A stretch of DNA of 40,788 bases from a bacterium (lineage in GTDB: Bacteria; Patescibacteriota; Andersenbacteria; UBA10190): the NCBI GenBank assembly GCA_002686445.1, contig NZCO01000017.1, positions 1 through 40,788 of the forward strand, written 5' to 3'. A program made the translations under genes and the position numbers. Below the pieces are notes generated by a model. The model worked only from the letters and a program-made list of their open reading frames with translations, was not told where the DNA came from and made no database searches. Below are positions 1-40,788 of this stretch, in pieces. How positions within the stretch are numbered: the stretch's first letter is position 1; every line of letters starts with the position of its first letter.

Positions 1-623
1 ATACCTTCAGGTGTCATGAGCGAGGCCACCATTGACTGTGCATTAAGCCAGTTCACATAGGCTGACTCGAACAGCGCAACCATGTCGTCCTGCAAAATAC
101 TCAGCAGGTGCGTGACGATTCTCGGCAATTCGACGTTGGCGTCCCTACCTTTGCCAGCTAGTCTTACCGCCTTCAGCCGACCGTAATTCAACCCAGTTAG
201 ACGACCTTTGACGCAGAGTACACTGGGCAACCAGCGCCACTGCTCGTTGACACACACTCGGAGACTCGGGTGTGCTTCGGCCAAACCCATAATCGCCGCA
301 CATTCGTCGGCAGTCATAGCCAACGGATTTTCGACCATGACGTGACAACCCGCCTCAAGCGCCAGCTTGATTCCAGGGCATCGGTATCTCCACGGCGTCG
401 CCATCACCAGTATGTCCAGCTGTGCTTTCGCCAGCATCTCCGGCAAGTTCTGATATAAATGATCAGTAAAGCGATCGTTACCATCGTTGAGGAAACGAAA
501 GCTAACTGCCGTTGACTCGTCGCAGACTGCCACAACATCGGCGTCACCAAGGGCTTCAACAAACTTCAAGTGTGCCACGCCTTGCGGTCCTAGGCCCAAA
601 ATACCAACTCGCTTATCTTGCAT
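1..623 (-). CDS. Gfo/Idh/MocA family NAD(P)-dependent oxidoreductase (C-terminal part lost at window edge)
   Basis: Absent from the ORF track because there is no stop in the window. Manual translation from ATG 623..621 gives MQDKRVGILGLGPQGVAHLKFVEALGDADVVAVCDES..., a Rossmann GxGxxG N-terminus typical of the family. GGAAGGAGG SD lies 8 nt upstream. Confidence 0.7.
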   Translation of the reverse strand, partial: MQDKRVGILGLGPQGVAHLKFVEALGDADVVAVCDESTAVSFRFLNDGNDRFTDHLYQNLPEMLAKAQLDILVMATPWRYRCPGIKLALEAGCHVMVENPLAMTADECAAIMGLAEAHPSLRVCVNEQWRWLPSVLCVKGRLTGLNYGRLKAVRLAGKGRDANVELPRIVTHLLSILQDDMVALFESAYVNWLNAQSMVASLMTPEG

Positions 624-698
624 CTTGAGTGCCTCCTTCCGTATTGAAGAGAACGTCTTTTTTCACTATGTGGCACCCGGTGCCAGCCTTATTGAATA

Positions 699-1865
699 CT
701 ACTTTGCGGCGACTCGGTCAAGCACCGGTACAGCTTGGACCGCTCCAGCTACAGCATCCGCCACGCCAGGGGTAAACGGCCCTGGAATTATTTGCTCGGC
801 AGAGGCAACAGGAACTAACGCCGCCAAGGCGTGCGCTGCAGCTACTTTTATGTCATCCGTAATCCGCTGCACCCCCGCATCAAATGCTCCGCGAAAGATC
901 CCAGGGAAGACGAGCACGTTGTTAAGCTGATTGGGAAAATCGGATCGTCCAGTGGCGACAATGGCTGCCCCGCCCGCTACTGCTTCCTCGGGCATGATCT
1001 CTGGCTCCGGGTTCGCCATCGCAAAGACGATACCTTGATCCGCCATTACTTGAATGTCAGCTGCGCCCAAGATACCGCCACGTGAAACGCCGATAAACAC
1101 ATCCGCACCAGTTAACGCGTCACGTAAACTACCGCTGATGTTGTTTTGGTTCGTAATCTCGAGCAAGCGCCGCTTACTCGGGTCTAGATCTTCTCGATCA
1201 AGACTCAAGATACCGTGACTGTCTGTGACAACCAGCTCACCAACCCCGTACCTATGCAGCAGCCTCGCTGTGGCAGTACCTGCCGCACCCGCCCCGGTTA
1301 TAACGACGCGAATGTCAGATCGCTCCTTGCCGACTACTTTTAGGGCATTAATCAGGCCGGCTAAGACCACGATGGCTGTGCCGTGCTGGTCGTCATGGAA
1401 AACAGGAATATCTAAGGCTTCGATAAGTCGCTCTTCAATTTCGAAACAGCGAGGCGCGGCAATGTCCTCAAGATTAATGCCGCCAAAGGTCGGGGCGATA
1501 TTAATCACAGTCTCAACAAATTCATCGACATCTTGTGTGTTTATGGCAATGGGAAACGCCGTTACATCCGCAAACTCCTTAAACAGGGCGGCCTTGCCTT
1601 CCATAACCGGCAGCGCAGCAGCGGGGCCTATATCACCAAGGCCAAGTACGGCACTACCGTCAGTAACTACCGCCACCATACGTCGCGAAGACACTACGTC
1701 CGCTGCTGCTACCCGCCCATCAGCCACCGCACGACTCACTTCAGCTATACCTGGTGTGTAGGCAAGTGATAGTTCCTCCTGATTAGTAACAGGCATCGTA
1801 GGCACCACATCAAGTTTGCCACCTGACTGCTGGTGGCGTTTCAGACTTTCGGTGTAGTAATCCAT
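699..1865 (-). CDS. NAD(P)-dependent malic enzyme, short form without PTA domain
   Basis: Motifs [26 protein letters not shown] and ITGAGAAG. Start moved from ORF-track 1916 to ATG 1865 (MDYYTESLK...), which has a TACCAT hexamer 7 nt upstream. ATG 1874 is an alternative start. Confidence 0.85.
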
Positions 1866-1872
1866 GTTGCCC

Positions 1873-1895
1873 ATGGTACGACAGCACCATAGGAT
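1873..1895. promoter_or_regulatory. Back-to-back -10 hexamers for divergent leaderless genes: TACCAT (minus, 1873..1878) and TAGGAT (plus, 1890..1895)
   Basis: TACCAT lies 7 nt before ATG 1865 on the minus strand. TAGGAT lies 6 nt before ATG 1902 on the plus strand. Only 36 bp separate the two start codons and neither has an SD. Confidence 0.45.
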
Positions 1896-1901
1896 AGAAC
1901 A

Positions 1902-2840
1902 ATGACTATGACTCACGAACTTGGCAGTACTGGCTTAATGGTTTCCCCCGTCGGTTTGGGAACTGTTGAAATAGGGCTGGCCTATGACATTGAAGATGCG
2001 TCTCTGCCGTCAGAGACTGAGGCGGAAACCATCTTAAAGTCAGCAATTGAGCTGGGCATTACCTACATCGACACCGCCCGAGGCTATGGCCTTGCTGAAG
2101 AGCGGATCGGCAAGTCAGGCATTGCTAAGCAGGACGGGGTCGTCATCGGCACCAAGTGCGGTCAATTTTTAGAGCAAGGCGAAGATCCACATGGTAGACA
2201 ACTGGCGGAGCGCATCCATGACGAAGTAACGACCAGCCTGAAATTACTGCAAACTGATTCGCTACAGCTGGTCCAGCTACATGGAGGGAGCAAGGAGCAA
2301 ATTGAGCGCGGAGAACTAGTCAGCGTAATGCAGGGACTTAAGGAAGATGGATTAGTGCAGCACGTAGGTATCGCTGTCCGGGGTGAGGAGGCAGCGCAGG
2401 CAGCACTCGATAATGGTTTTTTTGAGACAGTACAGCTGGCCCATAGCATCTTGGACCAACGTATGGCCCCAGCGGTGTTATCTAATGCTAGCGCCCACAA
2501 CATTGGCGTTATCAACCGGTCTGTGTTGCTCAAAGGCGCGCTGACTCCGAAGCGCTCGGCATTGCCAGATGACCTCGCGCCATTGGTAGCGGCGGCTGAT
2601 GCGGCGGAGGCAATTGCTACTGCGGCCGGTCTCGATTTGCCTACGTTGGCCCTGCGCTTTGTCTTCTCCAATCCAGCGGTAACGACCGCGTTAATCGGTA
2701 CTATCAAGCCCCATCACTTAGAATCGGCTTTAGCCGCCGCGGCAGCAGGACCATTGCCAGATGACATCATATCTGAGCTACAAAAAATCGGGCTCACTGA
2801 CCCGAAACAGGTGGACCCAAGTAATTGGCCCACTACCTAA
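1902..2840 (+). CDS. aldo/keto reductase family oxidoreductase
   Basis: N-terminus LGSTGLMVSPVGLGT, IDTARGYG motif, about 310 aa TIM-barrel AKR length. Confidence 0.85.
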   Translation: MTMTHELGSTGLMVSPVGLGTVEIGLAYDIEDASLPSETEAETILKSAIELGITYIDTARGYGLAEERIGKSGIAKQDGVVIGTKCGQFLEQGEDPHGRQLAERIHDEVTTSLKLLQTDSLQLVQLHGGSKEQIERGELVSVMQGLKEDGLVQHVGIAVRGEEAAQAALDNGFFETVQLAHSILDQRMAPAVLSNASAHNIGVINRSVLLKGALTPKRSALPDDLAPLVAAADAAEAIATAAGLDLPTLALRFVFSNPAVTTALIGTIKPHHLESALAAAAAGPLPDDIISELQKIGLTDPKQVDPSNWPTT

Positions 2841-3583
2841 CGCGACCGCCAACCTGCATCAACAACTAGCGTTTCTCCAGTCATGCCGCGTGAGGCAGGA
2901 GAGCAAAGGAATACGAGCGCGTCTGCGACTTCTTCAGGTGTATTCATGCGATCCAAAGACGTGTGTTCCTTATACTTATCGACAAACTCATCATCGTGCT
3001 CGTTAAAGACGCCACCGGGTGCCAGCGCGTTCGCTCGAATCCCATCGACACCAAACTGTGAGGCGATCTGACGAGTCAGCATGATTAAGCCAGCTTTGGT
3101 AATAGCGTAATCAATTGGCTTCTCAGTTCCGACTGGGTACACCTCTTTGCGTGGCGGTGTCACCCCATAGAACGAGGCAACATTCACTATCGTGCCCCCA
3201 CCCGCAGTTTTCATCTGTCGTACCGCAGCTTTACACACCCGCCAGGCGCCCAGCAGGTTTACGTCCACGCTCCCCTGCATAGCTTCTTCCGGGTAGTTCG
3301 TAAACTCCAACTGGTTCTGCTCGGCCTTGGGATCAAACTTCGGGTCCCGAGCCGCATTGTTTATCACAACATCAATTTTTCCGTGCTCCGCAACAACTCT
3401 GGCGAACGCATCATCAATCGACTGTTGATCAGTCACATCCATAACAACATCCGCGTCAGCAAGATCGGTCACGACTACAGTAGCTCCCGCAGCAGTCAAC
3501 GCCTCAGTAAAGTAGCCGCCTAAGAAACCAGCGCCACCAGTAATTAGAATGACGGCATCTTGTAGATTAGTTGTGGGAGCCAT
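2837..3583 (-). CDS. SDR family oxidoreductase
   Basis: TGGAGFLG dinucleotide motif, NNAA, and YAITK (YxxxK) catalytic motif. 248 aa. Its 3' end overlaps the convergent AKR gene by 4 bp. Confidence 0.85.
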   Translation of the reverse strand: MAPTTNLQDAVILITGGAGFLGGYFTEALTAAGATVVVTDLADADVVMDVTDQQSIDDAFARVVAEHGKIDVVINNAARDPKFDPKAEQNQLEFTNYPEEAMQGSVDVNLLGAWRVCKAAVRQMKTAGGGTIVNVASFYGVTPPRKEVYPVGTEKPIDYAITKAGLIMLTRQIASQFGVDGIRANALAPGGVFNEHDDEFVDKYKEHTSLDRMNTPEEVADALVFLCSPASRGMTGETLVVDAGWRSR

Positions 3584-3585
3584 AC

Positions 3586-4230
3586 TTATTTTCCCCGTGC
3601 CGAATCAATCGCTGCCTGCAATCCATGGACAGAATATTGGTCTTGGTACTGGACGCCGTTAATATACAAAGTTGGCGTGCCACGAACACCGAGAATGTTG
3701 CCATCTGTTCTGTCGTCACCAACTTCGCTGCGATATACCGCTTCATCCAACTCACTGGTAAATCTAGACACGTCTAGACCCACTGTTCCAGCATGAGTGA
3801 TCAAGTCGTCTCGAGTAAGTTGCGACTGATTTTCAAATAAGAGGTCATGATACTCCCAGAACTTGCCTTGCGCGTTAGCTGCGAGTGACGCTTCCGCAGC
3901 ACCTTGGGCAAACTCATGTATCTGCGTCAGCGGGAATTGGCGAAATACAAAACGGACGTCTGGGTTTGCTTCTTTCACTAATTCCAGCACGGGATGTAGC
4001 GACCCACAGGCGGGGCACTGAAAGTCAGCAAATTCGACAACAGTCACAGCGGCGTCTGCTGGTCCAGCGAAAGGACTATGTGCGCGGACTAAGCGCTCAC
4101 TATCAACGACTTCATCCACACTACCTGCTGGTGCGTTACCTCGCCCGGCGAAGAACCCGCCCGCAACAATGATCAGAATAGTAACGGCAAGTACGCCGAT
4201 GAGCGTTTTAGTCTCTGTTGTTATTTCCAT
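3586..4230 (-). CDS. membrane-anchored DsbA-family thiol:disulfide oxidoreductase
   Basis: N-terminal TM helix, FQCPAC active site and a DsbA-like helical insertion (FWEYHDLLF). Confidence 0.85.
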   Translation of the reverse strand: MEITTETKTLIGVLAVTILIIVAGGFFAGRGNAPAGSVDEVVDSERLVRAHSPFAGPADAAVTVVEFADFQCPACGSLHPVLELVKEANPDVRFVFRQFPLTQIHEFAQGAAEASLAANAQGKFWEYHDLLFENQSQLTRDDLITHAGTVGLDVSRFTSELDEAVYRSEVGDDRTDGNILGVRGTPTLYINGVQYQDQYSVHGLQAAIDSARGK

Positions 4231-4619
4231 GGTTTAAACCATACAAGCAGAAACGCCACCAGGGCAAGTAGCGCACTAACCACACACCACATACACCACG
4301 CGTCGATGACAAATGCCTCTATGTACGTGAGTCCAGCCGATACCACTAAACCAGCGGCGGTTAGGAGCGATAAGGGCCAACGAATCCATGACCGATTAAC
4401 TGGCGTTGCCATCAATGCTGACACCGCGAGTAGTAGGTAGAACAACAGCCCATAGGCAGGAGTTGGAACACCGAGAAACGAAGCGTACTGGCTGGCGCGT
4501 ACCGTGTCGCAGCCATGGCCCACCCCACACTCAATTGGTCCGCCCGAGGTGTACGTGACAAACAGGTAGCCGGACACGAGCAACCCAAGCACGGCGATTA
4601 AAAAAAGTGGGATGCGCAT
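4221..4619 (-). CDS. vitamin K epoxide reductase (VKOR) family protein
   Basis: Four predicted TM segments, loop cysteine pair CGVGHGC and CMWC (CxxC) in the last helix. Overlaps the downstream dsbA-like gene by 10 nt. Confidence 0.8.
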   Translation of the reverse strand: MRIPLFLIAVLGLLVSGYLFVTYTSGGPIECGVGHGCDTVRASQYASFLGVPTPAYGLLFYLLLAVSALMATPVNRSWIRWPLSLLTAAGLVVSAGLTYIEAFVIDAWCMWCVVSALLALVAFLLVWFKPWK

Positions 4620-4628
4620 GAATCTAGA

Positions 4629-5423
4629 TTAAGCACGCTTGCGCGCGACTACCACCATGCCGGTCGAGGCGATCCACGGCGAAATGAGATTGGCGATGGT
4701 CTTTACCGTCATGCCCGCAATGTTCAGTTGATACGGCTCCTTACCGCGTAAGAACTTGAAATCAATCCACAGCCCGTAATGGCTGCCCGGGGTAGGCAGG
4801 TCATGCGGAGCAACGGCCTCCACGTCGAAGCCAGCCGCCTTAATACCGCGCACGAACGAACTTCGGTCAAACAAATAGTTAGCAAACGTGGCTTCTCTGC
4901 CCGCAGCAGATAGCAGTAGGTGCTGTAGCCGCTTCAGTGGAATATATAGCAGTCGCCGGAGCGTATTTACTATGGGCACTTCGATAAACAAGAATCCGTC
5001 ATCGCGTAAGACACGATGCATCTCTTTGAGCGATTCCGAGACGGTGCCATCCTGATACTCCAGTAAGCCCACCGCCAGTAGTCCATCAAAATTGTTGTCG
5101 ACGTAGGGCAAGCGGTTAGGCTCCCCAACCTTTAACTGCAAGTCCGGACTATATTCAGTCAGCGCGCGAATAACGCGGGCGGCGCTATCAATACCCTGCA
5201 CCGAATATCCTTCCTCGTGGAGAAACAGCACCCAGCCGCCAATGCCACAACCAACATCAAGATAGTTGCCGCTGCGCACTAACTGCTTTTCTAAGAGCGG
5301 CCAAAATCCTTGCTGGCGAAACTGATCACTGCTTTTACCTGCAATATGCGACTGCGCATATTTGTCCTCCCAATGCTGTTTGGGATCGAATCCAGGAGCG
5401 TAGAATTTTTTTAGTCTATACAT
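4629..5423 (-). CDS. class I SAM-dependent methyltransferase
   Basis: LDVGCGIGGW motif I followed by an acidic residue in HEEGYSVQGID. 264 aa. Confidence 0.75.
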   Translation of the reverse strand: MYRLKKFYAPGFDPKQHWEDKYAQSHIAGKSSDQFRQQGFWPLLEKQLVRSGNYLDVGCGIGGWVLFLHEEGYSVQGIDSAARVIRALTEYSPDLQLKVGEPNRLPYVDNNFDGLLAVGLLEYQDGTVSESLKEMHRVLRDDGFLFIEVPIVNTLRRLLYIPLKRLQHLLLSAAGREATFANYLFDRSSFVRGIKAAGFDVEAVAPHDLPTPGSHYGLWIDFKFLRGKEPYQLNIAGMTVKTIANLISPWIASTGMVVVARKRA

Positions 5424-5454
5424 ATATAAAGCCTAGTGGGTTATGGGTTTCACC

Positions 5455-7344
5455 TCAACGTAAATATGGTTTGAGGTGCTCCATCGCCTGCAGAAACCCA
5501 CGGCCACCCCGTAAATGTCCCTGCCAGATTTCGGGCACCATCGTGTTGGTATAGTTCTGCAGTGGCGCCAGGACCGCCTTCCAGTCAATGTCCCCCTCCC
5601 CAATTTGCAGACCTTCGTCGCCAATGCCTGCCCCATCAGCAATGTGTAGGTGGGCAATGAACGGAGCCAGTCGCTTTACCGTGTCAGCCAGGTCGACAGT
5701 AGCCGCATTACAAGCTAGCGCGGCGTGTGAGGTATCAAAACACATTCGATATTTGTGTTGGCGCAAAAATGTTTCAATCTCTTCCCCCAATAAGAAAATG
5801 TTGCCGACCCACTCGCCGCCAAACACCCACGGTCGCGGCGGTAGGTTTTCTGGCAGCAGTTCAACACCATCGGCCTTGGCTGACAGCTCGGCCAATGTGA
5901 TCGCAAAGCGATCAAGTAGACGCTGAGGATCACTATCCGGCTCCAGGGTAATACCGCCGGGATGAATGATCAGCTTGGGTGTGCCAACGAATGACTCTCC
6001 GAGTCGCTTGGTAAGCTCAACGGCACGGTGCAACGTCGACCGACTGACAGACAGTACGTCGGGATCTGCCGAAGAGGGATCAAGATAGGTGCGATGCATG
6101 TATTCGGGGGCGTGGACCACTAGCTCCTGTGCGTAACTACCCTGTGGCAACGGCTCGTCTAGATCTTTATCACTTAAGTGAAACTCGAAGACTTTCGGTC
6201 CGTACGGTAGATAGCGCTGAAAGTCCTCGTTGACCCGCACGACCGGACCCCATTTCCATGAGATGTCCGTCCCAGTGAAATTTTCTAGAATACTATCCGC
6301 TGATAGGTCGTCTTCGGTAATCGCATCCCCGGGAAAGATGTCCCTTGGCGCCACGAGGTCGACTACTTCTTGCATGCGCTGCGGCGATACTCCCTTTGCC
6401 GGGCTTTTGGTACTGAGCATCTCGCGCGTTATGCTCGTTCCCTCTGGAATAGTCGTCGCGGCAACTATGCTTTTGCCCAGTATTTCGCGATTCATGATCT
6501 CGGCTCGCGTCATTATCTTCTTGCCAGTTCCTAAGGCCTGCGTGATCTCACGGATACCGACCACCAATGCCTTAAATTCAACGGGGTCGAGACTGGCTTT
6601 GTGATCGGGTCCATCCAGAGTCTTATCCACGGTTAAATGGCGCTCTACGATAGTCGCCCCACGTGCGACTGCGGCGTGCGTCACCGCGATGCCGCGCTCA
6701 TGGCCAGAATAGCCTATCGGTACGCCACGCTCGGCCAGTGCATCCATATATTTCAAATTCACCTCGTCGAACGGCGCGGGATAGGTGTTGTTTGCGTGTA
6801 ATAACGCGAATTCAGCGCCCAGCTTTTCCATCAGCGACACGGCATGATCGACTTCCTCTTGCTTACTCATGCCCGTGGAGAGGATCATGGGCTTTCCAGT
6901 AGCCGCCAGTAGCTCGAGCAATTCGTCATTCGTCATGTCCGGCGAGCCGACCTTGTAGAGCGGAATGTGCAACTGTGCTTCGACTTCTTTGAGGCTGACT
7001 GGATCCCAGGGATTCACCAGGAAGATAATGTCTTTCTTCTGGGCATAGGCCTCAAGTTCTACAAAGGCCGCCGCGGGTAATTCAAATTCCTTGAGCAACG
7101 GGATGAGGTATTGATACTTCTGCTCGTATTTGTTCGGATTCGCCAGCACCTTTTCCTGATACACCTCAGCTAAATTACGACGTTGGAACTTCACCGCATC
7201 AGCCCCCGCTGCGACTGCACCATCGATTATCTGTTTAGCTCGGCTGACGCTGCCATTATGGTTCAAACCGCCCTCAGCAATAACAAACACGGGATGTCCC
7301 GAGCCTATACTCCGATCGCCTACTGTCAAAACCTTGGTCGACAT
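5455..7344 (-). CDS. NeuB-family (sialic-acid-synthase-like) PEP aldolase + SAF domain fused to a xylose-isomerase-like TIM barrel
   Basis: N-terminus VFVIAEGGLNHNGS...AGADAVKFQ is NeuB/PseI/SpsE-like. The middle part IVAATTIPEGTSITREML resembles a SAF domain. The C-terminal ~270 aa (HAPEY, IIHPGG, FDTSHA, HLHIADG...GEGDIDW) resemble an AP_endonuc_2 / sugar-phosphate isomerase barrel. Confidence 0.75.
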   Translation of the reverse strand: MSTKVLTVGDRSIGSGHPVFVIAEGGLNHNGSVSRAKQIIDGAVAAGADAVKFQRRNLAEVYQEKVLANPNKYEQKYQYLIPLLKEFELPAAAFVELEAYAQKKDIIFLVNPWDPVSLKEVEAQLHIPLYKVGSPDMTNDELLELLAATGKPMILSTGMSKQEEVDHAVSLMEKLGAEFALLHANNTYPAPFDEVNLKYMDALAERGVPIGYSGHERGIAVTHAAVARGATIVERHLTVDKTLDGPDHKASLDPVEFKALVVGIREITQALGTGKKIMTRAEIMNREILGKSIVAATTIPEGTSITREMLSTKSPAKGVSPQRMQEVVDLVAPRDIFPGDAITEDDLSADSILENFTGTDISWKWGPVVRVNEDFQRYLPYGPKVFEFHLSDKDLDEPLPQGSYAQELVVHAPEYMHRTYLDPSSADPDVLSVSRSTLHRAVELTKRLGESFVGTPKLIIHPGGITLEPDSDPQRLLDRFAITLAELSAKADGVELLPENLPPRPWVFGGEWVGNIFLLGEEIETFLRQHKYRMCFDTSHAALACNAATVDLADTVKRLAPFIAHLHIADGAGIGDEGLQIGEGDIDWKAVLAPLQNYTNTMVPEIWQGHLRGGRGFLQAMEHLKPYLR

Positions 7345-7391
7345 TGCTAGTGGTTATAATACAGCACTTGCGTGCCTGTCGAGGGTGATTA

Positions 7392-8012
7392 TTAGCTCGC
7401 GCGTAGGACACAACGTGCCGGGGCGCCATCGAGATCCCACTTAATGGGCAAACACAGCAGTTCATACGTACCAGCGTCCACCTCCGCCAGCCACAGCCCT
7501 TCAACGATAACGACGTTATTATCAATAAGTATTTCGTGCACCTGGTTTTTCGTGCCCCGTTTGCGAATCGAGAGGGCGTCCAAGCCAACTAACTGCAAGC
7601 CCCGAGCCACGCACTCTTCGGCAGCAGAATCATCCAAAGCCACGAAATCATCGTCGAATGTGTTCGGATCCCTGTTAGAGTTGCGTGTCTTAAAGAGAAC
7701 GCGAGACTGAGTCGTCTCGGGAATGTCAGCAGCGGTAATAACCGATTCCAGATGAGACACGTCAACCACTTCACACTGCCCGTTCATCTGCGATAGGTCG
7801 TAGGTCAACGCCCCGGGCCCATCGGCATGAATATGGTGCGGTGTATCGATGTGCGTACCGGTGTGGGTGCCCAGCGTAACTTTGGACAGTGTGTTTTTTC
7901 CCTCGCCTGCTTCTTGCAACAACTCAAACTCAACGGCAGCGTTATTAGGATAGATAGCCATGTCAGGACTGATCTCCCGAGTAATATCTAGCAGTTGTGT
8001 ATCGTCATTCAC
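7392..8012 (-). CDS. cyclase family protein (kynurenine formamidase-like)
   Basis: HTGTHIDTPHH metal-binding motif. 206 aa. GTG start. Confidence 0.75.
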   Translation of the reverse strand: MNDDTQLLDITREISPDMAIYPNNAAVEFELLQEAGEGKNTLSKVTLGTHTGTHIDTPHHIHADGPGALTYDLSQMNGQCEVVDVSHLESVITAADIPETTQSRVLFKTRNSNRDPNTFDDDFVALDDSAAEECVARGLQLVGLDALSIRKRGTKNQVHEILIDNNVVIVEGLWLAEVDAGTYELLCLPIKWDLDGAPARCVLRAS

Positions 8013-8020
8013 ACCTTAAT

Positions 8021-8029
8021 TGGTACACT
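8021..8029 (+). promoter_or_regulatory. extended -10 (TGGTACACT) for a leaderless zwf mRNA
   Basis: TGnTAnnnT lies exactly 6 nt upstream of ATG 8036, with no SD. Confidence 0.5.
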
Positions 8030-8035
8030 AGTACG

Positions 8036-9457
8036 ATGGATCGAGCGAGTGACGACGCTACCGCATTAGTAATTTTTGGTGGCACCGGCGACCTGGCAGA
8101 AAAAAAGCTGCTGCCAGCGCTGTTTCACTTACACAAAAATAAGTACCTACCGGAGCAATTTCGTATCCTCGGCGTATCGCACGACGATCACACCATAGAC
8201 TCCTACCGCAAGTTCGTGGCTGATTCGATCAGCGAACGGATGCACAGTCATACCCCCGAGGAGCTAGCGGCATTCGTTGCGATCGTGGACTATGTAGAAG
8301 GCTCGTTTGAAAACGATGCGCTGTATAGTTCTTTGGCCGAACACCTCGAGACACTCGATGACTCGAAGTTCGACACCTGCGCCAATAAGCTTTTCTATTT
8401 GGCAGTGCCACCGAACCGCTACGAACTTATTTTCGAACGACTGGCGGCCTCCGGCTTAACCATTCCCTGCGGTGGTGAGGAGGGATGGACTCGCGTGCTG
8501 GTCGAGAAACCATTTGGTCGGGACCTTATGACCGCTCAGACACTCGACAAACAGTTAGGAAAATTGTTCCAGGAGGAGCAAATTTTTCGAATTGATCATT
8601 ACTTAGCAAAAGAGACTGTCCAAAACATCATCACGTTCCGCTTTGCCAACGCGCTGTTTGAGCCCGTCTGGAATGCGAAAAACATCGAGCATGTGCACAT
8701 TCTGGTATCCGAAGACGGTGGCGTAGGTGAACGAGGATCATTTTATGAAGATCTCGGCGCTCTGCGCGACGTTGGACAAAATCACTTACTACAAATGCTC
8801 GCACTGGTGGCTATGGAGGACCCGGGCAAGCTTGATCCGGGATTGCTGCGATCCGCTCGCGCGACAGTGCTCGAAGATTTAAAACCCACCACTAAACACG
8901 ATATCAAGCAACACGTAGTACGTGGTCAATATGATGGCTATCGTGATATAGATGATGTCGCCGACGCTTCAGGCATTGAGACATTTTTCCGCATCACTGC
9001 GTTTATAGATAACAAACGTTGGGGCGGTGTCCCGTTTATTCTCGAGAGTGGAAAAAAACTCTCCGAACGGAAAGCTGAAATCACCATCACCTTCAAAGAA
9101 CCGATCTCGTGTGTCTGCCCTCTCGAAGATGACCACGAGCATCGCAATGTGCTACGCATTCAGGTTCAGCCCGACGAATCTATCTCGCTTTTGTTCTGGG
9201 CCAAGAAACCCGGTCTAACGTACGAACTAGAGCCGCGCGAGTTATCATTCTCGTACCAAGACAGCGAGGCTGACACCGCGCTACCTGATGCATATGAGAA
9301 GGTACTGTACGACTGTATCCGTGGTGATCACACACTCTTTGCCTCAACCGAAGAAGTAGCCGCATCTTGGCGCTTTATTACGCCAATTTTGGACCATTGG
9401 GGAAAAACCAAATTACTGCCCTACCGCCCAGGCACAGTCGCCGCAGACATCAAGTAA
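8036..9457 (+). CDS. zwf: glucose-6-phosphate dehydrogenase
   Basis: Motifs GGTGDLAEKKLLPAL, EKPFGRD and RIDHYLAKE (signature). Start moved to ATG 8036 (MDRASDD...) from ORF-track GTG 7997. Confidence 0.92.
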   Translation: MDRASDDATALVIFGGTGDLAEKKLLPALFHLHKNKYLPEQFRILGVSHDDHTIDSYRKFVADSISERMHSHTPEELAAFVAIVDYVEGSFENDALYSSLAEHLETLDDSKFDTCANKLFYLAVPPNRYELIFERLAASGLTIPCGGEEGWTRVLVEKPFGRDLMTAQTLDKQLGKLFQEEQIFRIDHYLAKETVQNIITFRFANALFEPVWNAKNIEHVHILVSEDGGVGERGSFYEDLGALRDVGQNHLLQMLALVAMEDPGKLDPGLLRSARATVLEDLKPTTKHDIKQHVVRGQYDGYRDIDDVADASGIETFFRITAFIDNKRWGGVPFILESGKKLSERKAEITITFKEPISCVCPLEDDHEHRNVLRIQVQPDESISLLFWAKKPGLTYELEPRELSFSYQDSEADTALPDAYEKVLYDCIRGDHTLFASTEEVAASWRFITPILDHWGKTKLLPYRPGTVAADIK

Positions 9458-9459
9458 CA

Positions 9460-9488
9460 TTGACAATAGTTATTTTTTGGCCATAATA
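9460..9488 (+). promoter_or_regulatory. sigma-70-type promoter (TTGACA, 16-17 nt spacer, CATAAT/ATAATA)
   Basis: TTGACA at 9460..9465 and -10 at 9482..9488. GGAGG SD at 9523..9527 lies upstream of ATG 9537. Confidence 0.6.
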
Positions 9489-9536
9489 GGGGCAGTTTTT
9501 AGCACTTTTCACATTCAATAACGGAGGTAAGCCGAC

Positions 9537-10373
9537 ATGGACGTATCTACAATACGCCAGCTGCACAGTTTACCCGCGCTCGTCGCCAGTGTCCTCCGCT
9601 TCGCGCAAGAGCGGTACCTACAAGGCGTACAGTTGTGGTCGCCCGTACTCGGGGAACCAGTCATGTCGCAAGACATGATTTATAAGGCGTCGACCGGCCA
9701 GTTCGTTATCAGGAGAAACCACTTTCCTGATGATATGGACATCAAGTACGTGGTGCTGTCTAGGAGAGCCCAAGAAGGAGACGGTCGCTTATCGATCGAA
9801 CTCACTAAGCTCGATTTCAATCTGCTTGCCAGCACATTAGCTGGCGCGCCGGTTTCCTATGAGGGTCTCACTCTGGTGGGCCGAGAGCTGCGCTACCAAG
9901 GCACACCAATACTGAAAACTCGGACCCAGTCGCACTTTGCGCAAGCTGATGTCTGGCCACGAACGTTGATATGGACCGTGCAACCGCTTAGTTCTATGGA
10001 CATTGCGCCCATAGCCCAAGTGCTCGATCTCATCTATGGCTTCAACTGCTTTGATGAACACGCTCGACCGCGGCTAGCGGACCTCGAGATGCGCCGCCAG
10101 CTTGCTAGCATGTCGAGTGCACCGCCTGCGGCGGCGGGAATTGAGCAACGGCAAGTGCAGCAGCAAGTAATGTCAATGCAACTTAAGATGGCACTGGAAC
10201 AACTTGCGGTTCAAGAGCAACGGCCGGTGATGATAATGCGGCAGCGAATGGAGGTTCGTATTCTGGCGCGGCGCGTGCAGCATAGCCAAGTTCTACGGAT
10301 GTCGCAGGCTGAGCTCGCCGCATATGTGCGGCGCGTGGCCACTTCAAACCCAGTCGTAGCAGTACAGCCATAA
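9537..10373 (+). CDS. hypothetical protein with Gln-rich C-terminal tail
   Basis: Has its own promoter, a strong SD and an intrinsic terminator. I recognised no family motif in residues 1-190. The C-terminal ~80 aa are Q/L/M/R-rich. Confidence 0.75.
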   Translation: MDVSTIRQLHSLPALVASVLRFAQERYLQGVQLWSPVLGEPVMSQDMIYKASTGQFVIRRNHFPDDMDIKYVVLSRRAQEGDGRLSIELTKLDFNLLASTLAGAPVSYEGLTLVGRELRYQGTPILKTRTQSHFAQADVWPRTLIWTVQPLSSMDIAPIAQVLDLIYGFNCFDEHARPRLADLEMRRQLASMSSAPPAAAGIEQRQVQQQVMSMQLKMALEQLAVQEQRPVMIMRQRMEVRILARRVQHSQVLRMSQAELAAYVRRVATSNPVVAVQP

Positions 10374-10379
10374 CGACAA

Positions 10380-10408
10380 CCACTGACACGGATATCAGTG
10401 GTTTTTTT
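10380..10408 (+). terminator. rho-independent terminator
   Basis: CCACTGA / TCAGTGG stem followed by T7, 7 nt after the stop codon. Confidence 0.8.
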
Positions 10409-10634
10409 CTTTAGAACGTGTTGGATATTCTCTATGGGCCAACACCTCTCCTTCACCTCTCCCCTCCCGCGGGAGAAATGGACGAGTTTGCTTAACCAGA
10501 AGTAGCCGGAATTACTAGGAGAAGTATGTCGCGGATCGGTCGGGCATGGTTCCTGCCGCAGTAGGAGAGACCGATCGAGACTAAGCGCGCTCACCACGCT
10601 GGGGTGAGCGACGCGTCTTCGAGCAGCAATCCGG

Positions 10635-11534
10635 CTACTTCTTCTTCACCTTATGACCGCCAAATTCATTCCGCAGTGCCGCAATCAACTTGGCAGAAAA
10701 TGTATCAGGTAAACGAGATTCGAAACGCGCATACAGTGCCGCCGTGTTTACCGAGAACGGCACGGCATTATCAACTGCTTCCTTCACAGACCATCGTCCC
10801 TCGCCGTTGTCATCCACATAGCCAGCGATGTCAGCCAGGTCGCTATCATTCGCTAATGCCTTATGAGCTAGCTCAATTAAGAAAGAGCGAATGATAGTCC
10901 CCTTGCTCCACAACCTCGCAATTTTTTCCAAGTCTAAGTCGTCGTAGGACCCGTTCTTCAGTAGGTCAAAACCTTCACCAATGGATTGCATCATCCCGTA
11001 TTCAACTGCATTGTGAATCATCTTCACGTAGTGACCGGCGCCAACCGGGCCCACGTGCGCGAAGGCATCATCCGCCGCCAGGTCATCGAGCAAAGCTTGT
11101 ACCGAAGCGAGGTGTTTTGCATCAGCTCCAACCATTAAGGCGTAGCCAATTTCCTCTCCCGCAACTCCACCGCTGACTCCAACATCAATAAAGTGAATAT
11201 CACGCTTGCCTAACCGCTGCGCGTTTTGTACTGAGTGCCGGAACTGCGAATTACCACCGTCGATAACCGTATCGCCCGGATCGAGCTGCTTCGCCAGCTC
11301 TTGTATCGTTTCGGAGACAGCATCTCCAGCCGGTACCATCAACCAAATAACCCGTGGTGCGGTCAACGATTGTACCAACTCCGCCACCGAGTCCGCTACA
11401 GTACCTCCCGCATCGGTAATGACGGCTCCAGCATCTGGGCCTGGATCGTGCGCCACGACCTCGTGGTTGGCCTTTTGCCAACGTCGCAGAATGCCGCCGC
11501 CCATCTTGCCTACGCCAATGAGTCCTACTTGCAT
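10635..11534 (-). CDS. gnd: 6-phosphogluconate dehydrogenase, short (~300 aa) decarboxylating type
   Basis: GLIGVGKMGGG NAD(P) motif and a 6PGDH C-terminal-like helical domain (IHNAVEYGMMQSIGEGF). Confidence 0.85.
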   Translation of the reverse strand: MQVGLIGVGKMGGGILRRWQKANHEVVAHDPGPDAGAVITDAGGTVADSVAELVQSLTAPRVIWLMVPAGDAVSETIQELAKQLDPGDTVIDGGNSQFRHSVQNAQRLGKRDIHFIDVGVSGGVAGEEIGYALMVGADAKHLASVQALLDDLAADDAFAHVGPVGAGHYVKMIHNAVEYGMMQSIGEGFDLLKNGSYDDLDLEKIARLWSKGTIIRSFLIELAHKALANDSDLADIAGYVDDNGEGRWSVKEAVDNAVPFSVNTAALYARFESRLPDTFSAKLIAALRNEFGGHKVKKK

Positions 11535-11569
11535 GCCATTTACGATACCGCACCTGGTATAACGGCGCT

Positions 11570-11698
11570 ATACCGGGTAGTAGAAAATCGATGCGTAGTA
11601 ACCGCAACTACTGTCGAAAGTATATTTTCACTAGTAACGCGTACAATTGTCCAAAGCTAATGCAGGCCTGCTCGGTCCTGCCGAGCAGATCGATTTTT
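11570..11698 (+). ncRNA. candidate ~130-nt sRNA or cis-acting leader (promoter-to-terminator unit)
   Basis: Extended -10 TGGTATAAC at 11555..11563. A closing 10-bp pairing joins GAAAATCGAT (11583..11592) to ATCGATTTTT (11689..11698). Hairpin CTGCTCGG/CCGAGCAG (11668..11688) is followed by a T-run. Boundaries are inferred. Confidence 0.3.
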
Positions 11699-11705
11699 CA
11701 CTACC

Positions 11706-11714
11706 TGGTATACT
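11706..11714 (+). promoter_or_regulatory. extended -10 (TGGTATACT) for a leaderless small-ORF mRNA
   Basis: Lies 6 nt upstream of ATG 11721. Confidence 0.45.
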
Positions 11715-11720
11715 TAGTAC

Positions 11721-11834
11721 ATGCTTACGCTGTTTGACCACCTTAGCTTATGGGGAGCACTCTTTGGATTCGGTTTTGTATTTGGCTTTATGCTCACCTA
11801 CATCATCGTAGTAGCCGGGAAAAAGCGAGTATGA
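11721..11834 (+). CDS. 37-aa single-TM small protein
   Basis: Translates to MLTLFDHLSLWGALFGFGFVFGFMLTYIIVVAGKKRV. Below the ORF-track length cutoff. Its stop overlaps the next ATG (ATGA at 11831..11834). Confidence 0.4.
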   Translation: MLTLFDHLSLWGALFGFGFVFGFMLTYIIVVAGKKRV

Positions 11835-12052
11835 TCGATCTCGAAGTACTTGCTCGTGTCCTACAAGCATTAAGCTTTGTCGTGCTGTACGTCATCGTGG
11901 GCTTCGGCCCCGGTTTCGTCGTCGGGCTACTAGTGGCCAACTCTATATTCGGGCGCGGCCGACCAATTTACATGGACCTACACAAGCAAGCGATCAAAGA
12001 CGCCGCCCAGCACAACGCACAGTGGCATCCATCCAACGAACGGTGGAGGTAA
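11831..12052 (+). CDS. 73-aa small membrane protein
   Basis: Translates to MIDLEVLARVLQALSFVVLYVIVGFGPGFVVGLLVAN..., translationally coupled to the 37-aa ORF. Same frame as ORF-track 11750..12052. Confidence 0.5.
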   Translation: MIDLEVLARVLQALSFVVLYVIVGFGPGFVVGLLVANSIFGRGRPIYMDLHKQAIKDAAQHNAQWHPSNERWR

Positions 12053-12056
12053 AGAC

Positions 12057-12088
12057 CATGAGAGGGAAAAGGGATTTTCCCTCTCATG
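12057..12088. terminator. 14-bp perfect hairpin with a GGGA tetraloop (bidirectional terminator candidate)
   Basis: CATGAGAGGGAAAA-GGGA-TTTTCCCTCTCATG lies between convergent genes. Confidence 0.6.
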
Positions 12089-12099
12089 ACGTTCGCTGC

Positions 12100-12125
12100 G
12101 CCTGCCGGCAGGCAGGCTGATTTTT
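12100..12125 (+). terminator. rho-independent terminator
   Basis: GCCTGCC-GGCA-GGCAGGC followed by TGATTTTT. Confidence 0.65.
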
Positions 12126-12159
12126 CCCGTGACTATTTAATCACCCACCGACGCCCCTC

Positions 12160-13578
12160 CTACGCTGAGGAAGGAGGTGGAATTTGAATCGTCTCCCCCT
12201 CATCTGGCCGTTGGACAACCCAGTCTTTATGAGCCGCCGCGAGCTCGTTTTTGAATACATCAGCCTGGCTTGGTTCGCCATGCACCAGTAGCACCTGCTT
12301 GATTCCCTTGAAGCGACTTAAATACGAGCTCATCTGTGCGTGATCAGAATGAGCGGAGAATTCGTTAAAGACCTGGACATCCGCCCGTACATTAAACCAG
12401 TCACCATAGAGCTCCACGCGATGCGCCCCTTGCAACAACCGACGCCCTAATGTTCCCGAAGCCTGATAGCCAGTGATAAAAATCGCATTTTTTTTGTCCG
12501 ATATACAGTGACGCAGGTGATGTACCACTCGTCCGGCGGTCATCATGCCCGACGCTGAGATTACTATGTACGGCCCCGGCATATTGTTCAGAGCCTTAGA
12601 TTCATCAACCGACTGCGTGTATTTTAAATTGCGAAATGCCAGCGGCAAATCGTCCTTTCGGAAGTCGGTGATCGACTCTTCATCATAGACATCCCTATGA
12701 TCACGAAAAACTTCCGTCAGGTTCGTAGCCAGCGGTGAATCAACAAATACCGGCAGACGAGGAATTTTTCCCTCATCAGTGAGTCTATGCAACACGTAGA
12801 CGATGACTTGTGTCCGACCTAAGGAAAACGCCGGAATTATTATCTTGCCCTTCCGGTCGTACACTTCGTTGATCGAATCAGCTAGACGCACATACATTTC
12901 GTCCAACGTCTTATGTTCCTTGCCACCGTACGTGCTTTCCGCAATGACGGTGTCGATTTCTTCCTCCGGTACCTGCGGATCATAGAAGAGCGGCGTCCCG
13001 GGAGCACCAACGTCTCCGGTGTAGGCAATGCGTTTTGGCCCATCATCCGTGTCGATTTCAAGCACCGTCACCGCCGATCCTAAAATATGTCCAGCGTCGT
13101 AAAACTTTAGCTGCACTCCAGGCGCTATCGATCGCCACCCTTCACCCTCCCGCGCATACGGAACAGGCACAAAGCGGTCCATGGTGCGCGGTATGTCCTT
13201 GGTCGTAAATAGCGGCTCACGCGAATCCGGTGAGCCGGTTTTATGCCGTGTACGGAAGTCGGCGTCTTGCTCTTGAATCCTAGCCATGTCGTTTAACATG
13301 TAATTGGCCACGTCTCTTGTGGCGGCAGTGGCAAAAATAGAGCCAGAGAAGCCCCGCTTCACTAAGAGCGGTAACATCCCGCAGTGATCAATATGCGCGT
13401 GCGACAATACCACGTGATCGATTTCCTCTGGCGCAAATGGCAGGCTACGATTTCGTGAGTAGACGTCTGCCTGACCTTGAAACGTGCCGCAATCCAGCAG
13501 AATCTGCTGCTGACCAGTATCAATGAGGTGCTTACTACCCGTTACACCCCCTGCTCCGCCATAGAAGGTGACATGCAT
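12160..13578 (-). CDS. MBL-fold beta-CASP family ribonuclease (CPSF73/RNase J-related)
   Basis: HAHIDHCG motif 2, beta-CASP-like middle region and C-terminal HGEP motif. 472 aa. Confidence 0.8.
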   Translation of the reverse strand: MHVTFYGGAGGVTGSKHLIDTGQQQILLDCGTFQGQADVYSRNRSLPFAPEEIDHVVLSHAHIDHCGMLPLLVKRGFSGSIFATAATRDVANYMLNDMARIQEQDADFRTRHKTGSPDSREPLFTTKDIPRTMDRFVPVPYAREGEGWRSIAPGVQLKFYDAGHILGSAVTVLEIDTDDGPKRIAYTGDVGAPGTPLFYDPQVPEEEIDTVIAESTYGGKEHKTLDEMYVRLADSINEVYDRKGKIIIPAFSLGRTQVIVYVLHRLTDEGKIPRLPVFVDSPLATNLTEVFRDHRDVYDEESITDFRKDDLPLAFRNLKYTQSVDESKALNNMPGPYIVISASGMMTAGRVVHHLRHCISDKKNAIFITGYQASGTLGRRLLQGAHRVELYGDWFNVRADVQVFNEFSAHSDHAQMSSYLSRFKGIKQVLLVHGEPSQADVFKNELAAAHKDWVVQRPDEGETIQIPPPSSA

Positions 13579-13584
13579 CTACCC

Positions 13585-13593
13585 ACTGTACCA
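13585..13593 (-). promoter_or_regulatory. extended -10 (TGGTACAGT on minus strand) for a leaderless mRNA
   Basis: Lies 6 nt upstream of ATG 13578. Confidence 0.5.
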
Positions 13594-13606
13594 TCTCGCT
13601 GATACC

Positions 13607-13629
13607 AAAACGACCCGGTTCCCGGGTCG
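13607..13629 (-). terminator. rho-independent terminator
   Basis: On the minus strand, CGACCCGG-GAA-CCGGGTCG is followed by TTTT. It lies 19 nt after the cupredoxin stop. Confidence 0.7.
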
Positions 13630-13647
13630 CACGTCGCATAAATAGCT

Positions 13648-14178
13648 CTACTCAACGACGATCGTACAACCGTTGCTTGCCGCTAAGTGGTCGTGACACT
13701 TCCAAGTGCCAACTTTCGTAAATGTGTGTGAGTACTCTTCTCCGGTCTCAAGCCCCCGCTTACTGTCAAAGCCAGGCAGCACAGTATGAGTAGGATGAAC
13801 GTCTGAAGCAGGCCAATGCTTACCCTGACCATCGTTGGTGAACTTCACCGTATCGCCGACAGCGATGGTGATAATGCCTGGCGTAAAGCCGGTCTCATCA
13901 ACCGCTACGTCCACCGTGTTGCCAGTTGCCGGTGCTGTTTCAGTAGTAGCTTCTTCTTCTGTAGCCGCTACCTCATCACTATCTTGCGGCACATCTGTCG
14001 GTGCCAGCTGAATGAACTGTCCTCCGTTCCCACCACTAGTCGTATCAGTTAGTTGTTGGTTTGGATCAGGCGTCGTTAATGGCGCGGTTTCTTCTTCTGA
14101 ATTATCTCCCACTACCACCCAGGCAATAACCAGGATAACGACGATGATGACGATAGTTCCGACCAATCCAAACTTCAT
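13648..14178 (-). CDS. membrane-anchored cupredoxin-like domain protein
   Basis: N-terminal TM, a low-complexity acidic/Thr linker, then TVKFTNDGQGKHWP...HPTH...GTWKCHDH, a plastocyanin/amicyanin-like pattern. Start set at ATG 14178 (MKFGLVG) rather than TTG 14199. Confidence 0.65.
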   Translation of the reverse strand: MKFGLVGTIVIIVVILVIAWVVVGDNSEEETAPLTTPDPNQQLTDTTSGGNGGQFIQLAPTDVPQDSDEVAATEEEATTETAPATGNTVDVAVDETGFTPGIITIAVGDTVKFTNDGQGKHWPASDVHPTHTVLPGFDSKRGLETGEEYSHTFTKVGTWKCHDHLAASNGCTIVVE

Positions 14179-14182
14179 ACGT

Positions 14183-14938
14183 TTAGAGTAGCTGATCAAT
14201 AGTTGCTTTCACAGAGGCGTATGGTTGTGCCCCGTTAATCGGCAATTTCTCGCCATTAGGGCCAATTACGACCGAGTAAGGCGTACCGCGGCCACCTGCA
14301 GCCTGCGCATCGGCTATATCAGCAGCCACCTTGTCTGCATACTTGCCTGACTCAACACATGATGTAAATTGCGCGATATTCGTCACCCCAGCTTGCTGCG
14401 CGTAGGTCGGTAATAGGCTCAAATCTAAGCCATCGTTAGAGGTCGTTTCTTCATACACAATGTCAGTGAACTCCCAGAACCGGCCCTGTTCGCTAGCACA
14501 TTCGGAAGCTTCAGCCTCGGCGTTTGCCTGACGGTGAAGCTGCTCCAGCGGGAAGTGTCGATACACCCACTGCACGTCATTCGGGTATTCCGTTATCAAT
14601 TGCTGCATCGTTGGGTGGAAGCGCTTACAAAACGGACATTCATAGTCTGAGTACTCAATAACGGTTATTTTGGCATTCGCAGCACCGCGCACATGATCGT
14701 CGCTTGAGACAGGACGAATATCCCCAATAGAGGGAGCAGTCGGAGCTGCCGCAGGGGCCTGCTCACCTTCAAGGGCCACAGCCGTAGTCGGCGCTGAGCC
14801 AGTGCCATTACCAAAGTAAACGGCTAGGGCAATAAGTGCGCCGGCAATCACAATTGCCAATGGCACGCCCATTTGGTTTTGATTCGAGCTGCCCACGCCA
14901 GAGGGTGTCGAAGTTGTAGTTGTAGTTGGTTCAGTCAT
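14183..14938 (-). CDS. membrane-anchored DsbA-family thiol:disulfide oxidoreductase
   Basis: N-terminal TM, YECPFC active site and FWEFTDIVY helical insert. 251 aa. Confidence 0.85.
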   Translation of the reverse strand: MTEPTTTTTSTPSGVGSSNQNQMGVPLAIVIAGALIALAVYFGNGTGSAPTTAVALEGEQAPAAAPTAPSIGDIRPVSSDDHVRGAANAKITVIEYSDYECPFCKRFHPTMQQLITEYPNDVQWVYRHFPLEQLHRQANAEAEASECASEQGRFWEFTDIVYEETTSNDGLDLSLLPTYAQQAGVTNIAQFTSCVESGKYADKVAADIADAQAAGGRGTPYSVVIGPNGEKLPINGAQPYASVKATIDQLL

Positions 14939-14960
14939 CGGTTAAGTATTTACTTAATCA
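14939..14960 (-). promoter_or_regulatory. TTAAG-N6-CTTAA palindromic operator candidate overlapping the dsbA promoter
   Basis: Minus strand reads TGATTAAG-TAAATA-CTTAACCG immediately before ATG 14938. TTGACC -35 candidate at 14969..14974. Confidence 0.5.
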
Positions 14961-14970
14961 TCAATCCAGG

Positions 14971-17900
14971 TCAAGTGCCGCCACAATACTCACAATTATC
15001 ACACCGGGGGGCGTCCAAAAACGCCATTTTTTTGATATCTGCCCACACTTCCTTGATCTGCTCTGAGAGCTCATCGACTTGCGCGCTATCGATCTCAATT
15101 TTGAGCTTCACAAATTTGCCGGTGCGCTTACTAGCCTGCACGAAATCGATCTCGCCACTGACCATCGTGTGGTTAAACCTCTTCGACGTATCCGCTAGCA
15201 ACTGGTAGAACACTAGCTGACGATGATACGCACCTCCGGGCTTGAGCGCCGCTGACTTGCCATCAGGGTTGCCGGTCTTGTAGTCGACCACGTTCACGAG
15301 CTTGGCCTTGGCGTCGACCTCCTCAACTTTGTCGAGCATGCCGGTCAATGGGAGATCAGCCAGTCGCACCCCGTGCGACGCAAAGTTCAGCTCACGTGAT
15401 AGGGCTGGAACAAATGATTTTTGATACCGATCAAAGTAGGCGCCGAGGACATCTTTGCCCAGCACCACACTTGCTTTGCGGTCGGCTGGAATAAGTACCT
15501 CTCGATCCAGATGAGAGTTGAAGCGATCAACCAGATATTTTTTACTGCGCGCGTCCTGCCCCAACAAATCAAACAGCGCGGCATGCACGGCTGTACCAAA
15601 TGACATGTGCTTGGTCTTAGCGGCCGGGGCACGTAAGAGATTCCGGTAATACCACAGACGCGGACACTCTAAGTAGTTGTTGAGATGCGTCACACTCATG
15701 GTGTAGTGCTCCAGGCGTAGCTTGAGATACTCCTTTAGTTCTCGCTCGTGATCGGGCGTAAATACATGTAACTGCGCTAAGGTCTCGCGCTGCTGCGTAT
15801 CAATAGAGGTCGCGATAGTTTCCACCGGCACAGCGTCGGGCAGTTCAGCCACGAACCGTGAGGCAACAAAAGGACGACCCGAAGCCGAGGTAGTGCTGTG
15901 CGTAATACGCACCCGCTCTTTAGCGCGGGTCAGCGCCACATAAAAGAGTCGACGCTCATCCTCATCGGGGTCATAATCACTGGCTTGGTGTTGGATCAAA
16001 CCGTGGGGCAGACGGACCAGCGATCGTTCCCGCATGTTCCCCCAGCGCCCGTGCATGGCGTGCAGTACAAAGACATGCTGCCACTCCAGGCCCTTCGCCT
16101 TGTGCGCAGTCATCACCTGCACCGCATCGCGCTGCCGCGGGTGATCACCGTGCAACTCGATACCGTGCTGCGCCAGTAAATCTAAGTGCGCCAAAAAGTC
16201 TGTCAGTGTCGCTGGTGCACCGCCGTGTTTGAGGGTCCGCGCCTCGTTCGTCAGTAGCCTGGCGTAACCGACAACCTCAGCTTGCTTAAGCTCATCACTG
16301 AAATAGGTAATGTATCCAGAGTTATTAACGATTTCCGGCAACAGACGTTCAACCGGTTCGTTGGCCGCAAAGCGTTGCCAGACAAGCAGCTGCTGCACCA
16401 CTTGCGCTGCTCGATCTTCTTTGGTTAAGTCGGCTGCGCGAAGCAAGCTGTAGTTGGTAAGCACCGCCAGTAATGACACACCGCGTTCGCGCGCCACCTG
16501 CTGTGCGCGAGCTAATTGCACCGGTGGCACCGCAAACCACGACCCCTGTAATACCTCCCACAGACGATGGTCATCAACTTGCCCGGCAATGAAGGCTAAG
16601 AGCGTGAGTAGCTGCCGAACCGGTACCGAGGTTAATACATCCGCTGTGGCCAGTAGCTGGGCGGGGATATCGAGACCAGTCAGAGCGGGTAGTATAGCGC
16701 GCGCCTCGTTATTACGGCGTGCCAACACCGCTATCTCACGAGGCGCCACTCCCTTGGCAATGAGCGCCTCAATTTGCTGCGCTACGCCAAAGCGTTCGTC
16801 TTCTTCGGTCGCGTACGACTGCACCGCTATGACGCCTGACGTAGAGCTGCTAGCCTGCGCCTTTAGCTCGCGCGTCACGCCGGCGATATATTCCTCAACG
16901 TTAGAGCTGTTGTGATCAATCACCGCGCTGGCCGCATCCAAAATAGTCTGCGGACTCCGATAGTTCTCCGTCAGACTCACCACGGTCACCTGATCTTGAT
17001 ACCGCTCGTGCAAGGTAAGCAGGTTGGCCAGACTGGCTCCCTGAAATCGATAAATCGACTGGTGGTCGTCGCCCACCACAAACACGTTGGGTTCGTCCAT
17101 AAATTCAGCCAAGCGAAACAACAGATCATTCTGCGCGCCGTTCGTATCCTGGTACTCGTCGACGAGAAAATATTGAAACTGTTCCTGATAGTGCGCTAAG
17201 AGATCATCGTCCGTAGCCAAGCGATCCAGCACCATCAGGATCATGTCCTCGTAATCGTAGCGACCACTTTTGGCTAACGCTTGTTGATACCGCTCAAAGA
17301 CCGTGATTAACTCCTGCTGCTTGGGCAACTGCGATTGCATCTGCGTTAGCCACCGCTTCACCTCGTTCTTATACTGCGTGCACAGTTTCTGCTGCTCTCG
17401 CTTGCCTGTTACTAACTGTAATCCGTCGGTGAGTCGCTGGTAGTGCGCCGCTAGGGTATCGAAGTAGAAATGGAGCCCCGAGTAGCCCGGCTGCAGTGCC
17501 ACAAGCGCCGTATGAAGCTGGGCACACACACCCGGCGTGCGATCCGCGGGCTTGTGTGCCGCAAACGCCGTGATCAGTGGCTCGACATCTTTAACCAGTG
17601 CTTTCGTCTGCCGGATAACATCCTTATATAGTTTCGGCGAAATGTGTTCCTTCTTCAGTTGCTGCACCGCGGAAGAAACATCCCGTAAAAAAAGGTAGGG
17701 GTTGGCAAATGATTTCAGCTTGCTGCCTGCCGGTAGTGCATCGATAAGCTCTTGCCACAACTCGGCTCGCTCGACGTCCGAGAGTACGGTCAGTTCACGC
17801 GCGAAGGAAAACTTATCCGGCCATTCTTGAATTACTTCATTGGCAAATGAATGGAACGTATGCACGCGTACTTGATACGCAGCCTCGCCAATGATGGCCA

Positions 17901-18153
17901 GCAGACGTTGGCGCAGCGCAACAACTCCACTTTCGGTGAACGTTAAACACAGAATATTGTAAGGATCCAGTTGGGTTTGTCGCAAAATGTTAGCCACACG
18001 CATAGCTAACAGCTCCGTCTTGCCTGTCCCCGGTCCCGCCAGCACCATAACCACTCCATCAATAGCATCTACGGCTTCCTTTTGTTTGGCATTGAGCTGC
18101 TTGTATCGACGATCAAAATCAATCGTAACGTCGGTCGAGGCTTGTTTGGTCAT
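14971..18153 (-). CDS. UvrD/PcrA-type SF1 helicase fused to a C-terminal PD-(D/E)XK (Cas4/AddB-like, Cys-cluster) nuclease
   Basis: AGPGTGKT Walker A, VDEYQDTN motif II, and a C-terminal domain with CPRLWYY ... CDNCEYC cysteines. Start moved to ATG 18153 (MTKQASTD...). Confidence 0.85.
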   Translation of the reverse strand: MTKQASTDVTIDFDRRYKQLNAKQKEAVDAIDGVVMVLAGPGTGKTELLAMRVANILRQTQLDPYNILCLTFTESGVVALRQRLLAIIGEAAYQVRVHTFHSFANEVIQEWPDKFSFARELTVLSDVERAELWQELIDALPAGSKLKSFANPYLFLRDVSSAVQQLKKEHISPKLYKDVIRQTKALVKDVEPLITAFAAHKPADRTPGVCAQLHTALVALQPGYSGLHFYFDTLAAHYQRLTDGLQLVTGKREQQKLCTQYKNEVKRWLTQMQSQLPKQQELITVFERYQQALAKSGRYDYEDMILMVLDRLATDDDLLAHYQEQFQYFLVDEYQDTNGAQNDLLFRLAEFMDEPNVFVVGDDHQSIYRFQGASLANLLTLHERYQDQVTVVSLTENYRSPQTILDAASAVIDHNSSNVEEYIAGVTRELKAQASSSTSGVIAVQSYATEEDERFGVAQQIEALIAKGVAPREIAVLARRNNEARAILPALTGLDIPAQLLATADVLTSVPVRQLLTLLAFIAGQVDDHRLWEVLQGSWFAVPPVQLARAQQVARERGVSLLAVLTNYSLLRAADLTKEDRAAQVVQQLLVWQRFAANEPVERLLPEIVNNSGYITYFSDELKQAEVVGYARLLTNEARTLKHGGAPATLTDFLAHLDLLAQHGIELHGDHPRQRDAVQVMTAHKAKGLEWQHVFVLHAMHGRWGNMRERSLVRLPHGLIQHQASDYDPDEDERRLFYVALTRAKERVRITHSTTSASGRPFVASRFVAELPDAVPVETIATSIDTQQRETLAQLHVFTPDHERELKEYLKLRLEHYTMSVTHLNNYLECPRLWYYRNLLRAPAAKTKHMSFGTAVHAALFDLLGQDARSKKYLVDRFNSHLDREVLIPADRKASVVLGKDVLGAYFDRYQKSFVPALSRELNFASHGVRLADLPLTGMLDKVEEVDAKAKLVNVVDYKTGNPDGKSAALKPGGAYHRQLVFYQLLADTSKRFNHTMVSGEIDFVQASKRTGKFVKLKIEIDSAQVDELSEQIKEVWADIKKMAFLDAPRCDNCEYCGGT

Positions 18154-18196
18154 CGTCTCTAGTATCTGGCAGATGACCGGTCCTGGGCAAGGAGCA

Positions 18197-18910
18197 TCAC
18201 GTCGCTGCTTTTTTGCGTACCTGCCACAACCACAACCCAACTAACAATACGGGAATAGTTAATAGCTGCCCGCGCGTGAGGCCTAAAGCACCCGGAAATT
18301 CTTGATACCGCAGATATTCGCTTACCAAACGAAGTATTGCATAGGCAATTAAAAAGACAGCGAGCGCAGTACCTGATCGCCGCCAACGAAGTAGGGCGAT
18401 GTAGGCCACGCCAGCGATCACCAGGTTTTTAGCGATGACAAGCACATGGGCCGTAGTCGACACATATATCTCCTGGTTAATCCAGTTTCCTAACCGACCC
18501 AAGGCCAAACCGAGTGCGACCGGAACCACTATGACGTCGAGCAATTTCCAAAAATCTATTTTGAGTGATCGACAGGCCAACCACAGCGCCATGCCCACGC
18601 CGATAAATCCTCCGTGGGAAGACATGCCGCCGTCGCCTAAGATGAATATTTGAGCCGGATTGCCCCAAAAATATGCTGGCTCATAGAACAGCACATAACC
18701 CAACCGGCCGCCGACAATTACGCCGCCTAGCGCCCAGGTAAATAGTTCTAACCATTGTTCCCGAGTAAGTGTGAGGTCCCGGTAGCGCTGGAGCTTGGGC
18801 AGCACATACCAAGCCAACACGAACGCGGCGATATACAGCAGGGCATACCAGTGCACCGTTAGACTTCCTAATTCAAGCGCCACGGCGCGACTGGGAAAAA
18901 GATTAAGCAT
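18197..18910 (-). CDS. lgt: prolipoprotein diacylglyceryl transferase
   Basis: Motifs GGRLGYVLFYEP, HGGFIG and LGRLGNWINQE. Start moved to ATG 18910 (MLNLFPS...). Confidence 0.9.
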   Translation of the reverse strand: MLNLFPSRAVALELGSLTVHWYALLYIAAFVLAWYVLPKLQRYRDLTLTREQWLELFTWALGGVIVGGRLGYVLFYEPAYFWGNPAQIFILGDGGMSSHGGFIGVGMALWLACRSLKIDFWKLLDVIVVPVALGLALGRLGNWINQEIYVSTTAHVLVIAKNLVIAGVAYIALLRWRRSGTALAVFLIAYAILRLVSEYLRYQEFPGALGLTRGQLLTIPVLLVGLWLWQVRKKAAT

Positions 18911-18952
18911 CTTACTAACAGTATGTCGACTTCCCACATAATCGCGAGTAAA

Positions 18953-18984
18953 GAAAAAACGGCGACCTGTTAAACAGATCGCCG
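18953..18984 (-). terminator. rho-independent terminator
   Basis: On the minus strand, CGGCGATCTG-TTTAA-CAGGTCGCCG is followed by T6. Confidence 0.75.
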
Positions 18985-19004
18985 CATCAAGTGAATATTG
19001 AGTC

Positions 19005-19367
19005 TTAGGCTACTCGCGCGGGTTCATCAGCAGCCACCGCTGCGGGGTTAGAACCGACTAGTTCCAACGCATTGCCAAAGAAACGCGCCGCCTCACGAAG
19101 AGAGTCCTCGTCGCCATGATCAATCGCTGTAGCTCCTTCGTCCTCGGCTCCTTCCGCATCACACTCGCGAACAATGAAGAACTCGCCGCGCCGCTGGAAA
19201 ACAAAGATGAGCGTTCCTATCTTTAAAATCTCTCTGCCGGGCCACGACCTACGGTCCCGCAGGGCGTTAAACAGACGCAGAGGTGGGTGCACGTCCAACA
19301 ACGCGGCCATCTTTAGTGACACAACACCCAGCTTAATAGCGGACAACGATGAAGCAGAATCTTTCAT
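19005..19367 (-). CDS. hypothetical protein with acidic C-terminus
   Basis: GGAG lies 9 nt upstream of ATG 19367. Followed by a terminator. No family motif recognised. Confidence 0.55.
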   Translation of the reverse strand: MKDSASSLSAIKLGVVSLKMAALLDVHPPLRLFNALRDRRSWPGREILKIGTLIFVFQRRGEFFIVRECDAEGAEDEGATAIDHGDEDSLREAARFFGNALELVGSNPAAVAADEPARVA

Positions 19368-19419
19368 CCAATAAATCTCCAACAAGAAACAATGAACTGA
19401 AGTTTGAACGACCGTCGAC

Positions 19420-19785
19420 TTACCAATTCAAGGAATAGGAACGCTTCTTGGCGCCTCTTTCTGGAACACGAGCGACGTTGCCAGTCGTACCAGCACGCGT
19501 CCTCTTGTCCCCACAAAGCTGAAAATATCTGGGGCGTTCTTCCTCCAGCAGCATATCAACAATGTCTGCTGTCGGCCGAACACACGCATCACCGTTAACC
19601 TCGTCTGCTGGCACTATCTTGAGGCTGGTCGTAGATCGCTCCCAAACCACGGAATACCAGCCGGACGCTGATAAGCCCGTACCTTTAAGACGTGCCGTCA
19701 ACGCACGCATGCCAGCTTCTCGTTGCCGAGGGTGGCCCAGAAACATGCTTGCGAAATTGAACGATTCCATCGGGGTAGTAACCAT
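19420..19785 (-). CDS. hypothetical protein with basic C-terminus
   Basis: AGGAG lies 7 nt upstream of ATG 19785. No family motif recognised. Confidence 0.55.
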   Translation of the reverse strand: MVTTPMESFNFASMFLGHPRQREAGMRALTARLKGTGLSASGWYSVVWERSTTSLKIVPADEVNGDACVRPTADIVDMLLEEERPRYFQLCGDKRTRAGTTGNVARVPERGAKKRSYSLNW

Positions 19786-19911
19786 CCGCTGACTCCTAGC
19801 AAAGAATCAAAGCGACACGATTATCCTTATCGCGCGCGAATCATATGGATAATGAGCTTCATGCCCATTTAAGTGGTAAAACGTGCAGTCGCCAACTTAT
19901 TGACTATGCGG

Positions 19912-19941
19912 ATAATACCGTTCACTTGTGCACTTTGTCAA
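19912..19941 (-). promoter_or_regulatory. sigma-70-type promoter (TTGACA, 18 nt spacer, TATTAT)
   Basis: -35 at 19936..19941 and -10 at 19912..19917 on the minus strand. Implies a ~120-nt 5' UTR before ATG 19785. Confidence 0.5.
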
Positions 19942-19959
19942 TATCTTCTGACAAAAAAG

Positions 19960-21027
19960 CTACTTCTGTACGTAGAGCATCTGCGTGGGATACGCGAATG
20001 CAATGCCGGCCTCATCGAACGCTGCTTTGAGATTCAGGTTCGTCTGCTGCTGAGCGGTAATAAAGTCATCATATTCCTTGCTGGTTACATAGAAGACAAC
20101 CTCAAAAACGAGTGCCGAGTCGCCAAAAGACTTGAAAAAGGCGCGCTTAAACCGCGTGTTCTCGACTGCTTCAATAGCACCTTTAATTAAATCCGGCACG
20201 CTATTTAGTTTGTCATGCGGTGTCTCATAGGTGACCCCTAGCTCAAACAGACTGCGGCGTTCCTGCAGTCGTCCAAAGTTCTGCACCTCGGCATTGGTTA
20301 GCGCCTGATTGGGCATAACGATTTCTTCACCAGAGACTGACTTAAGTCGCGTAGTCTTAATGCCTATCTTTTGCACCTTGCCCGTCGTAGTGCCTACGCT
20401 AATTAAGTCACCAACTGTAAATGGTTTATCAAAGTAGATCGCTAGTGAGCTGAACAAATCAGCCAGCACATTCTGCAGCGCCAGGGCAATAGCAATACCA
20501 CCAATGCCTAAGCTAGCGATGAGCGAGGTAACATCGACACCGAAGTTAGAGAGTACAAAGAGAAAGCCGACAGACCACAATATCAGACGAGCTACCTGGT
20601 TTACTATCCCCACCGCCGCGTCCGCGTGCCGATCGTTCTGACCAGCCAGGCGTTTACGAACAACGAAGTCGATTAAGATTTGTAACGAGCTAACGAACTG
20701 ATAAGTCAGCACGACCACTAAGATGCCAGTGACTACCGCCGTCCATAAATCATTCAAGGTCAACGTGCGTATCGCCAAATAAAGTGCCAACGCCAAGTAA
20801 AACGAAGGACGTACTTCCGCTACTATACGAATTGCCGTGTCATCAACATCAGTTGCAGTTTTTTTCGCCAGCGCCTCTAATCGTCGCAAAATAATTTTTT
20901 GCACCACTCTAAACAACAGCCAAAGCAGCACAAAATAAATCGCAGCATCAACATACGTCTCTACTGTGTTACCCACTACTACTTGATCCCAAATAGGATT
21001 GCTATTGTTAAGCAATTGCTTAAGCAT
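19960..21027 (-). CDS. mscS: mechanosensitive ion channel (MscS) family protein
   Basis: Multiple N-terminal TM segments. Pore helix and beta-domain pattern ...LALQNVLADLFSSL...FTVGDLISVGTTTGKVQKIGIKTTRL. Confidence 0.85.
   Translation of the reverse strand: MLKQLLNNSNPIWDQVVVGNTVETYVDAAIYFVLLWLLFRVVQKIILRRLEALAKKTATDVDDTAIRIVAEVRPSFYLALALYLAIRTLTLNDLWTAVVTGILVVVLTYQFVSSLQILIDFVVRKRLAGQNDRHADAAVGIVNQVARLILWSVGFLFVLSNFGVDVTSLIASLGIGGIAIALALQNVLADLFSSLAIYFDKPFTVGDLISVGTTTGKVQKIGIKTTRLKSVSGEEIVMPNQALTNAEVQNFGRLQERRSLFELGVTYETPHDKLNSVPDLIKGAIEAVENTRFKRAFFKSFGDSALVFEVVFYVTSKEYDDFITAQQQTNLNLKAAFDEAGIAFAYPTQMLYVQK
21008..21023. promoter_or_regulatory. perfect 16-bp palindrome TTAAGCAATTGCTTAA (TTAAG-N6-CTTAA) in codons 2-7 of mscS
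   Basis: Same half-sites and spacing as the arsR and dsbA sites. Confidence 0.4.
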
Positions 21028-21044
21028 GTATACGTAAGTCCTCC

Positions 21045-21069
21045 TTAAGATTCTCTAGTCTTAATCATA
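21045..21069 (-). promoter_or_regulatory. mscS promoter/operator candidate sharing TATGATTAAG with the arsR promoter
   Basis: Minus strand reads TATGATTAAG-actagagaat-CTTAAGGA. The -10 TATGAT lies about 35 nt upstream of ATG 21027, with AAGGAGG SD in between. Confidence 0.4.
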
Positions 21070-21082
21070 CGTAATAACTCCC

Positions 21083-22432
21083 ATGGCGACCACTACCGAA
21101 TCACCACTTGATAGTTTTTTAACCACACTTGATCGTGTTGGCGCATCTTCCGGCACCCACCCGGATGTCCTCAAATTAATGCGCAAACCCCAGCGTATCC
21201 TTCAAGTTGAATTGCCACTGGAGCGAGACGACGGTAGTCTAGAAATTTTTCATGGCTACCGAGTCCAACACAATGATGTACGTGGTCCATATAAAGGCGG
21301 TGTGCGTTTTCATCCGCACGTGGCCCTCGACGAAGTCACCGCTCTGGCCGCCTGGATGACTCTCAAAACTGCAGTCGTCGACATCCCCTACGGCGGGGCT
21401 AAGGGAGGCATTACTGTTGATCCAACTGATTTAAGCGACCGCGAACTACAGCGCTTGTCGCGCATGTTCGTCGAACGACTCGGCACAGCCATCGGTCCCA
21501 ATCGTGATATCCCTGCTCCCGACGTGAACACCAACGCCCAGATCATGGCCTGGTTCACCGACGAATACAGTCGGCTCCATGGCGAATCCGGCCATGCCGA
21601 GGCCGCCTTTACGGGCAAGCCCGTTGTTTTAGGTGGCAGTCAAGGTCGCGAGTCAGCCACGGGCCGCGGTGGTCTATTCGTGCTGCTGGAATATCTACGC
21701 TCACAAGACATCACCGACCTCACCGGCATGACGATCGCCGTGCAGGGTTTTGGTAATGTAGGCTCGTACTTTGCGTCACTTGCCGACCAGGCTGGCTTTA
21801 CCATCGTGGCTATTTCCGACGCCGAAGGAGGCACCTACCATCCCCAGGGCGCCGACATTTCCCAGATGGTTACGGCGCGGAATCAAGCCGGTAAACTCGA
21901 TACAAACGTGTGCTATCCCAAGCTAGGCGTGGAAGCAGTCGGCGCAACGCAAGATGATTGTGAACCTATCTCCAATGAGGATCTACTCAAGCTTGAGGTT
22001 GATATTCTCGTACCAGCCGCCATCGAAAATCAGATCACGGCCACTAACGTCGCTGACATTAAAGCCAAGTATGTGTTGGAACTGGCTAACGGTCCTACTA
22101 CTCCTGCAGCAGATGAATCCCTGGCGAAACGAAATGTCTCCGTTATTCCAGACATTCTTGCGAATGCCGGTGGCGTTACAGTCAGCTATTTCGAGTGGAC
22201 GCAAAACCTACAGAACTTGTACTGGAGTCAGGACGAAGTGAACACCAAGTTGGAGGCAAAAATGAAGCAGGCAACTAATGAAATCATCGCCATGCAAAAA
22301 GAGGGTGGCGGTACCTTGCGTGAAGCCGCCTACCGCCTCGCCATTAAGCGTATTGAGGCTGCGATGTTATTGCGCGGTTGGGCGCACCCTCGCGGGGAGG
22401 ACAGCGTCGGCCACGTTAACGGAAACACCTAG
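21083..22432 (+). CDS. gdhA: Glu/Leu/Phe/Val dehydrogenase family, probable glutamate dehydrogenase
   Basis: Motifs KGGVRFHP, PYGGAKGG and GFGNVG. 449 aa. Confidence 0.9.
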   Translation: MATTTESPLDSFLTTLDRVGASSGTHPDVLKLMRKPQRILQVELPLERDDGSLEIFHGYRVQHNDVRGPYKGGVRFHPHVALDEVTALAAWMTLKTAVVDIPYGGAKGGITVDPTDLSDRELQRLSRMFVERLGTAIGPNRDIPAPDVNTNAQIMAWFTDEYSRLHGESGHAEAAFTGKPVVLGGSQGRESATGRGGLFVLLEYLRSQDITDLTGMTIAVQGFGNVGSYFASLADQAGFTIVAISDAEGGTYHPQGADISQMVTARNQAGKLDTNVCYPKLGVEAVGATQDDCEPISNEDLLKLEVDILVPAAIENQITATNVADIKAKYVLELANGPTTPAADESLAKRNVSVIPDILANAGGVTVSYFEWTQNLQNLYWSQDEVNTKLEAKMKQATNEIIAMQKEGGGTLREAAYRLAIKRIEAAMLLRGWAHPRGEDSVGHVNGNT

Positions 22433-22613
22433 GACTCCCGCACTCATCCCACTAGAATTCCGGCAAAGCCGAAAATTCGTGGGGCTTCGCCTACCGGTTT
22501 GTACAATTTCTTCGTTGTCGGTTCCGTTGACTTTCTCACCGTATTATTCATACGGCTCGGTCGTCTACTCACCGCCGCCTCGAACTTGGACAAATGCGAG
22601 TGTCCTAGAAGTT

Positions 22614-23459
22614 CTATAGATAATTAAGTAAGGCATCGTAATTGAGGAAGCCAAAGAACTGGAAAAACCAGCTAACCCAGATCCCCAGACTATTGGAGAG
22701 AACCAGGATGCCGAGAAAGATGATAAATACGCCGCCAATGGCCGAGATTATTGGCAATATTTGATTTATCTTTTGCATACGCTGGGAGAAGTAACCGATG
22801 CCACCTGCCAACACTAAGAATGGAACAGCCAGGCCAGCGGAAAATACTGCCAGCAGCAGCGACCCCTGCGCTACGCTGGCGCCGGTTGCCGCCAGCGTTA
22901 AGATCGCACCCAGTACGGGCCCCACACACGGAGTCCAGCCGACCGCGAAGGCTGCCCCGAAAATAGTCGAACTAACTGGATTACCCGGCTTTATCCATTT
23001 GGTAGCTGGCAGACGATGTTCTCGATTCATCCAGTTGGTGGCGCCATACCATTGCGCAAACACTGGCCATGAACCCGATCGCTGGCGAAAACTCGCGTAG
23101 GCTGGCCATCGTGATTCGTAGAAGACCAGCGCCGACTGCAACATGAACAAGCCAAAAAGAATCACAAATCCTCCGCCGATCCTTGATAAGAGCAATCGTG
23201 ACTCAGCGAACAAAGCGCCACCCACCAGGCCAATCAAACTGCCGAGGATAATAAAGACAATACTAAAACCGAGTACATAGAAAACGCCATTCAAGAATAT
23301 TTTGCGGCGAATATTGGCCGCGTCCGCGGAGGTATTAATATCATCAAGCGATACGCCACTGATAAACCCGAGATACCCAGGGACTAGCGGCAAAGTACAA
23401 GGGGCTAAGAACGTGAGCACCCCAGCAATAAAAGAAGGAATAATTAGTGAACCAATCAT
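22614..23459 (-). CDS. ccdA: CcdA/DsbD-family transmembrane thiol-disulfide electron transporter
   Basis: The two membrane-embedded Cys motifs LAPCTLPLVPGY and WTPCVGPVLG, with 6 or more TM segments. Confidence 0.85.
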   Translation of the reverse strand: MIGSLIIPSFIAGVLTFLAPCTLPLVPGYLGFISGVSLDDINTSADAANIRRKIFLNGVFYVLGFSIVFIILGSLIGLVGGALFAESRLLLSRIGGGFVILFGLFMLQSALVFYESRWPAYASFRQRSGSWPVFAQWYGATNWMNREHRLPATKWIKPGNPVSSTIFGAAFAVGWTPCVGPVLGAILTLAATGASVAQGSLLLAVFSAGLAVPFLVLAGGIGYFSQRMQKINQILPIISAIGGVFIIFLGILVLSNSLGIWVSWFFQFFGFLNYDALLNYL

Positions 23460-23473
23460 AGTCCTTAGGCGCC

Positions 23474-23638
23474 ACCCGAAAATAATTTGGCCAGATCTCG
23501 TTCAATATGGGCCGAGATAGGACTTCTACGACCGAGCGAAACAGGAGGCGTAACTTTGTTACGTTGAGTGTTTCGTGACGAAGTAAAAGTCGTAGATTGG
23601 TGCATAGGGGGCGAGAGATGGGTAAGTTATTTTCGGGT
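23474..23638. repeat. nested inverted repeats spanning the tlpA-ccdA spacer
   Basis: Outer 12-bp perfect IR ACCCGAAAATAA (23474..23485) / TTATTTTCGGGT (23627..23638). Middle pair TCTACGAC (23525..23532) / GTCGTAGA (23589..23596). Inner pair CGTAAC (23549..23554) / GTTACG (23558..23563). Confidence 0.6.
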
Positions 23639-23644
23639 TGTGAC

Positions 23645-24175
23645 TTAGTTTAGTGCCTCTATACGCTGCCGAATCTCTGCCACGTCCATCGGACCTCGTT
23701 TATGAAAGCCGAGAGAACCGTCGCTATTGAAGAACAACGTCTCCGGCATCGAAAACCCACCGATTTGTGCGTAGAAAGAATCACTCGGATCTAGTTGCCA
23801 GACGAGCTCATCGCGAATGCCAAGCTGATCAATATATTCCGCCGCCACACCAGCAGACTCAGCACGATCAATCGCCACTATGGTCACTGCGTCTCCTAAT
23901 TCTTTTTGGAGCTCCACGAACGCCGGCAGCTCATCGATGCAGAAAGGACACCACGCTGCCCAGGCATTCACGACCAGCGGTTTCCCTCCATATTCGGCTA
24001 GTCCAGCGCTCTGGCCTGCTAGGTCCGTTAACGCGAGCCCAGATATACTGGCGAGCGTCACTGCTCCACCAGTATCCTCGACGCCTGTCCGGTCACTGGA
24101 TTTAGTTGCATACCAGACCGCCGCCACGACAATAATTAGAATTACTACGACGCCTGCAATTGATCCTTTGTTCAT
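23645..24175 (-). CDS. membrane-anchored TlpA/ResA-like thioredoxin (WCPFC)
   Basis: N-terminal TM and the VVNAWAAWCPFC redoxin motif. Confidence 0.85.
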   Translation of the reverse strand: MNKGSIAGVVVILIIVVAAVWYATKSSDRTGVEDTGGAVTLASISGLALTDLAGQSAGLAEYGGKPLVVNAWAAWCPFCIDELPAFVELQKELGDAVTIVAIDRAESAGVAAEYIDQLGIRDELVWQLDPSDSFYAQIGGFSMPETLFFNSDGSLGFHKRGPMDVAEIRQRIEALN

Positions 24176-24762
24176 ATCGAGCCAATTAATGATTTAATAT
24201 CCTGCTCGCTGATATCACCAGGAATAACTTTAGCCACGCTCCCATCTTTATTGATCAAGACGTGGGTATTCGTATAAGAAACACCATACTGCCGCGACGC
24301 TGCGCCATTCGGATCAAGGGCTATCGGGAAACTAATGTTCGCTCGATCCACATAACTAGTCACCACGCTCGTTTTTTCTTGCAGATTGATTCCTATCACC
24401 TCTACCTGATCTCCATATTGATCATACCACTTGCTCAAGCGCGGCATGTCTCGCTGGCAATTGGGACACCACGAAGCCCAAAAATCGATAATAACCGGCT
24501 TCTGGTCCCGATACTGCGCCAGGGAAATAGAGCCTCCGTCGAGGCGTTGCAAGGTAAAATCAGGCGCTAGTTTTACCTCTGGTGACGCGATAACCTCGGC
24601 TACGGCAGCAACCTGTTGTTCAGAGTCCGTAAAACCAACAGAGTCTACACCTGGCACATGCGTTGTTGCCGTTGGCGCTCCGCGATTCCCTAAAATGAAG
24701 AGTAGGGCGATGCCGACCACAAACACGACAACACCTCCTGTAACGAATTTAAAAGTATCCAT
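24172..24762 (-). CDS. membrane-anchored TlpA/ResA-like thioredoxin (WCPNC)
   Basis: N-terminal TM and IIDFWASWCPNC motif. ATGA overlap with the next thioredoxin gene. Confidence 0.85.
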   Translation of the reverse strand: MDTFKFVTGGVVVFVVGIALLFILGNRGAPTATTHVPGVDSVGFTDSEQQVAAVAEVIASPEVKLAPDFTLQRLDGGSISLAQYRDQKPVIIDFWASWCPNCQRDMPRLSKWYDQYGDQVEVIGINLQEKTSVVTSYVDRANISFPIALDPNGAASRQYGVSYTNTHVLINKDGSVAKVIPGDISEQDIKSLIGSI

Positions 24763-24765
24763 AGA

Positions 24766-25833
24766 TCAGTTGTATAGTTCCGTGTCTGGATGCGCTGCCA
24801 TCCAGCTAAACCAGAAGGAGGCAAAGGGATTGAGACGGGTCAACGTTCCGTCCGGCTCACGTTCAAATAGGCGCACCACATCAAGCGCATCATCGTAATT
24901 TGCCACTATAGTTATTCCAGCGAAGGTATCTACTACTTCGCCCTTCGCTTTAACCGCAGGCGGATAATACGCTTTGGCAGCACCGTCTATCACTAATCCC
25001 AATATAAAATCCTTATTCTCCAAACGAGGGTCGCTGGCATTAACAGGACTGATGATCTGGCCATCATCGGTGTAGTAATCTCCGTAAGGATCGAACCCAT
25101 AGCTGCGGACAGCACCGGTGTCGCGCGAGAGCACTTGCCCATCTGGGTGCGCAGCTTTCCATTCACCAAAGCGGATTTGATCCGAGGGCAAGAGCGTCAA
25201 GCGCGTCCCGGTCATCTCCCCGAGGATAGACTCGCCTAATATCTGTGACCACAAGCTATCAGTTTTGCGATCGTACATGACCAAATTGGACTGCCACAGC
25301 TTTCCCGAAGTACCGAATTCCACGCGCTCCCCTTGCACCAGCGGATCAAACACCACTCCCGAAAGACATAACGGGCAATAGGTAATAAGCACCCGCTGAC
25401 CTCCTACGACATCGTTCACTATCTCGTGCCACACCAATATTTGAAACGGGTAAAAACGATCGACCTCATTGTGAGAAAATGCCAGGCCCGGCTCGCGATC
25501 ATCAATAAAGTCAGCTTCAGCTGCGGCTACAAATATTGGATCATCAATTGACGGAATACCGTCCTTCGGCGGACCGCCACCACGAATCTCGTCTAACGGG
25601 ACTAAGTGGCGCACACCATCAGTCACCATGACAGATCGCTGAAGCAGTAGACCCGGTAGCGCGCGCTCGGCATCGGTCACCACTTGTCCGGTTTCTTCGT
25701 TTACCAATATCGTCTCTGCCTCGGATTCCCCCCGCGGTAATACCACGCGATCTCTGGTGAACCACCAGGCCGACACCAATATTACTGCTAGAACTGCCAG
25801 GCCAATCCACAGCGACGTTTTGATGTTTTTCAT
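24766..25833 (-). CDS. DUF3179 domain-containing membrane-anchored protein
   Basis: Motifs DGIPSIDDPIF and HEIVNDVVGGQRVLITYCPLC, characteristic of DUF3179. Start set at ATG 25833 (MKNIKTSLW...), which forms an ATGA overlap with the arsR stop. Confidence 0.75.
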   Translation of the reverse strand: MKNIKTSLWIGLAVLAVILVSAWWFTRDRVVLPRGESEAETILVNEETGQVVTDAERALPGLLLQRSVMVTDGVRHLVPLDEIRGGGPPKDGIPSIDDPIFVAAAEADFIDDREPGLAFSHNEVDRFYPFQILVWHEIVNDVVGGQRVLITYCPLCLSGVVFDPLVQGERVEFGTSGKLWQSNLVMYDRKTDSLWSQILGESILGEMTGTRLTLLPSDQIRFGEWKAAHPDGQVLSRDTGAVRSYGFDPYGDYYTDDGQIISPVNASDPRLENKDFILGLVIDGAAKAYYPPAVKAKGEVVDTFAGITIVANYDDALDVVRLFEREPDGTLTRLNPFASFWFSWMAAHPDTELYN

Positions 25834-26156
25834 CCACTCGCTAGCTGAGCAACGGTTCGCATCACCGTCCGTACGACAGGATCTAGCGCCCGAATACGAT
25901 AACAAATCATCTGCCCTTCCCGTTCCGGCTCAATCAGGCCTGAGCCCTCTAGTAACTTGAGCTGCTGTGAAGCGGCCGGCACAGTGATGCCGAGCACCAT
26001 CGCGATATCAGTAACGCATAAATCTGTATGATCCATCAGTAGTTTGAAGATGCGAAAGCGACTCCGATCGCCCAGTGCACTAAACATCACGGCTATGGTT
26101 GAATCTTCTTGATCAAGCTCGCGCTTGAGTTTAGCGGCTTCTTGTGTAGTTAACAT
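25830..26156 (-). CDS. ArsR/SmtB family transcriptional regulator
   Basis: Winged-HTH region RFRIFKLLMDHTDLCVTDIAMVLGITVPAASQQLKLLEGSGLI. 108 aa. Confidence 0.88.
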   Translation of the reverse strand: MLTTQEAAKLKRELDQEDSTIAVMFSALGDRSRFRIFKLLMDHTDLCVTDIAMVLGITVPAASQQLKLLEGSGLIEPEREGQMICYRIRALDPVVRTVMRTVAQLASG

Positions 26157-26165
26157 ATAATTAAG

Positions 26166-26187
26166 TGATTAAGCAATGACTTAATCA
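26166..26187. promoter_or_regulatory. ArsR operator candidate: 8-6-8 inverted repeat TGATTAAG-N6-CTTAATCA
   Basis: Perfect 8-bp arms. Overlaps the -10 element of the arsR promoter. Confidence 0.55.
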
Positions 26188-26211
26188 TATCAAACTGTAC
26201 ACTACCGTCAA
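26184..26211 (-). promoter_or_regulatory. arsR operon promoter (TTGACG, 16 nt spacer, TATGAT)
   Basis: -35 at 26206..26211 and -10 at 26184..26189 on the minus strand, 27 nt upstream of ATG 26156. Confidence 0.55.
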
Positions 26212-26400
26212 CCCAGATTCATAGAACTGTCCACCGACCAGGCTCCGCTGCGAGACAGCACGCCCTAGAGGTCTGTGGCTCAATGCTTGTCCTGGGAGGT
26301 GTCAAGGTAACAAAAGCCAATTGGGTCCTACTCTCATATCTTGATATATAGGAGCGAAGTGGAAAACCCTCCTCGGAATAAGTTATATACTTAAAGGCAG

Positions 26401-26559
26401 ATGCCAAAGAAGAAAAAACAGCAGACTACCATAGACTGGCAGCAGCAGGTTCCGGACTACGTCTCGTATGGGTTGATCTTGATTGCCGCGATGCTCATGC
26501 TTAACCTCCTCATTCATGAGCTACCAGACCAAATGCTACTGAGCATCATTCGCACTTAG
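26401..26559 (+). CDS. 52-aa Lys-rich single-TM small protein
   Basis: Translates to MPKKKKQQTTIDWQQQVPDYVSYGLILIAAMLMLNLLIHELPDQMLLSIIRT. Followed by a strong terminator. Below the ORF-track cutoff. Confidence 0.4.
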   Translation: MPKKKKQQTTIDWQQQVPDYVSYGLILIAAMLMLNLLIHELPDQMLLSIIRT

Positions 26560-26580
26560 CCCACTCATACCAATCAACAT

Positions 26581-26607
26581 AAACAGACCCCTGTGTGGGG
26601 TCTGTTT
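26581..26607. terminator. bidirectional rho-independent terminator
   Basis: AAACAGACCCC-TGTGT-GGGGTCTGTTT lies between convergent genes. Confidence 0.75.
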
Positions 26608-26625
26608 ATTTCAGTACTACAAGAT

Positions 26626-26889
26626 TTATGCTGGCAAATCGTGTCCGTGAGAGCTGCTTTCGCCCCCAGCATTACAAGTACGACAATCTTTCTTGTGTGT
26701 AGCCAAGAGGTATAACGCCCCGAGGCCCACCAACCCAAAGACTATTCGGGCAATCATGCTGTCTGAACCGCCCAACAGGCTAGAAACAAGGTCATATTTG
26801 AAGAAACCGACTAGTCCCCAGTTCAATCCCCCGATTACTACCAACAAGAAACTGACGAGGTGAATTCCTTTATTTTGCATAGTTGCCAC
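26626..26889 (-). CDS. DUF378 domain-containing membrane protein
   Basis: GGLNWGLVGFFKYDLVSSLLGG signature. GGGAGGTGG SD. Confidence 0.8.
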   Translation of the reverse strand: MATMQNKGIHLVSFLLVVIGGLNWGLVGFFKYDLVSSLLGGSDSMIARIVFGLVGLGALYLLATHKKDCRTCNAGGESSSHGHDLPA

Positions 26890-26967
26890 CTCCCTTCATA
26901 TATATTCGTATGTCACTATCATACCGTGCTAGCCGAACATAAAGGAAACACAAGGCGCATTGAAGCG

Positions 26968-27426
26968 TCAGTGTTTATTGACAGCGCGCGCAAGTTTTTC
27001 CTGATCTGCAACGCAAGCCTCGTCCATGCCCTGCAAACGCTGGTAGAAGTGCAAGTAAGCCAAGAGGCTGACCACACTGAACACCGCATACAAAATGTTT
27101 AGATCGAGACCCCGGTTAGTGGGCGCGAAGATCAGCTCGACCGCCGGCGCAATGATTGAAATCTCCACGACATACTTGATGCTCACGTGTTGATTTTCCA
27201 TATAGAAGATCAGCAGTCGATAAGCTTTCACCAACACCACAATTACCGCCACCATGTGCAACACAGTGGTCACTTCACCCTCGGGCAAATGTGTGAAGAG
27301 CTTAGCTATTTGAAAACCAATGGCGAGTACGACAGCCAAAATTGCTCCCAACACTAACAGTGCTACCGCGTCATCCGCCAGGTGCGTAATAGTCCTAATT
27401 ACTTTGGTGTCGATCAGATGATTCAT
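26968..27426 (-). CDS. PsiE-like (phosphate-starvation-inducible E family) membrane protein
   Basis: Four TM segments. The pattern VLVKAYRLLIFYMENQHVSIKYVVEISIIAPAVELIF resembles the PsiE family. The assignment is tentative. Confidence 0.5.
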   Translation of the reverse strand: MNHLIDTKVIRTITHLADDAVALLVLGAILAVVLAIGFQIAKLFTHLPEGEVTTVLHMVAVIVVLVKAYRLLIFYMENQHVSIKYVVEISIIAPAVELIFAPTNRGLDLNILYAVFSVVSLLAYLHFYQRLQGMDEACVADQEKLARAVNKH

Positions 27427-27711
27427 GTTCCCTTTAGACTACGCTATTGTTGCCCTCGAACCAGCGCCATAGAAAAAAACGACCCTGGTCGGCGCTACCG
27501 AATCTAGCAGTTGTTTTTGTGAGTCCGAAAACTGTGCGTACGGCATATCAGCCATAACTATTATTATAGCATAGGCACGTTGAACACTATCGTCGCCACC
27601 ACGCCGCCATACTCTGGGCTGCTCATGTCTTTACTGCTACAGTCATAAGCCGCCTGTATTGGTGGCCAAAGAAACAAAGTTCATTTCAACTCTAATAATA
27701 GGTGGTGGACC

Positions 27712-29145
27712 ATGTGTGGAATCGTAGGAGTATATCGCGTTGATCCTGGTGGCTTAGGCCAGGTCGCAACTGCGTGTGCCCTAGTTAACAATCGAGGGCA
27801 CGAGGCAGTTGGCATCGCCGGATACGGCACTGGTACTTCAGACTTCTTTCTCCAACCAGGCTACGTGCGTGACGCGTGCGCCGCCTCTTGCCGCCCGTGG
27901 ACATATTTTGTCGAGCAAACCACGGAGCACCGTATCAATCAGTGGCTTGGCCATACTCGATATAAGACAGTTGACGCCGCCGGAGCTGGCTTGGGTCAGC
28001 CGCTGCGTGGGCACAACCCACGCTTCGGCGAGTTCCATCTAGTACATAACGGCCAGTTACCTGACCACGTGGCTGATCGAGAGGTGCTATCCGCCAACTA
28101 CCGCTTTACGAGTGCTAGCGATTCGGAAACGCTGGTGGCTCGAATTGCGCTGTCGCCAGCGACTACACTTGCCGATGCAATGGCAGAGATTGTCAGGGAC
28201 GTGCCGGGCGGGTACGCCCTTATTGCGATGACGAAATCGGAAATGGTGGCAGCAACAGATCGCTACTGGACCCGGCCGCTCATGGTTTCCATTGCGGACG
28301 ACCAGATTTGTTTCGCCTCGGAGCGTGCTGCCTTGCCTAATGGCAGCGCCGAGATCAAAGCTCTGTCCAAAGGTACGCTTGGTATCGCCCGTCGGACTGG
28401 TGGACAAGTCAGTTGGGAAGAGCGCCCAGTGATAACTGACACACCTCGTGCTCATTGTATTTGGGAGGGGTTTTACTTTGGTCGACCAGACCAGCCAATG
28501 GATGGGCACGTAGCTCATGAGTTTCGCATGGCGCTTGGCGCCGCTCTGATGCAAGCAATGCCCAGCACAGAGGTTGACTTCTGGTGCGGCGTACCGGAAA
28601 CGGGCAATGAGTCAGGCCTCGGCTTGGCTACTGCTCTCAATCAACCTTTTTATCTGGCTGCCATCATCAAGAATTGGTACTTAACGCAGGCTCGTGCCTT
28701 CATGCTGCCCGATCAAAGGTCGCGTGAGGCGAAAGTCCGTCAAAAGTACACGATTAGTGATCTGGTGGCCGGTAAGCGAGTGGGAGTAGTAGATGATTCG
28801 CTCGTGCGTTCAACTACTGCTCGCGTGTTAACACAGATGCTGTTCGACGCGGGTGCAACAGAGGTGCACTGGCGGATAGCCGCTGCTCCAATAGTTGCTC
28901 CGTGCTTTACTGGCATCGATATTCCCACGTTCGAGGAGCTAGCTGCTGCTGGACTGCCTCCAGCAGACGTCAATGCAATCGTGAACGGTATGATCGGCGC
29001 TACGTCTCTCTACTATCTGCCGCTGGCGACAATGGTAGAGGTCGCTAACCGGTTTGACCAAGGTTGGTGCACCGGCTGTTTCTCCGGACAATATCCTCCC
29101 GGACTCGTGCCTGGAGAGCTTGTACAACTAGCTCATCAAGCCTAA
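27712..29145 (+). CDS. purF: amidophosphoribosyltransferase (PurF-type Ntn glutamine amidotransferase + PRTase)
   Basis: MCGIVGV N-terminal Cys, plus SDSE, RPL, FASE, YFGRPDQ, VVDDSLVRSTT and C-terminal CTGCFSGQYP. Confidence 0.8.
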   Translation: MCGIVGVYRVDPGGLGQVATACALVNNRGHEAVGIAGYGTGTSDFFLQPGYVRDACAASCRPWTYFVEQTTEHRINQWLGHTRYKTVDAAGAGLGQPLRGHNPRFGEFHLVHNGQLPDHVADREVLSANYRFTSASDSETLVARIALSPATTLADAMAEIVRDVPGGYALIAMTKSEMVAATDRYWTRPLMVSIADDQICFASERAALPNGSAEIKALSKGTLGIARRTGGQVSWEERPVITDTPRAHCIWEGFYFGRPDQPMDGHVAHEFRMALGAALMQAMPSTEVDFWCGVPETGNESGLGLATALNQPFYLAAIIKNWYLTQARAFMLPDQRSREAKVRQKYTISDLVAGKRVGVVDDSLVRSTTARVLTQMLFDAGATEVHWRIAAAPIVAPCFTGIDIPTFEELAAAGLPPADVNAIVNGMIGATSLYYLPLATMVEVANRFDQGWCTGCFSGQYPPGLVPGELVQLAHQA

Positions 29146-29153
29146 TGCAACAT

Positions 29154-29182
29154 GCCTGTCGCATCCGCGACAGGCTTTTTTT
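29154..29182. terminator. rho-independent terminator (serves convergent genes)
   Basis: GCCTGTCGC-ATCC-GCGACAGGC followed by T7. Confidence 0.8.
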
Positions 29183-29194
29183 CTTACTTGTGTG

Positions 29195-29836
29195 TTATCG
29201 GAAGAAACGGAGGAGGAAAATCAGGCCGATTATGCCAAATATTACGGCGATCACCGTGCCAATCACTATCGGTGCACCTGCCTGCTGGATATATGCTTCC
29301 CACGCCTCACGGTTCAGAATATCCTCACGAACCGCTCCCAGGGTGCCGATAGCAGAGACGACGTCACCACCGAGCTCCTCTTCCGTTTCTCCTACAGCCA
29401 AAATATACGGGACGTCACTGCCTAAGCTTGATACCCCAAAGAGGTAATCGCCCGGACTTACCGTGACACGGGTTTCCGGGCCATGTAGATAGGTTACTCC
29501 CGCCGTCGGATCGGTGGTCGGTATCCAATCCGCCGTTGTACCATCAAGCTCAACTAAGATTTCTCCGTCCGATTTCACCAGTGATCCGGACACATCCGTC
29601 ACCGCGTCTGCAATGTCCATGACCCGTAGACTTATATAGAGTTCTTGCTCCCTCTGGAGCGAAAAAAGGAAAAACTCCGGCTCGCCCGACAAAAACCCAA
29701 AGAAATCTTGCGCAATGTCAGGGTTGTTCACCTCGGTCACAACTTCGCCGTCGACCACTCGCGGCTGCCGTACGGCGAGAGTTATCGAAGGCACCAGCAG
29801 CGCTGTCACCACTAACAGGATGATCAACTTGTTCAT
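29195..29836 (-). CDS. hypothetical exported protein with N-terminal signal/anchor and C-terminal TM plus basic tail
   Basis: Starts MNKLIILLVVTALLVPSITLA and ends APIVIGTVIAVIFGIIGLIFLLRFFR. TGCTATACT extended -10 (29847..29855) lies 10 nt upstream of ATG 29836. Confidence 0.6.
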   Translation of the reverse strand: MNKLIILLVVTALLVPSITLAVRQPRVVDGEVVTEVNNPDIAQDFFGFLSGEPEFFLFSLQREQELYISLRVMDIADAVTDVSGSLVKSDGEILVELDGTTADWIPTTDPTAGVTYLHGPETRVTVSPGDYLFGVSSLGSDVPYILAVGETEEELGGDVVSAIGTLGAVREDILNREAWEAYIQQAGAPIVIGTVIAVIFGIIGLIFLLRFFR

Positions 29837-29906
29837 ATCGAGCTTAAGTATAGCAGGAAAGTGCGCCAACCCGTGCTATGGTTGCCCCATGGGTAGAACC
29901 GTCACT

Positions 29907-30119
29907 ATGAAGCGAGTCGATAAGGCACTGCGAGGCTTGCGCGTCTTAGACGGGAGAGAAAGATCATATGTCCGCGGGCTGCTCTCCATGTTTCGCGGTG
30001 GCGGCATCAGTAAAACCGAAATTCGACGCGCCGTATCGCACCTCAAGTTCAACAAGAGCGACCCGATAGGCACCACCGAAGCGAATAGGATCAAAAAGAA
30101 ACTACTGGGACTTTTTTGA
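29907..30119 (+). CDS. hypothetical small basic protein (70 aa)
   Basis: MKRVDKALRGLRVLDGRERSYVRGLL... reads as protein-like, but there is no SD and it competes with an antisense ORF at 29876..30160. ATG 29889 is an alternative start. Confidence 0.3.
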   Translation: MKRVDKALRGLRVLDGRERSYVRGLLSMFRGGGISKTEIRRAVSHLKFNKSDPIGTTEANRIKKKLLGLF

Positions 30120-30121
30120 CC

Positions 30122-30151
30122 GTAAGAAAATGCTCGCACCGAGGCGAGCAT
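30122..30151 (-). terminator. rho-independent terminator
   Basis: On the minus strand, ATGCTCGC-CTCGGT-GCGAGCAT is followed by TTTCTT. Confidence 0.6.
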
Positions 30152-30169
30152 AAACATCATAAGCGTGCT

Positions 30170-30571
30170 TTAGCGCAGAGTCGGTACTTTTGGAGCGCTC
30201 GATTGGCCTCCAGGTTTGGTGGTCAGATACGCAATGGGGATAAGGCCCACCAGCCCCCCGGCGAAGAACGCGAGTATGCCGGACAAGAGCAGCAGCAGAA
30301 TATAGCCAAATCCGCGCAGCAAATTTTTCTTTTGGAGTATCACGCCCACTAGGAGCAACGAGACAATTACCGCAACCCAAGTACCTACTTTAACCCCATA
30401 TTCATACCCCTGGGCAAAATCATCTGTTTCAGAGAAGAAAAAGGTACTACTCAGTCCAGCTACCAATCCACCAATAATCATAGTGAGCACTAGATATGCT
30501 AGATAAAACCCAATAGCCTCTTTCCAGTTTCGCTTATAACCAAAGTCCGTTAGATGGGAAAATATTTTCAT
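30170..30571 (-). CDS. hypothetical multi-pass membrane protein
   Basis: 3-4 hydrophobic segments. TGGTAAACT extended -10 (30578..30586) lies 6 nt upstream of ATG 30571. Confidence 0.6.
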   Translation of the reverse strand: MKIFSHLTDFGYKRNWKEAIGFYLAYLVLTMIIGGLVAGLSSTFFFSETDDFAQGYEYGVKVGTWVAVIVSLLLVGVILQKKNLLRGFGYILLLLLSGILAFFAGGLVGLIPIAYLTTKPGGQSSAPKVPTLR

Positions 30572-30608
30572 GGCCTTAGTTTACCATCTTGCAATCTAGC
30601 CCCACTAC

Positions 30609-30869
30609 TTAGTGACGGCGAAGCCACCACTGCTTGAACCAGGGCAGGGTCAGCGTAGACAGTAAGAAGCCTGCTGAAGGCACGATCGCATTTAGGAAGG
30701 GACGATCCACTTCAATTGCGGCCAGGTACAAAGCAACTGCCAGATAGGTAAACAGCAGCAGCAAGGCGCGGCGAGTAAGGCTCGTTTCCCAAGCCTTGTC
30801 TGCTGTAACACGCTCATTCCGCTCCTCTAAAATGGCGATTCGCTTCGCTAGGTTCTCCTGGTCTGTCAT
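30609..30869 (-). CDS. hypothetical small membrane protein (86 aa)
   Basis: An amphipathic N-terminus (ILEERNERVTADKAWETS) followed by two TM segments. TGTTACACT extended -10 (30877..30885) lies 7 nt upstream of the ATG. Confidence 0.6.
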   Translation of the reverse strand: MTDQENLAKRIAILEERNERVTADKAWETSLTRRALLLLFTYLAVALYLAAIEVDRPFLNAIVPSAGFLLSTLTLPWFKQWWLRRH

Positions 30870-30949
30870 CGGTACCAGTGTAACATTAATCGATTTCTAG
30901 TTGCTCCCGCCCCCGCCGGAGTGTCACTATAGGAAGATAGGAAAATAAC

Positions 30950-31888
30950 ATGATCAATTACTCTTACTCACGTACCCAATCAAGCCTCCTTGCTGTTGCG
31001 GCGCTACTTATTATCAGCGTGCTAGCTGTGGTTATTACGCAAAAACCTGACCAGGTAGTTCCGACTAATCCCGCTGCTGAAATAACCGTTGCGGCCACGA
31101 TTTTTCCTATTGCTGACATCGCCCGCTCCGTAGGCGGGGAGACGGTCGAGGTTATGCAACTACTGCCCAGCGGTGCCTCACCTCACACTTATGCCCTGAC
31201 CCCCCAACAGCTCGTTGCCCTCCAAGACGTCAAAGTGGTCTTTGCCGTAGGCCACGGACTCGATGAATGGGGCACGCGCGCTGCCGCAAGTACTGATGTA
31301 CCAGTCCAAGTAGTTGACGAGGGCATTACGCTGCGCCCGTTTGGGGCGGCCGGTGAGACACATGGCACGCTCGACCCCCACTACTGGCTAACTATTCCCA
31401 ATGGTCAGCAAATAGCCCGTACTATTGCTGCGCGCTTGCAGGGACTCGACCCAAACAATAGCGCGTTGTACGCAGCCAACTTAGATCGGTATTTGCGAAA
31501 TCTCAATCAAGTTGAGGGCGAACTGCAGGCAGCAGCAACCGCAGCGGCTACAACGAAATTCGTCGCCATTCATGACGCCTGGGGGTATATGGCGGAGCAC
31601 TATGGACTTGAGCTACTTGCTACGTATGAACCGGTCGAGGGGCGCACTCCATCATTAACAGACCTCGTCGCACTGCAAAAGATTGTTGCGGAGAATAACG
31701 TCACGACCTTCTTCACCGAGCCGCAAAAGCGTTCGTCCTCAGCCACTCGTTTCCTGGCTGACGAACTAGGCTTAACCATCGATATCCTGGATCCCCTGGG
31801 CGGCTCAGACGAGTACAGCAGTTATGAAGCACTGATAAGGAATAATATCAACGCTATAGTTAAGCCAGCCGACCTAAACACTATCTAA
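30950..31888 (+). CDS. metal ABC transporter substrate-binding protein (ZnuA/TroA-like)
   Basis: Motifs SGASPHTYALTPQQ, DPHYWL and HDAWGYM. N-terminal anchor. No permease or ATPase gene adjacent. Confidence 0.8.
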   Translation: MINYSYSRTQSSLLAVAALLIISVLAVVITQKPDQVVPTNPAAEITVAATIFPIADIARSVGGETVEVMQLLPSGASPHTYALTPQQLVALQDVKVVFAVGHGLDEWGTRAAASTDVPVQVVDEGITLRPFGAAGETHGTLDPHYWLTIPNGQQIARTIAARLQGLDPNNSALYAANLDRYLRNLNQVEGELQAAATAAATTKFVAIHDAWGYMAEHYGLELLATYEPVEGRTPSLTDLVALQKIVAENNVTTFFTEPQKRSSSATRFLADELGLTIDILDPLGGSDEYSSYEALIRNNINAIVKPADLNTI

Positions 31889-31903
31889 GTAGTTAATTTC
31901 TAC

Positions 31904-31938
31904 AAAAAACCACCGGCGCGTACTGCCCGGTGGTTTTT
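31904..31938. terminator. bidirectional rho-independent terminator
   Basis: A6-CCACCGG...CCGGTGG-T5. Confidence 0.7.
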
Positions 31939-31954
31939 CAGTCTTATTGACTGC

Positions 31955-32353
31955 CTACATTGGCGCTGGTGGCGTTGGTGCCATCGGCGCAGGTGCGTTC
32001 GAAGCTCCCTTGCCCATTACAGCCCAGAAAGCCCAAATTGCAATAACTATGTCGAGAATGTCTCCAACTGAGGTAAAGAATCCAGCCACACCCACGACGA
32101 GTGCGATAAGACCCAATAGCTTAGCTAACATCTTCATCTGACCCTCTTGCTTCAACATCATAGCTGCTCCAAGAGCAACAATACCCAGAACAACATGAAT
32201 CCAGTTCTCCATCGTAGTGAAGCTCCAAGCTGATCCGAAGATGCTGCCGTCAGCGGTCGGACCAATCAAGAAGAATCCCAAGATTCCAACTATTAGCAGA
32301 ACCGCTCCACCAACTTGCAGAAATCCTTTTGCAGAACGAAATGGTGCCATCAT
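31955..32353 (-). CDS. hypothetical membrane protein (possibly DUF4383-like)
   Basis: Four TM segments and an ENWIHVVLGIVALG pattern. GGGAGGTGA SD lies 9 nt upstream of ATG 32353. Confidence 0.6.
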   Translation of the reverse strand: MMAPFRSAKGFLQVGGAVLLIVGILGFFLIGPTADGSIFGSAWSFTTMENWIHVVLGIVALGAAMMLKQEGQMKMLAKLLGLIALVVGVAGFFTSVGDILDIVIAIWAFWAVMGKGASNAPAPMAPTPPAPM

Positions 32354-32614
32354 CACAACTCACCTCCCTTCAATCTTTGGTTTTCTTTGTCGGTAAACCA
32401 TCCGTACCAGCATTACGACCGCAACCACAATCAATACCCAGGTGATCATCTCTACGACTAGATGTGCCGCTGGCGATAAATCACTACCAGGTCCCTCGGG
32501 GCCAAAATGTGCCCAGGCAATTGCTAACACTCTTACATAATACCTCGGATAAACTTTATAAAGCCAATAAGCGGCACTTCAGCCCATTTTGGCGGTATAT
32601 TTTCTAGGGTAGAT

Positions 32615-32642
32615 AAAAAATCCCACTGGCCTGGTGGTGGGA
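32615..32642 (-). terminator. rho-independent terminator
   Basis: On the minus strand, TCCCAC...GTGGGA is followed by T6. Confidence 0.65.
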
Positions 32643-32669
32643 CAGTGGGGTCTTAGGGCGACTTGCGAT

Positions 32670-32954
32670 TTATGTTGTATCGCCTTCATCATCATCGCGA
32701 CGCATGCGCCGATCAAGCAGATTAATAGCTGCTAATATTTGGTTGCCCTTCACAAACCAGCGAACTACTTTCATGCGCTCATCGTTGTCGGCGTTCTTTA
32801 GTAAGTACTCGGTCACGGCGATGGATACGCCATACGCTATGAAGTTTTTGAGCATCGCCAGCACGACGATAAGCCCGACAAACCCGATGATGTAATTCAC
32901 GGGCGACAGGAAAATCCCAAGATCAGGAGCATAGGCTGCGTTAGAGGGATCCAT
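32670..32954 (-). CDS. hypothetical small membrane protein (94 aa)
   Basis: GGAAAGGAAC lies upstream of ATG 32954 (MDPSNAAY...). One TM segment and a charged C-terminus. Confidence 0.55.
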   Translation of the reverse strand: MDPSNAAYAPDLGIFLSPVNYIIGFVGLIVVLAMLKNFIAYGVSIAVTEYLLKNADNDERMKVVRWFVKGNQILAAINLLDRRMRRDDDEGDTT

Positions 32955-33125
32955 GGTGTTCCTTTCCACGAGTGATAACTTAAGAGAAAAGTGCTCACCG
33001 AGAGCTCAATTCAACATAAGTCAGGTGCAACTTAGTAACGAACAAATCATATAAGTTTCCCGAAAATACTGACTATGTCAAGGGTCGAAAAAATCCACTG
33101 TCAGTGATCTATTAGTTAATTCGAA

Positions 33126-33151
33126 TAAAAAGAGCTCGTGGGAACGAGCTC
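33126..33151 (-). terminator. rho-independent terminator
   Basis: On the minus strand, GAGCTCGT-TCCC-ACGAGCTC is followed by T5. Confidence 0.7.
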
Positions 33152-33178
33152 GTAATGAAGTACGGGAGCGTAGGCGCG

Positions 33179-33309
33179 CTAGAAAATTGCTTGGCACACG
33201 AGCGTCAGGACCACCCCGACAACGATACCAACACCAACCGTGCCGACGAATGCTAAAAAAGTCTAGTTGCACCTGCGGCACCCAACTGACCATCAAAGGG
33301 ATCTGACAT
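33179..33309 (-). other. small membrane-protein ORF split by a -1 frame change at a T6 tract
   Basis: AGGAG SD lies 8 nt upstream of ATG 33309. Translation gives MSDPFDGQLGAAGATRLF then a stop at 33253..33255. The -1 frame continues LAFVGTVGVGIVVGVVLTLVCQAIF to a stop at 33179..33181. Confidence 0.3.
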
Positions 33310-33385
33310 GACAATTACTCCTGCCTGCCTAAGAAATGAACAATCCAAGTTTCATCTCATTTAAAGCCCTTCTTCTCAATTTGTC

Positions 33386-33420
33386 AATAAACGGCTCAAC
33401 CGCTGGTTGAGCCGTTTATT
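33386..33420. repeat. 16-bp perfect inverted repeat / strong hairpin
   Basis: AATAAACGGCTCAACC-GCT-GGTTGAGCCGTTTATT. Confidence 0.8.
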
Positions 33421-33555
33421 GTGGTGCAAACCATGTGTTGAGACCGCGCTATTCCATCGACATGCTCCCACCCGTTGCTCGCACGATCTCACAATTTGTC
33501 TTGGCCGGCGTCTGGTAAATGTTCCAAAATCGGTTACAACCTCAAAACCTAGAAA

Positions 33556-33849
33556 CTATGTCCGAATAGTGAGGGCATACCTCAACTGCTTACCAGCCAA
33601 GATCCCCTCCTCCACTCGCACCTCCTTTTTAAGCGGCAGCAAGTATGTACCTGATCGAGAGTCAGGAAATATCGATGTATTCCAAATCGTCTTGCCGACT
33701 TTCACGGTCACGGGAATTGACCCAAACCCTCGACGACTATCACCAAAATTCTCCTTGATATCTCGTGCCGCTTGCTTCGAGACATTCACAAAACGCCAGG
33801 CAGCCTCGCCGGGATAAATCCATACCTTACCTCGTAAGTTGTATCTCAT
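33556..33849 (-). CDS. DUF1905 domain-containing protein
   Basis: AWRFVNVSKQAARDIKE...FGSIPVTVKVGKTIWNTSIFPDSRSGTYLLPLKKEVR matches the DUF1905 pattern. Confidence 0.8.
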   Translation of the reverse strand: MRYNLRGKVWIYPGEAAWRFVNVSKQAARDIKENFGDSRRGFGSIPVTVKVGKTIWNTSIFPDSRSGTYLLPLKKEVRVEEGILAGKQLRYALTIRT

Positions 33850-33903
33850 CGAATGACAGTAGTTGGTTTTACTAAACTATCCAACTAGGCCACAGCGCGT
33901 GCG

Positions 33904-34053
33904 CTATTTGTTCATGAGAGCCTTGGCGCCCCAGACTAGGACGAGCAACGCCCAAAGATAGTGGAGAGACTCGTTCCAACCGAGCATCACAGTGGCAGCA
34001 ATCAAGACTCCCACGATAATCGCACCCCATCCCATCATTTGGTTTGACATCAT
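33904..34053 (-). CDS. 49-aa two-TM small protein
   Basis: Translates to MMSNQMMGWGAIIVGVLIAATVMLGWNESLHYLWALLVLVWGAKALMNK. Below the ORF-track cutoff, with no clear SD. Confidence 0.35.
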   Translation of the reverse strand: MMSNQMMGWGAIIVGVLIAATVMLGWNESLHYLWALLVLVWGAKALMNK

Positions 34054-34155
34054 ACGTGTGACTTAAGGATTAGGTTCTTTATCTTTAAAGGATAGCATGG
34101 GTAGGACCACCGCGCGTACCTGCACTTTGTCAGTCCCCTGCATCACTTTGCCTCG

Positions 34156-34821
34156 TTAATGGCTGATACCAAGTAGTTTATGGAATTGCATTGCCCCAAA
34201 CATGCGCAGGCGCTCTGGTTTGTCTGTGAGCCTGCCGGTCCAATAGGTTGATTCGCTTGCTGTTGGTGCCCGGCCATACACTGCCGTAAACAAAGAGGTG
34301 ACCTGACTTGAAGTGGTCGAGGTGGTTGTAGTTACCGTGGTCGTGGTTGGTTGTGTAGCTACTGCCGTCACCGAAAAATTCTGGCTGTTATTTTCCATGC
34401 CATCCCCTGTCACCTCAACCCAGATATTCTTTTTGGTCGTAAGTGGTGTACCTTTCTCAACGGTCAGCGTCAGCGAAGGAGAGAAAGTCTTACCTCCTGC
34501 GATCGGTACGTTTTCCCAAGAAACTATGTCATCAATAATGCTGGCATTAGCCGGTGAAACCTTCGAATGACTTAAGCCGTCCGGAATGTGAAAAATAACT
34601 TTTACACCGGAGTACTCAGTGGTACCGGTGTTAGTCACTACCCAATTTATAGTAAATGGCTTGCCTGGTACCCCAGTGGTAACAGCAGCTCCCCTATAAG
34701 TCACGGCATACGGTGGCGCGGCAGCAACAGGCCGGCTCTGCAAGATACCAATGGCGGCGATCAGCGCGACACAAAGACTACCAACGGTAAAACTCCACGC
34801 GCGAGCACTGAAGGAATGCAT
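34156..34821 (-). CDS. exported protein with Thr/Ser-rich linker and DUF4214-like C-terminal domain
   Basis: Signal/anchor, a beta-rich domain, a TTTTVTTTTSTTSS linker, then FTAVYGRAPTASESTYWTGRL (DUF4214-like). TATACT (34828..34833) lies 6 nt upstream of the ATG. Confidence 0.65.
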   Translation of the reverse strand: MHSFSARAWSFTVGSLCVALIAAIGILQSRPVAAAPPYAVTYRGAAVTTGVPGKPFTINWVVTNTGTTEYSGVKVIFHIPDGLSHSKVSPANASIIDDIVSWENVPIAGGKTFSPSLTLTVEKGTPLTTKKNIWVEVTGDGMENNSQNFSVTAVATQPTTTTVTTTTSTTSSQVTSLFTAVYGRAPTASESTYWTGRLTDKPERLRMFGAMQFHKLLGISH

Positions 34822-34858
34822 GCCAAAAGTATACTACATTCGCGTCGGTTACGAAAAA

Positions 34859-35485
34859 TCACCCCAAGACGGTCAGTAAGTCCTCGAATTTGTTGAATGA
34901 GTAGTCAGCGTGTTCGGAAGTGTCCCACATCAGGCACGTGGTCAGACCCACTTCTTTCGCCGGCAGCATCTCTTTAGCCACACCATCACCTACAAACAAA
35001 ATATCTTTGGCCGGCAAGTTCGAGAGCTCAACTAGTTTCTGAAAGCCATCCAACGCAGGCTTGGGATTGGCAATATCCTCTGAACTAATGAAGTGGGTGA
35101 ACAGTGCTGGGTCGATTCCCACCCCCGGCAACAGAATGTCCATGCGCATATTAGAAAAAATGGAGAGCAGCACAGATTCGCGTAGCTTCGCCAGGACCCT
35201 CGGAATAGATTCGTCCGCCAGACTGTATAGCGAGGCCGGATCGTTATCATTTACGACCTTCGACCAGTATCCACGTGGCAACCCGAGCGATCTAAATACA
35301 GCAGACTTGCTGTTAACTCTATCGCGGAGCTTGTCAAACTCTGCCATAAGCGCTGGTGATTCTTCCTTACTGACGGCGGCCGCATACGTTTTTAGTTGCA
35401 GAGCACGATGGTGCTCGTTAGGCATAGCCAACGTATCGCTAAAGTCGAACCAGATGTGTTGAATCATGTTCTCACAGTACCCCAT
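34859..35485 (-). CDS. HAD superfamily hydrolase
   Basis: Motif I FDFSDTL and motif IV VGDG. Alternative start at ATG 35467 (MIQHIWFDFSDTL). Confidence 0.8.
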   Translation of the reverse strand: MGYCENMIQHIWFDFSDTLAMPNEHHRALQLKTYAAAVSKEESPALMAEFDKLRDRVNSKSAVFRSLGLPRGYWSKVVNDNDPASLYSLADESIPRVLAKLRESVLLSIFSNMRMDILLPGVGIDPALFTHFISSEDIANPKPALDGFQKLVELSNLPAKDILFVGDGVAKEMLPAKEVGLTTCLMWDTSEHADYSFNKFEDLLTVLG

Positions 35486-35583
35486 TCCGCCCGGCCGGCT
35501 ATACTATGTCGTCAGCATGGGGCAAGATGTTAGGCTGATAACGTATAGATCACCAACACCTAAAAGCACCTGACTTCGTATCC

Positions 35584-37980
35584 ATGCCAGCAAACCTACT
35601 AAAACTGATAGCACCTGCGGTAATTGTCGCTGGAGCAGCTTTATTCTTGGTGTCGCTGCCACAAGAACGCAGTGAGGAGCCAGCTGTGCCGGTTGATCCT
35701 AGCCCACCACACGTCAATATCGTCTCTGGCCAAACTATCGCACAAACATTCCAAGGAACGGGCCAACCCATAGCCGGGTTCTCCGTTTTTTCTCCTGCCG
35801 AAAAGGTAAGCAATTACACATTACGCGCCAGTATTGTTGATCAAGAAACAGGCAAGCGCTTGTCGACCACACAAATCTCACGTAGTCAGTACCACAACGG
35901 CTCTCTCGTGCTGTTCTTTGACCTCAAACCGGTTGCCACCGTGGTCAAACAACCGCTGCGGCTCACCCTTACCAATATCGGAGTGACGTCAGTTGAGCTG
36001 ATGGCTAATGCCGACAATAGTTTTACAAATGGCCAGCTCGAAGATCACGCCCTAGCTGCCCCCAGCACCGATCTATCCTTCGCCCTCATTCATCCCGCCC
36101 CGACCTCGGCTGCCACAAAACAAGGCGTCATGGCCGGCCTCGTCATACTACTGGGTAGTGTCGTGATAGCCCTGCTACCGCGCCGACGATTCCTAGCTGC
36201 CGCGCTGCTCTTGGCTATATCCATACCGCTGGCCACTAGTGGGTTCTGGTTTTCTACCGGTGCGCTCGGCATGTCCGACTGGGATCTCTTCGCGCCTATG
36301 CATGAAGGGTATCGCCAGACCGTGCTGACGTATCACGAATTCCCTTGGTGGAATCCGTATACGTTCGGCGGCGTAGCTGGTCTGGCGGATCCAGAGTTTG
36401 CTGTCCTGTCATTTAATTTCGCTTACGAGCTCGTCTTCGGGGTAGTCACCGGTTTTCGCCTGTCAATATATACGACCCTGGTTATCACTGCTTTGGGTAT
36501 GCTGGTCCTCGGTCGACGCCTCGGCCTATCGGTCCACGCCGCCCTGCTGGCAGCGCTGATTGTACCGTTAAGCAGCGCCACGTTGCTGCGGTTTGTTGAA
36601 GGACATATTCAATATTTTGCCCTGAGCTGGATACCGTGGATCTTCTGGAGCTGGTATTGCGCCTACCAGCATGCCAAAGCGCAGGGGCCACCTCATCGGC
36701 AGAAGGCTCTAACGATGCCAGTCTCAATGGCGAAACAAGTGCATAGCAGATTAGTCACTGCCAATGGCTGGGCCTTACTGTGCGGTGTGTTTCTCTCCTT
36801 AGCGTTCTATCAGGGCGGTATATATCCTCTGTTTTACACCTTACCGGCCCTGATAGCATTCATGTGGGTGGCTAACAATACGTATGCCGCCTGGCGCGTC
36901 ACGCTGACGGCGGGATTGTGGTCGTTCGCGCTCTCGGCCTTTAAACTGCTACCAGTCATTAACTGGCTGCAGGAATATCCCGACGACTTCTACCACGTCT
37001 CAAGTTTTGCACTGCCGTACTGGAATAACCTCTACCTCGGTCGCAACCTGCATGGCGCGCAAATATTGCCGAATCAAAGTGGTGGGTGGCATGAGTATGG
37101 TGCGTACATCGGTATCGTCGTCTTTGCCTTGGCGGTCTTAAGTCTGTCGCGCGCTAAGTCCAATCGCCTCATCCGCTTGTTGCTGCTGGGCTTCATTGTC
37201 GCCGCGCTCATAGCGTCAGCCGGGCCAGCCTTAGTGCCACTCTTTGACGTCCTCACGTTTCTACCCCGATCGAACATCATCCGTCTAGGCATATTCAGCG
37301 TGTTCACGATCGCGCTGTTGGCGGGCTTCGGTCTGCACCTGCTGCAACAGCACAGTAGCAAAATTGGCCGCTATCTAGCCCCTGCTCTCGTTGGCTTGGC
37401 CGCGCTTGAGCTTACTACTCTCGCCTATCCACTGTCGGAACAAGCCTTCACCGTCCCACCTGTTACTCCGCAAATCGTGCACGCGCCGGCGCCTATCGCA
37501 TTTAGTAGCGATACCAACACAATTCGTGTTAACGGAACTGACGAGACACGAACTTATGAATCGGTCGTCGCAGGCTACGGCACGCTGCCCTATCGACCAA
37601 ACACTGCCCCACCGCAGACAGCCATTCCGTTGAGCCTGGACGGCGGCGACTACATCACCAGTAGTGAGGCTGGAGCAACTACTAAACTTATCTCCTGGTC
37701 ACCAAACCAGACTGTGTTAGAAGTGAATACACCGAGTAGTACTATTGTCAGTCTCAACGGCAATTACGCACGCGACTGGCGCGTGAATGGTCAGCGGGCG
37801 CAAAAATTTAAGGGACGCGTCAGCGCTTCAGTCGAGGCTGGCACCCACATCCTGACCTTTAAGTATCGACCCAGTAATTATCTGCTTGGTCTGATCATCT
37901 CAGTTACCGCTCTCGTGTTGGCCATCTGGCAGACGACCATACTCGTATGGGCTCGCAGAAGCAACACCGCTGGTGTGTGA
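35584..37980 (+). CDS. large polytopic membrane protein, YfhO/glycosyltransferase-C-like
   Basis: 798 aa. N-terminal anchor plus an extracytoplasmic beta-rich domain, 10 or more TM segments (EFPWWNPYTFGG loop) and a C-terminal extracytoplasmic domain. Family assignment is tentative. Confidence 0.5.
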   Translation: MPANLLKLIAPAVIVAGAALFLVSLPQERSEEPAVPVDPSPPHVNIVSGQTIAQTFQGTGQPIAGFSVFSPAEKVSNYTLRASIVDQETGKRLSTTQISRSQYHNGSLVLFFDLKPVATVVKQPLRLTLTNIGVTSVELMANADNSFTNGQLEDHALAAPSTDLSFALIHPAPTSAATKQGVMAGLVILLGSVVIALLPRRRFLAAALLLAISIPLATSGFWFSTGALGMSDWDLFAPMHEGYRQTVLTYHEFPWWNPYTFGGVAGLADPEFAVLSFNFAYELVFGVVTGFRLSIYTTLVITALGMLVLGRRLGLSVHAALLAALIVPLSSATLLRFVEGHIQYFALSWIPWIFWSWYCAYQHAKAQGPPHRQKALTMPVSMAKQVHSRLVTANGWALLCGVFLSLAFYQGGIYPLFYTLPALIAFMWVANNTYAAWRVTLTAGLWSFALSAFKLLPVINWLQEYPDDFYHVSSFALPYWNNLYLGRNLHGAQILPNQSGGWHEYGAYIGIVVFALAVLSLSRAKSNRLIRLLLLGFIVAALIASAGPALVPLFDVLTFLPRSNIIRLGIFSVFTIALLAGFGLHLLQQHSSKIGRYLAPALVGLAALELTTLAYPLSEQAFTVPPVTPQIVHAPAPIAFSSDTNTIRVNGTDETRTYESVVAGYGTLPYRPNTAPPQTAIPLSLDGGDYITSSEAGATTKLISWSPNQTVLEVNTPSSTIVSLNGNYARDWRVNGQRAQKFKGRVSASVEAGTHILTFKYRPSNYLLGLIISVTALVLAIWQTTILVWARRSNTAGV

Positions 37981-38013
37981 AATCGGACACTTCTTAAATG
38001 CTCCTATTTCCTC

Positions 38014-38244
38014 TTAAGGTTGTGGGAAATACCCGTTGGCACCATCGTTGATGATGTACGCCACGCGGCCGACTTGGCCATCGTCAAGGCGAACTTTGAT
38101 ACCGCGACTATGATAGGGAGAGCTCGTTAAAATGTCCTGCACATACCCCCGCGTCAGCTCACCGGATCCCTGATCTTTCTTTAAAATTATATCGACCTCA
38201 AGGCCCGAATAAATGTCGCCTCTGTTCTGTCCATCCATTGCCAT
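38014..38244 (-). CDS. ywbE: YwbE family protein (DUF2196)
   Basis: GLEVDIILKKDQGSGELTRGYVQDILTSSPYHSRGIKVRLDDGQVGRV matches the YwbE pattern. Confidence 0.85.
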   Translation of the reverse strand: MAMDGQNRGDIYSGLEVDIILKKDQGSGELTRGYVQDILTSSPYHSRGIKVRLDDGQVGRVAYIINDGANGYFPQP

Positions 38245-38286
38245 AATCTAACGTGTATTCAAGGAAGATAAAAGATGCTCATACAA

Positions 38287-38295
38287 TGCTAGAAT
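38287..38295 (+). promoter_or_regulatory. extended -10 (TGCTAGAAT) for a leaderless mRNA
   Basis: Lies 6 nt upstream of ATG 38302. Confidence 0.5.
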
Positions 38296-38301
38296 AGACG
38301 T

Positions 38302-39036
38302 ATGAAGAAATGGCTGCGGTCGGTATTGATTGGCATCGGTGTTCTGGTTGTCATTTCTATTGTCCTCAACGTTATTGGGCGACCGGGGTCGAGCATTCCG
38401 GCTGATGCTGGTGCTTTCATTACCGCTAACCCATTTGACCTTTCGCAAATAAGATCTATATCAGCGTTCCGAAGCTGCGAAGGCCACAACTTCAGCGGCG
38501 ATAACGCGCTCGGAGAAGAAGAAACTTATCGCACCATGAAACACTATGTGGAAGCGATTGGTTCTTTGGCCGACACGGAACAGCGGGTCAAGATTTTTGC
38601 GCCCTTCACCGGACGTATATCTCAAATCGGGAAGGACCGACGTGGTTCGCAAGCATACGTATCGCCCGAATCTGGCGGCGAGGGCTGGGATGTCATCTTC
38701 TTTCACATTGACCTCCTGCCACAGTTTGCCAAGCGAGGCGCAGAGTTTTCGTCAGGCGAGCACCTAGGCTATGCCAATCTCATTGATGCAGCCAACTTCG
38801 ACATTTCATTACGGAATTTCGGCATAGGCAGACAACTAAACGACTCGCCATTCCTATATATGACGGATGACGTGCTCGCGCAGTACGCAGGAGTCGGTAT
38901 AACGCTCGATAACATGATTATCTCCAAGGAGGCGCGCAATGCAGCGCCGTGCCAACTGGCTCCGGGAGAATCTGGTCGCGACGCCTTTTATGCGCGTAGT
39001 GAAGCAGGAAAAAGCTGGATCACCGTCCAGCAGTAA
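38302..39036 (+). CDS. hypothetical membrane-anchored exported protein
   Basis: N-terminal TM (VLIGIGVLVVISIVLNVI). No confident family assignment. SAFRSCEGHNFSG and FAPFTGRI...GEHLGYAN are faintly reminiscent of a barrel-sandwich/M23-like fold. Confidence 0.6.
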   Translation: MKKWLRSVLIGIGVLVVISIVLNVIGRPGSSIPADAGAFITANPFDLSQIRSISAFRSCEGHNFSGDNALGEEETYRTMKHYVEAIGSLADTEQRVKIFAPFTGRISQIGKDRRGSQAYVSPESGGEGWDVIFFHIDLLPQFAKRGAEFSSGEHLGYANLIDAANFDISLRNFGIGRQLNDSPFLYMTDDVLAQYAGVGITLDNMIISKEARNAAPCQLAPGESGRDAFYARSEAGKSWITVQQ

Positions 39037-39041
39037 CCTTT

Positions 39042-40788
39042 TTATTTAGCGCGCTTACGCTCGTGTTTCACTAGATGCTTTTTTCGTAATCGCAGATTTT
39101 CTGGCGTTACCTCAAGTAATTCGTCATCGCCGAGATATTCAATAGCTTCCTCTAAGCTAAATTCTCGCGGGGAATGCAGCACTTCAGTGTGATCACTGCC
39201 AGATGCCCGCATATTCGTAAGCTTCTTTTCCTTACAGATGTTCACATCAATATCTTCGGGTCGAGAATGTTGTCCGACAATCATGCCTTCATACACCTGA
39301 ACGCCCGGTTTGATAAACATGGTGCCGCGATTTTGTGCAGCTACCAGACCGTAGTGCGTGCTTGGGCCCGCTTCGTGCGCGATCAACGATCCGTGCGGCT
39401 GCACTTCAATGTCACCGAGATACGGTAGGTAGTCATGAAAGAGCGTACTCATAATGCCTTCACCTCTGGTGTCCGTGAGAAACTCCGAGCGGTATCCGAT
39501 AAGACCGCGAGTAGAAACCAAGAAATGCATCAAAGAGACCGAGCCATCTACGTTCATGTCTTTCATCTCGCCCTTCCGTTTACCCATTTTCTCGATCACT
39601 GCGCCCGATACTGCTTCCGGACATTCAATGTATACATCTTCAAACGGCTCGTGCTTTTTACCATCAATATCTTTAAAGATTACCTGCGGTCGTCCTACTT
39701 GGAATTCATATCCCTCACGTAACATTTTTTCTATCAAAATAGAGATGTGCAGTTCACCTCGTCCGAAGACCGTAAACGCAGAATCATTCGCTTCACTAGC
39801 CTCGACCTTCAAGGCGACATCCGACAACACTTCGCGCTCCAGTCGCGCTTGCAGATGACGTGACGTTGAAAACTTTCCTTCTTGGCCAGCGAACGGCGAC
39901 GTATTAACGCTAAACGCCATCTTCACTGTCGGTTCATCAATCTTTAACACTGGCAGCTGCTTTGGCTCATCAGCATCCGCAATCGTCTCACCAATTTTGA
40001 TTTCCTCAAGCCCTGCCACTGCCACAATATCGCCAGCGGAAACTTCATCAGCTTCAGCGCGACCAAGTCCATCAAAGGTCATCACGTTCGAAACTTTTCC
40101 GGTGGCGACAGTACCGTCAGCCAGAATCCGCGCCACGGTTTGGCCCTTGGTAATGGTGCCGCTTACTAGTGGTCCAATTGCAATCTGTCCCTTATATGAA
40201 TCGTGCGTCACGTTTACTACTAACATTTGCATTGGCCCGGTCCCTATTACCGGCTCAGGGATATACTCAAGAATGGCGTCAAATACCGGGGTGATATCTT
40301 TCATCTCGGAAAGGTCGGGCTCTGTCCCCGCCTTGCCTGAAATAGCTGACGCGTACAGGACTGGAAAGTCCGCTTGTTCGTCAGTGGCTCCTAAGTCAGC
40401 AAATAAGCTAAAGGTCTGGTCTAACACCCACTGCACCCGAGCTTCTGGCACGTCGATCTTATTAATAACGACTATTACTTTGTGTCCTTTTTCCAAGGCT
40501 TTCTTTAATACAAACTTCGTCTGTGGCATTGGACCATCCTTGGCATCAACGAGCAGCAATACACCACTAGCCATGGTCATAATGCGCTCCACCTCGCCAC
40601 CGAAATCGGCGTGACCTGGCGTATCAATAATGTTTATCTTCGTGCCCTGGTACTGCACCGAAGCATTCTTGGAAAAAATAGTAATACCACGCTCGCGCTC
40701 CAGATCATTCGAATCCATGATCAAATTCGCCGATTCGTCTTTAACGCGAAAAGACTCCGATTGACGTAGTAGGGCGTCCACTAAAGTG
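39042..40788 (-). CDS. typA: translational GTPase TypA/BipA (N-terminus beyond window edge)
   Basis: DTPGHADFGGEVER, NKID, and EF-G-like domains II, III and V plus a BipA C-terminal domain. The reading frame continues past 40788, where the G1 P-loop would lie outside the window. Confidence 0.92.
   Translation of the reverse strand, partial: TLVDALLRQSESFRVKDESANLIMDSNDLERERGITIFSKNASVQYQGTKINIIDTPGHADFGGEVERIMTMASGVLLLVDAKDGPMPQTKFVLKKALEKGHKVIVVINKIDVPEARVQWVLDQTFSLFADLGATDEQADFPVLYASAISGKAGTEPDLSEMKDITPVFDAILEYIPEPVIGTGPMQMLVVNVTHDSYKGQIAIGPLVSGTITKGQTVARILADGTVATGKVSNVMTFDGLGRAEADEVSAGDIVAVAGLEEIKIGETIADADEPKQLPVLKIDEPTVKMAFSVNTSPFAGQEGKFSTSRHLQARLEREVLSDVALKVEASEANDSAFTVFGRGELHISILIEKMLREGYEFQVGRPQVIFKDIDGKKHEPFEDVYIECPEAVSGAVIEKMGKRKGEMKDMNVDGSVSLMHFLVSTRGLIGYRSEFLTDTRGEGIMSTLFHDYLPYLGDIEVQPHGSLIAHEAGPSTHYGLVAAQNRGTMFIKPGVQVYEGMIVGQHSRPEDIDVNICKEKKLTNMRASGSDHTEVLHSPREFSLEEAIEYLGDDELLEVTPENLRLRKKHLVKHERKRAK

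Follow-up and report, generated by a model that had tools for sequence, protein, structure and literature searches.

The palindrome TTAAG-N6-CTTAA is very probably the operator of a 108-aa ArsR/SmtB-family repressor (25830-26156), which would autoregulate a thiol-redox operon, repress dsbA and respond to a cysteine-sensed signal. It was found in a 40,788-nucleotide metagenome contig from an uncultured bacterium of the candidate phyla radiation (CPR; Patescibacteria), hereafter the window. CPR bacteria have tiny genomes with very few transcription factors, and their cells are mostly anaerobic and host-associated. To our knowledge, almost none of their regulation has been defined experimentally. 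Here, a regulator and its predicted operator are conserved across many CPR lineages, as defined from sequence evidence alone, and the predicted regulon is coherent: it unites DsbA, glutaredoxin and thioredoxin-reductase-like genes with a pathway for thiol-disulfide reduction. Autoregulation by an ArsR-family repressor through a palindromic operator is textbook knowledge; new are the subfamily, its possible sensing site and the CPR context. A literature search returned no prior description of this ArsR thiol-redox regulon.

The motif (TTAAGNNNNNNCTTAA) has exactly three matches in the window (14942-14957, 21008-21023 and 26169-26184), each of them at the 5' end of a gene. A first-pass annotation of the same DNA had placed all three at these positions and had put their chance expectation at roughly 0.04, assuming equal base frequencies. 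This rarity was borne out by 100 dinucleotide-preserving shuffles, which gave an expected count of 0.02 and in no case reached three. Copies with one mismatch are absent from the window, those with two are at chance level (16 vs 13.6 by chance), and six is the only TTAAG/CTTAA spacer length that occurs more than once. The gene names given in the annotation agree with Pfam (HTH_5/ArsR, DUF3179, two AhpC-TSA/Redoxin, DsbD_TM, MscS and DSBA/Thioredoxin_4). A Pfam search of 40 of the larger open reading frames also agreed with its view of ArsR as the only transcription factor of the window, as no other DNA-binding regulator was detected. No Rfam family reached its gathering threshold in the window. 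The features discussed below are listed in Table 1.

Table 1. Regulatory elements and genes of the predicted ArsR regulon in the window.
Feature	Position	Strand	Evidence or remark
-35 hexamer TTGACG of the arsR operon promoter	26206..26211	-	promoter scan; TTGAC kept at the same distance in arsR orthologues
-10 hexamer TATGAT of the arsR promoter, TG-extended	26184..26189	-	promoter scan; last base is the first base of the operator
arsR operator O1, TTAAGTCATTGCTTAA	26169..26184	-	pattern match; 22.5 bits with relatives-only matrix; kept in 22-27 of 46 orthologous loci
Third half-site CTTAA, 3 nt downstream of O1	26161..26165	-	column consensus of 28 arsR promoters
arsR, 108-aa ArsR/SmtB-family winged-helix regulator	25830..26156	-	Pfam HTH_5, 36.4 bits
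DUF3179 gene	24766..25833	-	Pfam PF11376, E 1.7e-83; ATG overlaps arsR stop (ATGA)
TlpA-like membrane-anchored thioredoxin-fold protein (AhpC-TSA/Redoxin)	24172..24762	-	Pfam
Second Redoxin/AhpC-TSA thioredoxin-fold protein	23645..24175	-	Pfam
CcdA/DsbD-type transmembrane thiol-disulfide electron transporter, last gene of the arsR operon	22614..23459	-	Pfam DsbD_TM
gdh, Glu/Leu/Phe/Val dehydrogenase family	21083..22432	+	Pfam ELFV_dehydrog; divergent from mscS, convergent with ccdA
TATGATTAAG-N10-CTTAAGG, -10-like box and half-site	21045..21069	-	10/10 identity to arsR promoter
Operator O3, TTAAGCAATTGCTTAA, perfect palindrome	21008..21023	.	27.5 bits, best score of the window; equals clade consensus
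mscS, small-conductance mechanosensitive channel	19960..21027	-	Pfam MS_channel domains; start by N-terminal alignment
-35 hexamer TTGACC of the dsbA promoter	14969..14974	-	overlaps stop of upstream helicase-nuclease gene; kept in L140, L141
dsbA operator O2, TTAAGTAAATACTTAA	14942..14957	-	21.3 bits; kept in L140, L141, L142
DsbA-like thiol:disulfide oxidoreductase gene	14183..14938	-	Pfam Thioredoxin_4 and DSBA
183-aa gene overlapping the dsbA end, weakly cupredoxin-like	13648..14199	-	Pfam Cupredoxin_1 E 0.0075, below cut-off

The arsR promoter has the structure TTGACG-16-TATGAT, with the palindrome beginning at the final base of the -10 hexamer (26189-26184). The annotation had likewise reported an overlap with the -10, and the extension of the arms to TGATTAAG-N6-CTTAATCA (26166-26187) was also recovered. 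O1 presumably covers the transcription start of arsR, and its arrangement is that of ArsR/SmtB regulators, namely an inverted repeat over the promoter of the regulator itself. We posit that an ArsR dimer binds this repeat and, since O1 shares its first base with the end of the -10 and covers the start, that the bound repressor would block RNA polymerase and thereby autoregulate arsR-DUF3179-tlpA-tlpA-ccdA. The order arsR-DUF3179 is identical in the related locus L001, and the uncharacterised DUF3179 family gains a physiological context as part of a predicted ArsR-controlled thiol-redox operon. The third half-site downstream of O1 had been overlooked in the annotation. In an alignment of 28 arsR promoters, the consensus following the palindrome is nCATTTAA; the dsbA and mscS sites lack this conserved half-site.

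The relatives used for comparison were 46 CPR loci encoding the same ArsR subfamily as the window. The annotation had proposed to examine whether the promoters of orthologous arsR, dsbA and mscS genes keep the motif, and beside arsR it is indeed kept in many CPR lineages, with the exact pattern within 140 nt upstream of the gene in 22 of the 46 loci and a relaxed form in 27. Other exact occurrences amount to nine in 646 kb of arsR-orthologue loci and to none in 858 kb of control loci. In the relatives the motif abuts a TTGAC-N16/17-TAnnnT promoter, and TAnnnT directly adjoins TTAAG in most of the aligned arsR promoters. The flanks of these upstream regions diverge, and the motif, -35 and -10 are retained, including in L001-L003 (71-80% protein identity). 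The clade consensus is identical to the mscS site of the window, and its extended form reads ATGnTTAAG-N6-CTTAAnCAT.

A scoring matrix was trained on the relatives only, with the window left out, and scored the three window sites as given in Table 1; the next-best match in the window had 10.9 bits. Among the gdh loci (L061-L139, 693 kb), matches of at least 17 bits occurred only at five arsR/gdh intergenic sites (L062-L065 and L067), and none were found in the other ~650 kb, which stem from unrelated organisms. A mere chance recurrence of an A+T-rich palindrome without function would be in line with half-sites that are not enriched in the window (39 TTAAG and 35 CTTAA, ~33 expected), and with clearly accidental exact matches in relatives, which lie within terminator hairpins (L027, L039) or within a gene (L019). 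However, three copies compare with the 0.02 expected, all of them are at gene starts, and they reach 21-27 bits with a matrix from other genomes, where 0.013 matches of at least 21 bits are expected per window. Considering also the retention of the arsR and dsbA sites in orthologues and the empty control DNA, we regard chance as effectively refuted.

Several relatives carry a second operator directly upstream of further genes: DUF3179-tlpA-ccdA in L012, a glutaredoxin and an FMN reductase in L033, a TlpA-like redoxin and a thioredoxin-reductase-like gene in L034, and a phosphatase-arsR-ccdA unit in L043. A strong site (19.4 bits) at position 9653 of L043 lies inside an unrelated NYN-domain gene. 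Because the motif is conserved at arsR and dsbA and because extra operators are found at thiol-redox genes, an autoregulated ArsR thiol-redox regulon appears well supported. The link between ArsR and the site we infer from their co-occurrence and from family precedent.

A real regulatory site could also be read by another protein, or form a promoter element for RNA polymerase or a sigma factor, and where the motif directly abuts the -10, as in most arsR promoters, it could pass for a discriminator or start-site element. We consider this improbable. The position relative to the -10 varies, from abutting at arsR and overlapping at dsbA to 5-6 nt downstream at the second site of L012 and in L142, and dyad symmetry and a size of 16-24 bp suit a dimeric winged-helix protein. 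The motif moreover tracks the arsR gene across many CPR lineages, and Pfam detected no rival regulator among 40 of the larger reading frames of the window. Even less credible is a role of the palindromes as RNA hairpins acting on mRNA stability or translation initiation, for example by masking the mscS start. The arsR-site transcript can form a hairpin of 9 bp (-7.8 kcal/mol, z -3.7), and the mscS site comes right after the AUG. The hairpins at dsbA (-2.4 kcal/mol, z -1.6) and mscS (-6.5 kcal/mol, z -1.2), however, are weak and do not surpass those of shuffled sequences, and a leaderless dsbA transcript would leave most of O2 untranscribed. What the relatives conserve are the half-sites and an asymmetric TTG, with spacers that are not self-complementary, which is a pattern of protein contact and not of covariation.

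At dsbA, the -10 element (AATACT at 14945-14950, or TAAATA) overlaps the spacer and the proximal arm of the palindrome. The ATG at 14938 follows 7 nt after the -10, a leaderless-type geometry, and O2 lies 4-19 nt upstream of it, in agreement with the annotation, which had placed the site directly before the dsbA start. ArsR bound to O2 would occlude the -10 and repress dsbA together with the following cupredoxin-like gene, which is probably co-transcribed and whose homologues in L142 and L143 likewise give weak or faint Cupredoxin matches. The comparison with relatives turned out positive for this site as well, which is footprinted in three DsbA orthologues (71-84% identity), two of them with diverged flanks. 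In L140 (84%) the operator region is identical to that of the window. In L141 (75%) all 16 bases and the -35 are retained and the bases between them are changed, and in L142 (71%) another -10 box precedes the operator, which reads TTAACCACTTACTTAA (17.4 bits). The site is missing in the more distant orthologues of L022/L025 and L143/L144.

The ArsR protein exceeds the HTH_5 (PF01022) cut-off of 22 bits, and its AF2 model (pLDDT 92.7) is a confident ArsR fold. The modelled elements (H4-16, H19-27, H31-42, E46-47, H48-55, H59-72, E75-80, E83-88, H93-107) follow the order alpha1-alpha2-(beta)-alpha3-alphaR-beta-beta-alpha5 and are superposable on solved members, with CadC (TM 0.75-0.78) and CzrA (0.72) as the best Foldseek matches. 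Cys47 and Cys85 are invariant in an alignment of 37 homologues. According to the model, the short strand that precedes alpha3 contains Cys47, and the wing strand contains Cys85. The alpha3 motif is DLCVTD, in which Val follows Cys47 and Thr49 is near-invariant, and the single His of the protein (His43) is not conserved. No conserved Cys is present in alpha2 (31-42) or alpha5 (93-107). The recognition helix PAASQQL is nearly invariant among the homologues, and its covariation with the operator was therefore uninformative.

By sequence profile, the nearest known proteins are CadC (S. aureus pI258; Listeria Lmo1102), SmtB and CzrA (E 3e-18 to 4e-13). They are small dimeric winged-helix repressors that recognise A+T-rich inverted repeats lying across their own promoters, as ArsR of the window appears to be. 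Their 12-2-12 operators have TGAA-N6-TTCA cores, with the same 4-6-4 geometry as TAAG-N6-CTTA and a different half-site sequence. Their ligands, however, are not shared. The CXC of the alpha3/alpha3N subgroup sensing As(III) and Cd/Pb is absent from ArsR, as is any Cys within the N-terminal 40 residues, and so is the Asp/His/His/Glu set of alpha5 for Zn/Co/Ni, with alpha5 (93-107, PVVRTVMRTVAQLAS) containing no His, Asp or Glu. ArsR has instead a family-specific invariant Cys in the wing strand, and its predicted regulon consists of thiol-disulfide oxidoreductases, whereas theirs are built around efflux pumps or metallothionein. The family founder, ArsR of E. coli and R773, represses its own promoter from a site over it or just upstream. 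Of the two Cys in its ELCVCDL motif, the ArsR studied here keeps the first (DLCVTD), whereas the second, part of the As(III) site, has given way to Thr throughout the homologues; no arsB, arsC or acr3 gene was found in the window or the related loci. The persulfide and thiol sensors BigR, SqrR and HlyU share the fold and exemplify non-metal, cysteine-based sensing. They control autoregulated operons with palindromic operators, and their sensing Cys pair is located in alpha2 and alpha5. This BigR/SqrR pair is absent from the ArsR studied here, and the regulons of the three consist of sulfide detoxification or virulence genes and not of CcdA, TlpA and DsbA.

We posit that derepression would follow a signal sensed by the invariant Cys47 and Cys85, with thiol oxidation or disulfide stress as the most likely candidate and a soft metal such as Cu(I) as the alternative. 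A thiol switch is suggested by these cysteines and by the predicted regulon, but it is not favoured by homology, because the nearest solved relatives are metal sensors. The same operator and repressor could thus answer to a thiophilic metal (Cu(I), Cd(II) or Zn(II)) at Cys47/Cys85, with a regulon serving metal-induced disulfide stress or copper-protein maturation. Besides the kinship to CadC, SmtB and CzrA in sequence and fold, Cys47 corresponds to the first Cys of the ArsR/CadC alpha3 CVC motif, a weakly cupredoxin-like gene follows dsbA, and a ZnuA gene neighbours the arsR locus in relatives. Given that both metal-ligand sets described above are absent, that the regulon lacks any metal efflux pump, metallothionein or ars gene, and that it is made up of thioredoxin-fold, glutaredoxin and thioredoxin-reductase-like genes as in redox regulons like that of RexT (PMC8960804), we rate metal sensing as possible rather than probable.

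In Nostoc sp. PCC 7120, the ArsR-type regulator RexT senses H2O2 and derepresses the thioredoxin A2 gene; its switch is a vicinal Cys40-Cys41 disulfide in alpha3, and it is reported to be restricted to Nostocales (PMC8960804). It is the closest functional analogue of the mechanism proposed for ArsR, in that cysteine oxidation releases an ArsR/SmtB-type repressor from a thioredoxin-system gene. In silico, a thioredoxin-system target is found here too, with operators preceding TlpA-like, CcdA, DsbA, glutaredoxin and thioredoxin-reductase-like genes. The vicinal Cys-Cys of RexT is absent from alpha3 of ArsR, whose invariant cysteines are 38 residues apart, and the predicted regulon is larger than that of RexT and mostly extracytoplasmic (CcdA, TlpA-like, DsbA, DUF3179). 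We tentatively propose that a CPR-wide ArsR subfamily may sense disulfide or oxidant stress via an undescribed cross-strand Cys47-Cys85 pair, which would connect the pre-alpha3 strand to the DNA-contacting wing. One operator might then coordinate a reducing arm (CcdA, TlpA-like, DUF3179) and an oxidising arm (DsbA), here also with mscS and/or the NAD(P)-linked gdh. If this were true, it would be one of very few regulons definable in minimal uncultured bacteria. A 108-aa protein, a 16-24 bp site and two invariant cysteines provide a directly testable handle on the oxidant or metal response of CPR bacteria.

The third site, O3, was described in the annotation as a perfect palindrome in codons 2-7 of mscS, which we could reproduce; the ATG at 21027 agrees with the N-termini of orthologues. 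A later mscS start, which would place O3 upstream of the gene, was rejected, as the orthologue N-termini align with ATG 21027 and a Shine-Dalgarno sequence (AAGGAGG, 21040-21046) lies 12 nt upstream of it. The start of gdh, 59 nt from O3 on the opposite strand, had been overlooked. O3 is a real site whose target may be mscS, gdh or both, and it is as well placed for the divergent gdh as for mscS. It would probably put one or both under the same control; mscS transcription may meet a roadblock there after 30-50 nt, and/or gdh may be controlled from upstream. A promoter scan found no sigma-70-like promoter around O3 on either strand, including the element at 21045..21069. Of the co-regulation of all three loci by ArsR proposed in the annotation, the arsR and dsbA parts are upheld as predictions and the mscS part is not established. 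Here the comparison, which covered distant relatives, was negative: an equivalent of O3 is missing in all six mscS orthologues examined (L143 and L144, the two best, and L004, L012, L022 and L025), the nearest MscS homologues in a protein search of the databases being 54% identical. Because the dsbA and mscS sites are missing in more distant orthologues, the regulon membership of both genes appears to be lineage-specific.

That O3 controls gdh and not mscS, and that its overlap with mscS codons 2-7 is a by-product of the relocation of gdh together with an operator, is a realistic option somewhat short of an even chance. In eight relatives (L012, L022, L025, L062-L065 and L067) arsR and gdh are divergent neighbours with a common operator region, and in five of them (L062-L065, L067) this operator precedes the gdh ATG by 61-64 nt, compared with 59 nt in the window. 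In L143 and L144, the ArsR-headed redox set ends with ccdA, and mscS comes immediately after it with no gdh between them, which suggests that gdh was inserted in the lineage of the window. MscS orthologues elsewhere are without the site, and codons 2-7 encode a poorly conserved N-terminal tail. On the other hand, O3 lies some 60 nt before the gdh start codon and no promoter is recognisable across it, which is not a classic position for repression, and the TATGATTAAG box (21060-21069) points toward mscS. With the insertion of gdh, mscS would also have lost its operon-borne ArsR control, which would give it a reason to carry a site of its own, and its position directly after ccdA in L143/L144 lends indirect support to regulon membership. 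In the two close GDH relatives, L001 (86%) and L061 (92%), the contigs end inside gdh.

More speculatively, O3 might be a duplicated arsR promoter that was carried along with gdh; the two regions have only TATGATTAAG and the 8-mer CGGTAGTG in common, with no -35 in register at O3. The shared 10-mer TATGATTAAG had already been noted in the annotation and is present on the minus strand at 21060-21069 and 26180-26189. In the element at 21045..21069 the partner half-site is 4 bp too far away, and this element might represent a candidate mscS promoter or a decayed operator.

The palindrome TTAAG-N6-CTTAA is present in three exact copies in the 40,788-base window, where 0.02 would be expected and none of the dinucleotide-preserving shuffles contained three. 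The first-pass annotation had placed these sites correctly, and its gene names agree with Pfam. No one-mismatch copies were found in the window, while the 19 copies allowing two mismatches (the three exact ones included) are at chance level (13.6 expected). Half-sites are at background (39 and 35 against ~33) and recur only at a spacing of 6, showing that the excess is due to the dyad and not to composition.

Coordinates and scores of the features discussed
Feature	Position	Strand	Remarks
arsR operator	26169-26184		22.5 bits
dsbA site	14942-14957		21.3 bits
third site (mscS/gdh)	21008-21023		27.5 bits
arsR -35 box	26211-26206		TTGACG
arsR -10 box	26189-26184		TATGAT, TG-extended
dsbA -35 box	14974-14969		TTGACC
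dsbA -10 box	14950-14945		AATACT
CTTAATCAT	14953-14961, 21060, 26180-26188	+	9-mer
TATGATTAAG-N10-CTTAAGG	21045-21069
arsR	25830-26156	-	HTH_5
DUF3179 gene		-	arsR operon
two AhpC-TSA/Redoxin genes			thioredoxin fold
DsbD_TM/CcdA gene	22614-23459
mscS	19960-21027	-
dsbA-like gene	14183-14938	-
gdh	21083-22432	+	Glu/Leu/Phe/Val-dehydrogenase; start 59 nt from third site
AddA-like helicase-nuclease gene	14971-18240
second DsbA-like gene	3586-4230
VKOR gene	4221-4619
ZnuA-type lipoprotein gene	30950-31888		metal-binding
glucose-6-phosphate and 6-phosphogluconate dehydrogenase genes	7997-9457, 10635-11534
hydrophobic ORF	26402-26560	+	52 aa
G+C-rich inverted repeat, then T-run	~26579-26610		by eye only
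L012 operator	9781		20.6 bits; before DUF3179-tlpA-ccdA
L033 operator	4434		22.1 bits; before glutaredoxin, FMN reductase
L034 operator	2306		24.4 bits; before TlpA-like redoxin, thioredoxin-reductase-like gene
L043 operator	3548		24.3 bits; before phosphatase-arsR-ccdA
L043 TTAAGGAAGTGCTTAA	9653-9668		19.4 bits; operator-like, inside NYN-domain gene

The loci of the closest ArsR orthologues (L001-L003, 71-80% identity) all carry TTGAC-N16/17-TAnnAT-TTAAG-N6-CTTAA-N3-YTTAA before arsR, and the bases separating these elements differ. In the window, the corresponding third half-site, CTTAA, 3 nt past the arsR palindrome, had been overlooked. Screening 185,579 species-representative genomes added 43 CPR loci (41-57% identity). 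Of the resulting 46 related loci, 22 have the exact pattern and 27 the relaxed form TTAA-N5-T[GA]CTTAA no more than 140 nt before arsR. In the rest of these 646 kb of related loci the exact pattern turns up 9 times, and it is absent from 858 kb of unrelated control loci. Aligned by column, 28 arsR promoters yield the consensus ATa.-TTAAG.aaTTGCTTAA-.catTTAA, which points to a perfect palindrome, TTAAGCAATTGCTTAA, as the ideal core, which is exactly the third site of the window, and CTTAATCAT, common to all three loci, extends the half-site to ATGATTAAG. A 16-column matrix trained on the relatives only, with the window left out, scored the three sites at 21.3-27.5 bits and the next best at 10.9 bits; Markov simulations predict 0.013 sites of ≥21 bits per window. 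Within 693 kb of gdh loci, matches of ≥17 bits fell only into arsR/gdh intergenic regions of CPR relatives. Copy number, matrix scores and conservation before arsR, set against the empty control loci, exclude chance recurrence. The motif is very probably the operator of ArsR, binding being predicted from sequence, and the earlier proposal of an ArsR operator at its own promoter is upheld by the matrix and by the orthologous promoters.

The motif could instead be bound by another protein or be a promoter element, but we disfavour this, as its register relative to the -10 box varies among sites and it is strictly associated with arsR. Pfam identified no other regulator among the 40 of the window's larger ORFs that were scanned. 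Action as an RNA hairpin is unlikely: among the site transcripts, only that of arsR forms a notable hairpin (-7.8 kcal/mol), those of dsbA and mscS being no better than shuffles, and conservation tracks the half-sites and an asymmetric TTG, not pairing.

The homologues of ArsR are all metagenomic, the named ones belonging to Berkelbacteria and other Patescibacteria (CPR). Once aligned, 37 homologues form a tight subfamily in which the recognition helix (PAASQQL) hardly varies and two cysteines, Cys47 (DLCVTD) and Cys85 (GQMICY), are invariant. Domain, fold and operator architecture are those of the ArsR/SmtB family, and the protein is accordingly a predicted autorepressor of this type. Its nearest solved relatives by sequence and by fold are CadC, SmtB and CzrA (TM 0.72-0.78), of whose metal ligands the second CXC Cys and the N-terminal Cys are missing; His, Asp and Glu are likewise absent from alpha5. 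The protein has none of the ligand sets that define the alpha3/alpha3N, alpha5, RexT and BigR/SqrR sensor classes. In the confident AF2 model (pLDDT 92.7), a short strand or bridge at residues 46-47 immediately precedes alpha3, and Cys85 is part of the second strand of the wing. Since the ArsR-family fold pairs this short strand with the wing, the thiols could be neighbours in space. A metal effector, instead of thiol oxidation, is a live alternative. The closest functional resemblance is to RexT, which senses H2O2 on an ArsR-type scaffold and relieves the repression of a thioredoxin gene (PMC8960804). Our literature search found no description of the CPR regulator, its operator, or the regulation of DUF3179. 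While an autorepressor with its operator is a textbook principle, the regulon is well supported and readily testable, in a group whose regulation is almost uncharted.

At the arsR promoter (16-nt spacer), the operator shares its first base with the end of the -10 box and covers the start region. The dsbA -10 box, 18 nt from its -35 box, overlaps the spacer and proximal arm of the palindrome. dsbA is apparently leaderless, with no Shine-Dalgarno sequence and its ATG (14938) 7 nt past the predicted -10 box, and its -35 box shares bases with the stop codon of the upstream AddA-like gene. A bound ArsR dimer would occlude this leaderless-type promoter. All three DsbA orthologues at 84%, 75% and 71% identity have the site directly upstream. 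In L140 the site is identical, with flanks conserved too, which gives little information, while L141 keeps 16/16 site bases and the -35 box although the intervening 11 bases have changed. In L142 the site reads TTAACCACTTACTTAA (17.4 bits); it follows another -10 box and is 36 nt from the ATG. Judged by these comparisons, the dsbA site is footprinted, in support of its proposed link to ArsR. More distant DsbA orthologues (L022/L025, 52%; L143; L144) lack it, so that dsbA became part of the regulon within the clade of the window.

The third site, the best operator in the window, may serve mscS, the previously overlooked gdh, or both; no sigma-70-like promoter was detected there on either strand. 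In favour of mscS, the site covers codons 2-7 (the start codon being backed by N-terminal alignment and an AAGGAGG box), and TATGATTAAG, which matches the arsR -10 box plus half-site in 10/10 bases, precedes the ATG by 33 nt, confirming a shared 10-mer noted earlier. TATGATTAAG-N10-CTTAAGG resembles an arsR-type -10 box plus operator with arms 4 bp too far apart. In L143 (1-1512) and L144 (1666-3527), mscS follows ccdA by 14-20 nt and so probably rides on the ArsR-controlled transcript, whereas in the window (21028-23459), L001 and L061, gdh sits between them in opposite orientation; with an operator of its own, mscS would come back under ArsR control after this insertion. In favour of gdh, it is the divergent neighbour of arsR with a shared operator region in L012, L022, L025, L062-L065 and L067, and in five of these the operator precedes the gdh ATG by 61-64 nt, against 59 nt in the window. 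gdh was apparently relocated in the window's lineage, again with an operator ~60 nt upstream. Both readings are limited by the lack of a close orthologue of this region in the data searched, the best MscS homologue being 54% identical and L001 and L061 ending inside gdh. Of the three-locus regulon first proposed, arsR and dsbA are retained on conserved sites and mscS stays a candidate, the distant mscS orthologues examined having no site.

In most related loci, arsR is the first gene of an operon that also has glutaredoxin-like, DUF3179, TlpA-like and CcdA genes. Some DUF3179 members contain selenocysteine, in a UxxC/T motif (PMC9312934), which is consistent with a redox role. When this gene set is broken up, another strong operator immediately precedes the separated thiol-redox genes (L012, L033, L034, L043). 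The operator-like TTAAGGAAGTGCTTAA of L043 has no thiol-redox gene nearby. Exact matches in L027 and L039 (terminator hairpins) and L019 (inside a gene) were dismissed as accidental; that in L038 (15.7 bits) is intergenic.

Variant operators occur in the Peregrinibacteria-labelled L029/L030/L041 (~9964-9987, overlapping sites of the form TTTAAGCAATTAAGCAAATYCTTAA) and upstream of arsR in L016, L026 and L028 (TTTAAG-N4-TnnGCA-N4-TTTAAG-like repeats), with the recognition helix nearly unchanged in all. A DnaA-box-like motif, TTATCCACA, stands just upstream of the arsR promoter, within ~90 nt of arsR, in at least 10 relatives (L006, L010, L023, L024, L033, L037, L039, L040, L042, L044). TATCCACA has no match in the window and 41 in the 646 kb of CPR loci, 21 of them intergenic though only ~12% of this DNA is; in some CPR lineages, TTATCCACA/TATCCACA may go with promoters.

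Elsewhere in the window, no operator lies near the second DsbA-like gene and VKOR gene, an oxidative pair, or near the ZnuA-type gene. Homologues of the former pair fall within the arsR-headed clusters of L022 (DsbA-like) and L025 (both), and those of the latter adjoin gdh-arsR in L012, L022 and L025. In 26190-26625, some 200 nt adjoining the arsR promoter on its upstream side contain no credible ORF or Rfam match; beyond them lie the hydrophobic ORF and, past it, the inverted repeat. The glucose-6-phosphate and 6-phosphogluconate dehydrogenase genes are near the redox loci and, with gdh, are possible sources of NADPH.
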